The translations under genes and the position numbers were made by a program. Positions 1 through 64,000 of a DNA stretch of 64,000 nt are shown one piece after another (positions within the stretch are counted from its first letter, which is position 1; every line of letters begins with the position of its first letter). This DNA comes from a virus, in the IMG/VR virus record IMGVR_UViG_3300028920_000065, positions 12,922 to 76,921 of that record; one strand, given 5' to 3'. The notes beneath the pieces are model-generated. The model searched no databases and was not told where the DNA came from. It saw nothing but the letters and a program-made list of their open reading frames with translations.

Positions 1-932
1 AATTCTTTTTCTGTTGGTGTTCTTGTACTTTCATCAACACCAAAATTAAAATTTGGTTTTAAATAAAGGTCTTTTTTCTTGTTTCCATTAACACCTATAT
101 AATCAAGCTCATTGAATGAAATAGAAAGATTGAGAAATGGTAAACCAGATTCCATAGCTTTAAAATTTCCATCATTACCACCAAATTGCGTTGTTATATT
201 TGATATTCCACATCTCCTGTAAACAAGATATTTTTTATAGCTAGGAAATGATGAAAATTCAACCCTCCAATTAATTGGAGGAGTAATAACATAATCTCCA
301 TAAGCTCCAACTGATGTAATACGAAATACAGAAACTATTTGTGCCAATATTTCTTCCTCTTCTCTATTTCTTGGTTTCATGAATTCCCATGCAAGGTCAA
401 AATTTCTTCTTGCGTGACCTGCATAAGCAAGTTTATCATGAGGATTATCAATACCACCACCAAATGCTCCTGATTTCATTGCAAAAACAACTTCTTGAGG
501 TAAAATGGTCGATGCTATTCCAGAAAGTGCCTTATATCCTTTCCATTTTATATATTCACCCAAACCACCACCAAGATTCATTCCTTCAACCGATTGCCAC
601 TGACCTACTATTGTATCTGCGGTTGGTCTTATAGGAAGAATGATTGCATCTATTCCTTTTAATTTTATTTCTTTTATTTTTGTTTTGCCTCCTGCTTCTT
701 CTTCATCTAATTTTGCAACAGTATCATCTTTTAATTGCTCAGAAATTCCTGGAATAATAACTTTCGTTCCAATAGGATAAAGTGCTATAAAAGAAACATA
801 AGGAGTTTTTTCTTTAGCAAGCAATTCCTTACTTGCATTTATCATTTCTCTTAATTTAGTAGGAAAAACTAAAATTTTATCGTTTAATTTTAATTCTAAT
901 ATTTTCTTTTCTAATTCTTCTAATTTATCCAT
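1..932 (-). CDS. gp48: Baseplate tail-tube cap, T4 gp48-like (partial, runs off window start)
   Basis: Not in the ORF track. Translated by hand from ATG at 932 (MDKLEELEKK...). Contains NPHDKLAYAGHARRNFDLAWEFMKPRNREEE...PPINWRVEF, matching the gp48 NP..G..R.F...P.N..E pattern. Confidence 0.75.
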   Translation of the reverse strand, partial: MDKLEELEKKILELKLNDKILVFPTKLREMINASKELLAKEKTPYVSFIALYPIGTKVIIPGISEQLKDDTVAKLDEEEAGGKTKIKEIKLKGIDAIILPIRPTADTIVGQWQSVEGMNLGGGLGEYIKWKGYKALSGIASTILPQEVVFAMKSGAFGGGIDNPHDKLAYAGHARRNFDLAWEFMKPRNREEEEILAQIVSVFRITSVGAYGDYVITPPINWRVEFSSFPSYKKYLVYRRCGISNITTQFGGNDGNFKAMESGLPFLNLSISFNELDYIGVNGNKKKDLYLKPNFNFGVDESTRTPTEKE

Positions 933-1388
933 TTAATCACCATTTATTTCTCTTAAAATATCATTTATTCTTTTAATATCTATTTTCCTTTCAATGATAT
1001 AATTATCTTTTTCTTCTCTTTTTAATTTATATATTTTAATACTTTCATCACAATCAATATCCTGACCGTAGGAATAATACATTTCATCTGGATTTAATAT
1101 TTCTATTAATCCCCATCTTTCTAAAAGATTCGCAATTTCATTTCTTCTTTCAAGATCTCCTTTTACCCATTCAGGAAATTTTCCATCAATAAAAAATCCT
1201 TCCTTATAATGTATTAGAAACCATCTTGAAAAAACTTTTATTATATGACATGTTTGATATAATATTTTATTTTTATGATTTCCAATTCCAAGTCTTGACA
1301 GTGTTTCTGAAATAATTTTAATTTTGTGCTTTGGTTTAATTTCAATTAGATTGGTTGTATCTAGTTGACAATTCATAACATCATTCAT
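933..1388 (-). CDS. regA: Translational repressor RegA
   Basis: ETLSRLGIGNHKNKILYQTCHI...IHYKE...DG...RRNEIANLLERWGLIEI closely follows T4 RegA. Confidence 0.92.
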   Translation of the reverse strand: MNDVMNCQLDTTNLIEIKPKHKIKIISETLSRLGIGNHKNKILYQTCHIIKVFSRWFLIHYKEGFFIDGKFPEWVKGDLERRNEIANLLERWGLIEILNPDEMYYSYGQDIDCDESIKIYKLKREEKDNYIIERKIDIKRINDILREINGD

Positions 1389-1406
1389 AACATCCTCTTT
1401 TTTTAT

Positions 1407-1420
1407 TCAATATTATTTAT
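1407..1420 (-). promoter_or_regulatory. Late promoter (regA-gp48)
   Basis: ATAAATAATATTGA on the minus strand. Confidence 0.75.
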
Positions 1421-1465
1421 TATAGATAAAAAGAGAATTATTCGTATAATGTTTTTGCTATAGGC

Positions 1466-2374
1466 TTATTTAGAAGCCCAAACAATAAATCCCTGACCCC
1501 ATTCCTCCGAACATTGCCATCCTTCACCACAATTATTTAAATAAAATTTTTGTATCTTAACAACAATTTTTTCTAGTATCTCAGGTAATCCAGTAAATGG
1601 ATATATTTCAGAATAAGAAATGAGTGGAATTGGAAATATTCCAAAAGATCCTTTTTCTTTCCAATCAAAAGCATCCATTAATATTTTATATAAATCAGAA
1701 TCATAATCACTCCTGAAAAGTTTTTTTGAATCTGGTTTAAATTCTATATTTGAATCAATTATTTTTTTAAACAATGATAAAAAGAAATTCAGTGGTTTAA
1801 ACACACTCTGAACACTAACTTTTTTTGGAACAACATAATTAATAAAATGACCACCATTTTTTAAAATTCTATATTGCTCAGAAATTAACTTTGAAATATC
1901 ATCAGCATTTTCAAAATGTTCAAGCAATCCAACATTAAAACTAGAATCAAATGTATTATCTTCAAAAGGAAGATTCATTCCATCACCAACTACAAAATTT
2001 CCTTTAAATCCAAGTGAATTAAAATTTTCTTTGGCTACTTCTATGGCATTTTCTGATTGATCCAATAATGTACAATTCCACCCATGATATGCATGATATA
2101 AAGAAAGATTTCCTCTTCCACAACCAATTTCAATGCATTTTCCTTGTTTTTTGTTATAAAATAATTTATCAAATAGATCATAGTGTTTTTGAAAAACTAA
2201 TTGCATTTGTGTTTCTGGTTCTCCAGTTGTAAAATAATTATGCTTCTTTTCTTTTCTATCTTTCCAGTCTAGGTTGAAATATTCCTTTGATCCATCTTTC
2301 ATATTATTCTCCGTTTTATGAATAGAATCAGAATCTTTATATTTTCGATAAATACACGATCTAAAATTATACAT
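1466..2374 (-). CDS. Class I SAM-dependent methyltransferase (small-molecule/sugar type)
   Basis: Motif I IEIGCGRG, GDGMNLPFEDNTFD, GLLEHF, RILKNGG. Confidence 0.85.
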   Translation of the reverse strand: MYNFRSCIYRKYKDSDSIHKTENNMKDGSKEYFNLDWKDRKEKKHNYFTTGEPETQMQLVFQKHYDLFDKLFYNKKQGKCIEIGCGRGNLSLYHAYHGWNCTLLDQSENAIEVAKENFNSLGFKGNFVVGDGMNLPFEDNTFDSSFNVGLLEHFENADDISKLISEQYRILKNGGHFINYVVPKKVSVQSVFKPLNFFLSLFKKIIDSNIEFKPDSKKLFRSDYDSDLYKILMDAFDWKEKGSFGIFPIPLISYSEIYPFTGLPEILEKIVVKIQKFYLNNCGEGWQCSEEWGQGFIVWASK

Positions 2375-2707
2375 TATTTCATATGTCTCCTTATAATTGA
2401 TAATATTTTATACATCATCATCATCATCTATTTCATTTAATTCATCAACAATTTGGCAGTTTTCATATTCATCAAAAATTGTTTTTAGAGCACCATCTAA
2501 TTTTGATCCCTTAAATTCTTTCATTATTAATACTAATCTCTTATAATTATTCTTCTTCTTTTTTATTACATTTTTTATCTAAAACACTAAATCCTATCAT
2601 AACTGTAAAGAATAATAATATTTCCCCTGGTGTAATTAGATCAACATTATTTGCCGCAGAAACTAGTATAAGAGCAAAAAGAGCTATATTAGGTAATAAC
2701 ATCCTTT

Positions 2708-2947
2708 TCATAATAAACATTCCAAATCTTTTAAAATTTCTTCAGCTAATCTATATCTATTTTCTATATAATTATCAGTTTCAAAACTATTTTCTTTAAA
2801 ACCTTTTTTATATTTTTTATTTTCATAATTAATTATAATTGATCCTATACCTTTCATATCAAGATCAATTAAAACATTCTTATCTTTTAGCTTATCTTTT
2901 AAAATTTCCATTACTTTATAAGCTTCATAAATATTTTTTAAAATCAT
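2708..2947 (-). CDS. Hypothetical protein
   Basis: 79-aa ORF with GGAG RBS, downstream of a sigma70-like promoter at about 2971-2998. Confidence 0.6.
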   Translation of the reverse strand: MILKNIYEAYKVMEILKDKLKDKNVLIDLDMKGIGSIIINYENKKYKKGFKENSFETDNYIENRYRLAEEILKDLECLL

Positions 2948-3018
2948 ACAATTCTCCCTTAAAAAATTATATTATACTTAAAAATTCAAAAAACACAAGG
3001 TATTATTTTAAAAAAGTT

Positions 3019-3807
3019 TTATTCGTCTATTTCTATTTTACTATTATAGAACATGTACCATCTTCCATCATTTAATTCTGTATATTTTACTCTAATTGCT
3101 GATTTACTAATATCAACTATTTCTCCATAATCCCATCCACAATTATTTTCACATATAACTTTCATTCCAATTTTATATTTAGATTCCATTAATTCTGGAT
3201 TATTATGAATATTACCTATGACCTTTCCATTATTATTGATTATTAGATCCCTTAAGTCATAATATTCTTCATTTAATCCATCTCCATAAAAACTACATTC
3301 ATCAAATTTAACCAAAACATTTTCTTTTCGATATAATGTATCTCCATCATAAAAATCATCAAACGACATAATATCATTTTCATATACTTCAATTCCATTT
3401 ATCATCACTCCTTGCTCTATTTCTGATTTTCTTTCTAATATTCTTTCCAATCTAAATTGTAAATCATCAAATACAAAATAGAAAAAACTATCACCTTCCC
3501 ATATTCTAAAGTAATAATCTTTACCTCCTAAATTGACACTATTACCGCATTTATCTGTAGGTTCTTTAAAATCCTTCTCAAATGCATCTATAAATGTTTG
3601 TGCCAACTGATGAACTCCCTCTCCTTTCGGACACAATGAAACATCCTGCTCGTACATTTCGTAACATCTAAGATTTTTAGTGGAATTTATTCTTGAAAAA
3701 GGACAAAAATCACAATTCACAATTTCTGACTTAATTAACTTCCTGCATACTTCTATATGCTCCTTAGTTATATTTTTAAAATTCTCTCTCTTCCTTTCAT
3801 CTTTCAT
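3019..3807 (-). CDS. Mosaic protein containing a YopX-like domain
   Basis: FRIW...NGIEVYENDI...VIGNIHNNPEL is the YopX signature. Cys-rich N-terminal part and an extra C-terminal part. Confidence 0.7.
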   Translation of the reverse strand: MKDERKRENFKNITKEHIEVCRKLIKSEIVNCDFCPFSRINSTKNLRCYEMYEQDVSLCPKGEGVHQLAQTFIDAFEKDFKEPTDKCGNSVNLGGKDYYFRIWEGDSFFYFVFDDLQFRLERILERKSEIEQGVMINGIEVYENDIMSFDDFYDGDTLYRKENVLVKFDECSFYGDGLNEEYYDLRDLIINNNGKVIGNIHNNPELMESKYKIGMKVICENNCGWDYGEIVDISKSAIRVKYTELNDGRWYMFYNSKIEIDE

Positions 3808-3811
3808 TCAG

Positions 3812-4993
3812 TTACTCCATAAAAGTTTTTTGTAAATTTACACTTTCAATTTTTGCCAGAACATGAGCAATTTTTTTACCTGCATTTCCAATTCCAAAAG
3901 TGTCATTTGATATGCCTAGTTTATTTCTCATATGAGTTTCAACTAAATCAACAATCATATCTGAATTATAATCACTCCACAGGACATTACCACATCTCTC
4001 ACGCATTCTTTGCCTATTTCCAATATCAACTACAGGAACACCAAGAAAACTTCCTTCACGGATGCCTGATGAACTATTACCAACCAGACATTTGCAATTA
4101 TTAATCAATCTGGCATAATCCTCAGGAGAAATATTTTTAACGAACTGAATCTTGTCATTACTTTTATGTGTTTCCCTGAATATCCTAATTCTCTTTGATA
4201 TATCATCAGTACCTGCATCAATATTTGGCCATAACATGAAAGTCTGCATATTAAGTTTCTCAACAGCTTTCAGTGTCTCTTCAATCTGCTTTCCGGCATC
4301 CATATATTCTGTTGTTACCGGATGTTGCATAACGACAATGTATGGCTTATTTGGATCAAGAATTGCTCCTGCACCTCCTGCTCTTTTGAAAATATCTGCA
4401 TCTAATGATAAATCAATATCAACAAGTAAGTCCATTGCAGGACACCCAACATTAAAAACCATATCAGGATCTTCCCCCATTGTAATAACGCGTTGTTTCG
4501 ACTTTTCTGTTGCAGGGAAGTGAATATGTGCTAATTTTGTAATTGCATGGCGAACACTTTCATCAATTGATCCTGTAAGTTCACCACCTTGAGTATGAGC
4601 AAGTGGAATATTCATATATGTTGAAGCAATGGCGGTAGAAATAGTTTCAAAACGATCAGCAATTGTTAAAACAATATCAGGTTTGAGCATATTAAATATA
4701 GTAGGAAGCTCCATGAGTCCTATACCGGTCGATTTAGCCATAGTTAATGGTGAACTACCTTCAAGTATAAAATTCACCGTAGAATCGATTTTAAACCCAT
4801 CAGATTCGATTATTTTTCTAACATTACCATAACGCTCAAGAAGAGCAGATGCACCAACAATGAGTTGTAGTTCGAGCTTGGGATGTTCTTGAATAGCTCT
4901 CATTGCTGATTTGATTCTAGCATAATTTGCACGAGATGCGACTACTACACATATCTTTCTTACTTCTGGAAATTTAATTATTGATGTCATCAT
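3812..4993 (-). CDS. neuC: UDP-N-acetylglucosamine 2-epimerase, hydrolysing (NeuC/LegG type)
   Basis: RKICVVVASRANY, DRFET, AHTQGGELTGSIDESVRHAITKLAHIHF, VMQHPVTTE, WPNIDAG, LVGNSSSGIRE, DIGNRQ. Confidence 0.93.
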   Translation of the reverse strand: MMTSIIKFPEVRKICVVVASRANYARIKSAMRAIQEHPKLELQLIVGASALLERYGNVRKIIESDGFKIDSTVNFILEGSSPLTMAKSTGIGLMELPTIFNMLKPDIVLTIADRFETISTAIASTYMNIPLAHTQGGELTGSIDESVRHAITKLAHIHFPATEKSKQRVITMGEDPDMVFNVGCPAMDLLVDIDLSLDADIFKRAGGAGAILDPNKPYIVVMQHPVTTEYMDAGKQIEETLKAVEKLNMQTFMLWPNIDAGTDDISKRIRIFRETHKSNDKIQFVKNISPEDYARLINNCKCLVGNSSSGIREGSFLGVPVVDIGNRQRMRERCGNVLWSDYNSDMIVDLVETHMRNKLGISNDTFGIGNAGKKIAHVLAKIESVNLQKTFME

Positions 4994-5042
4994 TTACTCC
5001 ATATCTTATATTTTCTATTTTCTCCACTTTTTGTACATTGCA

Positions 5043-5342
5043 TCATTTAGCTTCTCTCTGTTTTCTAATTTTTTCTTGTTTTTTACATTTCTTCACTGCC
5101 GATCTCCACACAAAAAACGCTCTTATGAATGGAATGATAGGAAAGAATACAAAAAATCCAATCACACTCAACATAAGAAATAATGCCTCGGCTATCTCTG
5201 TTGCAAAAGATAAAAAATATTTAATCTCTATCCAATATCCTTCAAAATTCCAGAGTGTTCTCCAATATCCCAATTTGGCTTTGTTACTTGGACAATTTCT
5301 GATCTTGTCACCATCATATATTAGATCTTTATTTTTCATCAT
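5043..5342 (-). CDS. Hypothetical membrane protein
   Basis: Hydrophobic stretch ALFLMLSVIGFFVFFPIIPFIRAFFVW; AGGAG RBS. Confidence 0.65.
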   Translation of the reverse strand: MMKNKDLIYDGDKIRNCPSNKAKLGYWRTLWNFEGYWIEIKYFLSFATEIAEALFLMLSVIGFFVFFPIIPFIRAFFVWRSAVKKCKKQEKIRKQREAK

Positions 5343-5372
5343 TCTTCTCCTGTAATTTTAAAGCATTTCATG

Positions 5373-6197
5373 CTAGATCCTGAATCTGTTATCTCCCCAT
5401 CTTCCAACATATTTTTTCTTCACTTTCAATTCTTCTTCAGAAACAACTCTGGTTCCAGTACCATTCACCACTTCAACGAAATCCCTGTACTCACACAATT
5501 CTCGCAATTCCATAGGATCAATAGAAACTTTAACATCAGGTGTGGTCATTGTTTTATCTAGGATGAAATGTTTTTCAATCATTGAAATATTCTTACATAG
5601 AGCGACTTTAGCAACTTCAATTCCAAGGGAATGATCAGAGAAACCAATTTCATGATTCCACAATCCTTGCTCAAAATTCATATTATCAATCATAAATAAA
5701 TTTGAATTTTTTGGTTTAGTTGGATATTCAGAAATACAATGCATGATGGTATGCTTAACATCAAAATCTTCTAGGTTATTTAATAGATTAACTATATCTT
5801 CACTATCCATCATACCAGTGGATACTATAATATGTTCAAAATTTTCAGATAATTCCTCAAGCATTCCATAACTTTCATTATCTGTACTAGCAACTTTGAT
5901 ATATTCCATTCCAAGTGTTGAAAGAAATGGAATCAATCTTCTATCAAAACATGTTGTTAAAAACTCGACATTATTTTCTTTACAGCATTCAATTAGGTCA
6001 ATATGATCATTCTCAGATAGTTCTGTCTTCTTGTACCAATGTATGTCCCAACCATCGCCAACAAGATGATCTGCTTTGAAACTTTGAAACTTAACGAAAT
6101 CAGCACCACAACTTGCAGCAGTTTTAATCATTTCCTTTGCTATCTCCATATCTCCACAATGATTAGTACTACATTCAGCAATTATTTTAGTTCTCAT
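5373..6197 (-). CDS. neuB: N-acetylneuraminate/nonulosonate synthase (NeuB family), lacking the C-terminal SAF domain
   Basis: True start MRTKIIAECSTNHCGD at 6197 (GGAG RBS). GADFVKFQ, IKVAS, VSTGM, MHCISEYPT, IGFSDHSLG, IEKHF. Confidence 0.92.
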   Translation of the reverse strand: MRTKIIAECSTNHCGDMEIAKEMIKTAASCGADFVKFQSFKADHLVGDGWDIHWYKKTELSENDHIDLIECCKENNVEFLTTCFDRRLIPFLSTLGMEYIKVASTDNESYGMLEELSENFEHIIVSTGMMDSEDIVNLLNNLEDFDVKHTIMHCISEYPTKPKNSNLFMIDNMNFEQGLWNHEIGFSDHSLGIEVAKVALCKNISMIEKHFILDKTMTTPDVKVSIDPMELRELCEYRDFVEVVNGTGTRVVSEEELKVKKKYVGRWGDNRFRI

Positions 6198-7200
6198 ATG
6201 ATTTCTCCCAATATTTTTTAAACATTTCTTCAAATTCCTTTTTAAAATCATCATCATCATGATCAAGCTTACACAAAAATTCATGATTTAATTCTTCATT
6301 AGTTAATATATCAGTATCAACTAATTCTTCACACTGATTTATTATATCATTTTTATATGTCAATGTCAACTTCACAGGAGAATATTCTCCTAATTTTGTT
6401 TCAACCTTTACCCAAAATTCTTCATTACTAGAATTTATAAACACATCTGATATTGTATTATGGCATTTTTTTAACAATAAAAAATCTTTTTCATCATTAA
6501 TAATTATTTTTTCATAATACCGTTCTTTCATTTCAAAAGATTCAATTTTATTTGTTTCTGTATTAAGTAAATGGCAATATTTTTTTTCAAGTTCTCCTCT
6601 ATTTTTTTGATATAAGGAACCACAATAAAAAATATTATCTTTTTGCTGAGACATATGATAATGACCCGAAATAATTTTTTTATATTTCCAATAATCAGTT
6701 TTAAAGAGAGAATCTTTTTTTGAAATAGCTTGTCCATGTCTAAATCCAGAAAAATCAAAATGTCCAAAAAGATAATTTTTTTCGTTATTATGTTTGGATA
6801 TTTGTTTAGATATTCTAGGAGCATTCAATTCATTTATCCAAGGACAAAAAATTAAATTATCCTTAACATAAACATCATCAATAATTAATTTTCCTCCTTC
6901 AAACATAACTGGAAGAGAGGTTATTTTATTCGTATTTGTATAATAACAATCATGATTTCCAGCAATGACAATATATTCACACATTTGAGATATTTCTTTA
7001 TGAATTTTTTTAAATGTATCTATTATCATAAAATCACCAGCTAATCTTTTATCATATGTATCTCCACAGTTTACAACAAGATCAACATCCCTTTTTTTAA
7101 TAATTTCCTTTACATATTCCAATCCTTTTTTCTGATAATTAATAAAAGATTCAGATGAATTTGTTCCATGATGTAAATCTGAAATAATTAAAATTTTCAT
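6187..7200 (-). CDS. gp47: Recombination nuclease subunit, T4 gp47/SbcD/Mre11-like
   Basis: SDLHHG, GDTYD, GNHD, FGHF, SGHYH metallophosphoesterase motifs. Start MKIL at 7200 with GGAGGA RBS. Confidence 0.9.
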   Translation of the reverse strand: MKILIISDLHHGTNSSESFINYQKKGLEYVKEIIKKRDVDLVVNCGDTYDKRLAGDFMIIDTFKKIHKEISQMCEYIVIAGNHDCYYTNTNKITSLPVMFEGGKLIIDDVYVKDNLIFCPWINELNAPRISKQISKHNNEKNYLFGHFDFSGFRHGQAISKKDSLFKTDYWKYKKIISGHYHMSQQKDNIFYCGSLYQKNRGELEKKYCHLLNTETNKIESFEMKERYYEKIIINDEKDFLLLKKCHNTISDVFINSSNEEFWVKVETKLGEYSPVKLTLTYKNDIINQCEELVDTDILTNEELNHEFLCKLDHDDDDFKKEFEEMFKKYWEKSYEN

Positions 7201-7208
7201 TGATCCTC

Positions 7209-7637
7209 CTAATTCCATCTTTTTTTATTTGTATTATTTGTAATATTCCATTCTTCAACCTTCACAAATCCATTTGTTGCCCTTTGGATCTTTTTAGCAT
7301 TTTTTTCTGAAATTGTCAAAAAACATCTGGATCTATAATTAGTCAATGTCCCAAAGGCAATTTTAGATTTAATAGCGAGTTGTCTATAAGTTATTTTATT
7401 TTTAATCATATACCATTGTAATTTTTCAATGGCAGTATTTAATTCAATAATTGGTTCTTCAAGTCCATAATAAGATAAAATTTTTTCTTCATCTTCATCT
7501 GTTATTTTATATCGTTTAAATGCAGAAGATAAATAATATTCTCCAAAACCAAGAATTCTAGAAAAATTATTTAAGGAATAACATTCTTTCCAGCATTTAA
7601 ATTTTACAAATCTTCTTAAACTAGTTCTTATTTTCAT
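7209..7637 (-). CDS. Putative HTH DNA-binding protein
   Basis: ITYRQLAIKSKIAFGTLTNY Cro/XRE-like HTH; a second HTH-like segment lies N-terminally. Confidence 0.6.
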   Translation of the reverse strand: MKIRTSLRRFVKFKCWKECYSLNNFSRILGFGEYYLSSAFKRYKITDEDEEKILSYYGLEEPIIELNTAIEKLQWYMIKNKITYRQLAIKSKIAFGTLTNYRSRCFLTISEKNAKKIQRATNGFVKVEEWNITNNTNKKRWN

Positions 7638-7680
7638 TAAATCTCCATATCATAAACAATCTTTCCATTTTTTCATCATC

Positions 7681-7935
7681 TTATGCCTCCATAATATTTT
7701 TTATTAATAATGTAACAGCATCAATAGTTTCATTAAGAATTTCATTTTTCTCATCAAGTTGAATTGCATTTTCTTGTAAATTCTTAGCAACAGTAAACAA
7801 AAATGTTAAAATATCATTATTATTTTCAAATTTATCACAATATTCTAAAATATTTCTAAATTCAATATTATTAGAATATTGTGATAAATTTACATTTTTT
7901 CCTGATGATAAATTCCAATTAGAAGTTTTTAACAT
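7681..7935 (-). CDS. Hypothetical protein
   Basis: 84-aa ORF within the operon. Confidence 0.55.
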   Translation of the reverse strand: MLKTSNWNLSSGKNVNLSQYSNNIEFRNILEYCDKFENNNDILTFLFTVAKNLQENAIQLDEKNEILNETIDAVTLLIKNIMEA

Positions 7936-7944
7936 AATTTACCC

Positions 7945-9051
7945 CTATACTTTCAAAATTAATTTACTTTTTGCTCTTGTAATGGCAGTGTATAGCCATT
8001 TTCTTTTTTGTAAATTTGTTGAACCAATTGGTTCAACAATAACAACACAGTTTTCATATTCTGATCCTTGAGATGCATGTGTTGTAATGCAATAACCAAG
8101 GTCAAATTTATCATATTTTTTTAATCCCTTCAATTCTTTTCCAGTCTCCCAAAAATGACTATCAAATTTACATTCAAATTTATTATAAGTTATTTCTGGA
8201 TAAAAATCAAGTCCAGAATATCTTACAACAGTATTTCCAGCCATTCCTATTAATCCATTTGTTAAATATAATTCACCAACATTAGTAAAAACATATTTTT
8301 CCCAATTATTTTTCTTGCAAATTAATTTTTCTCCTTTTATTGGAAAATCTTTTTCTTTTCCTAATCTCATTAATGTATTATATTTCCTTCTTGTTTTATT
8401 ATATCCACAAATAACTTGATTTGCATTTTTAAATGTTTTTAAAGGAAGTTTATCTACAATCCAAACATTATTTCCATATCTACCAATATTTAATTTAGTT
8501 CCATTAAAAATAGCTTCTGATAATTCAATAATTGAACTTTCTTTTGCTTGTCTAAGTGGTTCATTCAATCTAATATCTGGATTTTCTAAAAGGAAATTAT
8601 TACCTTCTATGGGATCAAGCTGATTGTGATCTCCAATAAAAATAATTGGAATATTAAAAAATAATAAATCATCTATTAATTCCTCATTTAACATAGAGCA
8701 TTCATCAACAATAAAAAGTTTAAAAGATCGTAAATCTGATCTCATTTTCAATATTTTTTCAAAATTTCCTCTTTTATCTTCTCTAAAATTATAAATTTTT
8801 GAATGTATTGTTGAGGAATTTGGATGTCCTTTGGCAGCTAAAACCTGTGCAGCTTTTCCAGTATATGCCATAAAAGAAACAACTGATTCACTAATACCAA
8901 TTTCCTCTATGATATATTTAACCAACGTGCTTTTTCCACTTCCAGCACATCCAGAAAGAACAAAATATTTTTGCTCGTTCTTCTTATACCATTTTTTTAT
9001 CTTTTTTAAAACTGATTTTTGAGTTTCAGTTAATATTATTTTCATAAACAA
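7945..9051 (-). CDS. dda: SF1B DNA helicase (Dda/RecD-like)
   Basis: GCAGSGKS, AYTGKAA, TIHS, IVDECSM, IGDHNQLDP, RQA, GYCITTHASQGSEY, LYTAITRA. Confidence 0.9.
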   Translation of the reverse strand: MFMKIILTETQKSVLKKIKKWYKKNEQKYFVLSGCAGSGKSTLVKYIIEEIGISESVVSFMAYTGKAAQVLAAKGHPNSSTIHSKIYNFREDKRGNFEKILKMRSDLRSFKLFIVDECSMLNEELIDDLLFFNIPIIFIGDHNQLDPIEGNNFLLENPDIRLNEPLRQAKESSIIELSEAIFNGTKLNIGRYGNNVWIVDKLPLKTFKNANQVICGYNKTRRKYNTLMRLGKEKDFPIKGEKLICKKNNWEKYVFTNVGELYLTNGLIGMAGNTVVRYSGLDFYPEITYNKFECKFDSHFWETGKELKGLKKYDKFDLGYCITTHASQGSEYENCVVIVEPIGSTNLQKRKWLYTAITRAKSKLILKV

Positions 9052-9162
9052 TCTTCCATCTTATCAAAGTGTATTTTAACTCTAAATATATCATAATAAA
9101 ATAGATTTGTCAACACTTTTTTAAAAGATTTTAAAATTACTGTTTTTGATTTAAAATAAAAT

Positions 9163-9501
9163 TTAGATTTCTTCTGAATCATCTAAAGATGTATCTGCCA
9201 TATCATAATTTTCTGTTTTTCGAAAAAATTCATATTCCATTGTTAAGCGGGTTTTAATATCATCAATAATATCTGCTGTTTCTAATTCCTCATATGAAAG
9301 AACTGAATCTTCCTTTAAAAAAAATTTTTTTCTTTCACCATTAGGTTTTACTGAAAAAGTTACTGACCTAAATGGTTGGCAGATACAAACAATCCCACGG
9401 GGTGTTTTAACATCTACTATTCTACACACATCCTTAAATTTTTTTCCATCATATTCTCCAATAAAATCAATGTGCGTTTTTGTTATTCCAATAACAATCA
9501 T
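9163..9501 (-). CDS. Hypothetical protein
   Basis: ORF overlapping the upstream stop, with RBS. Confidence 0.6.
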   Translation of the reverse strand: MIVIGITKTHIDFIGEYDGKKFKDVCRIVDVKTPRGIVCICQPFRSVTFSVKPNGERKKFFLKEDSVLSYEELETADIIDDIKTRLTMEYEFFRKTENYDMADTSLDDSEEI

Positions 9502-10001
9502 AAATATTCCTCCTGTCCTTTTAAAAGTTCTTCTTTAATTTTTACTAATTTCTTAATATCATTTTGGTCTTTTTTAATTATTTTTTTTGCAATTTCTCTT
9601 GCAGTTGAATTTTCAGTAAATTTAAAAAAATATGTGAATTCATCCCTATTAGATTCCTTCAAAAAACTCTTGAAAGCAAGAAAAGCTGCTTCAATAAAAT
9701 TTGTAGATTTAAGAAACATTAACCATAAAACAAATGAATTTGGAGAAATAAATTTTCCATCTTTATTTTTTATAAGATTTAATTCTGGATTTTTATTCTT
9801 GGAATTCCATCTAATCCAAGAACCATATTCATCAATGATAGAAAAATATAATAAATTTTCCTTTGTCCATCTTTTACAAGATTTAAGATATTTTTTTCTA
9901 GATGTTTTAAACAAAATCAATTTTTCTTGATATATTCTTCTTTGATTTTTTAACATTTTTTCAAATTGATCCTCTGAATATATTCTCATTTTATTCTCCA
10001 T
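9498..10001 (-). CDS. Hypothetical protein
   Basis: ORF in a tightly packed operon. Confidence 0.6.
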   Translation of the reverse strand: MENKMRIYSEDQFEKMLKNQRRIYQEKLILFKTSRKKYLKSCKRWTKENLLYFSIIDEYGSWIRWNSKNKNPELNLIKNKDGKFISPNSFVLWLMFLKSTNFIEAAFLAFKSFLKESNRDEFTYFFKFTENSTAREIAKKIIKKDQNDIKKLVKIKEELLKGQEEYL

Positions 10002-10171
10002 AATAATAAAAAAACTATTATAATAAATTCAATTGAACTTATTATTTTATATAAATCAATTTTTTCCCTCAATAAATAATTTTCAAGCATTTGACTTTCA
10101 ATAATTTTAAAAGTTTTAGAATCAAGTTTTTTCTTCAAAGTATCAATTGTTATCTTTGTTTTTTTAATCAT
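9986..10171 (-). CDS. Small hypothetical protein with C-terminal TM segment
   Basis: IEFIIIVFLLLW hydrophobic tail; GAGGAG RBS. Confidence 0.55.
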   Translation of the reverse strand: MIKKTKITIDTLKKKLDSKTFKIIESQMLENYLLREKIDLYKIISSIEFIIIVFLLLWRIK

Positions 10172-10659
10172 AACTCCTCAATTATTCCACCATTATTAAT
10201 AATCCAATTGTTTATGATATTACATAAATCAGATTTTTCTGGTGTAATAAAAGTCAAAATCTTTTTGGCAATGAATCCTAATTCTGTATCAATATCAATT
10301 GTTCTATCAGAAAACGAATATATTTTTTCATTTTTAATATCATAAAACATAAAAATATCCCTATCATTTTTATTTATTCTCTTTAAGGCATTATCAATAT
10401 TTAATTCTAATAAATTTTCAAGAAATATTTTGAAATCAATTATAAATTTTACATCTTTATTAATATCTGTATTAATAAAAAAATCATAAATTATTATTTT
10501 ATGATTTCTTTCATTTTTTTTCAAATTTTCAAAAAATGTTGCATTTCTATGTATTTTCCTAAATTTAATCAAAACACAATCTTGATTTTTTGTTTTTCTT
10601 TCAATTTTAATTTTAGAAAAATTAAAGAATTTTTCTGCAAGTTTTTTTAAACGGCTCAT
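10168..10659 (-). CDS. Hypothetical protein
   Basis: ORF directly after gp46 with GAGG RBS. Confidence 0.6.
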   Translation of the reverse strand: MSRLKKLAEKFFNFSKIKIERKTKNQDCVLIKFRKIHRNATFFENLKKNERNHKIIIYDFFINTDINKDVKFIIDFKIFLENLLELNIDNALKRINKNDRDIFMFYDIKNEKIYSFSDRTIDIDTELGFIAKKILTFITPEKSDLCNIINNWIINNGGIIEEL

Positions 10660-13080
10660 TTAATTTACCTCTGTTATTGTATAATTACTAAATCCTAATT
10701 TTTTTTCCACTTCTATCAAAGTATCAGCAATTTCTATGATAGGTTCCCTATGTGAAATAATATTAACATAAGGAATATTTTCTTTTAAGGATGTCATGAC
10801 ATCTTTCAAAGCTTCTGGATCAAGATTGCTATCAAAAACTTCATCAAGAAATATTAAAGGAAAAATAATTCCATTTTTCTTTTTATATAATTCAATAAAA
10901 GTAAAAATATTTGCAAGATTAATTTGCTTTGATTCTCCATTAGAAAGATCCCAATAATCAATATCATTTCCTCTTTGAATAACATTTGCATCAAGACCTT
11001 TAGAATCAGAAAAAATGAGAGAAAAAGGAGATCTAAGTTTTTCAAGATATTTTTTTGAAAATAAATTCAATATATCAAGATATTTTTTAATAATATATTT
11101 TTTAATTCCTTTATCGGAAACAACATAAATCATTTTTTCAACAAGTTTTTTTTGCTTCTCTATTTGTTTTATTTTTTCCTTTGTTTCCTTTTGATATTCA
11201 AGATTCAATTCAAGTGCTTTTCTATTAATTTTTCTTTCTTTTATTCTTTTTAAAATATTTTTTTCTGTTTCTATTTCAGAAACAATCTTTCTAATTTCCT
11301 CATTCTTATTATTATTATATAAAATTTTTTCATTTATTTCTTCAATAGTTTTAGAATCAATATCAATTTTTTCTTTTAATTCATTTCGTTTTGTTTTTAA
11401 ATCAGCATATAATTCTAAATCAACTTCAACTTCTTTCATAGCTTGGAACTGGGATATTTTACTTGCAATTTCATTTTGTAAATTATATTGTTCCTCTTTT
11501 TCTTTTTTCTCTTTTTTTAAATTATCTTCTTTTCTAGAAAATTCTGCAATATTCAATTCAATCTCTTTATACCTTTCACTAAAATCAACATCATTAAAAT
11601 CTATTTCAGAAAGAAATGTTTCTTCACTTTTAATTTTTTCTTTTAATTTATCAATTTTATTAGTTAATTCTTTTAATTCTTTTAATTTATCAATTTCAAT
11701 TTGTTTGGTTTGCTGAAGTTGTTTTAAAGCAAATAGTATTTTTTTCTTTTTAGATTGTAAAATATTTATTTCTTCAAAAAGTTCTAAAATACGATCATTT
11801 TTAAATTCGTCTGTTAAAATACTTTTACATTCATTACAAATATCATTTGTTTTATAATATTCTATTTGTTTTTCATAATCTTCTATATTAATCTTAGCCG
11901 CATGTATTTTTCCAGATGTAATATTTATATCAATTTTTTCTATTTTATCCTCTGTATTTAATATTTGAGTTTCAATATCTGGATATTTTATTTGATTTAA
12001 TTTATCTAATTCATTTTTTAGCCCTTCAATTATTTTCTTTTTTTCTAAATATTTTTGATTGTCGGCTTTTATCTTTTCTTCACCACTTTTTATATTTTTA
12101 TAATTTCCTTTTAATTGCATCAATTGTATAAAAACATTTTGAATTTTTTCAGATAATTCTGATAATTCCTCGTATTTAACTTTTTTCCCAACATTTAACT
12201 GAAGATTTTCAATTTCTTTTCTAAGTTTTTCCGTTTGCTGTTTATTATCTTTATTTCTCCGAATAGTATTTTCAATTGTTGAAATTTGAGTTTCAACTTT
12301 TATTAAATCCTCTTTAAACTCTTTATATATTTTTTGTAGTTTATTATATTCAATCTCATTTATATTTTTTAAAGTTTTTTCAATTTCTTTCTTTTCATTC
12401 ACCAAATCATTTATTTTAGTGGAAAGATTTTTAATTTCTTCTTTCTTTTCATTTTCCTGCTCTTCAATGATTGCTCTATTAGATTGTTCTTGTGTTCTAA
12501 TGCTTTCATATTTTCCTTCTAAAGAAGATAACTTCATTGTGAGTATATTAAGTTCAGCCTTTGTCATATCTTTCATTTTATCATATCTTTCAAGTTCAAA
12601 AAGCCTCATTATAAAATCTTTTCTTTCTGTTGATTTCAATTCCATAAAAGGAGTATAAAATCTTTCAGATAAAAAATTAATATGATTGAGAACTTTTTTA
12701 TCAATATTAAAAAGATTTTCTATAATTTCATTTAAACCATTCTTTCCAGTAAATGCTAATTCCTCTCCATTTTTCTTAATATATTCTTTATCTGGTTTAA
12801 ATTTTCGACATAATTCATATTTATCATCATTTACAGAAAAAAACAATTTTAACATTACATTCTTTTTATTTTTTCTATTAGGTATATTTTTAATTGATTT
12901 TTTAGAATAAGTTTTTCCAAATAATAAAACATGAATTGCATCAAGAATTGTTGATTTACCAGAGCCAATATGTCCCCTATAAACATAAATTTTTTCAGGT
13001 TCAATTTTTATTTCAACACCTTTTTTTCCAATAGAAAGAAAATTCTTAACAATAAGTTTTTCTAATTTTACATTAGTCAC
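10660..13080 (-). CDS. gp46: Recombination ATPase subunit, T4 gp46/SbcC/Rad50-like
   Basis: KNFLSIG, Walker A GHIGSGKST, long coiled coil with CNEC zinc hook, LSNGE signature, FLDEVFD, ISH. Likely GTG start at 13080 (AAGGAG RBS). Confidence 0.92.
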   Translation of the reverse strand: MTNVKLEKLIVKNFLSIGKKGVEIKIEPEKIYVYRGHIGSGKSTILDAIHVLLFGKTYSKKSIKNIPNRKNKKNVMLKLFFSVNDDKYELCRKFKPDKEYIKKNGEELAFTGKNGLNEIIENLFNIDKKVLNHINFLSERFYTPFMELKSTERKDFIMRLFELERYDKMKDMTKAELNILTMKLSSLEGKYESIRTQEQSNRAIIEEQENEKKEEIKNLSTKINDLVNEKKEIEKTLKNINEIEYNKLQKIYKEFKEDLIKVETQISTIENTIRRNKDNKQQTEKLRKEIENLQLNVGKKVKYEELSELSEKIQNVFIQLMQLKGNYKNIKSGEEKIKADNQKYLEKKKIIEGLKNELDKLNQIKYPDIETQILNTEDKIEKIDINITSGKIHAAKINIEDYEKQIEYYKTNDICNECKSILTDEFKNDRILELFEEINILQSKKKKILFALKQLQQTKQIEIDKLKELKELTNKIDKLKEKIKSEETFLSEIDFNDVDFSERYKEIELNIAEFSRKEDNLKKEKKEKEEQYNLQNEIASKISQFQAMKEVEVDLELYADLKTKRNELKEKIDIDSKTIEEINEKILYNNNKNEEIRKIVSEIETEKNILKRIKERKINRKALELNLEYQKETKEKIKQIEKQKKLVEKMIYVVSDKGIKKYIIKKYLDILNLFSKKYLEKLRSPFSLIFSDSKGLDANVIQRGNDIDYWDLSNGESKQINLANIFTFIELYKKKNGIIFPLIFLDEVFDSNLDPEALKDVMTSLKENIPYVNIISHREPIIEIADTLIEVEKKLGFSNYTITEVN

Positions 13081-13109
13081 AATATTAATCTCCTTTATAT
13101 AACTAATAA

Positions 13110-13155
13110 TTTTATACACGTTTTTTTAAGAATGTAAAGAGTAAAATTAAAAAAA
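13110..13155 (-). promoter_or_regulatory. Sigma70-like promoter cassette for the gp46 operon
   Basis: Minus strand TTTACA-TTCTTAAAAAAACG-TGTATAAAAT; near-identical copies at 15516-15560 (-) and 28216-28245 (+). Confidence 0.75.
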
Positions 13156-13179
13156 GTGCTGATATTTCTACCAGCACTT
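13149..13179 (-). terminator. Intrinsic terminator after groEL
   Basis: AAGTGCTGG-TAGAAATA-TCAGCACTT followed by a T-run on the minus strand. Confidence 0.8.
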
Positions 13180-13207
13180 AACACATGGGGACGAGAAATG
13201 GATAAAA

Positions 13208-14803
13208 TTACATCATGCCATTATTCATAGGCATTACATTTTCTTCTTCATCATAAATTACTGCTGTTTCCATAGTCAAAACAATTCCAGCCAAAGAAAC
13301 AGCATTCAAAAAAGCCGCCTTTGTAACCTTTGCTGGATCTATAATTCCAGCCTCATACATATTATCAACATAATCCATGGATATTACATCAAAACCATAT
13401 CCAATTTTTTCAAGATTATTTATTACAACATCAACACGTCCACCGGCATTTGCAACAATTTGTTTCATTGGAGAAAGAATTGCTTCTTTTATAATAGTTT
13501 CACCAATATTTTCAGCATTTAATTTTGTTGAAATTTTTGCAAGACAAGTTCCACCACCTTCAACAATTCCATCTAAAAGTGCTGCTTTTGTTGCATTTAA
13601 GGAATCTTCTACTCTATCTTTCTTTTCTTTCAATTCTATTTCTGTCATTGCTCCAATATAAAGAACACCAATTCCACCAGATAATCTACCAAGCCTTTTT
13701 TGAAGTCTTTCTTTTTCATGATCAGATGTAGTTTCTTTCATTGTTTTTTTAACAAGATCAATTCTCTTGCTAACATTTGATTTCAATCCAAGTCCACCAA
13801 CAAGAGTTGTTTGATCTTTTGTGACAATAACTTTTCTAACACCACCAAGATGATTTGTTCCAATTTTTTCAAGTGAAATTCCTTCATTTTTACCACAAAC
13901 AGTTGCTCCTGTATATGCAGCAATGTCTTGAAGGATATTTATCTTTTCTTGACCAATTTCTGGTGACTTTGTTGCACAAAATCTTATTTTACCTTGAAGT
14001 TTATTTTGAATTATAAAATGGAGAACAGAATCTTCAATTTCATTTGCTATCATGAAAACTGATTTATTAGTCTTATTTGCACTTGTCAAAACAGGAATGA
14101 GTGCTTCTGGTGAATTTACTGTACCATTATAAATTAAAACTATAGCATCCTCAAGAATTGCTTCATTTCTTTCAATATTGGTGACAAGATATTGAGATAT
14201 CCATCCCTTATCATATCCCATTCCCTCTTCAACTTTAGCAAATGTATTTGTATCAGGAGAATTTTCAATTGTAATTACTCCATCATCCCCTACCTTTTTA
14301 AGAGCATCAGATATAAGGCTTGCAATTTCTTCATCTCCATTGGCAGAAATTTTTGCAATCTGATAAATTTCTTCATCTGTTGTTATTTCTTTTTTTGATT
14401 TTTCAATTTCTTCAACAACAACTTTAGCAATTTTATCCATTTCTCTTTTTATTTGCATTGGATCATGACCTGCGGCAAGATATTTCATTCCTTCTTTAAT
14501 CATTGCTTGAACAAGAACAGTTGCAGTTGTAGTTCCATCACCTGCTTCATAATTTGTCTGATTTGCTGCTTCCTTAAGAAGCATCGAACCAGATTTCATT
14601 GCTGAATCTCTAAAATTAATTGATTTGGCAACAGTAACTCCATCCTTTGTAACATTTGGAAGTCCAAATTCTCTTTGTATCAATGCGGTCCTACCTCTTG
14701 CGCCAAGTGTTACCTTAACAGCATCAGCGGTTTTATTGAGCCCTTCAAGAATTTTTTCTCTTGCTTCATTTCCAAAAATTACATCATTTGTTTTATCATA
14801 CAT
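13208..14803 (-). CDS. groEL: Chaperonin GroEL (group I)
   Basis: VKVTLGARGR, TKDGVTVAK, AGDGTTTATVL, ISANGD, EKKDRVED, GIVEGGG, GIIDPAKV, Met/Gly C-terminal tail. Confidence 0.97.
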   Translation of the reverse strand: MYDKTNDVIFGNEAREKILEGLNKTADAVKVTLGARGRTALIQREFGLPNVTKDGVTVAKSINFRDSAMKSGSMLLKEAANQTNYEAGDGTTTATVLVQAMIKEGMKYLAAGHDPMQIKREMDKIAKVVVEEIEKSKKEITTDEEIYQIAKISANGDEEIASLISDALKKVGDDGVITIENSPDTNTFAKVEEGMGYDKGWISQYLVTNIERNEAILEDAIVLIYNGTVNSPEALIPVLTSANKTNKSVFMIANEIEDSVLHFIIQNKLQGKIRFCATKSPEIGQEKINILQDIAAYTGATVCGKNEGISLEKIGTNHLGGVRKVIVTKDQTTLVGGLGLKSNVSKRIDLVKKTMKETTSDHEKERLQKRLGRLSGGIGVLYIGAMTEIELKEKKDRVEDSLNATKAALLDGIVEGGGTCLAKISTKLNAENIGETIIKEAILSPMKQIVANAGGRVDVVINNLEKIGYGFDVISMDYVDNMYEAGIIDPAKVTKAAFLNAVSLAGIVLTMETAVIYDEEENVMPMNNGMM

Positions 14804-14804
14804 T

Positions 14805-15074
14805 TTAAATTACCTCCTTCACAATTATTTTTTTAATTTCTATCGCATAAATTTCATCTAATTCATCTAATTTAATGGCATATTCTTTTTTAAAATACAC
14901 AATATCTCCTTTTTTTAATTCTTCATCAATATTATTCAATACTTCAGCTTTGACTAAGCCAGCATTCAATTTTTTCTTTTCTGGCATAATAAATTCATTA
15001 TTGTCTTTTTCTTTTTTGTTTACATTATCAATAATATTAACGATAATATAACCATTTAAACCTTCATACTTCAT
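14805..15074 (-). CDS. groES: Co-chaperonin GroES-like (divergent)
   Basis: About 89 aa, immediately upstream of groEL. GLNGYIIV...FIMPE...AEVL...LKKGDIVYF...IIVK pattern. Start MKYEG at 15074 with GGAG RBS. Confidence 0.75.
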   Translation of the reverse strand: MKYEGLNGYIIVNIIDNVNKKEKDNNEFIMPEKKKLNAGLVKAEVLNNIDEELKKGDIVYFKKEYAIKLDELDEIYAIEIKKIIVKEVI

Positions 15075-15075
15075 T

Positions 15076-15483
15076 TTAAGCTCCCATTCTAAATTTTTCA
15101 TACTGAATTATGTTACTGATATTTTGTTGTAAATCTTTCAAGTATTTTATTAATCTTTCACAATTATCCAACTTATTCTTTAGTTTATTTATAGAATCGT
15201 TTAAATCCATCAATTCTTTCTCAGAATTTTTAATATAAAAATCACGTTCTGATTTACTCGTAAAAGCTGAAAAAATATCCTCCTCGGATTCATCTTTATA
15301 AAAATCATATCTTTCCTTCAATTTTTCATTATATTTTCTTTGTAAAATAATACACGATTCCATTATACCATCAGTCATTCCAATAATTTTTGAATAAATT
15401 GATGGAATTTTTTTGGATACTTTTGTAATATCATTCCTTTGTAAATCCGTTTCTTCATATATTTTTGTAATAAATTCCTTCAT
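15076..15483 (-). CDS. uvsY: Recombination mediator UvsY-like
   Basis: KIPSIYSK...ERYDFY...TSKSERDFYI...ISNIIQYEKFRMGA; the C-terminus matches UvsY I.N.I..KF..G. Confidence 0.75.
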   Translation of the reverse strand: MKEFITKIYEETDLQRNDITKVSKKIPSIYSKIIGMTDGIMESCIILQRKYNEKLKERYDFYKDESEEDIFSAFTSKSERDFYIKNSEKELMDLNDSINKLKNKLDNCERLIKYLKDLQQNISNIIQYEKFRMGA

Positions 15484-15513
15484 TATCTCAACCTCCTTAT
15501 TCAAGTTTCTATT

Positions 15514-15560
15514 ACTTTATACAAATTTTTTTAAGAATGTAAAGAATAAAATTAAAAAAA
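15514..15560 (-). promoter_or_regulatory. Sigma70-like promoter for uvsY-groES-groEL
   Basis: TTTACA-TTCTTAAAAAAATT-TGTATAAAAG on the minus strand; duplicate of the 13110 cassette. Confidence 0.7.
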
Positions 15561-15574
15561 ATAAATAATATTGA
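15561..15574 (+). promoter_or_regulatory. Late promoter
   Basis: ATAAATAATATTGA. Confidence 0.8.
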
Positions 15575-15597
15575 ATATATTATAGGAGTTTTCAAAC

Positions 15598-16959
15598 ATG
15601 CCATCATTCAATACATCAATTTATGGAATATGTGGAAGAAGAAGAGTTGCAAACCCAGAACTAAAAATATTAGTACTAACAAACAGTACAGATAGTATGC
15701 GACCACGACCAGAAAGTCAAATCATTTCAGACAGCAACAATATTTATTTTGTTTGTACGGATGAGGCAACAAAAAGTTTTATAATAAAATCTAATTTTGA
15801 TTTTTCTGTAATAACTGAAAAAGAACTAGATTTAGGAGGCACTACAAAAAGAACTTTAGAATCACCAGCTTGGGCAAAAACAGATAAAAGTGAAATAATT
15901 ATAGGTGGTGATGAAAACACTAACAATGCTGGTGGTTATCCAGCAGCAGATTACAATAAAGAAATTACACGAATTACAGCATCTACATTATCAGCAGTTT
16001 CAACATACCCTACTGGTCATAATCCAGCTGTTAGGACATCAGGTACATATAATAACTCCACAATATATAATCAATTATTAAATAGTTCTGGTGATTTAAT
16101 AATGGTCGGAAAAGGATATGCCCAAGGTAATAATTATTCGAGACATAATTCAAGTTTCGTTGAGCAAAGCTACAAATTTATTGATTATCCATATATTATT
16201 TCCGGTAGTGACATCACAGGCGATATTTTGTATATTGCTGGTCAACAGTACGTAACCAGAATAGATACGAGTACAGATACGATAGACGCAGCTTACGATT
16301 TTGTTAATGGCGCAATTACTTTTTATCTTAGACGTGTTATTTACGGATCAGATGGCGCCGTGTATGTCGCTGGTTATTATATATCAGGCGCAAGCGCAGC
16401 AAAAGGATGGATAGCAAAGCTATCGTCCGATCTAACGACAAAAACCTGGGAAAAAGATTTCAATATTACAGCGTCAAATTCAGATACTAGATTTTTTGGT
16501 ATTTGTGAGCATCAAGGGAAACTGTATGTGACTGGAAAATATACAGACCTGAGCAGCAATACATATGGTTTTGTGGCACGTGTAAATATGTCAACTGGGA
16601 ATTTCGAACAGTGCATTGGAATAACCGAAGTAACGAACTCATATATATTTAATAATATTATTGAATCCATTAATAATAATCTTTATGTTGGCGGATATTC
16701 CCGCCCCTATAACGCTGCAAGAAACGAGCCAACAGTAATAGGATTATTTAACCAGACAGATTTAACATGGTTAAACGGAAAGTCAACCTCAGGTAACGAA
16801 TACTCATTTGCAACTGAGGCTTTTACTCAGTCCGCACCAGGATCTACTTATGCCGCCAGTGGTGCAACAATATCAAATCCCTCGACTGGAACTTCTACAA
16901 AACAAGGTAAGGATCTTGGAAATTCAGGAACATTAACAGATACAGTTTATACGGAGTAA
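15598..16959 (+). CDS. Putative virion beta-propeller protein (receptor-binding/fibre-like)
   Basis: Late promoter at 15561. Repeated blade motifs (IYFVC, LYIAG, VYVAGY, LYVTG, LYVGG); Ser/Thr/Gly-rich. Confidence 0.55.
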   Translation: MPSFNTSIYGICGRRRVANPELKILVLTNSTDSMRPRPESQIISDSNNIYFVCTDEATKSFIIKSNFDFSVITEKELDLGGTTKRTLESPAWAKTDKSEIIIGGDENTNNAGGYPAADYNKEITRITASTLSAVSTYPTGHNPAVRTSGTYNNSTIYNQLLNSSGDLIMVGKGYAQGNNYSRHNSSFVEQSYKFIDYPYIISGSDITGDILYIAGQQYVTRIDTSTDTIDAAYDFVNGAITFYLRRVIYGSDGAVYVAGYYISGASAAKGWIAKLSSDLTTKTWEKDFNITASNSDTRFFGICEHQGKLYVTGKYTDLSSNTYGFVARVNMSTGNFEQCIGITEVTNSYIFNNIIESINNNLYVGGYSRPYNAARNEPTVIGLFNQTDLTWLNGKSTSGNEYSFATEAFTQSAPGSTYAASGATISNPSTGTSTKQGKDLGNSGTLTDTVYTE

Positions 16960-16961
16960 TT

Positions 16962-17264
16962 ATGAAAATTAAGGATCAGGAAAAGGAAAAGGAAAAACAT
17001 AATTATCCTAAGGATCAAGAATTTGATAATTTTAACAGCAAAAATGTTGGTAACAAAAACAACGACTTGTTTAAAAACAAAGATGTTGATTTTGAATGTC
17101 CGGAATGCGGAAACACAAAATTAAAATTTATAGCCTTAATCCCTGCTGATACTCGACATGACTATTATATCGCAAAGCTAAAATGTAATAAATGTAAAAA
17201 AGAATTTATTGCTACGATTACAGAAACAGAAACAGATGAAAAAGATGAAGAAATGAAAAAATAA
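16962..17264 (+). CDS. Zinc-ribbon protein
   Basis: CPECG...CNKCKK. Confidence 0.6.
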   Translation: MKIKDQEKEKEKHNYPKDQEFDNFNSKNVGNKNNDLFKNKDVDFECPECGNTKLKFIALIPADTRHDYYIAKLKCNKCKKEFIATITETETDEKDEEMKK

Positions 17265-17284
17265 TTTGTTTGTTTAGAGAATCG

Positions 17285-17347
17285 AAAATTATTTACCTAT
17301 ATCTTACTATCAAAAAACTATAAAAATTGCTCAGAGAACCTCATATT
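17285..17347 (+). repeat. Dispersed intergenic repeat, divergent copy
   Basis: TTACCTATATCTTACTATCAAAAAACTATAAAAATTGCTCA aligns without gaps to the 32017-32090 copy. Confidence 0.6.
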
Positions 17348-17358
17348 TGCTAAAAAGA

Positions 17359-18048
17359 CTATCCAAATAACCATTCAGGTTCTTCAGAATACTTATTTTC
17401 TACCTCTTCATATACTTGTTCAATAATTTGTTCACCTTCCTCTTTTATTTCTTGCCAATTTATTGCCCTACCACCAAGTATTTCTGATGAAAATTTATTC
17501 AAATTTCTACCCCATTGTATAAGTGTATGACCAAGAACAAGTTTTTGGAATGTATGATTTTCATAAATTAATTCTGGATTGTCATATGTTTCATTTACAA
17601 ATACATCAAGATAAATTTTTGTTTGATCTTCTAAATTTTTTAGACTGAAAACATTAGTTGTTGGATTATAATTAAAATCAAAATAAAATCCTGTAGATAT
17701 TTGAAGTTGAGAAAAATAAGCATTTGAATAACTGTAAGATATAAGATCATCTGCAAAACTAACTTCTCTTTCATATACATATTTTCTTCTTGAAATTGGA
17801 AATCCAATAGATTCTGGATAATAACCTACTACATATAATATATTTGAATCCAATGTATATTCATAAGTATTTGCTGTAAGAGATAATTCATATATATCTG
17901 GTCTAGTTCCATCATCATGATTTTCTGCAAACCATTTTAATGCTCTTGGAACAATAATACTTTGAAATTGTGTTTCTGATACATTTATTCTTCTGTATTC
18001 TGAACCAGCCTCTTGAAAGATTAGTGTTTGTAATGCTGAAATATTCAT
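17359..18048 (-). CDS. gp13: Neck protein gp13-like
   Basis: INVSETQ...RALKWFAENHDDG...QWGRNLNKF...LGGRAINWQEIKEEG...PEWLFG. Start MNISAL at 18048 behind a late promoter. Confidence 0.85.
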   Translation of the reverse strand: MNISALQTLIFQEAGSEYRRINVSETQFQSIIVPRALKWFAENHDDGTRPDIYELSLTANTYEYTLDSNILYVVGYYPESIGFPISRRKYVYEREVSFADDLISYSYSNAYFSQLQISTGFYFDFNYNPTTNVFSLKNLEDQTKIYLDVFVNETYDNPELIYENHTFQKLVLGHTLIQWGRNLNKFSSEILGGRAINWQEIKEEGEQIIEQVYEEVENKYSEEPEWLFG

Positions 18049-18071
18049 ATCATTTTCTCCTTGTAATATTA

Positions 18072-18085
18072 TCAATATTATTTAT
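18072..18085 (-). promoter_or_regulatory. Late promoter (gp13)
   Basis: ATAAATAATATTGA on the minus strand. Confidence 0.8.
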
Positions 18086-18362
18086 TTAATGAAGGAGAAA
18101 AACTTGTTTTTCGACTGAATGGACTGAATGCTAATAATATATGATTCTATAAAAAAATCAAAATGCACACTTCTCCTTTTTACTTATCTTTTTTGAATAT
18201 ATATTTTTTTATATATTTTTTAAGATTCTTTTCAATTTTTTTTCTTTTTTTTTGATTAATTTTTTAATTGAAATTTAATCGACATAGTATTATCTTAATC
18301 AAAATTCTAAAACATAAATGAAATAAGTTTCTACAAGAGAAATTAGATAAAAAATTGAAAAA

Positions 18363-20522
18363 TTATCTAATATTCCCGAGTCCTTTTTTCAAAGAAGTAA
18401 CAAATTTATTTTCTTTACTTCTTGTTTTGAATTTAGTTAGATCATATATTTCTTCAGCAACTTCTTTTTTGGATTCAATTTCACAGACTATTTCATCCAA
18501 TAATTCATAATTCTCTTTTTCTAAATCTGTAGATACATCAAAATCATCAAGAATTGATATTAGAATTTTATTATCCATTTTACAACAAATTTCATCTTCC
18601 AAATCTTTTATTCCTGTAATTGGTTCGTATTGATTAATTCTAATAAATCTTATCAATTCTTCTCTACTTAAAAATTCTTTTTTTCTTAGTGTTTCTTTCA
18701 TAAAATCTTTGATATTTGTTTTTCTTCTTTCTCTATCTCTTTTTGCTTCTTCTAAAATTCTTTTTGTTGTCCTAATTCCTTCTATTTCTTCTTTTAATTG
18801 TTTTAACATTTGTTTTTGATGATTTGACATTTTTTCATACTTAAATATCTTTTGTTTTTCTTTTTCAAAATCAACATTTTCATCTTTTAAACATGTTTCT
18901 TTTAATTTTAATTTTCTTGTTGTAAAAAGAATTGGATTCATTTCTCTTTTTTTATCAAATTCTGATTCTATGATGTCTACATACTTAAAAACTAAATCAC
19001 TATCTAGAAAAATGTAACGATTGAAATCTTCACGAAAAATGGGAGATCTGAATGCCTGGTCAGTTCCTAAAATTTCAAGAAGTTTTCTACTAAATAATTT
19101 TACATTTTCAGTTTGTGGAAGAATTGACAATCTTTTTAAAATAGATCTTTTCATATCCTTCCAACAATAAACCGTTTGATGTTTTTCCATCATTGATTTA
19201 TAGAGTTTTTGAGTTTTTTCTGTGAATTCACCAAATGTTGCTGAATTACATATGTCTAAAACAATCTCAGACTGGGCAAGCCGATCAAGAGTCACGGAAT
19301 CGTGTGATTTATGGTTGCTGTACTTGAGATTATCATTATCTATATATTCTAGTGTTTTCTCTACACATTCCCTTTTTATTTTATTTTTTTCTTTCTTTTG
19401 TTCTTTGATGTATTTATTTGTTTTTGTTTCCTGAATTCCTGTTGCATAAATATTTTGAAAATGTGATGTCTTTTGATTTACAAAATCTTTTTTAGTTTTA
19501 TAAATTTCTCTTTTATTATTAATACAGGAATTAATCATATCTGATTTAAGATTTTCAGGAAATGTTTCATAAAAATGATTTTCTGTAAAATTGCTACTGT
19601 TTAAATCATGATATGTATTTTTGAAAACTTTACTCAATCCATTTTCACCAAAAAATGATTGTAATTTATCATCTACAGAGGAATTGAATTCAGTAAAATA
19701 TTCAGGTGTTATAAAATTTTTATTTGTATAGATGAACATTCGTAAATAAAACATCATCCACCAATCAATTTTCACGTTATGATCATTAAGAAATTTTTTA
19801 CAAATTTTAACATCATGAATTTGATTTCCTCGAATAATAGAATTTTTTGTTTTTGTTAAAAATTGTTTATGAAGTTCATAACCATTTTTTTCAAACCAAG
19901 ATGCCCTATCTGAATATGTTCTTATTTGAATTCCTAGTTTTTTTGCTGCTTTTTTAGCATCATATTTACTCATGCCAAACATGATTTCAAGTTGTTTATA
20001 CGTAAAACAAATTCTTTCTGATGCTATAGCAAAAAGGGATAATAATATCATTGGAATAAAATCCCAATCACATAATTTAATATTTTTTTGATCGAATGGT
20101 ATTTCTATAAAAGGTGGAAGGGAGTAGGATAATTTTGACCATTTTATTCCACTTCTACCATTATATTGATAGTATTCTGTTCCATTTTCTTCCATCTTAT
20201 TGAATAAATGAATATTTGATTGGTGAATAGAATTATATGGTTGAACAAGAATATCCAGATGGTTTTCTAATTTTTTTAATCTTTTTTTATGATTTGTTTT
20301 TTTGAAATCATAATCATGACCATATATTAATTTATAGAAATTGATTGATGTAAGTTTTGCATATCTTTTTTGATCACGTCCTTTATAGTTTGGATTTATG
20401 ATCGATGATACAACAAATATTTTCCAAAGGAGTTTTTTGCTAATGTTATTTTCATTTTTAACATTAGTTGCACGTTTGAAAAACATTGCTTCTGCTAATG
20501 GTCTGATTGATGTTAGACGCAT
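18363..20522 (-). CDS. Large hypothetical protein (719 aa), possible DNA-binding protein
   Basis: Long ORF with its own sigma70 promoter (about 20551-20578) and GGAG RBS. HTH-like FTYKQLEIMFGMSKYDAKKAAKKLG; basic, with coiled-coil C-terminus. Confidence 0.7.
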   Translation of the reverse strand: MRLTSIRPLAEAMFFKRATNVKNENNISKKLLWKIFVVSSIINPNYKGRDQKRYAKLTSINFYKLIYGHDYDFKKTNHKKRLKKLENHLDILVQPYNSIHQSNIHLFNKMEENGTEYYQYNGRSGIKWSKLSYSLPPFIEIPFDQKNIKLCDWDFIPMILLSLFAIASERICFTYKQLEIMFGMSKYDAKKAAKKLGIQIRTYSDRASWFEKNGYELHKQFLTKTKNSIIRGNQIHDVKICKKFLNDHNVKIDWWMMFYLRMFIYTNKNFITPEYFTEFNSSVDDKLQSFFGENGLSKVFKNTYHDLNSSNFTENHFYETFPENLKSDMINSCINNKREIYKTKKDFVNQKTSHFQNIYATGIQETKTNKYIKEQKKEKNKIKRECVEKTLEYIDNDNLKYSNHKSHDSVTLDRLAQSEIVLDICNSATFGEFTEKTQKLYKSMMEKHQTVYCWKDMKRSILKRLSILPQTENVKLFSRKLLEILGTDQAFRSPIFREDFNRYIFLDSDLVFKYVDIIESEFDKKREMNPILFTTRKLKLKETCLKDENVDFEKEKQKIFKYEKMSNHQKQMLKQLKEEIEGIRTTKRILEEAKRDRERRKTNIKDFMKETLRKKEFLSREELIRFIRINQYEPITGIKDLEDEICCKMDNKILISILDDFDVSTDLEKENYELLDEIVCEIESKKEVAEEIYDLTKFKTRSKENKFVTSLKKGLGNIR

Positions 20523-20732
20523 TATTCTCCCTAAAAAATAATTCTATTAGATTTTATACATTCTTTTGAGAAAGTCAAGAGTTTTTTCTCCAAAAATCTT
20601 TTTCACAATATTATTTATAACATGAAAATTTTCTTATTTATTTTATCAACAGAATATCGCATTAATTGGTTTACTCTTCTTCCTCTTCTTTTGAAAGTTT
20701 TTTAGTATTTTCATTATAATGTTTTAAAGGAA

Positions 20733-20990
20733 ATGTTCAATCAAGAATCTGTTCTTTTTAAATATCCTGATTCAGATGGAGACGCTGTTTTGATTTATGC
20801 ATCAAGAGAAGAGAGAATTGGTTCTAATGTTGGATATGATAAGATCTCATTTGTATATAGTAAAATTAGAAAAGGATCACATCAAGGAAAATCATTTGTC
20901 ATAGAATGTGTTTGCGAACCAAGTAATCATATTTCTGCTATGGGATTTCAATCACAAGGAATTTTTTTTAAAAAACTATTGACTTTTTAA
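20733..20990 (+). pseudogene. Probable C-terminal remnant of a conserved phage protein
   Basis: Begins abruptly at FNQESVLFK, which I recall as an internal motif (K.NQDSVL) of longer phage proteins; weak RBS. Confidence 0.35.
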
Positions 20991-21008
20991 AAAAATCTTG
21001 TATAAAAT
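20979..21008 (+). promoter_or_regulatory. Sigma70-like promoter
   Basis: TTGACT-TTTTAAAAAAATCT-TGTATAAAAT upstream of the HAD/MTase operon. Confidence 0.75.
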
Positions 21009-21034
21009 TATTATGAACGATTTTGGAGAAAATT

Positions 21035-21463
21035 ATGTTATATTTTGATATAGATGGAGTAATAAGAAATTTACAAAAATCATTAAAAATTGATTTAGAA
21101 AATTGGAATGATTTTAATGAATTTCATTATGATAAAATAAAAAATGATCCAAAAAGGCATCTTGAAAATGCTCCATATTATGAAAATATGAGAAAGATCA
21201 TAAATTCTTATGATCAAAAATATTTTATTACATGCTCTTCTGAAAGATTTAAAGATTATACAGAAAATTTTCTTAAACGTATATTTAATAATTTTTTAGT
21301 TATATATGTTGAAAATCCAGAAAGCAAATTATCCTATCTTGGAAGTGATGATTATCTAGTTGATGATTATCCTTTTTATAGAGATAAGAGAGTTATTTTA
21401 GTTGAAAGAAAATATAATAAAGATTATGTCAAAAATTATGAAATAGTTTGGAGATTAAATTAA
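21035..21463 (+). CDS. HAD-family phosphatase (5'(3')-deoxyribonucleotidase-like)
   Basis: YFDIDGV motif I, FITC, K, LVDDYP, RKYN. Start MLYFD at 21035. Confidence 0.8.
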   Translation: MLYFDIDGVIRNLQKSLKIDLENWNDFNEFHYDKIKNDPKRHLENAPYYENMRKIINSYDQKYFITCSSERFKDYTENFLKRIFNNFLVIYVENPESKLSYLGSDDYLVDDYPFYRDKRVILVERKYNKDYVKNYEIVWRLN

Positions 21464-21474
21464 AAGGAGTTTAT

Positions 21475-22410
21475 ATGGTAAAATGTATTGACCAGAAAAT
21501 TTTTAAAAATGCTGCTGTTTATTGTGGAGATTCGATAGAACTTATTAAAAAAATTCCAAATAATTCAGTTGATTATTCTATTTTTTCACCACCATTTCCC
21601 GAATTGTATTCATATTCAAATCTAATTAATGATATGGGAAATTCAAAAAATTATGATGAATTTTTTGAACATTTTGATTATTTGATAAAAGATTTGAATA
21701 GAATAATAAAACCTGGAAGACTTGTTTCCATGCATTGTATGGATATTCCTGCAATGAAATCAAGAGATGGATATATTGGCTTGAAAGATTTTTCTGGAGA
21801 TTTAATAAGACATTTTCAAGATGCTGGTTTTATTTATCATTCAAGGACAACAATATGGAAAGATCCATTGATTGAAGCTGTTCGTACACGGGCAATTGGA
21901 TTGGCTTATAAACAATTAAAAAAAGATTCATCTATTTGTAGGACTGGAATTCCTGATTATATTATTACGATGAGAAAAAAAGGAAATAATCCCGAGCCAA
22001 TTGAAAATAAAGATGGACTTGGAAAATTTATTGGAGAAGAGGATAAGGAACCTACTTCAAAAAATTTAAAATATAATCATCATGTTTGGCAAAAATATGC
22101 TTCTCCTGTTTGGATGGATATTAGACAAATGAGAACATTAAATTATAGAGCTGCTAAAGATGAAAATGATACTAAACATGTATGTCCTCTACAATTAGAT
22201 GCTATTGAAAGGTGTTTAAGTTTATGGACTAATGAGAATGATATTGTTTTTACTCCTTTTATGGGAGTTGGATCTGAGGTATATTCTGCTTTGGAAATGA
22301 ATAGAAGAGCAATAGGAATAGAATTGAAGAAAAGTTATTTTGATCAAGCAATAAAAAATATTTCAAGATTTACAATTGAAGAAGGTAATAATAATTTTAA
22401 ATTATTTTGA
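21475..22410 (+). CDS. Amino-DNA methyltransferase (N4-mC/N6-mA, beta class)
   Basis: GDS..., catalytic FSPPF ahead of SAM motif FTPFMGVGS, HVCPLQ, GIELK. Confidence 0.9.
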   Translation: MVKCIDQKIFKNAAVYCGDSIELIKKIPNNSVDYSIFSPPFPELYSYSNLINDMGNSKNYDEFFEHFDYLIKDLNRIIKPGRLVSMHCMDIPAMKSRDGYIGLKDFSGDLIRHFQDAGFIYHSRTTIWKDPLIEAVRTRAIGLAYKQLKKDSSICRTGIPDYIITMRKKGNNPEPIENKDGLGKFIGEEDKEPTSKNLKYNHHVWQKYASPVWMDIRQMRTLNYRAAKDENDTKHVCPLQLDAIERCLSLWTNENDIVFTPFMGVGSEVYSALEMNRRAIGIELKKSYFDQAIKNISRFTIEEGNNNFKLF

Positions 22411-22416
22411 GGTAAT

Positions 22417-23814
22417 ATGTCATATAAAGAATTTTTGGATACAAAAGTATTAAAACATAAAGAGTATGGGTTTAAAATTGAAAGAAACGAAATAAATGAT
22501 ATTTGTTTTGAATATCAGAAGGATATTATTAAATGGTCCTTATTGAAAGGAAAATGTGCTGTATTTGCTGATACTGGTTTAGGAAAAACTATTATACAAA
22601 TAGAAATTGCAAGAATTATACATCAAACAACTGGAAAAAATATTATAATACTTGCACCACTAGCTGTTTCAGAGCAAACAATATTAGAAGGTAAAGAAAA
22701 ACTTGGAATTAATATTAATAATTTAAGAAATGGATTTAGACCTGGAATCAATATTACTAATTATGAGCAAATACATAATATAAATGATAAAGATTATGAT
22801 TGTGTTATTCTTGATGAAAGTTCAATATTGAAAAATTTTTCAGGGAAAATGAGAAATAAAATTATTGATAAATTTGAAAATTATGATTTCAAATTTTGTT
22901 TTTCAGCAACCCCAGCACCAAATGATTTCATGGAATTGGGATCACATTCTGAATTTTTAAATATATTAAAAAGTGATGTTATGTTAAGTATGTTTTTTAC
23001 AAATGATTTGGGTGATTTTGGAAAATGGGTTTTAAGGGGACATGGAAAGGAAGCATTCTGGAAATGGATATCATCTTGGGCATGTATTTTAAAACATCCT
23101 GAAAATCTTGGTTATTATGATGATAGATTTAATTTGCCAAAATTACATATTCATGAGCATATTGTTGATTTGAGTGAATCAGAAATGAATTTGATTAAAG
23201 TAGGATTATTAAAAATAGATTCTAAAAAAACTTTAACTGAAAGAAGAAATGCACGTAAAAATAGTATTGAATTGAGAACTGATTATACTTCAGAAAAAGT
23301 TAATTCTTCTGATGATTATTGTTTAATTTGGTGTGGTCTTAATGAAGAATCTTCACAACTTAGTAAAAAAATTATAGATGCTTATGAAATAAATGGATCA
23401 CATTCTACTGAATATAAGGCTGAAACAATGCTAAAATTTTCTAATGGTGAAATTAGATGTATTGTGACAAAACCTTCCATAGCTGGATTTGGTATGAATT
23501 GGCAACATTGTAATGAAATGTATTTTGTTGGACTTGATGATTCTTTTGAAAAATATTATCAGGCAATAAGAAGATGTTGGAGATTTGGACAAAAAAGAGA
23601 TGTCAATGTTCATATTATAATTTCTAAAGAAGAAGGAACAGTTTTAAAAAATATTAAAAGGAAAGAAAAACAGGCACAAGAAATGGCAAGAAAAATGATT
23701 AAATATAGTTCCCAATATGTAAAGGAAAGTATATTCAAACTAAATTTTTATGATGAATTTTATAATCCAACAAAAGATGTTAAAATACCTGATTTTTTAA
23801 AGGAGATAAAATGA
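22417..23814 (+). CDS. SF2 (SNF2-like) helicase associated with the DNA methyltransferase
   Basis: ADTGLGKT, LDESS, SATPAPND, GFGMNWQ, QAIRRCWRFGQ. Confidence 0.9.
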   Translation: MSYKEFLDTKVLKHKEYGFKIERNEINDICFEYQKDIIKWSLLKGKCAVFADTGLGKTIIQIEIARIIHQTTGKNIIILAPLAVSEQTILEGKEKLGININNLRNGFRPGINITNYEQIHNINDKDYDCVILDESSILKNFSGKMRNKIIDKFENYDFKFCFSATPAPNDFMELGSHSEFLNILKSDVMLSMFFTNDLGDFGKWVLRGHGKEAFWKWISSWACILKHPENLGYYDDRFNLPKLHIHEHIVDLSESEMNLIKVGLLKIDSKKTLTERRNARKNSIELRTDYTSEKVNSSDDYCLIWCGLNEESSQLSKKIIDAYEINGSHSTEYKAETMLKFSNGEIRCIVTKPSIAGFGMNWQHCNEMYFVGLDDSFEKYYQAIRRCWRFGQKRDVNVHIIISKEEGTVLKNIKRKEKQAQEMARKMIKYSSQYVKESIFKLNFYDEFYNPTKDVKIPDFLKEIK

Positions 23815-24362
23815 AAATATATGCATTTATTGGAGTAGTGGGCTCAGGAAAAGATTTTTATACTAATCAAAAAATAACAGAATTAACTAAACTTGGTTAT
23901 AGATGTAAACATATGAATTTTGCTGATACTGTACGCAATGAGATTTGGCATATATTTGGGTTTAAACCTAAAGATGATGCTGAGTATGATCTTTTTAAAA
24001 AAACGTCCATAGAAGTTAATTTGAATCGTCACAATAATCCAATTATAACCGGAAGAGAATTTATGGAGAGATTTGGAACTGATTTTGTTAGAAAATACGA
24101 TAAAGAATTTTGGATTAAAGCATGGGCAAAAAAAGTAAAAGAAATAGAAAATGATTATGATGTTATTTTAATATCAGATTGTAGATATGATAATGAAGTA
24201 AAATATCTTTTAGAAAATTTTAATGCTACTTTTATGTATTGTAATTATATTTCTGATAGATATGAAATTAGAGAAACAAAACCAGAAAAATTTGCACAAA
24301 GATTTCTTAATTTAGATGATAAAACAGATATAACACAAAAATTGAAGGAGATTTTAATATGA
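23811..24362 (+). CDS. Deoxynucleoside monophosphate kinase (T4 gp1-like)
   Basis: GVVGSGKD, FAD..R, GREFMERFGTD, ISDCRYDNE. Confidence 0.85.
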   Translation: MKIYAFIGVVGSGKDFYTNQKITELTKLGYRCKHMNFADTVRNEIWHIFGFKPKDDAEYDLFKKTSIEVNLNRHNNPIITGREFMERFGTDFVRKYDKEFWIKAWAKKVKEIENDYDVILISDCRYDNEVKYLLENFNATFMYCNYISDRYEIRETKPEKFAQRFLNLDDKTDITQKLKEILI

Positions 24363-24748
24363 TTATTTGGAAAGAATTTACTTTTGATGCCGCTCATCAA
24401 TTAAAAAATACAAATGATTGTGATTATGGTAAATGTTCAAATGTTCATGGACATACATATAAATTACAAGTAGGAGTTGAGGGATTTATTGATAGTAATA
24501 CACATATGATTATGAATTTTGTCGATCTTAAAAAAATAGTAAATGAAGAAATTATTGATAAATTAGATCACACATTTTTAAATGAAAGTATGCTAGATTT
24601 TAATTTAGATTCTAATCATACAACATGTGAAAGAATGATTATGGTATTTAAAATAATTCTTGAAAAAACTATTTTAAAATTATATCCAAATGTCCATAAA
24701 ATTAGAATCAAATTATGGGAAACACCAACGTCTTATTGTGAAATATAA
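24359..24748 (+). CDS. queD: 6-carboxy-5,6,7,8-tetrahydropterin synthase
   Basis: FTFDAAH, CSNVHGHTY, LDHTFLN, TTCE, LWETP. Confidence 0.92.
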   Translation: MIIWKEFTFDAAHQLKNTNDCDYGKCSNVHGHTYKLQVGVEGFIDSNTHMIMNFVDLKKIVNEEIIDKLDHTFLNESMLDFNLDSNHTTCERMIMVFKIILEKTILKLYPNVHKIRIKLWETPTSYCEI

Positions 24749-24780
24749 ATAAAATTAATGAATGTTTATAAGGAGAAGTT

Positions 24781-24927
24781 ATGAGAATATCATCAATATT
24801 TAAATCTATTCAGGGTGAAGGACCTAATTGTGGAAGAAATACATTATTTATTCGAGTTTTTACAGATAGATGTTTTCCAAATTATAAAAGATGTATCACA
24901 TGCATTGGCTCAAAAGATTGGAGCTGA
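24781..24927 (+). pseudogene. queE: N-terminal fragment of QueE (7-carboxy-7-deazaguanine synthase)
   Basis: [26 protein letters not shown]...C..C..C, then a stop after 48 aa; AGGAG RBS. Confidence 0.85.
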
Positions 24928-25249
24928 CCATTTAGTGACTGGAGTTTGTGAAACAGATTATTCTGGATACCCAGATTGTAGACATGAATTCATATCTTCA
25001 ATTCAAAAAACTACGAATCTTGGATCAGAACAGAATATCACAATACATACTCCTCTTATGCTTTTAAATAAAGCAGAAACTTTTAATTTAGCGGAACACG
25101 AGGGAATATTGGATATTATTATTAATAATTCTCATACTTGTTATAATGGTTCATCTAAATCCAATGAATGGGGTTATGGATGTGGAGAGTGTCCATCTTG
25201 CAAATTAAGAGAGAAAGGATATATAGAATATAAAGAAAGATATAAATAA
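24896..25249 (+). pseudogene. queC: C-terminal fragment of QueC (7-cyano-7-deazaguanine synthase)
   Basis: HALAQKIGA...[15 protein letters not shown]...TPLM..NKAET...HTCYNG...[11 protein letters not shown]; the N-terminal SGG.DS motif is absent. Confidence 0.88.
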
Positions 25250-25283
25250 TAATGATAACAACAAAAAAGAGGTTATTATTATT

Positions 25284-25556
25284 ATGAGCAAAAAAGTCGA
25301 TGAACAAATGACAACAGGAGATGTTCAAACATATGAACTTCCATTGGCGGGAGATATGATGTATAGAAATAGTCCTTGTTTTAAGATTTCAAAAAAAGAA
25401 CTACGAAACATGATACACAAAAATATTCTTCCAGAAAGAGTTGAAAAATTTTTAGGTTCAAACTCTGGCGATGTATATGTTAAGCATGAAAATGGTATTG
25501 TTTTTAATGCAAGAAAATTTAAATCTATAAAGGAGAAAAAGAATGGCAAGAGGTAG
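25284..25556 (+). CDS. Hypothetical late protein
   Basis: Late promoter at 25242; GAGG RBS. Confidence 0.65.
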   Translation: MSKKVDEQMTTGDVQTYELPLAGDMMYRNSPCFKISKKELRNMIHKNILPERVEKFLGSNSGDVYVKHENGIVFNARKFKSIKEKKNGKR

Positions 25557-26019
25557 AAAAAGTAAAAAAGCAAAAGAAGCTGAAGAACTTAAAAAGATTG
25601 AAGCTGAAGAACTTAAAGAGGATAAAGAAAAAGAAGAAGAAATAATTGAAGAACTTAAAGAGGATAAAGAAAAAGAAGAAGAAATAATTGAAGAACTTAA
25701 AGAAGAAGAAGAGAAACTGGAAAAATCTGAACCTGAAATAATTGAAGAAGATAAAAATGAGATTGAATTTGGTCGTGTTGGTGATCGGATTTCTAAAGAA
25801 GATAGAAAAATAGTTCAAGAAAATCTTCCTAAAAAGAAAAAAGAAGAATCAAAAGGTGATAAGAAAAGATATTCCTTTATTCTTCATACTCCAAACGGTT
25901 CAAAAGTTCCTATCAAATTTCCTGGTGGTAAAGTTATATTTATCAAAAAAGGACAGGTTGTTGAATTATCTAATGATGAATATAAAAGATATATTCAGTG
26001 GTTTAAACCTGTTAAATAA
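25543..26019 (+). CDS. Acidic low-complexity late protein
   Basis: E/K-rich repeat region plus a small globular C-terminus; AAGGAG RBS. Confidence 0.7.
   Translation: MARGRKSKKAKEAEELKKIEAEELKEDKEKEEEIIEELKEDKEKEEEIIEELKEEEEKLEKSEPEIIEEDKNEIEFGRVGDRISKEDRKIVQENLPKKKKEESKGDKKRYSFILHTPNGSKVPIKFPGGKVIFIKKGQVVELSNDEYKRYIQWFKPVK
25606..25703 (+). repeat. 42-bp in-frame tandem repeat (about 2.3 copies)
   Basis: GAAGAACTTAAAGAGGATAAAGAAAAAGAAGAAGAAATAATT x2 plus a partial copy (EELKEDKEKEEEII). Confidence 0.9.
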
Positions 26020-26039
26020 TAATATATGGATGAAAGATT

Positions 26040-27554
26040 TTGGATCAAAAAGTTTATTTTGGAAAATATAATTCAACATTTGTCAAGTTTCAAACATACA
26101 ATAGTAATGCTGTTTCAGAAATAAAAAATTTCTTAACATATAAAACATCAGATTTTCATAAAAAATATAAAAAGATAGATAAAAAATGCTTGATTAAAAA
26201 CAATTGTTTTATTCCAATTGGACTAGTTGAAGGTGTTATAGAATTTATACAATCACGTGGTTATGAAATTGTTTGTGATCCTAGAATATTTGAAAAAAAT
26301 AATATACAAAAAGAAGATGTTGAAGCACTTATAAAAAAATTAGAATTAAAACATGTTCCACATTATTATCAAATTGATGCTGTTTATAAAGTATTGAGAA
26401 ATAAAAGACAACTTCTTTTAAGTCCAACATCATCTGGAAAATCTTTAATTGCAACAATTCTTGTTATGATTTATACATTATTAAAGAAAGATAAATTAAA
26501 ACAGGTTCTTTTTGTTGTTCCATCAAAAAATTTAGTTGATCAAATGTATTATGATATGATAAATTATTTTTCTAATAATGATTCTGTTGATGTATCAAAA
26601 TTAGTACAAAGAATACATGGAGAAATACCACATAATAAAAGAGATCTTTCAAGACCTATTGTTTTAACAACCTGGCAATCTGAAAAAAGAACATCTTTTG
26701 ATTTTCAAAATGAATTTGGTTCAAATTTTTTACAGAATGTTGGAATGTTAGTATATGATGAGGCTCATCTTTCTAAATCAAAAATATCACATTACATTTG
26801 TAATTCGTGTTATAACGCTGATTATAGAATTGGAATGACAGGAACATTATTTGATGAAGATGATGATGCTGGATTTTTGAACAATCAAATAATTAAGGGA
26901 ATGTTTGGAGAAATTTTCCAAACAATTTCAACACGGGAAATGATTGATTGTGGATTTGCTGCTGATATTGAAATTAATCATCTTTTATTTAATTTTGGAC
27001 AATATGATAAATTAGAATATCGGGAAGAACTTGAGGAGATTTATTTAAATCAAAATTACTTTAATTATATAGTAAATTTTATTGGAAAAATAGATAATTT
27101 TAATGCTATATGTTTATATAAATCTTTGAAATATGGTGATATGATTAAAAAGGAATTACAGAGAAAATTTCCAAATAAAATTGTTTATATGATTAATGGT
27201 TCTGTTTCTGCAAAAGATAGAAATGATATTAGAACTTTAATGGAAAACAATAAAAATGTTATATTACTCGGAACATATCAAACTATTTCAACAGGATTTT
27301 CTGTTAAGCATATGAAATATTGTATTTTTGTTGAATCAATGAAATCTAAAATAAAATGTTTACAATCTCTTGGAAGATTATTAAGAAAGCATAAAGATAT
27401 TGAGAAAACTATTCTTTATGATTTTGTTCCAATATTTAGATATAAACATAAAAAAGGATATATGAGGAAACATTTTGAAAGTCGTATAAAATATTTTGAT
27501 AAAGAAAATCATAATTATAATATTATGCAGGTTAAAGATTACGAATGGAAATAA
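26040..27554 (+). CDS. uvsW: UvsW SF2 helicase
   Basis: PHYYQ, SPTSSGKS, LVDQM, TTWQS, DEAH, GMTGT, STGFS, LQSLGRLLR. Confidence 0.92.
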   Translation: MDQKVYFGKYNSTFVKFQTYNSNAVSEIKNFLTYKTSDFHKKYKKIDKKCLIKNNCFIPIGLVEGVIEFIQSRGYEIVCDPRIFEKNNIQKEDVEALIKKLELKHVPHYYQIDAVYKVLRNKRQLLLSPTSSGKSLIATILVMIYTLLKKDKLKQVLFVVPSKNLVDQMYYDMINYFSNNDSVDVSKLVQRIHGEIPHNKRDLSRPIVLTTWQSEKRTSFDFQNEFGSNFLQNVGMLVYDEAHLSKSKISHYICNSCYNADYRIGMTGTLFDEDDDAGFLNNQIIKGMFGEIFQTISTREMIDCGFAADIEINHLLFNFGQYDKLEYREELEEIYLNQNYFNYIVNFIGKIDNFNAICLYKSLKYGDMIKKELQRKFPNKIVYMINGSVSAKDRNDIRTLMENNKNVILLGTYQTISTGFSVKHMKYCIFVESMKSKIKCLQSLGRLLRKHKDIEKTILYDFVPIFRYKHKKGYMRKHFESRIKYFDKENHNYNIMQVKDYEWK

Positions 27555-27596
27555 ATAATTCTGAATGAATTTATTGGAGAGAATTTAATGGCTGAT
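27551..27596 (+). repeat. 46-bp promoter-RBS-start cassette identical to 43680-43725
   Basis: ATAAATAATTCTGAATGAATTTATTGGAGAGAATTTAATGGCTGAT at both sites. Confidence 0.92.
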
Positions 27597-28202
27597 TATA
27601 ATTTAAATGAACTTTATGATACTGAAACAACAGAATTAACAAGTGATTTAGTTGATGAATTATGTCAGGAATATGGAATTCCCTGTTATTATCTAAAGAA
27701 AACAAATGTTAATCTTGATAGAGTTTTTGGTTCAGATGATTTACAAAAATATGAAAGTGCTACAAATATACTTCTTCTTCCTGAAAATCCAAGTTTTTTT
27801 GGTGGATCTGGAGATATTTTTGGGAAATTTGGTATCGAAGGATTTGATAGCATGACAATGTTTATTGAAATTAATAGGTTTCAAACTGAAATATCGAAAA
27901 CAACTCCTGAAACAGATGATATTTTATATATTCCAGTGTTTAATTCATGGTATCAAGTTACGTTTGATGATGATGAAGGTGATGATAATAGTGATGCTCT
28001 ATTTTATGCAAATGGTGAATTATCTGCTTTTAAAATTAATTTAATGAAATATGAATATAGTCATGAAGATATTACAGCAACCGCAGTTGCTTCATATTTA
28101 CCTGATTATGAAAATCAAACAAATGATGATAATGATGTTATTGATAGTGTTGAGCAAGAGGATATGGTAATTGATGATTTTGATGATATTTTTGAAGATT
28201 AA
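27588..28202 (+). CDS. gp14: Neck protein gp14-like
   Basis: LVDE...YGIPCYYL...DRVFGSD...FGGSGDIFGKFG...PETDDILYIP...YEYSHE. Confidence 0.88.
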   Translation: MADYNLNELYDTETTELTSDLVDELCQEYGIPCYYLKKTNVNLDRVFGSDDLQKYESATNILLLPENPSFFGGSGDIFGKFGIEGFDSMTMFIEINRFQTEISKTTPETDDILYIPVFNSWYQVTFDDDEGDDNSDALFYANGELSAFKINLMKYEYSHEDITATAVASYLPDYENQTNDDNDVIDSVEQEDMVIDDFDDIFED

Positions 28203-28215
28203 TTTAAAAAAATTC

Positions 28216-28245
28216 TTTACATTCTTAAAAAAACTTGTATAAAAT
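28216..28245 (+). promoter_or_regulatory. Sigma70-like promoter for the replication operon
   Basis: TTTACA-TTCTTAAAAAAACT-TGTATAAAAT. Confidence 0.75.
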
Positions 28246-28274
28246 AATTAGTTGATTGATTAATAGAGGAAATT

Positions 28275-28595
28275 ATGAAGGATTTAGAATATTTTTTGGA
28301 TTTAGCTTATAAATTAAAAATAATTGATAAAAAACCAGATGGGTTTAATTTAAGGGAAGAAAAAGATAATCTAAATACTATTTCTATTAATGATTTACAT
28401 GATTTATTAGTAATAAGAGGAAAAGAAATAGGATACCAGCGGGCATTGAATGAATTTGAAAAAAAAGGATATTTAGAAAAAATAAAATTAGAGAAATTAA
28501 GAGGAACAATTTTTGCAGGATTATTAGAGGATGAATTAAAGGAAAAAAATTATTTTAAAAAAGGAAAAAAAGAAGATGAAACGGATTTATTTTAG
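28275..28595 (+). CDS. Hypothetical protein
   Basis: ORF with GAGGA RBS. Confidence 0.65.
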   Translation: MKDLEYFLDLAYKLKIIDKKPDGFNLREEKDNLNTISINDLHDLLVIRGKEIGYQRALNEFEKKGYLEKIKLEKLRGTIFAGLLEDELKEKNYFKKGKKEDETDLF

Positions 28596-28610
28596 GAAAA
28601 TTAGGAGGAA

Positions 28611-29642
28611 ATGATGTCATTAATGAATCTTAATGATTTACTCAATGGTGATGCAGCTAAAGCCGCATTTGAGGAAACACAAAAACAGGTTGGCAGACCT
28701 AGTTTTAATTATGCTACTGATGAAACAATTTATAAACCAAAACATAAAGATGGAAAAGAAAATGTTTGTGTGGTTTATTTATTGCCAAATCCACATATTT
28801 CAAAAATTCAAATTGGAGAAAAGGAATATGAAAAAAGATTTAATATTGTAACTGAATGGTTTCACCGTTTTCAGGAAGGAAATGTTGATATTAATGAAGT
28901 TGACCCAATGATATTATATCAGGTCGACGCACAATATAGAGAATGTCCAATTTGCTCAAAAGTGTATGAAATGTTTCCATATTCAAAAACTGAAACCGAA
29001 TCAAACAAAAAAATGAGAGGAGAAAGAAAAAGGAAACGATACACTTGGGTCAATGTTTATGTAGAAAAAGATTCTTTCTTTCCAGAAAATGAAGGCAAAG
29101 TTTTAAAGTTAAGATTAAATTTTGAGTTGTTGGATATTGTTGAAACTGCTATGGCAGGAAAAAAGCTTGGAGAAAGTGAAGAGTATGTTACTAAACCATA
29201 CAATCCGTTTGATTATTCCAATGGATTGAAAAATAAAAAATTGATTTTAACATGTAAACCAGCTTCTTTTAATGATAAATATACATCTTATTCAGGATCA
29301 TCTTTTTCGGCTGATGAATTTGAATTTCTTGATGGAGATATTGAAAGATTCAAAGAAGTTGTTACACAGTGTCATGATTTATGGAAAGAAATGATTGAAC
29401 CTAAGGTTACATTGCTAAAAACAAAAGAGCAGTTAGATGCAAGGGTAAAATCAATTTATGGTGAAGGATCCCTTCCAGAAACACAAAAGGAGGAAGTAAC
29501 AAACGATATTCCAATACTTGATGAATCAAAAGAAACAGAAAAGAAAGAAGATGAAGTCTCACTAGAAAAAGAAAAAAAAGATCAAGTTTCAAATGATATA
29601 AATTTTAATGAAGAAATCGATTGGGATGCTTTTACTAATTAA
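28611..29642 (+). CDS. gp32: Single-stranded DNA-binding protein gp32-like
   Basis: LLP...H.F...CPIC...KRKRYTWVNVYVEKD..PENEGKV...NPFD...SYSGSSF and an acidic tail. Confidence 0.9.
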   Translation: MMSLMNLNDLLNGDAAKAAFEETQKQVGRPSFNYATDETIYKPKHKDGKENVCVVYLLPNPHISKIQIGEKEYEKRFNIVTEWFHRFQEGNVDINEVDPMILYQVDAQYRECPICSKVYEMFPYSKTETESNKKMRGERKRKRYTWVNVYVEKDSFFPENEGKVLKLRLNFELLDIVETAMAGKKLGESEEYVTKPYNPFDYSNGLKNKKLILTCKPASFNDKYTSYSGSSFSADEFEFLDGDIERFKEVVTQCHDLWKEMIEPKVTLLKTKEQLDARVKSIYGEGSLPETQKEEVTNDIPILDESKETEKKEDEVSLEKEKKDQVSNDINFNEEIDWDAFTN

Positions 29643-29653
29643 GGAGAATTATA

Positions 29654-30412
29654 ATGACAGAAAAGAAAAATATTTTAGATCATTCTATCTTTTCAAAAAT
29701 ATCAAATATAACAAAATGCCTTTGGGTTAATAGGGATAGAATAGTTGCAACTGGAAAAGTACTTGATCCACCAAAAAACGTTATTTTGAGATATAAACCA
29801 GAAAATGGCATCTTTAATTTTGAGTTTGGAATTTCTGGATTATCTGATTTTATATCTGCAATATCAGCGTTTAAAAAAATTACTCTTGATTACCAGGAGC
29901 CAATTTTAAAAATTAAATCTGAAGATTCAAACTCTATGCTAACATATAGGACAACAAAAAAAGAAATTTTACAAGAAAAAGTTATTGAATCAACTAATCT
30001 TGGTGAAAAATTAATGGAACAATCTAAAAAATTGATCGATAATAATAAACATTGTTCATTTACTATAACTGACGATATGATGACTAGAATTATAAAAATG
30101 GGTCGTCATATTTCATCAGGAACATCTGCAAAAATAAATTTTAGAAAAGTTGCTTCTGATGACGTTGTTTTAATTACAATTCAGCATAAGGATTCTATAA
30201 TAGAATTTTCTTCCAGTATAGAAATTGAAAATCCTGGATCAATAATTGAATTTGATCATGAATTTAATGTGGATTGTTTGTTGCCTGGAGAATGGAAATT
30301 AAATGTTTTCAATTCAACTATTGAACATGCTGGTAATCAGATTCCAACAATTTGGACTTATATGTCTAACAATGAAGATATGGAAATGATTATAACACAT
30401 GATAACAAATAA
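29654..30412 (+). CDS. gp45: Sliding clamp gp45-like
   Basis: FSKISNI...EFGISGLSDFISAISAF pattern; size and position before the clamp loader. Confidence 0.7.
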   Translation: MTEKKNILDHSIFSKISNITKCLWVNRDRIVATGKVLDPPKNVILRYKPENGIFNFEFGISGLSDFISAISAFKKITLDYQEPILKIKSEDSNSMLTYRTTKKEILQEKVIESTNLGEKLMEQSKKLIDNNKHCSFTITDDMMTRIIKMGRHISSGTSAKINFRKVASDDVVLITIQHKDSIIEFSSSIEIENPGSIIEFDHEFNVDCLLPGEWKLNVFNSTIEHAGNQIPTIWTYMSNNEDMEMIITHDNK

Positions 30413-30424
30413 TTTTGGAGGACC

Positions 30425-30781
30425 TTGTGTCCTCCTATTGAATGTTTTGGAGGAAATATGATATATTTTAAAAGCCAATTTACGGAGAAACAATATAAAG
30501 GAAAGATAGAAATAGATATAGAAAGAAATTCAGATATAATATTTAGAACAGACCCTAAAAGAACAATTTATTTTGCTGAAAATGGTGAAAAATTTGAAAT
30601 TAAATACAATAAATGGCAAAGTACTCAACTATCTTTTTATTTAAATGAACTTGTTATTGGTGGTGATGGAAAAACTAAAATTGAAGTTGAAGTTGAAGGA
30701 GTTGATTCTAAAGAAAAAGCTGATAATTTTAGGCGAGCTATTATGAAGTTTAATAAAGAACATGAGGAGATTTTAATATGA
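30425..30781 (+). CDS. Hypothetical protein
   Basis: ORF; likely start MIYFK near 30458 (GGAGG RBS). Confidence 0.6.
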   Translation: MCPPIECFGGNMIYFKSQFTEKQYKGKIEIDIERNSDIIFRTDPKRTIYFAENGEKFEIKYNKWQSTQLSFYLNELVIGGDGKTKIEVEVEGVDSKEKADNFRRAIMKFNKEHEEILI

Positions 30782-31710
30782 ATATTAAAACATACCTCAT
30801 TGAAGAAAAATATAATCCCGATGATTTAGAAACTATTATTCTTCCAGAGAGATTAAAATCTTTATTGAATGGTATAAAAGAAAGTGGTAATATTACAAGT
30901 TATTTGTTTTCAGGACCAGGAGGAACTGGAAAAACAACTTCTGCTGTTGCCTTGTGTAAAGTACTTGGACTTGATTATGAAATATGGCCCTGTTCAATTA
31001 ACAATAAGGTTGATTATGTTAATGAGGTTATAGCACGTAAAGCTGAAAATGGTTCGTTATATGGTGATTATAAGGTTATTATTGGAGATGAAGCGGATAG
31101 ACTTTATCTTGATGCACAGCAAGCATTAAGAAATATTATGAGTGGGAATCTTAATCATTGTAGATGGATTCTCACTGCTAATTTTCCAGAAAAAATTATT
31201 GATCCTCTTAAGACGGGCAGAACTCCTTTGATTGATTTTTCTTATTCTGAAGAGGAGAAAAAAGAAGTTGTTCCTATTTTATTTAAAAGATTAGTTGAAA
31301 TTTGTGATTCAGAAGGAATAAAAATTGATAATAAAAATTCATTTGCAAAATTTGTTTTTGAAAATATTCCAAATATAAGATTTATATTAAAATCAATACA
31401 AATGATTGCTGTACAAAATGCAGGTAAAATTCCTGAAAATATTACAATTAAAAGGGAACAGCTAACATTAGAATATTTCAAGACAATTTTAAATTCTGAT
31501 TATAAAGAACTAACGAGATTTGTCAATAAGACTCCACAAACTGTAATTATGCGTTTTATTGATGATAATCTTGATGAATTAGTGAAGGATCCAGAAAAAC
31601 AATTATTAATTATGCAATATGCAGCTAATTTCCAAGGATTAGAAAAAGGAGTTGAAAGTATTTATACAAAAGCATTTTTATTAAATTTAAAAAAGATAAT
31701 TGGAGGTTAA
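30778..31710 (+). CDS. gp44: Clamp loader AAA+ subunit gp44-like
   Basis: EKYNP...IILP, GPGGTGKTT, IGDEADRL, QQALR, ILTAN...IIDPL. Confidence 0.9.
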   Translation: MNIKTYLIEEKYNPDDLETIILPERLKSLLNGIKESGNITSYLFSGPGGTGKTTSAVALCKVLGLDYEIWPCSINNKVDYVNEVIARKAENGSLYGDYKVIIGDEADRLYLDAQQALRNIMSGNLNHCRWILTANFPEKIIDPLKTGRTPLIDFSYSEEEKKEVVPILFKRLVEICDSEGIKIDNKNSFAKFVFENIPNIRFILKSIQMIAVQNAGKIPENITIKREQLTLEYFKTILNSDYKELTRFVNKTPQTVIMRFIDDNLDELVKDPEKQLLIMQYAANFQGLEKGVESIYTKAFLLNLKKIIGG

Positions 31711-32008
31711 TTTGAATCAAGCAATAGGGAAAAGAAAATGTCAAAGATGTGGTCATAATGTTTCTATAGATAAATGTTTTGAAAGAAAGATTGATAATAG
31801 TTTTAATGAGGTTCTTTGTGATAGATGTGTTGAGTCATTAAAAGAATATGGAATTTTATTTGAATTTGGAGGTGGTGGAATTTTTTCTTATCAAGTTGAA
31901 GGAATTATAAGAAAAATTCTTGAGCATGAGAAAACAATAGATATTAAAAAATCTCGTATTAAAGATTTGAAGTTTATTTTAAAAAGAATTGGAATAGATT
32001 ATGATTAA
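31700..32008 (+). CDS. Zinc-finger hypothetical protein
   Basis: CQRC...LCDRC. Confidence 0.6.
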   Translation: MEVNLNQAIGKRKCQRCGHNVSIDKCFERKIDNSFNEVLCDRCVESLKEYGILFEFGGGGIFSYQVEGIIRKILEHEKTIDIKKSRIKDLKFILKRIGIDYD

Positions 32009-32016
32009 TAAAATCA

Positions 32017-32090
32017 TTCTCAGGCTTTTGTATTTAACTTATGAGCAATTTTTTCATAAAATGAATAGTAGAGTATAGGTAATGTTTTTT
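32017..32090 (-). repeat. Dispersed intergenic repeat, divergent copy
   Basis: Colinear with 57780-57853; core AATAGTAGAGTATAGGTAAT versus AATAGCAGAGTATAGATAAT. Confidence 0.7.
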
Positions 32091-32112
32091 TAACGTTTAA
32101 GAGGAGAAAAAA

Positions 32113-32232
32113 ATGAAAGTAAATGAAAAAAAGATGAGAAACAGAGATGGAACAGGACCGGCCGGAAAAGGTCCAAAAACTGGTAGAGGTCAAGGTGGAT
32201 GTAAAAAGGGCGGAAAAAAGAAAGGAAATTAA
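32113..32232 (+). CDS. Small DUF5320-like Gly/Lys-rich peptide (39 aa)
   Basis: MKVNEKKMRNRDGTGPAGKGPKTGRGQGGCKKGGKKKGN with GAGGAG RBS. DGTGP.G.GP.TGRG.G.C is the DUF5320 motif. Confidence 0.75.
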   Translation: MKVNEKKMRNRDGTGPAGKGPKTGRGQGGCKKGGKKKGN

Positions 32233-32420
32233 TTTAAGATTTTGTTTATTTCATCAATTCTTTGAATTAATCGATTTCTTTCTTTTTTAAGTGATTCTTT
32301 ATCAATATTTTCTGATATAATTTCAACCTCATATTTACATTTTCCTAATAATCTCTTTGGAACATCAAATATTTTTATATAAGCATCATTGTTTTGAACT
32401 TCAATGATTGTTTTCCACAT
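32229..32420 (-). CDS. Hypothetical protein
   Basis: Short ORF downstream of a minus-strand TTGACA-N17-TATAAT promoter at about 32490-32518. Confidence 0.55.
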   Translation of the reverse strand: MWKTIIEVQNNDAYIKIFDVPKRLLGKCKYEVEIISENIDKESLKKERNRLIQRIDEINKILN

Positions 32421-32531
32421 AAAGTTTATTTTGAATTTTTTTAATGCTAATCATGATTGCCTCCAATAAAATAAATTTACACCCTATATATTATAGTATT
32501 TTTTGACAATTTTGTCAAGATAAATAATTTT

Positions 32532-33065
32532 ATGAAGAAAAAAAAATATCAACAAGGAAAAATAATTCTTCTTTCAGAAGAACTTAAGAAAAAATATAAA
32601 GGCAACGTCAATAATATTATTTTTAGATCAGGATGGGAACGGGATTTCTTTTTTGTTTTAATGAAAAATAAAAATATTTATTCTGTTTCTTCTGAAGAAA
32701 CAGTTATTCCATATATAAAACCAACAGATGGAAAGGTCCATAGATATTTTATGGATTTTGCTTTTGAATATATTTCAAGAAAAGGAAAAAAGAGAAAAGC
32801 ATTGGTTGAAGTTAAACCATTTAAGCAAACACAAAGACCAAAGAAAACAATAATAACAAAAAGACACAAAAAACCAAAAGAATATTATGAAAGGAAATAT
32901 TTAAGGGATATTTTGACATATGAGATAAATATTGCTAAGTGGAAAGCAGCACAGGAATATGCCATTAAAAACGGATACTCTTTTTATATTCTAACAGAAA
33001 ACCCAAAAGCAAATAAAAGATATAAAATGTGGAAATATGAGGAAATAATAAAATCAGAATATTAA
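32532..33065 (+). CDS. gp4: Head completion nuclease gp4-like
   Basis: FRSGWE...SSEETVIPY..PTDGKVHRYFMDF...VEVKP..QT..P...NIAKWKAA...F.ILTE. Confidence 0.92.
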   Translation: MKKKKYQQGKIILLSEELKKKYKGNVNNIIFRSGWERDFFFVLMKNKNIYSVSSEETVIPYIKPTDGKVHRYFMDFAFEYISRKGKKRKALVEVKPFKQTQRPKKTIITKRHKKPKEYYERKYLRDILTYEINIAKWKAAQEYAIKNGYSFYILTENPKANKRYKMWKYEEIIKSEY

Positions 33066-33113
33066 TTAAAATGTGTTTTAATAAATAATTTTGAATGATT
33101 ATATAGGTGAAAA

Positions 33114-33779
33114 ATGGTTGATAACATCAATGAAGCAAGTATTAAAAAAGGTGTTAGATGGTTTCTTGATAAAATAAAGAAGTCTGTTTCTAAAAGAAAA
33201 GAAGATAAACATCCCAAAGATATTGAAACTTCAAAAGAAGCAAAAGCAAATCTTCATAATTTTAATTTATACACTACTTTATATCCGATGCCAAAAACAA
33301 AAGATGAGCTTCCATTTTATGATGCAATGCCTTTATTTTTTCCACTTCAGGTTGTAAAAGGAAGTGATGGAGCACTTTTACATTCTTTAAATTTACATTA
33401 TTTACCTCCAAATCTTAGATTAAAATTTCTTAAAGAAATAGAAATTCTTGTTAGAAAAGATGCAGAAATGAAAGGATATGAACCAGATGAACTTTCAACT
33501 TATCCAAAAGGCAATTTAACTCGTTCAGTTGGTAGATATGTTGCAAAAGTTTATCAGTATGGTGGTGGTTCTGCTGGTGCTATGATTAGAGCAGCCTATA
33601 GGTCATATTTTTTTTCTAGAATGCGCGGGAAATTAAAATATATTCCTGTAACAGAATGGGAAAAAGCTGGACGACTTATATTACCAGTATGGAGAAAAGC
33701 TGGACCAGCTGAAGTATATAAAGAAGTTAGAAATACATATAACAAATATAAAAACAATTATAGGTCATCAATTTATTAA
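33114..33779 (+). CDS. gp2: DNA end protector gp2-like
   Basis: WF..KI...PKTKDELPFYDAMPL...LNLHYLPPNLR...YRSY...IP..EWEKA..LP. Confidence 0.9.
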   Translation: MVDNINEASIKKGVRWFLDKIKKSVSKRKEDKHPKDIETSKEAKANLHNFNLYTTLYPMPKTKDELPFYDAMPLFFPLQVVKGSDGALLHSLNLHYLPPNLRLKFLKEIEILVRKDAEMKGYEPDELSTYPKGNLTRSVGRYVAKVYQYGGGSAGAMIRAAYRSYFFSRMRGKLKYIPVTEWEKAGRLILPVWRKAGPAEVYKEVRNTYNKYKNNYRSSIY

Positions 33780-33781
33780 TA

Positions 33782-33795
33782 ATAAATAATTTTGA
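33782..33795 (+). promoter_or_regulatory. Late promoter (portal); same motif at 25242, 27551, 33081, 35556, 36277
   Basis: ATAAATAATTTTGA; consensus ATAAATAATWHTGA, related to T4 TATAAATA. Confidence 0.85.
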
Positions 33796-33814
33796 ATTAT
33801 AAGAGGAAAAAAAT

Positions 33815-35233
33815 ATGGCAGTGCTAATAAGTGAAGCATCGAAAATAATAAAAGCATTAGATAAAGATAATTTTAATCAAATAACTGTTGATAAAGAACA
33901 ATTATCAAACCAATTTTTTTCAGTGGCAAAATATGGAAAATCAAGTAATCCTGAAAAAATGGAGATGTTAAAAACTTTAATTAAAAAATGGAGACAATAT
34001 TCTAAATTTCCAAAAGTAGCAAGTTCTATTATGAATATAAAATCTGAAGCTGTTGTTGCTGGAGATCGTGATGTTGTCATGTTAGATAGTTCTGATTTAG
34101 ATTCATTTAATTTAAGAGAGTCAGAAATTAATAAATTAAAAGAAGTTTTACCAGAAAGATTTTCAAGAATATTAAAAAAAGTTAGATTTAATCAATTTGG
34201 TTCCAAATATTTTGAGAATTGGTATGTTGACGGTAGATTATATGTTTATATAGAAACAGATGAAGATGGTATTAAAGATTATCGTTTTCTTGATCCTTTA
34301 AAACTGACTCTTGTAAAAAAAGAAAAGAAATTAATTTATGAATATGATACTGAAAACAATGGAGAGGAAAAAAAATTAGAAATTCCATATAATAAAGTAT
34401 ATTTTATTTCTTCTGGTCTTGAAAATGAAAATGGAATTGTTATTTCTTATTTAAATAAGGCAATTCGTCCAATAAATCTTTTAATGATGATGGAAAATTC
34501 TTTAGTAATTCAAAGATTTGTAAGGGCACCAGAAAGATGGGTATTTAAGCTTGATGTTTCTGGAATGAATAAAAAACGTGCAAAACAATATATGGAAAAT
34601 ATGAGATCAAAATATAGGGCACGATTTACAATAGATGCAATTACAGGAGAATTATCTGGAAATAATATGACTCTTGCAATGCAAGAAAATTTATATATTC
34701 CAAAAACTAATTCTCAGAATGGTGGTCATGATATTGATACAATAGGTGGCACTCAAAATCTTGGGGATATAGATGATATTTTATTTTGGGATAGAAAAGT
34801 TGATGAAGCACTTCATACACCAAAAACAGAAGGTGGTGAGGAATCAATTGTTTCTTTCGGATCAAGAATAGAAGAAATTTCCAGGGCAGAATATAAATTT
34901 TTTAGATTTATTAAAATGTTGAGATCTTATTTTAATCAATTATTTAATATATTGTTAAAAGTTGATGTACTTGCTGCCGGAATTACAAAAGAATCAGTTT
35001 GGGAAGAAATTGAAGATGATTTAATTTTTGTTTATAAAAATGATTCAATTTATGAGGAAAATAAAGAAAGAAATAAATTAGAAAATAAATTTGAATTTTT
35101 ACAAAATTATGAGCAATTACTTCTTAAATATTATGGTGAAACATATATTAGAAAACGAATTTTAAAGCAAACAGATGAGGAAATAAAAGTTTCTGAAAAA
35201 GAAAAACCAAAAGAAACTGAGGAGGAATATTAA
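33815..35233 (+). CDS. gp20: Portal vertex protein gp20-like
   Basis: WYVDGR, LDPLK, SYLNKAIRPIN.L.MMENSLVI.R.VRAPER.VF, GGTQNLGDIDDI, ALHTP. Confidence 0.95.
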   Translation: MAVLISEASKIIKALDKDNFNQITVDKEQLSNQFFSVAKYGKSSNPEKMEMLKTLIKKWRQYSKFPKVASSIMNIKSEAVVAGDRDVVMLDSSDLDSFNLRESEINKLKEVLPERFSRILKKVRFNQFGSKYFENWYVDGRLYVYIETDEDGIKDYRFLDPLKLTLVKKEKKLIYEYDTENNGEEKKLEIPYNKVYFISSGLENENGIVISYLNKAIRPINLLMMMENSLVIQRFVRAPERWVFKLDVSGMNKKRAKQYMENMRSKYRARFTIDAITGELSGNNMTLAMQENLYIPKTNSQNGGHDIDTIGGTQNLGDIDDILFWDRKVDEALHTPKTEGGEESIVSFGSRIEEISRAEYKFFRFIKMLRSYFNQLFNILLKVDVLAAGITKESVWEEIEDDLIFVYKNDSIYEENKERNKLENKFEFLQNYEQLLLKYYGETYIRKRILKQTDEEIKVSEKEKPKETEEEY

Positions 35234-35556
35234 TGAAACTTGTATTTAAAAACAATAAATTTAATTTATATGAAGATAAAGAATATGAAGAAATAAAAGA
35301 AGGTATTGGTGATGCTGTTCTTGGTGCTCTACTTGGATTTTCCGCTGGAAAAATTAAAAATAAAGTAGATTTTTCTAAATATAACCTTTATATGGGCGAC
35401 AATGTAACAACTATAAAAGTTGATGCAATGAGACAAAAGAGAAAATATAAAGGAATATTAACATTTAGAGGAAATAAACCATATGTAACTATAACATCTG
35501 GACCTACAAATGTGGGGGAACTCGTTCCTTGGACACCCGAATGGATAAAAGATTAA
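35233..35556 (+). CDS. Putative prohead core/internal protein
   Basis: Lies between portal and protease (the T4 gp67/68 slot); N-terminus resembles that of the 61674 protein. Confidence 0.55.
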   Translation: MKLVFKNNKFNLYEDKEYEEIKEGIGDAVLGALLGFSAGKIKNKVDFSKYNLYMGDNVTTIKVDAMRQKRKYKGILTFRGNKPYVTITSGPTNVGELVPWTPEWIKD

Positions 35557-35596
35557 TAAATAATTCTGATAAGAATAATTATTTGGTGGTAAAATT

Positions 35597-36280
35597 ATGC
35601 AAAATATAATTGAATATGTAGAAGATTTTAGAAATTTTTCAGAAGTTATAACTGAAGAAATAAATGGAAATCAACAATTATTTTTAGAAGGAATATTTGC
35701 TCAATTTGAAGTTTTTAATGCAAATAATAGATGGTATCAACTCAGAGAAGGTGAAGCGGTTGTTAATGATTTTAATATGAATAGAATTCCAAGAAGGGAT
35801 AAAATATTTGGTGAACTTGATCATTCAACAGAATCATCTCCACAATTCCATAGAATGGCTCTTATTTTTGAAACTCCTTTGAGAATAGATAATAATAATT
35901 TAATTGCAAGGGCAAGGGTACTTGATAATACATTATATGGGCAAACTTTACGAGTTGTATTAGAAGAAAAATTAAAATTTGGTGCATCAACTAAAGGTGT
36001 AGGAAATCTTTCTAATACAAGAAAAGTTGGAAAAAGAGGTAAACTTGTTTCTAATTGGCAATTAAAAAATGTTGGAGATATTGTTGTGGATCAATCTGCT
36101 CCAAATGCTGTACCAATGGTAATAATGGAAATGATTATGTCTGGTGATAAGAGAATGGAAAAAATATTCGGAACAGAAATTGTTTATAATACACAAAACG
36201 ACATTTTAATAACTAAAAAATCTGATTTAGATGAGAAAACTTTAAAAATTTGGAATAAATTAATGAATATTAATATATAA
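35597..36280 (+). CDS. gp21: Prohead protease gp21-like
   Basis: LEGIFAQ...NANNRWY, GELDH, ARVLD.T.YG, GASTKGVG, DIVVDQSAPNA. Confidence 0.92.
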   Translation: MQNIIEYVEDFRNFSEVITEEINGNQQLFLEGIFAQFEVFNANNRWYQLREGEAVVNDFNMNRIPRRDKIFGELDHSTESSPQFHRMALIFETPLRIDNNNLIARARVLDNTLYGQTLRVVLEEKLKFGASTKGVGNLSNTRKVGKRGKLVSNWQLKNVGDIVVDQSAPNAVPMVIMEMIMSGDKRMEKIFGTEIVYNTQNDILITKKSDLDEKTLKIWNKLMNINI

Positions 36281-36309
36281 ATAATAATGAAAAGAATAGG
36301 AGATTTAAA

Positions 36310-37608
36310 ATGTTAATCCGAGAAATTCTCGAAAAACATGATTTAAAACCTGAGCAAATTAAAAAATTTGTTGATGTTCTTGAATCTGTTTCAAAAACAA
36401 AAGAAACAAAAGAATTGGAAGAATTCTTTGCAGATAATTTTTCTTTATTGGATGAAAAAGAATTTAATTCTTTTTATGAAACTGTTAAAGAAGAGTGTTT
36501 GAATGATTCTTTCTCCTTAGTTGAAAAGGAAGATATTCTTTCCGCTAAAATAATAATTCTTGAAGAAAAATTAGAAGAAATTAATAAGAAATTGGAGGAA
36601 GGTATGAAAAAGAAATATATGGAACAAGCATGTCCATATTGCGGAGAACAGAAAATGTATGCTGATGATGGTGATTATATCTGTGAAGCATGCAAAAAGA
36701 AATCAGTAATGAAAGAAGGTAAATTAATGAAAATTGAATCTAAAAAAGATGTTAAAGAATCAGTTGAATTTAAAAAAGGATTAGAGGATCATGAAAAAGG
36801 TGAATATGATAACAATTTAATCCTTGAATCTGAAGATTATAGAGAAGGCATCAAAGAAGCAAAAAGACTTAAAGAAGCGGCTGAAAAATCTCCAGTCACA
36901 GTTTCAGAATTTCGTGAAATGATTACAAATCTTTCTGAATCAATTAAATCTATTTCTGAAAAAATTGATTCTCTTGAAGAAAAAATTGAAAAAACTGAAG
37001 AAGCTGAAACAGAAGAAACAAATGAAAAAGAAGATATAAATCTTGATTCTATAAATGAAGCAATTGAAAAAATTTATGAAGGAAATCTTTATGAATCTTT
37101 AAAAGAGAAAGGATTTAAAGAAATTTTTGAAGAAATTAATGAAAAAGCAAAAGAAGAATTAGAAGAAAAAGAATATAAAGCTTTGATTCTTTCCCTTGTT
37201 GAAGAAGCAAGAGAAAATGGTGAAGAAATTGATATTTTAGAATTTGTTGATGAAGAGAAAGGAGAAGATTCTAAATCAGAAGAAGTTGATGAGGAGAAAG
37301 GAGAAGATTCTAAATCAGAAGAAGTTGATGAGGAGAAAGGAGAAGATTCTAAATCAGAAGAAGTTGATGAAGAGAAAATTGCAATTGAAGAAAAGTGTAA
37401 TGATATTATTGAAAATGCAATTTCTGAACTTGTTGAAACTGATAAAGCAAAAATTAAAGAACTTGCCGAAACAATTGAATTTGAGACTTTAGAAGAATTA
37501 GAAGAATCATTAAAAAATTTAATTGAAAATCTCGACAATAATAAAAAAGAGGAAAAGCCCACTCCTCTTAATAGATATGAAAAACTTTATGGTATAAGAA
37601 GAAAATAA
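36310..37608 (+). CDS. gp22: Prohead core scaffold gp22-like
   Basis: Very acidic coiled coil between protease and capsid; C-terminal L.ETDKAKIKELAE.IEF pattern. Confidence 0.8.
   Translation: MLIREILEKHDLKPEQIKKFVDVLESVSKTKETKELEEFFADNFSLLDEKEFNSFYETVKEECLNDSFSLVEKEDILSAKIIILEEKLEEINKKLEEGMKKKYMEQACPYCGEQKMYADDGDYICEACKKKSVMKEGKLMKIESKKDVKESVEFKKGLEDHEKGEYDNNLILESEDYREGIKEAKRLKEAAEKSPVTVSEFREMITNLSESIKSISEKIDSLEEKIEKTEEAETEETNEKEDINLDSINEAIEKIYEGNLYESLKEKGFKEIFEEINEKAKEELEEKEYKALILSLVEEARENGEEIDILEFVDEEKGEDSKSEEVDEEKGEDSKSEEVDEEKGEDSKSEEVDEEKIAIEEKCNDIIENAISELVETDKAKIKELAETIEFETLEELEESLKNLIENLDNNKKEEKPTPLNRYEKLYGIRRK
37246..37377 (+). repeat. 39-bp in-frame tandem repeat (about 3.4 copies)
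   Basis: GTTGATGARGAGAAAGGAGAAGATTCTAAATCAGAAGAA (VDEEKGEDSKSEE). Confidence 0.92.
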
Positions 37609-37621
37609 TTAGGAGAGAATT

Positions 37622-39025
37622 ATGACAGAAAAAAACATTCCTCTTCATGAAATGGCATCCGAGGATCGTATAGATTCCGTTAGGAGCATTCTTGAAGAAC
37701 ACAAAGTTCCAGAAAAAAACTGGAAACTGACATCTTTTTTAATGGGTGTTGGAATTGAAGAAGCAGAGAAAAATGGTGTAAATCTTGATGAAGCAGCAGG
37801 AAATGTAACAAGTGATGTTGAAGTTATTGCAAAAATGATGCAACCAATGATTACTCGTGGATTTGGACAGACAGCAGCAGCAGAAATATGCGGTGTATGG
37901 CCTATGAAATCTGACCAAGGTAAAATTGCTTACATGACTAATCATTTCACAAATGATCAAGCAAATCCTGTAAAAAGTAGCGATGGTCAAGTTTTAACAC
38001 TTGCAGATTCTTCAGCATTTACAGCAGGAGCAACAATTTCTAATAGTACTGCAAGTGCTATTGGTACTGTTCGCTATGTACAAAGTGAAGCACACACAAT
38101 TTTTGTTGAACTAAGTTCTGGTTCTTTTGGTGTAGGTGACAGTGTTGATGATGCTAGTCCTTATGTTGCTGAGGAATCAACTGTTTCAGTGAAATATACA
38201 ACAGAAATTGCACAAAATGTTTTTTCCAGTTATAGTGAATTTGCTACTATTCTTGCTGGTGAAAATGCTTCAACAACTATAAAAGAAGTTGAGCTTGAAG
38301 TTAATTTAAAAAGTGTTGAAGCTGAAAATCATAAACTTAGAACTCGCTATAGCAGAGAATTTGAAGCACGGATGAGAGATTATTATGGTCTTGATGCTGA
38401 TGGTCTTACTGATTCAGTTATGGCTATGGCTTTTAAACAAGAACTTAATAGACGAATATTCCAAGAAGTACTTGATGCTTCAACTTCTGGTGGAACTTCA
38501 ACATGGGATTATAATGTCGATTCAGATGGTAGATGGGAAGAAGAAAAAATTAAAACTCTCATGACAAAATTAAATTTTGAATCTGCTGATATTCTTCAAG
38601 CAAATTTCATGGAAGCTGGTAATTACATTGTTATGGATCCAATCACTTTCAGTTTTTGTAAATCTTATGGTTATATAGATATGAGTATGCTTGAAGGTAA
38701 CATGGCTCAGCCTATGAAATACCCCTTTGTTGGTATTCTTAATGGTCTTTTTAGAGTTTATGTTAATCCTTGGTTAAGATCTAGAACTCTTTCAATTGGT
38801 ATGAAGGATTTCTCAGGTGATCCTGCTGCTGAAACTAGAGCTGGAATATTTTTCAATCCTTATCTTGCAATGGATATTACTAAAACAATCCAAGATGCAA
38901 ACGGTCAACCTGTTAAATTTGCTTGGAGTATGTATGGTTTTACTGCTCATCCTTTAGCTGCAACAAGTGGAACAAATGATTTCTTTAGACGTGTAAACGT
39001 TTCTAATCTTCCTAATCATGCTTAA
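37622..39025 (+). CDS. gp23: Major capsid protein gp23-like
   Basis: AAEICGVWPM, SVEAENHKLRTRYSREF, ELNRRI, GNYIV, FVGILNG..RVYV, AGIFFNPY, YGFTAHP. Confidence 0.93.
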   Translation: MTEKNIPLHEMASEDRIDSVRSILEEHKVPEKNWKLTSFLMGVGIEEAEKNGVNLDEAAGNVTSDVEVIAKMMQPMITRGFGQTAAAEICGVWPMKSDQGKIAYMTNHFTNDQANPVKSSDGQVLTLADSSAFTAGATISNSTASAIGTVRYVQSEAHTIFVELSSGSFGVGDSVDDASPYVAEESTVSVKYTTEIAQNVFSSYSEFATILAGENASTTIKEVELEVNLKSVEAENHKLRTRYSREFEARMRDYYGLDADGLTDSVMAMAFKQELNRRIFQEVLDASTSGGTSTWDYNVDSDGRWEEEKIKTLMTKLNFESADILQANFMEAGNYIVMDPITFSFCKSYGYIDMSMLEGNMAQPMKYPFVGILNGLFRVYVNPWLRSRTLSIGMKDFSGDPAAETRAGIFFNPYLAMDITKTIQDANGQPVKFAWSMYGFTAHPLAATSGTNDFFRRVNVSNLPNHA

Positions 39026-39047
39026 TAATAAATCTTTTTAAACTCCT

Positions 39048-39077
39048 GGTCCCTTTTCGAAGGGACCTTTTTTTTTT
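39048..39077 (+). terminator. Intrinsic terminator after gp23
   Basis: GGTCCCTT-TTCG-AAGGGACC followed by 10 T. Confidence 0.93.
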
Positions 39078-39103
39078 GACTTTCTTAAAAAAATATATAT
39101 AAT
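39076..39103 (+). promoter_or_regulatory. Sigma70-like promoter
   Basis: TTGACT-N16-TATAAT. Confidence 0.7.
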
Positions 39104-39121
39104 AGAATAAATGTAATTGGG

Positions 39122-39298
39122 TTTAAATTGAAAGAAGGAATTTTAGAGAATAGAATAAAGTATCAAAAACATAAACTAAAAAACATTTTAGAAAATTTTG
39201 ATAAAGAATTGACTGAAATTGAAAATATGAAAAATCATGGGTTTGATAGAATTTTTGATGCTGGAAATAAAAAATTTATTTTGGAGAGAGGAAAATGA
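39122..39298 (+). pseudogene. C-terminal remnant of a Hef-like homing endonuclease
   Basis: Open frame ...NRIKYQKHKLKNILENFDKELTEIENMKNHGFDRIFDAGNKKF matches the R...QKHKL...FD...TE.ENM...G..RI.D.G C-terminal motif; no N-terminal part. Confidence 0.7.
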
Positions 39299-40317
39299 AG
39301 TATAAAAAATATAATAGTATTAAAAATATTTATGATGAATTATATATTGAAAAAATAAAAAATTTAAAATCTTCCCAATCAGTATCTTGGGTTGTAACAG
39401 AAAAAATTCATGGATCTAATTTTGCCTTTATAACGAATGGAAAAAATGTTGTTTGCCAAACAAGAAAACATATTCTTAAAGAAAATGAAAAATTTTATAA
39501 TTGGCAACTTGTCAGAGATGAAAACAAACAAAATATTTTAAATATGTTTAATTTGATAAGTGATAGGTTTTCTGATCCATTAGATGAAGTTTATGTTTTT
39601 GGTGAATTGTTTGGTGGTCATTATCAGCATAAAGACGTAATCCAATCAAATACATCAATAAGATTACAAAAAGGAATATCATATCATCCAGAAAATAAAT
39701 TCATGGCATTTGATATTTTTATTCGTTTAAAAAATTTGAAAACGAGATGGTTGAATTATAAAGAATTTATTATCATTACATTATCAAGCAATATTATGAC
39801 TGTTCCGGCTTTATTTATGGGAACATTAGAAGAATGTTTAGATTATCCAAATGCAATACACACTAAAGTTCCTCTTTATTTTAATTTGCCTGAAATTGAA
39901 GATAATATAGCTGAAGGAATTGTTATAAAACCTTATTTTCCAATTTTTTTAGGAAAAAGTAGAATCATTTTAAAAAATAAAAATAATAAATTTAAAGAAA
40001 AAGTAAAAAAGAAAAAAAATAAAATAATACAAAATGAATTTTCTGAAATTCAATTGAAATATATAAATGAATATAATTTATATTTGAGCAAAGAAAGATT
40101 TATAAATGCTGCTAGTAAAATTGGTGAACCAGATTTTGAAAAGTTTTCTCAATTTTCCAAAGAAATTTTTTTAGATGCTTTAAAAGATTTTTTAGAGGAT
40201 AATCAATCTAATATCATATTAGAAATACCTAATAAAAATGAAAGAAAAAGAGTTATGAAGCAATTAAAAAAATTAGTTGATTATTTTGTAAGAGATTATA
40301 TCATGGGAAAAATTTAA
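39295..40317 (+). CDS. rnlB: RNA ligase 2 (Rnl2 family)
   Basis: KKYNSI, TEKIHGSNF, VFGELFGG, FMAFDI, AEGIVIKP, ILKNKN.KFKE. Confidence 0.92.
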   Translation: MKYKKYNSIKNIYDELYIEKIKNLKSSQSVSWVVTEKIHGSNFAFITNGKNVVCQTRKHILKENEKFYNWQLVRDENKQNILNMFNLISDRFSDPLDEVYVFGELFGGHYQHKDVIQSNTSIRLQKGISYHPENKFMAFDIFIRLKNLKTRWLNYKEFIIITLSSNIMTVPALFMGTLEECLDYPNAIHTKVPLYFNLPEIEDNIAEGIVIKPYFPIFLGKSRIILKNKNNKFKEKVKKKKNKIIQNEFSEIQLKYINEYNLYLSKERFINAASKIGEPDFEKFSQFSKEIFLDALKDFLEDNQSNIILEIPNKNERKRVMKQLKKLVDYFVRDYIMGKI

Positions 40318-40333
40318 AATAATACTTTCTAAC

Positions 40334-40414
40334 GAACGAAAAATAATTATCTATACTCTGCTATTAAAAAGAACAGAAAATCGCTATAAATTAAAATATG
40401 AAACTCTCAGAGTA
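40334..40414 (+). repeat. Dispersed intergenic repeat, reference copy
   Basis: AAAAATAATTATCTATACTCTGCTATTAAAAAGAACAGAAAATCGCTATAAATTAAAATATGAAACTCTCAGA; reverse complements at 52875 and 57781. Confidence 0.9.
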
Positions 40415-40638
40415 TATTTTAAGTAGTTTGTATGGTAGTTTATATGTTTATCAAAGCAAATTGATCATTATATCATAAAATTTATTTTATGTCAATATTT
40501 TTAATAAAAAATTTCTTTAATAAAAATAAAGCTTTATAAATTTATTTAAAAATATCAATAGACATTCATAAAACATTTTATATAATTACAATATTCCACT
40601 ATGTGGACAGAATGATATATTATTAAAGGAGAAAAAAA

Positions 40639-41280
40639 ATGAAGAAATTAATTATTTTAATAATTTTCTTACTCTTTTCTTGTGCAACTCAATCTAAAAG
40701 GTCTTTGTTTCCAGCAAACACTCTTGCTAAAACAAAATCTGTTGTTATTGTTTGGGTCACAAAAATAGGGAAAGAAGGGGATAAATTAGTTCAGTTAAAT
40801 GCCATGGGAACTGGTTTTGTAATTGCTCCCAAACATATTATGACAAATTATCATGTTGTTGATGGAAGTATTTTGACAACAACAGAAAATTATAATGGGG
40901 ATAAGATATATTCAACAGTTGTTTATGCAAATCCAGAAACAGATATAGCAATTTTAAAAATGGAAACTGACCCAGAAGGTTTAGAACCATTGGAAGTTGA
41001 TACAGGAAGCAAAGTTGGTGATCAAATTCTGATCATTGGTCATCCTAGCCACGATTATTTTTTAAATGTAAGTGGAATCGTTTCAGCAATTAAATATCAA
41101 GGTGAGGTTTTAGAAATTCACACTGATGCAATGATTTATTATGGTTCAAGTGGATCTCCTATGATTAATACGGAAGGAAAAGTGATTGGAATTTCTGGAG
41201 GATTTTATTCTCAGAATAGAATTGGTATTGGTATTCATGCAAAACATATTATTGAAGCCATGAAAGCAATCGATTTATAA
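40639..41280 (+). CDS. Trypsin-like serine protease, predicted lipoprotein
   Basis: Lipobox LLFSC; GTGFVI, TNYHVV, DIAIL, GSSGSPM catalytic motifs. Confidence 0.88.
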   Translation: MKKLIILIIFLLFSCATQSKRSLFPANTLAKTKSVVIVWVTKIGKEGDKLVQLNAMGTGFVIAPKHIMTNYHVVDGSILTTTENYNGDKIYSTVVYANPETDIAILKMETDPEGLEPLEVDTGSKVGDQILIIGHPSHDYFLNVSGIVSAIKYQGEVLEIHTDAMIYYGSSGSPMINTEGKVIGISGGFYSQNRIGIGIHAKHIIEAMKAIDL

Positions 41281-41356
41281 TATTTTCTTAACAAAAATTA
41301 TCATTCATGTTGTAATAATGATATAAATAATTTTGTTATATTTATGGAGGAAATAG

Positions 41357-42091
41357 ATGACTATATTTCTTACTGGAGATTTACATGGACAAATTGATAT
41401 TCAAAAATTGTCCAGTGATAATTTTTCTGAAGGAAAAACTTTAACAAAAAATGATTTTCTTATAGTTTTAGGAGATTTTGGTTTAATATTTCATGAACCA
41501 AGTCACAAAAATTATAGATCAGAAAAACATTGGTTAAATTGGCTTGAAAAAAAGCCATGGACAACCCTTTTTGTAGATGGAAATCATGAAAATTTTGATA
41601 TAATAGAAAAATTACCAGAAGTTGAAATGTTTGGATCTAAAGTTGGAAAAGTGAATAATAGCATATACCATCTTAAAAGAGGAAATATTTATACAATAGA
41701 AAATAAAACTTTTCTTGCTCTTGGTGGAGCTGCATCAGTTGATAAGAATTCAAGATTATTTGATGAGAAAATTTATAAACAAAAATTATGGTGGGATCAA
41801 GAACTTTGGACAAAAAAAGAAGAAAATTATTGCCTTGATATATTGGATAAAAATAATTGGAAAGTTGATTATGTTATTTCACATACTGCCCCAGATAAAA
41901 TAATAGAAGATATGTTTCGTGATCATTGGTCATTTTCTCAAAGATTTAATGATCCTACAGCAAGATTTTTTGATTATCTTTATAGCAAAGCAAATTTAAT
42001 ATTTAAAAAGTGGTATTTTGGTCATTTTCATAAAAATAGAGAATTGAAAAAGTTTAGATGTTTATATGGAGATATTGTTAGATTAAATTAA
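41357..42091 (+). CDS. Calcineurin-like metallophosphoesterase
   Basis: TGDLHG, LGDFG, DGNHENF, SHTAP, WYFGHFH. Confidence 0.9.
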   Translation: MTIFLTGDLHGQIDIQKLSSDNFSEGKTLTKNDFLIVLGDFGLIFHEPSHKNYRSEKHWLNWLEKKPWTTLFVDGNHENFDIIEKLPEVEMFGSKVGKVNNSIYHLKRGNIYTIENKTFLALGGAASVDKNSRLFDEKIYKQKLWWDQELWTKKEENYCLDILDKNNWKVDYVISHTAPDKIIEDMFRDHWSFSQRFNDPTARFFDYLYSKANLIFKKWYFGHFHKNRELKKFRCLYGDIVRLN

Positions 42092-42099
42092 AGGACGAT

Positions 42100-42567
42100 A
42101 TGATGGGATGCGATATTCATTCATTTGCAGAAGTAAGAAAAGATGGTAAGTGGCAGTATACTGGAAATGTTTTTCGAGACGATGAAATGATGAGAAAATA
42201 TTCAAAAAAATATAAAACAGATGAAGTTTTCCTGTATAGAAATTATGGTTTGTTTGGATTTTTAGCAGATGTGAGAAATTATAGTTGTGTTGAATCATTT
42301 GAAGCAAAAGGATGGCCAACTGATAGTGAATATTTTGATGTGATTAACCCAAACCAAGACTGTGATTTTCATACATATTCATATCTTACTCTTGAGGAAC
42401 TTCTTGATTTTGATTATTCAAAAGAATTTGAAGATCAAAGGAGTCGAGTGAAATCAGCAATATCTTATAAAGAATTTCTAGGAGAGTTTTATTTTCAAAG
42501 ACTTGAAGAATTAAAGAAACTTGGAAATCCATCTGATGTTAGAGTTGTTTTTTGGTTTGATAATTAA
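42100..42567 (+). CDS. Conserved phage hypothetical protein
   Basis: MGCDIH.F.E...RNYGLFGFLADVRN...DVRVVFWFDN family pattern. Confidence 0.8.
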   Translation: MMGCDIHSFAEVRKDGKWQYTGNVFRDDEMMRKYSKKYKTDEVFLYRNYGLFGFLADVRNYSCVESFEAKGWPTDSEYFDVINPNQDCDFHTYSYLTLEELLDFDYSKEFEDQRSRVKSAISYKEFLGEFYFQRLEELKKLGNPSDVRVVFWFDN

Positions 42568-42580
42568 ACGTAGGAGAATT

Positions 42581-42631
42581 ATGAGGTTAATAATCGCTGG
42601 CGGTAGAGATTTTAGGGATTATGAATTATAA
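42581..42631 (+). pseudogene. 16-codon N-terminal stub of a YspA/DUF2493 (SLOG) family gene
   Basis: AGGAG RBS then MRLIIAGGRDFRDYEL*, matching the M..IIAGGRDF.DY N-terminus. Confidence 0.75.
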
Positions 42632-42911
42632 AGAATATCTTGATCTTATCGATAAAATATCAATTGAAGATTTCAAAGAAATGAGATTATTTGAAATATT
42701 AACTTTCAACATGGTAACTGAAATGATTAGATGGTATGTTACAAATCTAATAGAAAATACATCAGAAACATACTTGAAAAATCATGTACTAGAATATTCT
42801 TTTTCTTTAGAAAAACTTAGTGAAGTTAGGAAAATATTAAAGAAACATATTCTTAATGGAAATATTAAATGTTTAAGTGAAAGGGTTGAAGTATTAGAGG
42901 AGGATGAGTAA
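42621..42911 (+). CDS. Hypothetical protein
   Basis: 96-aa ORF. Confidence 0.6.
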   Translation: MNYKEYLDLIDKISIEDFKEMRLFEILTFNMVTEMIRWYVTNLIENTSETYLKNHVLEYSFSLEKLSEVRKILKKHILNGNIKCLSERVEVLEEDE

Positions 42912-43118
42912 ATGAATTGTAAAAAATGTAATTCAAAAGAGACAAATTATCAACAAGAATATATTCATAATAGAAATGCGGGAACAATAAGAGAAATGGC
43001 GTATATTCATTGTAAAGACTGCAATCATAGAGAATTTATTTATGATATTTTTAAAGATAAAGACGGAAAAATCTATGATGGTCAAGAGATTGTAAAAAAA
43101 GGTTTATTGTCGAATTGA
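42912..43118 (+). CDS. Small zinc-ribbon protein
   Basis: CKKC...CKDC. Confidence 0.6.
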   Translation: MNCKKCNSKETNYQQEYIHNRNAGTIREMAYIHCKDCNHREFIYDIFKDKDGKIYDGQEIVKKGLLSN

Positions 43119-43283
43119 AAAAAGGATTCTTTTTGATAACCTAAATTCTTTTTACTAAAATTCTATAATGAAGACATTGAATATTATGACTGACAGATAG
43201 TATTGTTTGAATTTCAATGTTTCTTTCTTTTCCTGGTTTTGTCAAGCTAAAATAAATAATAATGAATATAATAGAGGAATAAA

Positions 43284-43670
43284 ATGACACTAAAAACTTT
43301 TGATCCAAATCTTAGAAAAATATCTAATAATTCAATCGCTGAAAAAACTGGTGTTGATGCATTTATATTAATGTTACAAGATGTTATTGAAACAGAAATA
43401 GCTGAATGTCCAGAGGATATTAATAGAGGTACAAATATTTCAACTGATTATTTAAATGGTTCGGTAAATATGCTAAATTCTATGATTCTTGAAAATATTG
43501 TTTACCTTGCTATAAAAAATAATATACCAGAAATAGAAATTTCTGAGGATCAAATTGAAATTGTCGCTGATTATGATAATGAGGAATATCTTTTTTATAT
43601 TAGTGTTTCTTCTGAAAATCAAACAGAAGAGGATCAAGTATTATCATTTTCTTTGAATATTAAAAGATAA
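43284..43670 (+). CDS. gp25: Baseplate wedge subunit gp25-like
   Basis: TEIAECPEDINRGTNI...AIKNNIPEIEI...IVADYDNEEY; late promoter; precedes gp6. Confidence 0.65.
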   Translation: MTLKTFDPNLRKISNNSIAEKTGVDAFILMLQDVIETEIAECPEDINRGTNISTDYLNGSVNMLNSMILENIVYLAIKNNIPEIEISEDQIEIVADYDNEEYLFYISVSSENQTEEDQVLSFSLNIKR

Positions 43671-43716
43671 TCCATAAATATAAATAATTCTGAATGAATT
43701 TATTGGAGAGAATTTA

Positions 43717-45882
43717 ATGGCTGATAGAATATTAATTAATCAAGCGGATTTAGATTTAATTGAGCAGAATCTTATTACATATCTTAATGCAGATGGTTCA
43801 CCATTTAAGGGCTATAATTTTAAATCAGGTCCACTTGCTGGAATCATAAGAATTGCAAAATTTATTATAAGAAATCTTTCTTTTCAACTCAATAAAACTG
43901 TTCAAGAAATATTTCTTGATACTGCAACTCTTGATGAGGTCATTTATTCGTTAATAAAAAATTTTAATTTTATTCCAGGTTTGAATCGTCCAGCAAAAAA
44001 ATATTTAAAAATGAAATTTGATTTAAAATCAGCAGGACTTGTTCCTTCATCATCTGATCATTTTAAAGTTTATTGGAACACAGCACAATATACAAGTTCA
44101 TATAATTTTATTCCGACACTTAGAGATAAATGGCAGGAGGAGTATTATACAAATGCTTCTGCATCTGATTATGTTGATCAAAATATGTTTTATTATTACA
44201 TGCAAAGAATAACAACCGAAACTGAAGATTATCTTGCTGCTATTATGCCAGTTTATCAGGCAGATTGGACGCATTCTGAATGGACTTTTAATTCCGTTAC
44301 TATGTCTCAAGAATTTGAATTGAAAGATGGATCCTCTAATTATTATGGAGATAAAGTTGTTGCTGAATCAATTAGAGTTTTTGTAAAGGAATTATCTGGA
44401 ACATGGTATGAATACAAAAATATTAGATTAGGACTATTTGATTATGATACATTAAGGGCATTTAGGATTAATTATGATACAGCAAAAGGATTAACAATAG
44501 AATTTAATATTGATCATCTTTCGCGTGAAATTCAAGATACTGAAACAGTAAGAATATTTTATGCAATTACTGAAGGTGATGATATTAATGAGGTCACTGG
44601 TGATAATGTTTTTAATAACACAAAATTTAATGATTTACAAATTTATTCAGTTGATCCAACTGGAACAGCAACTTCTATTTTCGAGTCACTATCGAATGGT
44701 ACATCTATTTCTCCATTGACAGCGTATGCAACTTATTTTTCATCTTTTCTTGTAGATGGTGAAGCAATGATTATGGATGATGAAAGTACAAATACAACAC
44801 ACCTCGCATATTTTGATAATGGAGTAGGACCTCAAGATATTACATCAATTAAAAAATCAGCTCCACTTTTTTATGTTACACAAGGAAGGGCGGTTACTGA
44901 GGATGATTATAATTTTCTTTTAGATTCAAAATTTGTAGAATACAAGGATATTAAAGCATGGGGAGGTCAGCGGGAATTTTATGATATGACTGAATTAATA
45001 ACTGATGAAATTGATTCTGCTTTAAGCTATGATCCAGCAACTTCAATATATTCTGGAACTTTTGATGATGTTTTTTCAGCTGTGACAAATATTTTATTGC
45101 AACAATATTCAAATGGAGCATTGACAGTAAATTCAGTTGATTATCAATCAATTCAAGATGGAAAATATCGTTCTGATAGAGGATTTGTTTATTATTCATT
45201 TTTTGATGATAATTTTCAATTTGTTTCAACATCTGAAAATAAATCTGAAATAGTTCAATATCTCGATCAATATAAAATATTGACTATGTATTATAAATAT
45301 CTTGATCCTGTTTTTGTTTTATTAAAACCAAGGGTTGTAATGACAATTAACAAAGGATATACAAAATCTTTTAATATTTATGAAATGAAACAGAACATCT
45401 ATAATTGGTTTAATTCTGATATTGCTTTTGATAGAAAGATTGATTTGAAAGAATTGAATTCTTACTTATTATCGTTTGATGAAGTCGATGCCGTCGATTC
45501 AATAGGATTTACAGCAAAATTAAAGATTAAAACTCCTGATACAGTTGATGATTATGCTTATATTAGAGCATTTAATAAATTTTCCGGTGAATTGAATAAT
45601 AAACCAATAAAAGTTTTCAATGGAACTTCATTAGTTGAATTAGCGACAATTTCAACCAATGATGGAAATGTTAATATTACTGTTGGTGGATCAAATATTT
45701 CCTATACTGATTCAGCAAATATTCAAAAAGGAATTGTAAGATTTCAACCATGGTCAGATTTATTAAATTATTCATATTTTTATATAGATGAAATATCATT
45801 TGCATCATTTAAACTGAGGAGTATTAGAGAATCAGTTCTTGGTGTTGAAAATGTCAATGATATATCTTTGGTTTTGGAGTAA
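43717..45882 (+). CDS. gp6: Baseplate wedge subunit gp6-like
   Basis: DLDLIEQNLITYL...FKGYNFKSG, EIFLDTATL, SIKKSAPLFYVTQGRAVTEDDY, AWGG. Confidence 0.9.
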   Translation: MADRILINQADLDLIEQNLITYLNADGSPFKGYNFKSGPLAGIIRIAKFIIRNLSFQLNKTVQEIFLDTATLDEVIYSLIKNFNFIPGLNRPAKKYLKMKFDLKSAGLVPSSSDHFKVYWNTAQYTSSYNFIPTLRDKWQEEYYTNASASDYVDQNMFYYYMQRITTETEDYLAAIMPVYQADWTHSEWTFNSVTMSQEFELKDGSSNYYGDKVVAESIRVFVKELSGTWYEYKNIRLGLFDYDTLRAFRINYDTAKGLTIEFNIDHLSREIQDTETVRIFYAITEGDDINEVTGDNVFNNTKFNDLQIYSVDPTGTATSIFESLSNGTSISPLTAYATYFSSFLVDGEAMIMDDESTNTTHLAYFDNGVGPQDITSIKKSAPLFYVTQGRAVTEDDYNFLLDSKFVEYKDIKAWGGQREFYDMTELITDEIDSALSYDPATSIYSGTFDDVFSAVTNILLQQYSNGALTVNSVDYQSIQDGKYRSDRGFVYYSFFDDNFQFVSTSENKSEIVQYLDQYKILTMYYKYLDPVFVLLKPRVVMTINKGYTKSFNIYEMKQNIYNWFNSDIAFDRKIDLKELNSYLLSFDEVDAVDSIGFTAKLKIKTPDTVDDYAYIRAFNKFSGELNNKPIKVFNGTSLVELATISTNDGNVNITVGGSNISYTDSANIQKGIVRFQPWSDLLNYSYFYIDEISFASFKLRSIRESVLGVENVNDISLVLE

Positions 45883-45885
45883 TAA

Positions 45886-47007
45886 ATGACATATACTAAA
45901 TCACTTAGACCATTTTTAAAATTGTTTCTTCCAAAATATATTCATAGGGAATATCCCAAATATGTTGAATTATGTGATAAAATATTACAATATTTGGAAG
46001 AAACAAATAATTTAAAATGGTATGTTGGTGATACTACAAATCAAAAATTAAATTCAATTTATCATAATATAGAAAATTTTGATAAACATTTTATTATAGA
46101 TGATCTTCCTGTAGAAAATATTTCTGTTTTAAATGCTTACTTAAATGATTTTGCGAGTGATATAGATTATAGGAATACTGTTTTAGATTTTAATTCTGAA
46201 GATATGAGACAAATTGCAAAATATGCAAATGTAATTTATAATTTAAAGGATTCTTGGAAAGCATATAATTTTATATTTGCGTTAATTCATGCACCAATTA
46301 TCAGTGGTGCAACAATATCACTTTCTTTTGATGCTTTTTATAAAGCCGATTCAACTTTTCTTGATGAAACACCTCCTGATTATTTTTATAGGCTTGAAGT
46401 TGCAGATTCGACAAATATTAATTATGGAGATGTACTTGTAGGATCTTCTAGTTCCGCATCTGGTACAGTAAAATATATTGATTCTGATAATGATATAATT
46501 TATCTCGATAGGGTAGAAAATACTTTTTCAGCAGCTGAAACTTTAACTTTTAATGCAACTGCTATAACAACAATTTCAACTATTTTAACAAGTGATTATT
46601 TAGATGATGATAAAATAATTTTGACAGAAATTCCTGTTTATTCTATTGAATCTAATGGAATAAATGGTTTACAACTGGATAGGGCTGATGTAACAATTGA
46701 TGATAAAGGTACTCATCCATTTGAATATCAAATAATTGGAAAAAATGATATTTTAAGTACTGGAACATTTGTTTCCGATTTAAGAAAATCCATGCATCCT
46801 GCTGGTTTTGATGCTGATATTTTTTATGTTCTTGATGATATAGAAATTTTAAGTACAGAGGATAGCAAAATATTTCCAAAGCAAATTTTTACATTGGAAT
46901 GCGTTTCAACTGGATATGATTTATTAAAGAATGATGGAATTAATATTATCACAAATGATAATTATCATATTATTGTCACGGAAGAAGTATTTCCCACGGG
47001 ATTATAA
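45886..47007 (+). CDS. Baseplate wedge protein (gp7-like)
   Basis: LPKYIHREYPKYV..., IYNLKDS..AYNFIF, MHPAGF motif; follows gp6. Confidence 0.65.
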   Translation: MTYTKSLRPFLKLFLPKYIHREYPKYVELCDKILQYLEETNNLKWYVGDTTNQKLNSIYHNIENFDKHFIIDDLPVENISVLNAYLNDFASDIDYRNTVLDFNSEDMRQIAKYANVIYNLKDSWKAYNFIFALIHAPIISGATISLSFDAFYKADSTFLDETPPDYFYRLEVADSTNINYGDVLVGSSSSASGTVKYIDSDNDIIYLDRVENTFSAAETLTFNATAITTISTILTSDYLDDDKIILTEIPVYSIESNGINGLQLDRADVTIDDKGTHPFEYQIIGKNDILSTGTFVSDLRKSMHPAGFDADIFYVLDDIEILSTEDSKIFPKQIFTLECVSTGYDLLKNDGINIITNDNYHIIVTEEVFPTGL

Positions 47008-47037
47008 ATAATTATGAATTATAAGAGGTAAAATAAT

Positions 47038-48219
47038 ATGTTGGTTTCTGGTGTAGGAGCATTAACAAGCAAGGGATTAGAGATTGCAGATTTTTGTAAA
47101 TTAAATGATGTTTCCCTTGATTTCAAACATTTTTATGTAACAGATAATCTTTCTTTAACACTAACAAATTTAACTGATCCAACTCATTCTCCATATAATG
47201 ATATAACAGATGAGGAATTTGTTTATAATCTAGAAAATGTTTCATCAACTGATTATTATAGAGGAAGTGTTTCAACTTCAGAAAGTTTAATTTCAAATGG
47301 TCAATCAGTAATTCCAATATTGATGTCAATTGTTTCTAATGATATAGAAGAAAATTTAGATATATATACAGTTTTTATTTCTGTAAAAGATCCCAATGGT
47401 GCAAAAATTACTGTTGCAGATGGTTCAACATTTCTAACAACCCCACAAACAATAACATTTGGTGCTCCTTTTTCTGGAACAGCAACACTGGATTATATTG
47501 ATGGAAATGATCTTTATATTTCAAACATACAAAGTTCTTTAGCTGTAAAATTAACTTATGATGAATTTATTGCAGAAATTACAACTTCCCTTACAGTTAC
47601 GGGTGGAACTGATGGTGCATCTAGTTTAACAAGTTCTGCTAATGTAGATGATGCAAATTATCTTTTTTATAAAGGATGTATTCGATATGATGAAAGACTT
47701 GATATTACTGTTGCCAACGCAACTAATTTTTCAGCTGGAAGTACCCTTACAAATCCAACGGGGGCAGTTGCTTCGGTTACAAATGTCGCAGGTAGTGTTT
47801 TAACTGTTAATAGAACAAATACAAGCATTTTTTCCAATGGAGAAAATGTTGATTATAATAGTCCATATTCAGCTCCAGATACTACAATAACTGCAATACC
47901 AATAGTAAATACAACATCCAGTGTTGTAACAGCAGTAAAATACACAAGCGATGGATCAGATTTATTGTTAAGAATTAATTTAAGGAGTACTTCTGGATTT
48001 CCACAAGATTTAACATTTTTAAATACTGCTGTAACTGAAATTGAAATTCATAATGCGGATACATCAGATACGCATCCTGATATTAGGTTGCAAATGTTAG
48101 TAAATGCTAGTATTTATGGCTCTGATATAAGATATAATTATGATCAGATAGTTTCTTTAAAAAATCAAATAAATGCTATCATAACGGCAAATGGATTATC
48201 TGGAGGACCGATTGTATAA
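47038..48219 (+). CDS. Virion structural protein (baseplate/fibre attachment)
   Basis: Late promoter; LTSKG N-terminus; Thr/Ser-rich beta modules; IEIHNADTSDTHPDIR fibre-type motif. Confidence 0.6.
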   Translation: MLVSGVGALTSKGLEIADFCKLNDVSLDFKHFYVTDNLSLTLTNLTDPTHSPYNDITDEEFVYNLENVSSTDYYRGSVSTSESLISNGQSVIPILMSIVSNDIEENLDIYTVFISVKDPNGAKITVADGSTFLTTPQTITFGAPFSGTATLDYIDGNDLYISNIQSSLAVKLTYDEFIAEITTSLTVTGGTDGASSLTSSANVDDANYLFYKGCIRYDERLDITVANATNFSAGSTLTNPTGAVASVTNVAGSVLTVNRTNTSIFSNGENVDYNSPYSAPDTTITAIPIVNTTSSVVTAVKYTSDGSDLLLRINLRSTSGFPQDLTFLNTAVTEIEIHNADTSDTHPDIRLQMLVNASIYGSDIRYNYDQIVSLKNQINAIITANGLSGGPIV

Positions 48220-48823
48220 ATATCATTTTTTATATCAGACGACAAATTTAATCAATGGAAAAATTTATGTTGGAATTCATTCAACAGATGATTTGGGTAG
48301 CGGAATTGCATTAATAAATGCAATAAAAAAATATGGAAAGGAAAATTTTGAACGGGAAATATTGGAATTTTCTAATACAAGAGATGAAATATTACAGAAT
48401 GGAGAAAAGAATAGTTTTTATAGAAAGTCCCATACAGAAGAAACAAAGAAAAAAATTTCTGAAGCAAACTCTAGAAAAAAACGAACCGATGAATTTAAAA
48501 AAATAAAATCTGAGAAAATGAAAGAATATTGGTCAGAAAATGATTATCCACATAAGGGCAAGACATATGAGGAAGTTTATGGTGTTGAAAAAGCGAAAGA
48601 ACTAAAAGAAAAAAGAAAAAATACTTTTTCAAAAAATAGAAAGGATAGTTCAGGAGCGAATAATCCAAAAGCAAAATTAAATGATAATATGGTTATTATT
48701 ATTCGTTTAATGAACAAATTTAATAAATATACAATAGATGAGATGTCTTTATTATTTGGTGTCACTAAAACCACAATACGAGATATAATTAAAATAAAAA
48801 CTTGGAAAAATATAACAATTTAA
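48191..48823 (+). mobile_element. Free-standing GIY-YIG homing endonuclease (Seg-like), probably degenerate
   Basis: FLYQTTNLINGKIYVGIHST, AIKKYGKENFEREIL, NUMOD3-like HTEETKKKISEA, NPKAKL + HTH. Confidence 0.8.
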
Positions 48824-48834
48824 AGGAGTTAGGA

Positions 48835-50460
48835 ATGATAAATTGGGCAAGTGCGATTCAGCAAATTATTGATGCGCATGCGGATCTATTAGAAACCACT
48901 TCAGAATTACAAAAATGGGTAACTGGTAGTTCAGGAGGAACTGCTATTTCGTCCGTAACATTTGATTTTTCTGATGGAACATCTAGTGTTGTTAACACAA
49001 TACCAGAGATTGTTGCAAATGCTAGTGGTTCACAAACAATTACAGCAGGTGAAAATTTATCTACTGGCGATAGAGTAAAAATTTATAATGATGGTGGAAC
49101 AGCAAAGGTTAAAAAATTGGTTGCATCATCTTTTGGATCAGCTTCACAGTATAATACAACATCAAGCAGTAATGCTATTGCATATGATTCTGATAATGGT
49201 GTTGGTGTTGTTTTTTATTGTGAATCCATTGCTGCTGGAGATGTCGAAGCAAAAATATTTTCTATTACTTCCTCAATTACTTATGGTTCAGCACAAACTG
49301 TTAATACAACAACTGGAATACATACACAAACTGCTGTTTTTCATTGCTCAGGTGATACGACTGCAGGAACAATTTTATTTCTGTACATAGATTCTGGAGA
49401 TGAATCAAAAATAAAATATAAAATTGGAACATCTGATGGAACAACAATAACAATGGGATCAGAAGGTGATGTTGGATCATCTACAACTTCTGGAATTTCA
49501 ACTTATGTTGCCAAATATGATTCAACAAATAATATGATTTTGATTTCAGCATGGGATAATTCGGGATTTGATTTAATTTTAAAATATGGAACTGTTGATG
49601 GTTCTACAAAATCTATATCGTGGGGAACGGATCAAACAATTTTAAATGATATAACAACGAGTGCGAGCATAACTGAAGGATTTGCACTTGCTCTTGATGA
49701 AGCAACTGGAACTGCATATGTCGGATATTCGGATAGTTCAGACGATTTTTATATAAGACGTTACACAACATATAATGGCGTGATTTCAGCAAAAACTCCT
49801 ACTCAGCTTTATGTACTTGGTTCTGACTATTCATTTAATACTCTTGATTTTCAATATGATTCTGCAAATGATCAACTAATTCTTTTTACCGGTTGGAAAT
49901 TTTCAACTGTTGGATCACTAATGACTTTTCATATTCGTTATGATACATCAACTGAATCGGCATTTGAACTCGCAAGAAATACACTTGGAGCTTATGATAC
50001 AGGATTATTTGATACCCGAAGAGGCGGAATTGACCTTGATAATAATAAAATATTTTATTATGCTGGAAACCTCTCAGCAGCTCCATTGTATGTATATGAA
50101 TATGATTTAGATTTTACAATTGTTACGACTAATTCATTTCATGTCTACAATGAAATATTAATTCCTACTAAAAATTGTTCAATCGCAGTTGTTGATAATC
50201 TTGTATTTTTTAGTTTTAAAACTGATTTAGCATCTAAATATCTTGATGAACGGGAAAATTTTGCAGGAATAATTCAATCTAATGTTACTTCTGGTAATGA
50301 TGCGACTGTTTCTATTCTTGCTGGTGGAATTTCAACCGCAAATTCTGGATTGACAATAGGACAAAAATATTATTTGCAAACTGATACATCTATTGGAACA
50401 ACAAAAAATAAATTTCCTGTTGGAATTGCACTTGACGCAGGAAATTTGCGTTTAATATAG
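48835..50460 (+). CDS. Tail fibre/receptor-binding-like virion protein
   Basis: TAGENLSTGD...SGLTIGQKYY...VGIAL flanking a repeated YDS.N propeller-like region. Start at 48835 with AAGGAG RBS. Confidence 0.65.
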   Translation: MINWASAIQQIIDAHADLLETTSELQKWVTGSSGGTAISSVTFDFSDGTSSVVNTIPEIVANASGSQTITAGENLSTGDRVKIYNDGGTAKVKKLVASSFGSASQYNTTSSSNAIAYDSDNGVGVVFYCESIAAGDVEAKIFSITSSITYGSAQTVNTTTGIHTQTAVFHCSGDTTAGTILFLYIDSGDESKIKYKIGTSDGTTITMGSEGDVGSSTTSGISTYVAKYDSTNNMILISAWDNSGFDLILKYGTVDGSTKSISWGTDQTILNDITTSASITEGFALALDEATGTAYVGYSDSSDDFYIRRYTTYNGVISAKTPTQLYVLGSDYSFNTLDFQYDSANDQLILFTGWKFSTVGSLMTFHIRYDTSTESAFELARNTLGAYDTGLFDTRRGGIDLDNNKIFYYAGNLSAAPLYVYEYDLDFTIVTTNSFHVYNEILIPTKNCSIAVVDNLVFFSFKTDLASKYLDERENFAGIIQSNVTSGNDATVSILAGGISTANSGLTIGQKYYLQTDTSIGTTKNKFPVGIALDAGNLRLI

Positions 50461-50469
50461 GAGAATAAA

Positions 50470-51144
50470 ATGAGCACAACCGATGGCGGAAAAAGAATAC
50501 ATGAAATTGCAAATGAAAAAACAATATTGGTTGGAGATGATGAATTTGTAATTGATGATTCTGAAAATACGGATGCTGATGGAAATCAATTAACAAAAAA
50601 AGTAAAATATAAAAATATTCTTAAATTTAAGGATTATGATTCAATTCCAATTGAATGGCCCGAGGATGGATCTTCAGCACCAGATGCAGCTGCACTTGTA
50701 ACGGATGGAAATGGAAATTTACGATCAAGAACATTTGATTCAACAGCCGCAGAGACATTGGTTGTTCCATGGGAATGTCCTCCAAATTGCGTTTTAACTG
50801 CTGGTATAACATATCGAGTAAAATTTATTGTAACTGAAGCAACTGGTCCAAGTTCTGAAGGTGTTGTTTTTAAAATGTCAGGATATAGTTCTGGAAATGG
50901 CGATGCGATGAATGGAACCTTTGCAACTGCGATTGCAACTTCAAAAGCAACCGGTCTTACTGAATCACAATATGATCTTGTTTTTACTGAATGGTCAACC
51001 GCAAATCTTACAATAACAGATGAAGCTGTTGGTGAAACAATATTTTTTGAGTTTCAAAGGGATCCTACTGATTCTGATGATACATATGGACAAGATGTTG
51101 GTGTTTATATGATTCAATTGGCTTTTTATCGACAGGCTGAATAA
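50470..51144 (+). CDS. Virion fibre/appendage protein
   Basis: KRIHEI...DDEFVIDD...TKKV fibre-type N-terminus plus a beta-rich C-domain. Confidence 0.55.
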   Translation: MSTTDGGKRIHEIANEKTILVGDDEFVIDDSENTDADGNQLTKKVKYKNILKFKDYDSIPIEWPEDGSSAPDAAALVTDGNGNLRSRTFDSTAAETLVVPWECPPNCVLTAGITYRVKFIVTEATGPSSEGVVFKMSGYSSGNGDAMNGTFATAIATSKATGLTESQYDLVFTEWSTANLTITDEAVGETIFFEFQRDPTDSDDTYGQDVGVYMIQLAFYRQAE

Positions 51145-51165
51145 AAATAGAGAGATTGAATGTAA

Positions 51166-52884
51166 ATGATAGGAAATATATCTTGGGAAAATAGAGAAAA
51201 AGAACTTCAAAAAGAAATTGAATGCCTTACAGAACATTATAATGAAGAAGACTTATGGTATAAAAATATTGAATATGTAAAAGATAAAAATATTGATGTA
51301 TCAATTTTATTTTCTTATCAAGGAAATGAAAAAATTTCTGAAATGAAAAAATGCATTTCTTCTCCATTGTATTTTATATCCAATTATGTATATCTTGAAG
51401 GTGAAAAAAATAATGGAGAAGTTGATATTATTCTTTTTACTCCAAGATCTTTCCAAGTAGAAATGATCGAAACTTTTGAAGGAAATAGATTAACATTAGT
51501 GAAAATGGGTAGACAACTTGGTAAAACAATTGTATGTTGTGCTTATTTTTTATGGAATGTTATTTTTAAAGATAATTTTAAAATCGAAATGTTTGCAAAC
51601 AGAAATGATCTTTCTAAAGATAATATTGATAGAATTAAAAAAATGTACGAACGGTTGCCATTATGGATGAAACCAGGAATAAAAAAATGGAATGAAAGTG
51701 CAATTATTTTTGAAAATGGATCAAGGATTAAATCAGGAGTTGCAAATAAAGAATCTGGGCGTGGTGGAACAAATAATATTCTTTTTGCTGATGAAATTGG
51801 ACGTATTGAAGACAACATTATGGCAAAATGGTATTCATCAGCATTTCCTACTATAAAATCTAAAAAACATTCTAAATTTATTGGTGTTTCAACACCTCAT
51901 GGATTAAATACATTTTGGAGGATGTTTACAGAAGCATTAAATGGAATTAATGGATTTGTTGCTTTGGAATATCCATGGAATATCGATGGAATTCGTGATG
52001 AAAAATTTAAAGAGGAAACTATTGCATCTTTAAATGGTGGTTATAGAGAATGGCTTCAAGAATTCGAGGCAAAATTTTTAGGAAGTTCTGGAACACTTCT
52101 TTCAGCTGCAACTTTAGGAAAATTTGCTGCAATACAACCAATTCAAGAAATTAAATTATTAGGAAATGATTATATTTTAAAAATTTATAAAAATGCTATA
52201 AATGATCATAATTATATTATGACACATGATGCTTCTGAAGGTCTTGGAGATGATAATGATTATACTGCAATTCATGTTTGGGATATTACAAATCCATTAA
52301 AATATATACAAGTAGCAGTTTTAAATAATAATGAAATTGATAAAGACGACGCACCTTTTATTATTTCAGAAATAGGAAAATTATATAATAATTGTGCTGA
52401 AATATCTGAAAATAATTTTCTTCCAGAAATTCCAGAAAATATCATTAGAGTTGCTGATTATGGTGGAGATGTTTATATTCATTCTGATGGAAGATATGGA
52501 ATTAAAATGACTGAAAAACAAAGAAATATTGGATTATCAAGAATGAAGAAAGAATTTGAAAAAAATAGAGTTGAAATTTTTGATTATGAAACAATATATC
52601 AATTTTCAAGATTTTCAAAAGGAAAATCAGGCAAATATGAAGGTGAATATGGTGTTCATGATGATCTTGTTACCTCTGCAAATCTTTTATTTTGGTTGAT
52701 GGCAGATGAGGACAGGTTTGAAAGGTGGTTTTCTGATAAAATAAATTATTTTTCTGAAGCAAAACAAATCAATGTTCCTGAAAATGATCTTCCAGATATG
52801 TTTATTGATAATGGAAATGAAATAGAATTTTTTAAAAGTGGTGATTATACAAATATAAATGATGATGACGACGACATATTTTAA
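51166..52884 (+). CDS. gp17: Terminase large subunit gp17-like
   Basis: KC..SPLYFI.NY, GRQLGKT, LPLWM, ENGS, ADE, STPHG.N.F, QEFEAKF.GSSGTL, DASEG, HDDLV. Confidence 0.95.
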   Translation: MIGNISWENREKELQKEIECLTEHYNEEDLWYKNIEYVKDKNIDVSILFSYQGNEKISEMKKCISSPLYFISNYVYLEGEKNNGEVDIILFTPRSFQVEMIETFEGNRLTLVKMGRQLGKTIVCCAYFLWNVIFKDNFKIEMFANRNDLSKDNIDRIKKMYERLPLWMKPGIKKWNESAIIFENGSRIKSGVANKESGRGGTNNILFADEIGRIEDNIMAKWYSSAFPTIKSKKHSKFIGVSTPHGLNTFWRMFTEALNGINGFVALEYPWNIDGIRDEKFKEETIASLNGGYREWLQEFEAKFLGSSGTLLSAATLGKFAAIQPIQEIKLLGNDYILKIYKNAINDHNYIMTHDASEGLGDDNDYTAIHVWDITNPLKYIQVAVLNNNEIDKDDAPFIISEIGKLYNNCAEISENNFLPEIPENIIRVADYGGDVYIHSDGRYGIKMTEKQRNIGLSRMKKEFEKNRVEIFDYETIYQFSRFSKGKSGKYEGEYGVHDDLVTSANLLFWLMADEDRFERWFSDKINYFSEAKQINVPENDLPDMFIDNGNEIEFFKSGDYTNINDDDDDIF

Positions 52885-52936
52885 TTTATAGTGATTTTCT
52901 GTTGTTTTTAATAGCAGAGTATAGATAATTATTTTT
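52875..52936 (-). repeat. Dispersed intergenic repeat copy overlapping the terminase stop
   Basis: Reverse complement matches 40339-40400 with about 2 mismatches. Confidence 0.9.
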
Positions 52937-53032
52937 TAATTGTTTCTGATAATAATTTTTTAATATATTTTAAAAAAGTGTAAAATAAATAATTCTGATG
53001 GGTTTTATTAACGCATCCAAAGAAGGTGTAAA

Positions 53033-54235
53033 GTGAAAAAAATTCGATATGAAAAGAAAAGACAAGAAAAATCAATTACAGGTGGTCCGTTTTTTGGATT
53101 AACATTTTTTCACAGCAATTGGGGTAATATGAATTATCCTACTCGTGTGATTGATCAGGAAGAATTGGAGAAAAAATTTGGTTACCTTGATTCTGAAAAA
53201 GATGATTGGATGCAGGCATGGAATTTTTTAGCATATATTAAAAATTTAAAAATTTTCAGAGTAGGAAAACAAGAACCTGTTGCCTCATTTGATGTTTCAA
53301 ATGATTTGACTTCTGTAACTGGTGCAGGAAATTCAATGACATTTTTAAACAATCAAGTAACTGCAATTACAACTGCAACATCTGTTTGGAATTCTGTTAC
53401 AAATGGTGCAAGTATCTATTATCACCTAAATGATATTCATGTTCCACAAAATGAACCAACATTAGGAACAAATCAACTGCTTTTTGTTGTAGCAAAATAT
53501 CCAGGTACACTTGGAAATGAAATTGGTATTTCTATTGTTAATTCAGACTCCAATTTAAAAAGAAGTTTTGTTTTTAAACATGATTATTCTAATGTAACAT
53601 CTGTTTCAGGAATTACAGCAGGAGATACAATATATGGATCAACAACTTCTGCTTATGGAACGATAGAACAAATAATTGATTCGACAATTTATTTTAGAAT
53701 GGAAAATGGAATCTTTTCAGCTGGAGAAACATTTACTTTAAATTCCACTGCAATAGGAACATTTTCAGCAATTAATACTGAGGATGATGTTGAAAATAAA
53801 GTTAGAATGAATCAGATATTTGATAGAAAAATTAAGGAACATGAGATTGGTATTGTTGTTTCTGTTGAAAATGAAATAGTGGAAAGTGAAATTGTATCGC
53901 TTGACTATATAAATGATAATTTTATAGAGGATTGGAATTCTGATTATTTAGAATTTATAGTAAATGAAAATTATCAGGATCCAACTGATTTAGCTCCAGC
54001 ATCAAAACCAGCATATATGTTGTGGGAAACTGTAAATGAAAAGCTCCTTTTTGGATCATCTGATTCTCCTAGTACTGCGGAAATAAAAACTCAATTGGAT
54101 AAATTGAAGGGCGAAACATATGGAAAATATTCAGTTATTTTTCATTGTAATATTGATGTTTCTGAATATATTGCAGAAAATATTTTATCAGATGAAAGAA
54201 TGCAAATAACTAATAATAATGATATTACAATTTAG
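53033..54235 (+). CDS. Tail-sheath paralog, N-terminal part
   Basis: WG....P.RV..QEELEKKFG...W.QAWNFLAY...FRV; AKYPGTLGNEI; EIGIVV...IVES, all gp18 N-terminal motifs. Confidence 0.8.
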   Translation: MKKIRYEKKRQEKSITGGPFFGLTFFHSNWGNMNYPTRVIDQEELEKKFGYLDSEKDDWMQAWNFLAYIKNLKIFRVGKQEPVASFDVSNDLTSVTGAGNSMTFLNNQVTAITTATSVWNSVTNGASIYYHLNDIHVPQNEPTLGTNQLLFVVAKYPGTLGNEIGISIVNSDSNLKRSFVFKHDYSNVTSVSGITAGDTIYGSTTSAYGTIEQIIDSTIYFRMENGIFSAGETFTLNSTAIGTFSAINTEDDVENKVRMNQIFDRKIKEHEIGIVVSVENEIVESEIVSLDYINDNFIEDWNSDYLEFIVNENYQDPTDLAPASKPAYMLWETVNEKLLFGSSDSPSTAEIKTQLDKLKGETYGKYSVIFHCNIDVSEYIAENILSDERMQITNNNDITI

Positions 54236-54244
54236 AGGATAATT

Positions 54245-54850
54245 ATGGTTTCAACAATTCCTATAGAATCAAATACGGCTTTAGTAACATATGATTATTC
54301 AGTGACATTTAATAACATTAAAACACAGATAAATCCAAAAACAGATGAAATTGAAGAATATGGAGTTGCTGGAGATGTTGCTGGAATAATTGTTTCAAAA
54401 TTAAATTCTAATAAATTTTCAGAAATATCTGGAATAACAAATTCTGAAATTAAAAATATTCTTGCCATAAATCAATATACATTTGATGAATTTATTCAAT
54501 TACAAGAAAAGGGAATCAATATTGTTGCCCGTTCTGGAGATAATTATTATATAAAAGGTAATATATTTCAACATCCTACCTCAGATGCTTTTGATAGGTT
54601 AAATGTATATCTCATATATCTTTATAGTGTAGTTACATTAAAAGTTTTTTTAGAATTAATTATTTCTGAAGATGAAAATATTGAGATTAGAATTTCTGCA
54701 AAACTAAATCAAATAAAAAATTCATTGGAAAATTATATTTCTGGATTTGATTACCTTTTGGATATTTCTGGAAATACAATTACTATAGATTTATATGAAA
54801 ATATAAATAGACCTATTTCAAGGATGAAATTTATTATCGATTTTCTTTGA
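54245..54850 (+). CDS. Tail-sheath paralog, C-terminal part
   Basis: AGDVAGI, LQEKGINIV, KGN, SDAFDRLNV, RPISRM; in frame with the upstream ORF. Confidence 0.75.
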   Translation: MVSTIPIESNTALVTYDYSVTFNNIKTQINPKTDEIEEYGVAGDVAGIIVSKLNSNKFSEISGITNSEIKNILAINQYTFDEFIQLQEKGINIVARSGDNYYIKGNIFQHPTSDAFDRLNVYLIYLYSVVTLKVFLELIISEDENIEIRISAKLNQIKNSLENYISGFDYLLDISGNTITIDLYENINRPISRMKFIIDFL

Positions 54851-54872
54851 TCCTTTTAATCAATTCAATTAA

Positions 54873-54886
54873 ATAAATAATATTGA
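54873..54886 (+). promoter_or_regulatory. Late promoter (sheath); same motif at 43252, 43680, 47004, 52985, 57187, 59175, 61635, 62689
   Basis: ATAAATAATATTGA. Confidence 0.85.
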
Positions 54887-54923
54887 TAGATGTTTATAAA
54901 CAATAATAAAATGGAGATTAAAA

Positions 54924-57149
54924 ATGACAAATTTGTCACCTAATCTAAATCTAAGGGTGAGAGATAAAAGTCTAGGATCAGTGCCCCTTTCCACTGGTTC
55001 CGTGGGTTTTATCTTACCTGCCCAATGGGGACCAGTTAATAAAGTTTTGACTGTTGGTTCTGTTAAAGGTGGTACAGGCAATCTATATGATGCATATGGA
55101 CAAAGTATCTATAATACTAATCACATTACTTGGGCAACAATAGCAAAATATTTGAATTATGGTGTTGGTGCTGCTAAGGTGTGTAGAATTGCATCTGATG
55201 ACTCAACAACTAAAAATTCAGTAAAATTTGTATCTGCTGACTTAACACTTTCAGACTGGAATAATGGAACAGCACAGTTTAGAAAACTTAATCCTGAGGA
55301 TGATAGTTTTCCATCTATTGAAAATGTTATCGTGACACTTGATGCTGATCCTAGTGCTGTTTGGACTGCTGGGGATACTATTACGGGTGGAACTTCAAGT
55401 GCAACTGGAACTGTTGATGCTGTTATTCTTATTGCAGAAAATTCAACCGCAACTGCCTTTGCTTATTTAAAAGATGTTTCTGGAACTTTTACAGCTGGTG
55501 AAACTTTAACTGCAACGGCTGGAAGTGGTACAGCAACAATTGCAACTGCTGCTGGAACAATTGATAGCAATACGCTTTATGATACATATTTCCATCAGGT
55601 ACGCTTGACTGTTGGTGCTGGAGAAGAAGATAAAGTAGGTATTGGTGGAACTATAGCTGATGCGAATGGTGCATCTGGAATAGTTATTGGAAAAGATAGA
55701 TCAAACCATTATCTTTTTGTTACTTCTCACACTGGAACATTCACAGCAACGGCATTAACAACGCTTGATACAATAACATATGCTGCAACCCCAGTAACCG
55801 TTAGTGCTGTAACAGAAACATCAGCAATTCAGCAAGTTTTAATGTTTTATGCTAAATATCCTGGAACTGTTGGTGATACAATAAATGTTGCATTGACAAA
55901 TAGAAATGATTATTCAACCGCTACTTATTCTGGAACAAATAAAATTTCAGACCTTTTTGAAAATACTTCATTAAGTGAGGATGAGGTTGCAATTGTGGTT
56001 ACACTTGATGGAACTGTTGTCGAATCTCATATTTGCTCGCTTGATTCAACTGCAACACTTCAAGGAGGAAAATCTTTTTTTATAGATGATTTTCTTGAAG
56101 ATAATTCTAGTTATATTGGTTCTGTATCTGTTGTTGATGGAGCCGCAACTGTTTCTGATCTAGATGATCTTGGAGTTGGTTCAGGTTCATTTGTTGGGAC
56201 TGCACTTTCTAATGGTGCAACTGGAACTGTTGCTCTTCAAGAAGCAAAGGATGGATATGATGAACTTGCTAAAAAATCTGCTGGTTGTCGCTTGATTTGT
56301 GATTTTCATGAATTAAATGATGTGTCTTATTATGGAGATATGATGTCTTATCTTCAAGGACTTGCAGATGCAGCGAAACGATTTCATTTTATTGGAACTA
56401 TGAGAAAAGATGATATTACTCCATCAAGCTTTAATGCCGCAACTTCAATTGCTGCTTCTGGATATGATTCAATCAGTTCATATTATTTCATTCCTTATTA
56501 TGAGTGGTCATGGTATAATAATGGTGATCTTAAAAAGAAATATTATATTCCTGTTACCGGAGATAATGCTGCTATTATTATAAGAACTATTGAACAGTAT
56601 GGTGATTGGAAAGCTCCATTTGGGCTAATCAAAGGAATTATGTCAAATACAACAAAATTATATTACAACCTGGATGAAGGTAGTGATAGTCCTGTTTCAG
56701 AACTCTATAAATATGGAATCAATGCTAATCTTTTCAAAGAGGATGCAGCAGGCAATCAGGTTTATGTTGTATGGGGAAATAGAACAAAATATAACCCAAG
56801 TTCGGATCTATCCAGAATAAATGTTTCAAATGCTTTGACAACTGATATGAAAAAACTTGATGTTCTTCTTCAGCCATTCATATCAGAAGATATTGATCAG
56901 AATACTTTTGATTTAATTGTAAATACAGTTGATGCAGGTTATCTTGCAAATCGTGCTCTTGATGCTTTTGATACTCTTGATGGTGATGGTGGATATGATT
57001 TTATTTGCGATACAAGCAACAATACTGCTCAAACACGAAAAGAAAATAAGATTATAATTGATTTTAAAGTCAAATATAAAAAGGCAGCTGAGTATATTGA
57101 AGCTAATATTACAGTAACGGCAGCAGGTATAGATTTTGAACTCATTTAA
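54924..57149 (+). CDS. gp18: Tail sheath protein gp18-like
   Basis: LSPNL..R..D.S, QWGPV, YAKYPGTVG, PVTGDNA, W.APFG..KG, LYKYGIN, WGNRT, RINV, FICDTSNNT. Confidence 0.93.
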   Translation: MTNLSPNLNLRVRDKSLGSVPLSTGSVGFILPAQWGPVNKVLTVGSVKGGTGNLYDAYGQSIYNTNHITWATIAKYLNYGVGAAKVCRIASDDSTTKNSVKFVSADLTLSDWNNGTAQFRKLNPEDDSFPSIENVIVTLDADPSAVWTAGDTITGGTSSATGTVDAVILIAENSTATAFAYLKDVSGTFTAGETLTATAGSGTATIATAAGTIDSNTLYDTYFHQVRLTVGAGEEDKVGIGGTIADANGASGIVIGKDRSNHYLFVTSHTGTFTATALTTLDTITYAATPVTVSAVTETSAIQQVLMFYAKYPGTVGDTINVALTNRNDYSTATYSGTNKISDLFENTSLSEDEVAIVVTLDGTVVESHICSLDSTATLQGGKSFFIDDFLEDNSSYIGSVSVVDGAATVSDLDDLGVGSGSFVGTALSNGATGTVALQEAKDGYDELAKKSAGCRLICDFHELNDVSYYGDMMSYLQGLADAAKRFHFIGTMRKDDITPSSFNAATSIAASGYDSISSYYFIPYYEWSWYNNGDLKKKYYIPVTGDNAAIIIRTIEQYGDWKAPFGLIKGIMSNTTKLYYNLDEGSDSPVSELYKYGINANLFKEDAAGNQVYVVWGNRTKYNPSSDLSRINVSNALTTDMKKLDVLLQPFISEDIDQNTFDLIVNTVDAGYLANRALDAFDTLDGDGGYDFICDTSNNTAQTRKENKIIIDFKVKYKKAAEYIEANITVTAAGIDFELI

Positions 57150-57158
57150 TTTTAACAC

Positions 57159-57186
57159 AGAGGAAGGGAAAATATTCCCTTCCTCT
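57159..57186 (+). other. Perfect 12-bp hairpin between sheath and tube genes
   Basis: AGAGGAAGGGAA-AATA-TTCCCTTCCTCT, no U-tract, directly abutting the late promoter at 57187. Confidence 0.8.
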
Positions 57187-57226
57187 ATAAATAATATTGA
57201 AGAAAAAACAATAAAAGGAGAAAACA

Positions 57227-57751
57227 ATGCCTAACTATCTTGATGAAATGTTGGTTCAGGCTTCTGAGGTATTAAGAAGCAATCGGTTCAAAATGTCGAT
57301 TGTATTTCCTAGTATCATAAATGCTCAGCCAGAATCTTTTCTTTCTGAATATTTTATTTTGGCGGCAGAGGTTCCAAGCAAAACAATAGGTATAATAGAA
57401 ATACCAGTTATTGGTGGAAATAAATTAAAGGTCCCTGGAGATACAGTTGTTCCAGATTTTACATTTACAGTAATGCAAGATCCACTATATCTTCTTTATA
57501 GAGCATTCCATAGATGGTCTGAATATATTAATTCAATTCAATCTGGTCTCAGAGCACCTGATATTTCTGTCTTTGGAAGTATGACAATCAATCAACTTGA
57601 TTTTGCAGGTCAAACAAGACAAAGCTGGGAATTGGTGAAAATTTTCCCAACTGATCCAGGATCCATTTCATTTGATAAAAATTCAACTGATGAATTTGAA
57701 CAATATGATATTTCTGTAGCATGTAATGATATATTAACCAATTTAGTTTAA
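57227..57751 (+). CDS. gp19: Tail tube protein gp19-like
   Basis: RSNRF, AAEVPS.TIG.IEIP..G..LKVPGD, F..W, VNQLD-like, IFPT..G.I.FD, EQYDI. Confidence 0.9.
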   Translation: MPNYLDEMLVQASEVLRSNRFKMSIVFPSIINAQPESFLSEYFILAAEVPSKTIGIIEIPVIGGNKLKVPGDTVVPDFTFTVMQDPLYLLYRAFHRWSEYINSIQSGLRAPDISVFGSMTINQLDFAGQTRQSWELVKIFPTDPGSISFDKNSTDEFEQYDISVACNDILTNLV

Positions 57752-57780
57752 ATTTAACATCTTTAACATTCAAAAACTAT

Positions 57781-57857
57781 TCTGAGAGTTTCATATTTCA
57801 ATTTGTAGGGATTTTCTGGTATTTTTAATAGCAGAGTATAGATAATTATTTTTCGTT
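57781..57857 (-). repeat. Dispersed intergenic repeat copy
   Basis: Reverse complement matches 40335-40411 with about 5 mismatches. Confidence 0.9.
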
Positions 57858-57898
57858 TCTAATAAATAAAAATAGAGAAATTAAATAAGGAGTAAATT

Positions 57899-58141
57899 AT
57901 GAAAAAAGAAATTAAGAAAAATTCTTTTGTTGTATGCAAAAATAAAAAGCATTTTTTAGATGTTGTTAGAATGTTTATAAGAGATGGGTTTAAAACTAAT
58001 CTTAATTATGAAAATTTTCCTATAACAAATAATGGAATTATTGTTTTTTCTGATAATACAAGGGAAATATTTTTCTGCCCAAATTCACCTGAAAGAATTA
58101 AAGGATTAAATATTAAAGGATTTAAAGAAATAGAAATTTAA
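57899..58141 (+). CDS. Hypothetical protein
   Basis: AAGGAG RBS. Confidence 0.6.
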   Translation: MKKEIKKNSFVVCKNKKHFLDVVRMFIRDGFKTNLNYENFPITNNGIIVFSDNTREIFFCPNSPERIKGLNIKGFKEIEI

Positions 58142-58149
58142 AAATATTC

Positions 58150-58178
58150 TTGACTTTTTTAAAAAAAATTTATATTAT
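58150..58178 (+). promoter_or_regulatory. Sigma70-like promoter
   Basis: TTGACT-N17-TATTAT. Confidence 0.7.
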
Positions 58179-58210
58179 ATATCTGATGACTAACTAATTG
58201 GAGATATATT

Positions 58211-58540
58211 ATGATAAATTTTTTAAATTGTGCTTTCTTTTTAAGTTTTTTAGTATTCATATTTTTCGATATTTTAGATATTTCAAAATATTTAAATAAA
58301 TTGAGTAAAATTACTGTTTTTTCATACATATTCATTAAAGCAGCAATTCTTGTTGGGTTTTATCATCTTTTTTTGGGAGAATTACGGACATGGTTAGTTT
58401 ATTTGATGATTTTAGTTTCCATAACTTCAATTATAGATATTATTAAAAATATTATTAAGAAAGAAAGTTTAAAATTTATTTTTATTTTAAGTATTCTTGG
58501 TGGTCTTTATGTTATTATTTTATTTTTTGGAATAAATTAG
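58211..58540 (+). CDS. Multi-pass membrane protein
   Basis: About four hydrophobic segments. Confidence 0.7.
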   Translation: MINFLNCAFFLSFLVFIFFDILDISKYLNKLSKITVFSYIFIKAAILVGFYHLFLGELRTWLVYLMILVSITSIIDIIKNIIKKESLKFIFILSILGGLYVIILFFGIN

Positions 58541-58550
58541 GAGAAAATAA

Positions 58551-58931
58551 ATGGAATTAACTACATGTGATTGGGCAAGGTGTAGTCGCGTTTGGTATAG
58601 AGGTCAAATTTATACATTGCATAAAATAAATATATATGGTAGGGAAAACAATACAAGTTTAAAATTTCTAAATTTTAAAGGTTGGCATCCTGCTATTTTA
58701 TGTAAGCCTATTTTAAGACGATTTGAAGACATGACCGAGGATGAGATTGAAATGGCATATGAAATTGATAGGGAAACATGTGAAGGCGGTTGTTCCGAAT
58801 GTAATATTAATGATTTTGCGTTTTGTAAAACATCTCTAAAAATGATCGATTACCTAGACAACATAGGTATAGATCAAAGAGGTTGGATTGATTCAGGTTT
58901 GGCGGTTGATGAAAAGGAAGTAATTAGTTGA
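58551..58931 (+). CDS. Hypothetical protein
   Basis: CKPILRRFEDMTEDE motif seen in phage hypotheticals; AGGAG RBS. Confidence 0.65.
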   Translation: MELTTCDWARCSRVWYRGQIYTLHKINIYGRENNTSLKFLNFKGWHPAILCKPILRRFEDMTEDEIEMAYEIDRETCEGGCSECNINDFAFCKTSLKMIDYLDNIGIDQRGWIDSGLAVDEKEVIS

Positions 58932-59133
58932 GTTTTTCCATCATTTCTTCAAAACTAAGAAATTCACCTTTATAATCAATCACAGGAGCAGTTTTAATTC
59001 TGTATTTTCTTGCAAGTTTTAACATTTTTTGATAATCTTCAGAATAATTAAAATTAATTTTTCTTTTCATAAATTCTTTTTTAATTTTTTTACAATTTTC
59101 ACATCCCGACATCCCATAAACAATAATCGACAT
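58924..59133 (-). CDS. Glutaredoxin-like protein
   Basis: IIVYG..GCENC, TAPVI. Confidence 0.85.
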   Translation of the reverse strand: MSIIVYGMSGCENCKKIKKEFMKRKINFNYSEDYQKMLKLARKYRIKTAPVIDYKGEFLSFEEMMEKLN

Positions 59134-59203
59134 TATTAACCTCTTATCCAGTTATTCATACATTATTATTATTTATAAATAATTTTGAATGATTTAGGAG
59201 AAA

Positions 59204-59623
59204 ATGATGTTTCAATATTTTAGGGATTTAATAGGAACAAGAGAAATTGAAAATTATGAAATAATCAATTTAATTCGCTCCATTAATATAAATGATCTTG
59301 TTAATGATGTACACTTAAGAACTTATTATATACAAGATGGAGAAACAGCAGATGTAATTGCCCAGAAATTATATGGTGATAAAGATCTTTATTGGGTTGT
59401 TTATATGTCAGCTGGAATAAAAGATCCTTTTTATGATTGGCCCATGAATCAATCTGTATTAAGAGATTATTTTAAATGGTTGGTTTCAGAAGGTGAATTG
59501 ACTGGAACATCGGGCGAATGGAATACTTTAAAAAGTGAAAATGATACAAAAAAAACAATTAATATATTAAAAGAAGTTTATATTGATGATCTTATATATT
59601 TAATTGAGCAGAGGTTAGGTTAA
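59204..59623 (+). CDS. gp53: Baseplate wedge gp53-like (LysM)
   Basis: YYIQDGETADVIAQKLYGDKDLYWVV...DPFYDWPM...ENDTKKTI.IL. Confidence 0.9.
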   Translation: MMFQYFRDLIGTREIENYEIINLIRSININDLVNDVHLRTYYIQDGETADVIAQKLYGDKDLYWVVYMSAGIKDPFYDWPMNQSVLRDYFKWLVSEGELTGTSGEWNTLKSENDTKKTINILKEVYIDDLIYLIEQRLG

Positions 59624-60405
59624 TGGCAATTTTTAAAAGAGACATAGAATATATTAGATCACTGCAAAGAAGTACAGCAGCTGAAGTTGAAACAGTCAAT
59701 TCAACTGCATTTTTAAAACAAGTTCTAGCCCTTTATGGTGTAGGAAAAGCAGCTGATTTAATTGATGCTGGACTTGAAGCCGCTGGTGTCAATGCTACAA
59801 AAAGACAGGCTGGAATAGAACTTTTAGAAAAAATTCATGAATCTCATTCAAAAATACGTGGTGAAAAACAAATTGTAATTCCTTCAAATGAATTGAATGA
59901 ACTTGCTTTAATTTTTGACACAAATGGAATATCTTTAAATAATAATTTTTATGTTTCTTTTAATGGCAATTCATCTATTTCTGAAGAAGCTGCTTATACT
60001 ATGGAAGCTTATTGCATTGAAATTAATCATCCAGGCGAAGAAATTGGAATGAATAGGCTTGATCTTGGATTCATTAGAAATGAAGATATTTCTAATATAG
60101 ATTATCCTGCTGTTTCTTTTACATTTATGTTGGATAGGTATCAAGAAATTTATAGTTCTTTTAAAATGATTTTAGATAAAATGAGAAATAGAAAAACTGG
60201 AAGGTATGGTTATAGGGATGATTATTCTTTTGAAAACATTGAAATTTTTACAGTTGATCAATATAATCAGGTATATACATTTACAATTTTACTTGATTGT
60301 GTCATCAGTGGAATAGACGGCATGAATTTATCCGCATCAAATAGTGGGTTCCAAACAATTCAAATGTCAGTTACATTTGATAGTTATAAAATTAATGAGG
60401 AGTAA
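59623..60405 (+). CDS. gp54: Baseplate-tube junction gp54-like (tube-fold)
   Basis: NNFYV...C.EINHPG...Y.AVSFTFMLD...GYRDDY...MNLS...VTF. Confidence 0.6.
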   Translation: MAIFKRDIEYIRSLQRSTAAEVETVNSTAFLKQVLALYGVGKAADLIDAGLEAAGVNATKRQAGIELLEKIHESHSKIRGEKQIVIPSNELNELALIFDTNGISLNNNFYVSFNGNSSISEEAAYTMEAYCIEINHPGEEIGMNRLDLGFIRNEDISNIDYPAVSFTFMLDRYQEIYSSFKMILDKMRNRKTGRYGYRDDYSFENIEIFTVDQYNQVYTFTILLDCVISGIDGMNLSASNSGFQTIQMSVTFDSYKINEE

Positions 60406-60408
60406 AAA

Positions 60409-61227
60409 ATGAACGAGCAAAAAAATCTAATTAAAGAGGATTTATTTTCTAGAATTGGTGTAACAAAACATTTAATTCATTTAGATGTTCTTAATAAGGA
60501 TATTGAAATACGTCCTTATGCACATGGAGATACTAAAACTCTTTTGGCAATTTTATCAAAATATCAAAATCAGAAAAATCCAAAGGGATTTGAAAAAGAT
60601 ATTGTATATGCTCAGAAAAATTTAGTTGAAAATTGTATTTTGGGTGATATTACAGGAGAAAAAATAAATATTCTTGATTTACCTGTTGCTGATTACATTA
60701 AAACTGTAATTGAATTGAAAAGATTTACAACAGGAGAAACAACTCCCTTAAGATTTAAATGTGTTAATGAAGATTGTGAAGATGAAACAAAACAGCGATA
60801 TATTAAAGATTTTGTTTTTGATGTTGATGATTGTCATTTAAATTCAGAACAAAAAGATAAAAAAACAATTGAAATAGAAATGGGCGGTCAAAATGTCAAA
60901 TTTCATATGAGAGAATATTCTTTTGGAATATTATTTAACAATATAGAATTCTTTTCTGGAAATTTAAAAGATCAAGATAAAATTAATTCTTTTTATGTTG
61001 ATTTTATAGATTCAATAGAATTTCCTGATAAAAGTTTTGATAATCTTCCAAAAGAAATGAAAATAGAATTTATGAATAAAATGACCCCCAAGCAAACGAA
61101 AGAAATAATGGAATATGCTAATTTAAGACCAAAGTATATTTGGGAAAAGGAGTGGGAATGTCCAATATGTGGAGCAAAGAATATTTCAGCATTGAGAGAA
61201 GTTTCTGATTTTTTCTTTCTCTTGTAG
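60409..61227 (+). CDS. gp26: Baseplate hub/tail assembly chaperone gp26-like
   Basis: IRPY...K.LL, ENCI, LPVAD, GET, C...C, CPICG...SDFF C-terminus. Confidence 0.8.
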   Translation: MNEQKNLIKEDLFSRIGVTKHLIHLDVLNKDIEIRPYAHGDTKTLLAILSKYQNQKNPKGFEKDIVYAQKNLVENCILGDITGEKINILDLPVADYIKTVIELKRFTTGETTPLRFKCVNEDCEDETKQRYIKDFVFDVDDCHLNSEQKDKKTIEIEMGGQNVKFHMREYSFGILFNNIEFFSGNLKDQDKINSFYVDFIDSIEFPDKSFDNLPKEMKIEFMNKMTPKQTKEIMEYANLRPKYIWEKEWECPICGAKNISALREVSDFFFLL

Positions 61228-61391
61228 TCAACGGGCAAACATATTCCGATTGGCTACAGCTGACCGATTTAGCAATGGAAGTTTTACATTTAAGTTATTC
61301 AGAATTATTAAGAATGACAAGTATTGAAATAGAGTGGTTTATTTCAAGAGTTTTAAAAAGAGCTAAAGAAAGAAAAAATGGAGATAAATAA
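61209..61391 (+). CDS. -1 frame extension of gp26 (gp51-like / tail chaperone GT domain)
   Basis: Open -1 frame from the slippery T TTT TTC: FFLSLVVNGQTYSDWLQLTDLAMEVLHLSYSELLRMTSIEIEWFISRVLKRAKERKNGDK. Confidence 0.7.
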   Translation, partial: FFLSLVVNGQTYSDWLQLTDLAMEVLHLSYSELLRMTSIEIEWFISRVLKRAKERKNGDK

Positions 61392-61673
61392 TGGATGCAG
61401 CAGAAGCAAGAGTTTTAATGGATTTAAGTAGATCAATGGCAAGAATGATTAAATTGTTGGAGGAAATTAATGAAAAATTGTCTCAAAACAGTTTTGGGGG
61501 TAGCGGGGGCAAAAATCACTGAGCAATGTGAGCACCTGATTATTATAAATGGAAATCCATGGTGTTTAAAATGTAATGCTCCTATTCAAAATGAAAATGA
61601 TTCTTGTATTCTTATAAATCAATAAAATCAAATAATAAATAATAATGATAAAAATAATAAAATGGAGATATTA

Positions 61674-62024
61674 ATGAAATTATATATGGAAAATAAAAAA
61701 TTTGTTTTAATTGAATTTGATGATGAAGTAGATGAAATATATGATGATGAAACTGGATATATTGAAGAGGATGATTGGAATGATGATGAAGTAGATGAAA
61801 GGGCTGTTAAAAAATGGGTTGTCCGTGGTGGAAAAAAGAAAAAAATTAAAAGATCAACTAAAAAAGGTTTTAAAATTGTTGGTGGTAAAGAAGTTAAAAT
61901 GTCATCTAAAGAAAAACTAGTAAGAAAGAAATCTCAAAAAAAGGCTGCTAAATTGAGAAAATCAAAGAAAACACAATCTGCAAGAAAAAGAAAAATATCA
62001 TTAAAAAAACGTAAAAATATATAA
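61674..62024 (+). CDS. Prohead core protein gp68-like
   Basis: Acidic N-terminus then basic VVRGGK...GFKIVGGKEVKMS..EK..RK..QKKAA...RKRKISLKKR; late promoter at 61635. Confidence 0.7.
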   Translation: MKLYMENKKFVLIEFDDEVDEIYDDETGYIEEDDWNDDEVDERAVKKWVVRGGKKKKIKRSTKKGFKIVGGKEVKMSSKEKLVRKKSQKKAAKLRKSKKTQSARKRKISLKKRKNI

Positions 62025-62039
62025 TTTTGGGAGGAAATA

Positions 62040-62402
62040 ATGTTACTTATTATACATGATGGAAAAATAGATCTTATTGAAAAAACAGATTCAGAAATTT
62101 CAAAAGAGCAATATGATAAATTTTTAAAAAAAGATCTTGTACTTTCTCAGAAAAAAATAAAAGATCTTAATTCCATTCTTGAAAAACTTTTTAGTAAATG
62201 GAAAGAACTTGAAAAGGAAGATAGTCTTGATAAATTAGATTCAAAAGTAGAAAAAGCAATAAATTCTATTTTAGAAATTTTTAATATGGCAAAATCACAA
62301 ATAAAAGCAATAAAAATCTTCATGAGAGCCATCATGCTTTCAAGACATGTTGATAATAATTCAAAATTTTTAATTAATAAATTTCTTAATCTTAAAATAT
62401 AA
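62040..62402 (+). CDS. Hypothetical late protein
   Basis: GGAGG RBS; helical. Confidence 0.65.
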   Translation: MLLIIHDGKIDLIEKTDSEISKEQYDKFLKKDLVLSQKKIKDLNSILEKLFSKWKELEKEDSLDKLDSKVEKAINSILEIFNMAKSQIKAIKIFMRAIMLSRHVDNNSKFLINKFLNLKI

Positions 62403-62460
62403 AGGATGGACTGGGACATGCTCAGTTTGGGATAAACACTACAATTAAGGAGAGTAAACT

Positions 62461-62664
62461 ATGTTATTAACACAAAATCAAATTAATGATCTTTTTTTAA
62501 GATCATTCCAACAGGAACTTAAATTACTTATGGATAAGTATGGAGTTTCAGAGGTTGTTGATGGACCTCATGGATCAGGTTTTATTATTGGTACGAGTTT
62601 TTTAAAAATTGACGATGTACACAATATGGGAAATCCATTATATCTTCCAATTATTCGTCTATAA
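62461..62664 (+). CDS. Hypothetical protein
   Basis: AAGGAG RBS. Confidence 0.55.
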   Translation: MLLTQNQINDLFLRSFQQELKLLMDKYGVSEVVDGPHGSGFIIGTSFLKIDDVHNMGNPLYLPIIRL

Positions 62665-62721
62665 TTTTTCTTCAAATTTTTCTTTTTAATAAATAATTAT
62701 GAAATAATTTAAGGAATTAAA

Positions 62722-64000
62722 ATGGTTAATGAAAAGAAAATTATAAATGACTTTACGGATTTATTAAAATCCCTTACAGATTCAGACAAGAAAACATCAA
62801 AAAATACAGCTGAAATTTTAGCACTTACAAATGAGCAATTAAAAATATTAAGAAATTTAATTAATTCTTCGGCAGATTTTCAGGCTCAGCAAACGGAAGC
62901 TGTTTTTGAATCTCAAGCAGCAGAGGAAAAATATTATGAAAAAATGATAAAGATGGAAGAGAAAAATTTTAAAAAAGAAGATGAAAACTTTGAAGATCTT
63001 ATTAAAGAACAAGAAGCACTTTTAAATTCTTTTGAAACTACATCTGAAGAAATTAAGAAATCTAATAAAGAAAAAATAAAAGTTGATAGGAAAGGAAAGA
63101 AAAAAGAATCTGAAAGAATAGATAATTTTTCAAAGGCATCCAATTCTTTTTCTACTTTTGCTTTACAAATATCAGATATGTTTGAAATTGGTGGATTTAT
63201 GTCTGAGTTTTCAGCTATCAAAGATTTGATTTTATCTCCAATAAAACAATTTGGAAAAACTTTTCAAAATCTTTTAATGGAACCTTTAAAAGGAGTTGGA
63301 AATATTGGAATTGGTCTTGCAAAGGGACTTGGAAGAACTATTTCTGGGCTCGTTCCTGGTAAAGGAATCTTAGAAAGAGAAAAAAAAGAAACACAGCAAG
63401 AAGATATTATGGAATATAATCAAGCAATGTTAGATGTTTTATATGAAATTGAAGGAAATACAACAAAAGAAAAAGAAATGATTAAAAGTGGTTCTTTTCT
63501 TGATACCCTTAAGAAATTTTTACCTGCTGGACTTTTTGGTGCTTCTGGACTTGCTGGAAAAGCTGGGGGATTATTAAAAAAGATGGCTGGTGCCGGAATG
63601 ATTCTTGCTGGATTGTGGTTGGCGGTTGAAGATTTTATGGATGGATTTAAAGAAGGTGGAATTGGAAAAGGTTTATACAAAGCATTTGTTGGAAAATCTG
63701 AAGGAACAATTATGGGAGCATTTAAAAATGCTGGAAAATGGGCATTGATAGGTGCTGGAATTGGATCTTTTGTTCCTGTTATCGGAACTATTGCTGGTGG
63801 TCTTATTGGAGGAGCAATTGGTCTTTTGATGAATTATGTTGCTGGACTTGTTAAATCTGATGCACCTATTGGAGATAAAATAACTTCTGCTCTTTTTGGT
63901 TCTGGTTCTGGAATTATGGCTTCTGTTTTCCATGGTTCAAAATATGCTGCTGCTGGTGCTTTAATTGGTTCTGTTGTTCCTGTTGTTGGAACTATTGCTG
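62722..64000 (+). CDS. Tape measure protein (partial, runs off window end)
   Basis: Not in the ORF track. ATG at 62722 (MVNEKKII...) after the late promoter at 62689. Coiled coil followed by GAGIGSFVPVIGTIAGGLIGGAIG glycine-zipper repeats. Confidence 0.75.
   Translation, partial: MVNEKKIINDFTDLLKSLTDSDKKTSKNTAEILALTNEQLKILRNLINSSADFQAQQTEAVFESQAAEEKYYEKMIKMEEKNFKKEDENFEDLIKEQEALLNSFETTSEEIKKSNKEKIKVDRKGKKKESERIDNFSKASNSFSTFALQISDMFEIGGFMSEFSAIKDLILSPIKQFGKTFQNLLMEPLKGVGNIGIGLAKGLGRTISGLVPGKGILEREKKETQQEDIMEYNQAMLDVLYEIEGNTTKEKEMIKSGSFLDTLKKFLPAGLFGASGLAGKAGGLLKKMAGAGMILAGLWLAVEDFMDGFKEGGIGKGLYKAFVGKSEGTIMGAFKNAGKWALIGAGIGSFVPVIGTIAGGLIGGAIGLLMNYVAGLVKSDAPIGDKITSALFGSGSGIMASVFHGSKYAAAGALIGSVVPVVGTIA

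Follow-up and report, generated by a model that had tools for sequence, protein, structure and literature searches.

The locus lies on a contig of 76,921 bp from a very divergent T4-like phage of marine sediment, and "the window" denotes the 64,000-nucleotide stretch of it analyzed here (positions 12,922 to 76,921 of IMG/VR record IMGVR_UViG_3300028920_000065). CheckV completeness was 43%, leaving approximately 57% of the phage genome unsampled. Between two phage core genes, encoding a RegA-like translational repressor (933..1388; PF01818, 84.9 bits) and a gp47-like Mre11/SbcD nuclease (6187..7218; PF00149, 43 bits), three genes of sugar biosynthesis type were found. These are neuB (5373..6197), encoding a NeuB-family synthase of 274 aa that lacks the SAF domain, neuC (3812..4993), encoding a hydrolyzing UDP-GlcNAc 2-epimerase of 393 aa, and a gene for a class I SAM methyltransferase (1466..2374). 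All features reported for this region, flanking genes included, are on the minus strand. The DNA polymerase of the phage is only about 30% identical to its cyanomyovirus counterparts. A megablast search of the phage collection with a 9-kb query gave no match, tblastn of NeuC and NeuB gave distant matches only (at most 30%), and single-sequence scans of IMG/VR with NeuC, NeuB, and gp47 gave no match; a close relative of this phage is absent from IMG/VR.

Operon Layout, Promoter, and Base Composition

A preliminary description of this DNA had reported the three genes as lying on one strand, interleaved with phage ORFs and coupled behind gp47, with neuC less AT-rich than its neighbors, and each of these points was borne out. 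The ATG of neuB (6197) and the gp47 stop codon (6187-6189) define an overlap of 11 nt, and GGAG sites precede each of neuB, neuC, and the methyltransferase gene. An orphan ORF of 99 aa (5043..5342) with its own AGGAG ribosome-binding site and a hydrophobic stretch separates neuB from neuC; it has no Pfam or PHROG match and no tblastn match in 107 related loci, and its GC3 of 0.29 is the maximum of the region. Four nucleotides downstream of neuC lies an ORF of 262 aa with a YopX domain (3019..3807; PF09643, E 9.4e-8; phrog_98), which was not found in the related bacterial cassettes and is probably outside the sugar pathway. Two small orphan ORFs (2547..2947), of 79 aa (2708-2947) and 57 aa (2547-2720), separate the YopX ORF from the methyltransferase gene, without family matches in Pfam or PHROG and without counterparts in related loci.

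A consensus sigma-70-type promoter (6341..6369; TTGACA, 17 nt, TG-n-TATAAT), with hexamers matching at 12 of 12 positions and an extended -10 element, is located within the 3'-terminal part of the gp47-like coding sequence, approximately 145 nt upstream of neuB, and is the top-scoring site within 800-9300; it may serve as a sigma-70 promoter for the genes downstream. The T4-type late promoter motif (TATAAATA) was not detected within 1-9300, although its absence is only weak evidence, since the motif is not enriched window-wide. Taken together, the promoter and the lack of a late motif seem to fit poorly with co-regulation with virion genes. The GC content of neuC is 0.353, compared with 0.24-0.27 in neighboring genes, and its GC3 is 0.22, compared with 0.11-0.15 in core genes. 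In this genome of 27% GC, the GC3 of neuB and neuC has come down to 0.22-0.24 and that of the methyltransferase gene equals the phage background; these values and the intact ORFs would be compatible with long residence under selection.

NeuC and NeuB

The neuC product scored 392.2 bits against TIGR03568 (NeuC_NnaA; cut-off 235.9) and 231.7 bits against PF02350, compared with 73.2 bits against the model of the non-hydrolyzing WecB, so that its earlier designation as an intact hydrolyzing NeuC stands. Its top PDB match is the epimerase domain of human GNE (4ZHT, 243.6 bits), the nearest solved relative, aligned over residues 13-389 of the phage protein, while LegG (5XVS) scored 213 bits. The motifs DRF, H-x-GGE, RHAITK, and HPVTT (QHPVT), at residues 113, 136, 148, and 223, are common to the phage protein and GNE; unlike animal GNE, phage NeuC carries no fused ManNAc kinase. 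A phosphorylated, animal-type route, considered because of a proposal for Leptospira (PMC3438082), was set aside because the cassette contains neither a kinase nor a phosphatase. The closest NeuC homologs are 65% identical (P0122/P0123), and identity to the NeuC of the bacterial loci L029 and L030, described below, is 64-66%.

The neuB product had been described as an intact NeuB. The PF03102 barrel is present (189 bits) and a GGAG ribosome-binding site precedes the gene, but the protein is not canonical. Against TIGR03569 it scored 214.7 bits, below the equivalog cut-off of 399.65, and covered only positions 2-274 of the 329 in the model. The SAF/AFP-like domain (PF08666) was not found, and the protein stops 25 residues past the barrel. 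This is, however, a natural SAF-less subfamily judging by alignment and phylogeny, and phage NeuB is a member of it rather than a truncation. The short clade, defined here by a length of approximately 265-275 aa, absence of the SAF domain and of a loop of approximately 16 residues, and a C-terminal [YF]xG[RK]WG[DN]N motif, is split off from the remaining sequences by a branch supported at SH-aLRT 99. Phage NeuB is nested inside this clade and has the corresponding length, lacks both loop and SAF domain, and ends with YVGRWGDNR. With the NeuB of L029 and L030, to which it is 48-49% identical, it falls into a subclade of 10 rows (SH-aLRT 95), and its closest homolog (P0002) is 63% identical.

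All the barrel residues mapped from N. meningitidis NeuB have an equivalent in the phage protein (meningococcal/phage: E25/E8, K53/K36, Q55/Q38, K129/K101, S132/S104, E134/D106, S154/S126, Y186/Y158, H215/H189, E234/E208, H236/H210, and D247/D221), among them the two metal-binding His residues as well as those (Glu, Lys, Ser, Tyr, Asp) for PEP and the sugar. The AF2 model (pLDDT 91.4) matched NeuB structures with TM scores of 0.85-0.90, the top PDB match being 6NCS (TM 0.90/0.86, rmsd 1.8 Å). This SAF-less NeuB of Leptospira borgpetersenii is of the same length class and is also the best sequence match (117 bits), although the two are just 28% identical when aligned by structure. The alignment to 6NCS ends short of the C-terminal tail, where the clade has its GRWGDN motif. 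Whole SAF-less synthase branches have been described among "environmental" NeuBs of environmental bacteria (PMC8208679). For N. meningitidis NeuB, F288 and R314, which the AFP-like domain supplies to the active site of the partner, have been reported to be essential for catalysis (PMC11339185), with structures of R314A/K available as 4IPI/4IPJ, and the equivalents of both residues are missing from phage NeuB. No literature was found on the biochemical activity of any SAF-less NeuB, 6NCS included. Expression of the phage trio could also serve to test how a NeuB works when this antifreeze-like domain is lacking.

Methyltransferase and the Bacterial Cassette

The third protein agrees with its earlier assignment as a class I SAM methyltransferase, scoring 74.5 bits against PF08241 (cut-off 21.2) and aligning end to end with bacterial orthologs. 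Its true start is likely the ATG at 2299, which gives 277 aa and has a GGAG 6 nt before it. The SAM motif EIGCGRG is conserved, ExGCGRG being invariant in the methyltransferase alignment. The protein belongs to a cassette-specific family, named here MT11: the C-terminal extension of approximately 120 aa that characterizes the family aligns, the gene shares an operon with neuC and neuB, and the custom HMM scored 362.7 bits. Its full-length identity to the methyltransferases that follow neuB-neuC in L029 and L030, which are also its nearest tree neighbors, is 55-56%. A scan of IMG/VR seeded with the methyltransferase returned partial generic methyltransferase matches only and no full-length ortholog. 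Its synteny suggests that the substrate may be the cassette sugar.

In the two bacterial MAGs L029 and L030, neuB, neuC, and the methyltransferase gene stand in direct tandem, and among the fetched loci these are the closest relatives of all three phage genes. The phage trio was thus probably captured from bacteria as one cassette, as its gene order and sequence relationships suggest. When the methyltransferase alone was used as the seed, 80 metagenome loci were retrieved, with NeuC and CTP_transf_3 each adjacent in 57, 2HADH in 55, and NeuB in 41. Of these 41 NeuBs, 33 are long with a SAF domain and three or more are short, which places both forms in the same slot. The cassette is defined here as NeuB-NeuC-MT11-(deacetylase)-CTP_transf_3-2HADH, often with a TagF/BFO_1060-like transferase, and the phage trio corresponds to its first three genes with their order kept. 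Whereas neuB directly adjoins neuC in the bacterial cassettes, with no gap gene, the phage has the 99-aa orphan at this point and further phage ORFs inserted between the genes; like L029 and L030, it has no linked cytidylyltransferase or dehydrogenase. Cassette-type cytidylyltransferases were found elsewhere in the L029-L031 genomes, unlinked to the trio. Since most bacterial cassettes include a 2-hydroxyacid dehydrogenase that is missing in the phage, the phage product may differ. The bacterial surroundings contain CMP-transferase and glycosyltransferase-like genes and, in L029, fliS and fliD at approximately 1.4 kb from the trio, a setting that appears to point to surface glycans. This resembles the nonulosonate islands for flagellin and surface proteins, the flagellar link resting on one locus, whereas the phage contig contains no Maf (PF01973) or other transferase. 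No literature was found on this widespread bacterial cassette or on phage neuB/neuC cassettes, and the recognition of the trio as a single bacterial cassette, together with the widespread methyltransferase-linked gene set, is new here.

Activation and Transfer Genes Not Found on the Contig

The preliminary description had found neither NeuA nor a transferase in the window, and this now extends to the whole 76.9-kb contig, which represents approximately 43% of the genome. No CMP-nonulosonate synthetase (PF02348) or NTP_transf_3 gene was detected there, and the families looked for by name as transferases (GT2, GT4, Maf, TagF/BFO_1060-like, and Glyphos-type) likewise gave no match. No transferase was present among 50 further contig proteins compared with Pfam or among 10 unmatched ones compared with PHROGs. 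Two large orphan ORFs are not transferase-like, 15598-16959 leading to an SBBP beta-propeller in an atlas look-up and 18363-20522 giving no match there. With no activation or transfer genes detected on the contig, the part of the pathway encoded there would stop at the free sugar. The bacterial Neu5Ac pathway NeuC-NeuB-NeuA (SiaA/SiaC/SiaB of N. meningitidis, E. coli K1, C. jejuni) shows the same gene adjacency and likewise combines a NeuC above the equivalog cut-off with a NeuB barrel containing the conserved metal, PEP, and sugar residues. Unlike it, the phage has a NeuB without the AFP-like/SAF domain and its residues R314 and F288, no NeuA on the fragment, and a dedicated methyltransferase in the cassette.

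Proposed Pathway and Alternative Explanations

From the gene identities, catalytic residues, fold, synteny, phylogeny, and contig-wide absence of other genes described above, we infer the substrates, product, host dependence, and purpose of the cassette. NeuC would hydrolyze and epimerize host UDP-GlcNAc to ManNAc, the SAF-less NeuB would condense ManNAc with phosphoenolpyruvate to a Neu5Ac-type nonulosonic acid, and the cassette-dedicated methyltransferase would add a methyl group from SAM, either before or after condensation or activation. CMP-activation and transfer to an acceptor would be supplied by the host or by the unsampled part of the phage genome, while the phage itself would contribute the early, committed reactions of a surface-sugar pathway of host type. 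A phage operon, probably early, carrying a bacterial three-gene cassette for a methylated Neu5Ac-type sugar, with activation and transfer by the host or by unsampled phage genes, is the preferred reading, with a probability of roughly 0.6. A possibly methylated nine-carbon sugar of Neu5Ac or legionaminate type had been proposed before; the trio contiguous in two MAGs and the methyltransferase beside NeuC, NeuB, and CMP-transferase in most loci agree with this, and the proposal is refined here to the Neu5Ac type. The acceptors proposed with it (virion, DNA, or host surface) find no support on the 77-kb fragment, where neither an activating enzyme nor a transferase was detected. Such a sugar, made directly from UDP-GlcNAc, appears favored over the legionaminate type because NeuC scores higher with GNE than with LegG and because most loci lack the dehydratase/aminotransferase pair.

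A legionaminic-type or other di-N-acyl nonulosonate, for which NeuC would act like LegG on host-made UDP/GDP-2,4-diacetamido-bacillosamine and the short NeuB like LegI, is nevertheless conceivable, as TIGR03568 and TIGR03569 do not separate Neu from Leg enzymes, some homologs are named legionaminate synthase or diNAcBac epimerase in databases, LegG remains a strong match of NeuC, and an SDR and an aminotransferase-like gene lie near some bacterial loci. The higher score with the UDP-GlcNAc-specific GNE, the absence of LegB/C/H-like genes from the phage contig, and the lack of the dehydratase/aminotransferase pair in self-contained viral modules (L002-L009) and in most methyltransferase-seeded loci make it unlikely. 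The trio could also be a mere passenger, or cargo in decay, that plays no part in infection and contributes nothing without activation, as its incomplete pathway, its place in a variable region between core genes, and the orphan ORFs inserted among its genes would allow. This is rather improbable, given that none of the three ORFs is shortened and their catalytic and SAM motifs are conserved, that each has a ribosome-binding site and neuB a consensus promoter, and that codon composition is largely ameliorated to the genome without disruption. The occurrence of short stretches identical to the window in a second marine-sediment study counts against it as well; they were seen in contigs of two runs compared at 80% likeness, a comparison that is mostly AT-rich noise and whose listed joints are not trusted.

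Two further explanations concern other uses of the sugar. The hydrolysis of UDP-GlcNAc by the NeuC family is irreversible, and this, the early-looking promoter, and the activation and transfer genes not found on the contig would suit metabolic sabotage, in which host UDP-GlcNAc and PEP are drained early, blocking peptidoglycan, LPS, or capsule synthesis, with the methylated sugar as a dead-end sink that could, by inference, resist host sialate lyase. Yet NeuC alone would be enough for such a drain, whereas the trio is kept in the order of bacteria, where it serves glycan synthesis, and no precedent was found in the literature; we regard this as very unlikely. Least probable of all is attachment of the sugar to phage DNA as a hypermodification: DNA glycosylation is established in T4-like phages, and the window encodes a DNA methylase and what is left of a 7-deazaguanine pathway, but the contig yielded neither a DNA glycosyltransferase nor a gene of hydroxymethylase type, and the bacterial cassette, near CMP-transferase, glycosyltransferase-like, and flagellar (L029) genes, speaks for surface glycans.

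Significance and Related Phage Modules

Sialic-acid-like sugars govern cell-surface recognition, and a phage able to synthesize them might hide receptors or cover its own particles. Going beyond the preferred reading, it is tempting, though doubtful, to speculate that this phage makes a chemically undescribed methylated sialic acid and attaches it to its own particle or to host flagella or surface, blocking superinfection, with cytidylyltransferase and transferase coming from the unsampled half of the genome or from the host. If true, a T4-like virus would be producing its own sialic-acid-type coat with an uncharacterized enzyme set. The biological pay-off is unproven, the pathway being incomplete on this fragment. 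The case ties the phage to a widespread bacterial set of NeuB, GNE-like NeuC, dedicated methyltransferase, dehydrogenase, and cytidylyltransferase. The phage genes amount to a minimal form of this set with three enzymes, and expressing them could reveal which sugar is made.

The preliminary description had considered these genes uncommon cargo, which remains valid for the exact trio, with no full-length methyltransferase ortholog in IMG/VR, but not for the theme, as other phages carry modules with a short NeuB. Phage contigs with a P22-type portal (L002-L009, L011) likewise encode a SAF-less NeuB and a NeuC, and have a fuller set that includes 2HADH, CTP_transf_3, and a different methyltransferase (Methyltransf_23). 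Their NeuBs form a separate clade (SH-aLRT 100), which suggests an independent capture, and the module is located between a conserved gene of approximately 500 aa on its upstream side and the portal gene, which follows immediately downstream.

Genome Features of the Phage

The phage is represented in IMG/VR by a contig of 76,921 bp (window, 12922-76921) with a CheckV completeness of about 43%, recovered from a marine sediment metagenome; a second marine-sediment study contains stretches identical to the window. The family B DNA polymerase and RNase H encoded upstream on the contig are those of a T4-like phage, and the core genes in the window include RegA, a gp47-like nuclease, UvsY, gp32, the clamp loader, a T4 portal, the prohead protease, and a neck protein. 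The phage is very divergent: its DNA polymerase shares about 30% identity with cyanomyovirus polymerases, and it has no close relative found in the phage collection or in IMG/VR. The GC content of the window is 27%, and the GC3 of core genes ranges from 0.11 to 0.15.

Organization of the neuB, neuC, and Methyltransferase Genes

The neuB, neuC, and methyltransferase genes are a phage copy of an uncharacterised form of the sialic acid pathway that is widespread in bacteria. They lie on the minus strand between a gp47-like gene (6187-7218, minus strand) and a RegA-like gene (933-1388, minus strand), in the order neuB (5373-6197), an orphan ORF of 99 aa (ORF99, 5043-5342), neuC (3812-4993), a YopX-domain ORF (3019-3807), two small orphan ORFs, and the methyltransferase gene (1466-2374), all on the same strand. 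The ATG of neuB lies inside the end of gp47, with an overlap of 11 nt across the gp47 stop; a GGAG site precedes each of neuB, ORF99, and neuC. The hydrolysing-epimerase equivalog matched NeuC at 392 bits (cut-off 236), against 73 bits for the WecB model. The methyltransferase belongs to the class I SAM enzymes (PF08241, 74.5 bits); orthologue comparison and a well-spaced GGAG would place its start at 2299. Just upstream of its gene, an ORF of about 38 aa with an acidic DDDDDV tail (2410-2524, minus strand) falls under the ORF-listing threshold. The lower AT content of neuC relative to its neighbours, noted by eye in the preliminary description, was confirmed (GC 0.353, GC3 0.22); GC3 is also raised in neuB (0.24) and ORF99 (0.29), and that of the methyltransferase gene (0.14) equals the phage background.

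A Short NeuB Lacking the SAF Domain

The phage NeuB had been called intact, which needs qualifying: the protein consists of the PF03102 barrel alone, its match to the NeuB model spans positions 2-274 of 329 at 215 bits (under the cut-off of 400), and it has no SAF (antifreeze-like, AFP-like) domain. Short NeuB is a natural family and not a broken gene. The database search returned dozens of proteins of 265-275 aa with PF03102 alone, which, aligned with canonical NeuB, are missing a loop of about 16 residues and the entire SAF domain, share the C-terminal motif [YF]xG[RK]WG[DN]N, and occupy one side of a branch with an SH-aLRT of 99 in a 68-sequence tree. Every metal-, PEP-, and sugar-binding residue of the Neisseria meningitidis NeuB barrel has a counterpart in the phage protein, with two changes (Glu134 to Asp and Asn184 to Ser). 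The best match of its AlphaFold model (pLDDT 91.4) was 6NCS, the solved NeuB of Leptospira borgpetersenii with 290 residues (TM 0.90/0.86, rmsd 1.8 Å), followed by meningococcal NeuB and Campylobacter jejuni PseI. A survey reported that about 30% of NulO synthases are without SAF and cluster in environmental bacteria (PMC8208679), and the AFP-like domain of meningococcal NeuB has been reported as essential for catalysis (PMC11339185). The conserved basic residue of the terminal motif (R266 in the phage NeuB) is a candidate substitute for the missing domain.

Bacterial Relatives of the Cassette

Window proteins were compared by tblastn with 107 fetched loci, and the three genes were found head to tail on two bacterial MAG contigs, L029 (uncultured bacterium) and L030 (Spirochaetales). 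The proteins of these two contigs share 48-49% (NeuB), 64-66% (NeuC), and 55% (methyltransferase) identity with those of the phage, and for each of the three no other locus in the set came closer. The phage NeuB, its closest relative (P0002, 63%), and the L029 and L030 proteins fall in a 10-row subclade (SH-aLRT 95), and the same two loci are nearest in the methyltransferase tree, with path lengths of 0.93-1.02 against at least 1.86 for all others. In the simplest reading of these sequences, the three genes would have been captured en bloc, with phage ORFs then inserted between them. At a single locus, L029, fliS and fliD are found about 1.4 kb away from the trio, a proximity that hints at flagellar glycosylation in that bacterium.

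More widely, clustering of the neighbours at 52 short-NeuB loci revealed NeuC at 45, a CTP_transf_3 cytidylyltransferase at 38, a D-2-hydroxyacid dehydrogenase (2HADH) at 21, an SDR at 20, a TagF-like putative transferase at 16, and a Methyltransf_23 enzyme at 15. An independent test, a metagenome scan seeded with the methyltransferase alone, gave 80 loci, many of them on short contigs, with adjacent NeuC (57), cytidylyltransferase (57), dehydrogenase (55), and NeuB (41). The adjacent NeuBs included 33 long SAF-bearing and at least three short forms, and this filling of one slot by both argues for shared chemistry. Among NCBIfam models, there was no equivalog for the cassette methyltransferase or dehydrogenase; the top match of the latter was phosphoglycerate dehydrogenase (235 bits against a cut-off of 454). 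The cytidylyltransferase is PseF-like but under cut-off, and the TagF-like protein weakly matched the BFO_1060 glycosyltransferase model of Tannerella. The literature search found no paper on the bacterial cassette.

Loci L116-L195 (e.g., L125:4754-9545 and L120:4798-10462) represent a cassette that is widespread among environmental bacteria and comprises NeuB, a GNE-like NeuC, a dedicated class I methyltransferase, a PseF-like cytidylyltransferase, and a phosphoglycerate-dehydrogenase-like 2HADH, with a polysaccharide deacetylase in some of them. Elsewhere (L036, L048, L051, L065, L074, and L010), a short SAF-less NeuB stands beside one to three long NeuBs, and organisms with both forms side by side probably make more than one nonulosonate.

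Related Modules in Other Phages

On nine IMG/VR contigs that have a P22-type portal (L002-L009 and L011; e.g., L004:5843-11136), 2HADH, Methyltransf_23, a short NeuB, NeuC, and CTP_transf_3 are encoded together, in most cases directly upstream of the portal gene and downstream of a conserved gene of about 500 aa. This gene set is more complete than that of the phage described here. The NeuBs of these contigs group apart in a clade of their own (SH-aLRT 100), and the module is therefore an independent capture. The exact trio, with a methyltransferase of the cassette-specific MT11 family, was found in no other IMG/VR contig.

Predicted Product, Its Completion, and Expression

In the reading that we favour (confidence about 0.6), the genes form a phage operon expressed early in infection for the synthesis of a methylated Neu5Ac-type sugar from UDP-GlcNAc, and enzymes encoded elsewhere carry out the remaining steps. 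The three enzymes would convert UDP-GlcNAc to ManNAc and then to a Neu5Ac-type sugar, which would be methylated. A legionaminate-type product made from a host precursor is a less probable alternative, since among solved structures the phage NeuC is closest to the human GNE epimerase domain (243.6 bits), with Acinetobacter LegG behind it (213 bits), and the dehydratase, aminotransferase, and acetyltransferase set is absent both from the conserved cassette partners and from the self-contained modules of the P22-portal phages. On these comparisons, the route through ManNAc to a Neu5Ac-type sugar appears preferable. The observations of the preliminary description, which proposed a possibly methylated nine-carbon sugar, were largely right, and its pathway reading is supported in part. 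The enzymes themselves are tractable for study.

The reported absence of NeuA and of a transferase from the window was borne out and holds in profile searches for the whole contig (about 43% of the genome), which has no PF02348, NTP_transf_3, GT2, GT4, or Maf match apart from a weak GT4 signal within NeuC itself. HMMs of the bacterial partners (cytidylyltransferase, dehydrogenase, TagF-like, SDR, deacetylase, and others) recovered only the trio from the contig, and no transferase was detected among 50 further proteins (Pfam or PHROG) or two large orphans (Atlas). There is likewise no cytidylyltransferase beside the trio in L029 or L030, yet one of the cassette type is encoded elsewhere in each of three genomes, those of L029, L030, and L031 (217-250 bits on the cluster HMM). 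The trio is thus a separable module in this sub-lineage, and a phage carrying the trio alone could use an activating enzyme and a transferase of its host.

Positions 6369-6341 (minus strand), inside the last part of gp47 and some 145 nt upstream of neuB, match the sigma-70 consensus perfectly and include an extended -10; this is the top-scoring site in 8.5 kb. Together with a second, near-perfect promoter (9085-9113, minus strand; 11/12 matches, extended -10) just upstream of a Dda-like helicase gene, it suggests that host-type early promoters punctuate this gene block. The T4 late-promoter motif was not found in window positions 1-9300, and several copies directly precede structural genes further along the window. 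We infer from these motifs that the trio is probably transcribed early by the host polymerase, a timing that fits cell alteration or precursor preparation better than strict co-regulation with virion genes.

Other Genes in the Window

A phage-encoded GroEL-type chaperonin (13208-14803, minus strand; PF00118, 176 bits) lies between an unannotated ORF of 819 aa (10660-13119) and UvsY. The ORF at 15598-16959 (plus strand, 453 aa) is an orphan without a Pfam or PHROG match, placed in the Atlas with SBBP/PQQ-like beta-propellers and closest there to a viral cluster (feature score 0.93; structure TM about 0.7). Two further orphans of 238 aa and 719 aa (17359-20522, minus strand) have no family match; the larger was modelled in the Atlas with low confidence (pLDDT 0.50) and has only unnamed viral clusters as neighbours. 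The region 21448-25249 (plus strand) encodes a DNA N6/N4 methylase, an SNF2-type helicase, a dNMP kinase, and QueD/PTPS. A further ORF there, of 144 aa, aligns with the QueC profile over the C-terminal half only (positions 102-209 of 210). Among the core genes, a TnsA-like endonuclease ORF (32532-33065, plus strand) and a NUMOD3-motif ORF (48191-48823, plus strand) are probably mobile endonucleases. Downstream of the ORF at 37622-39025, the segment 39295-42091 (plus strand) encodes RNA ligase 2, a trypsin-like peptidase, and a second calcineurin-like phosphoesterase.
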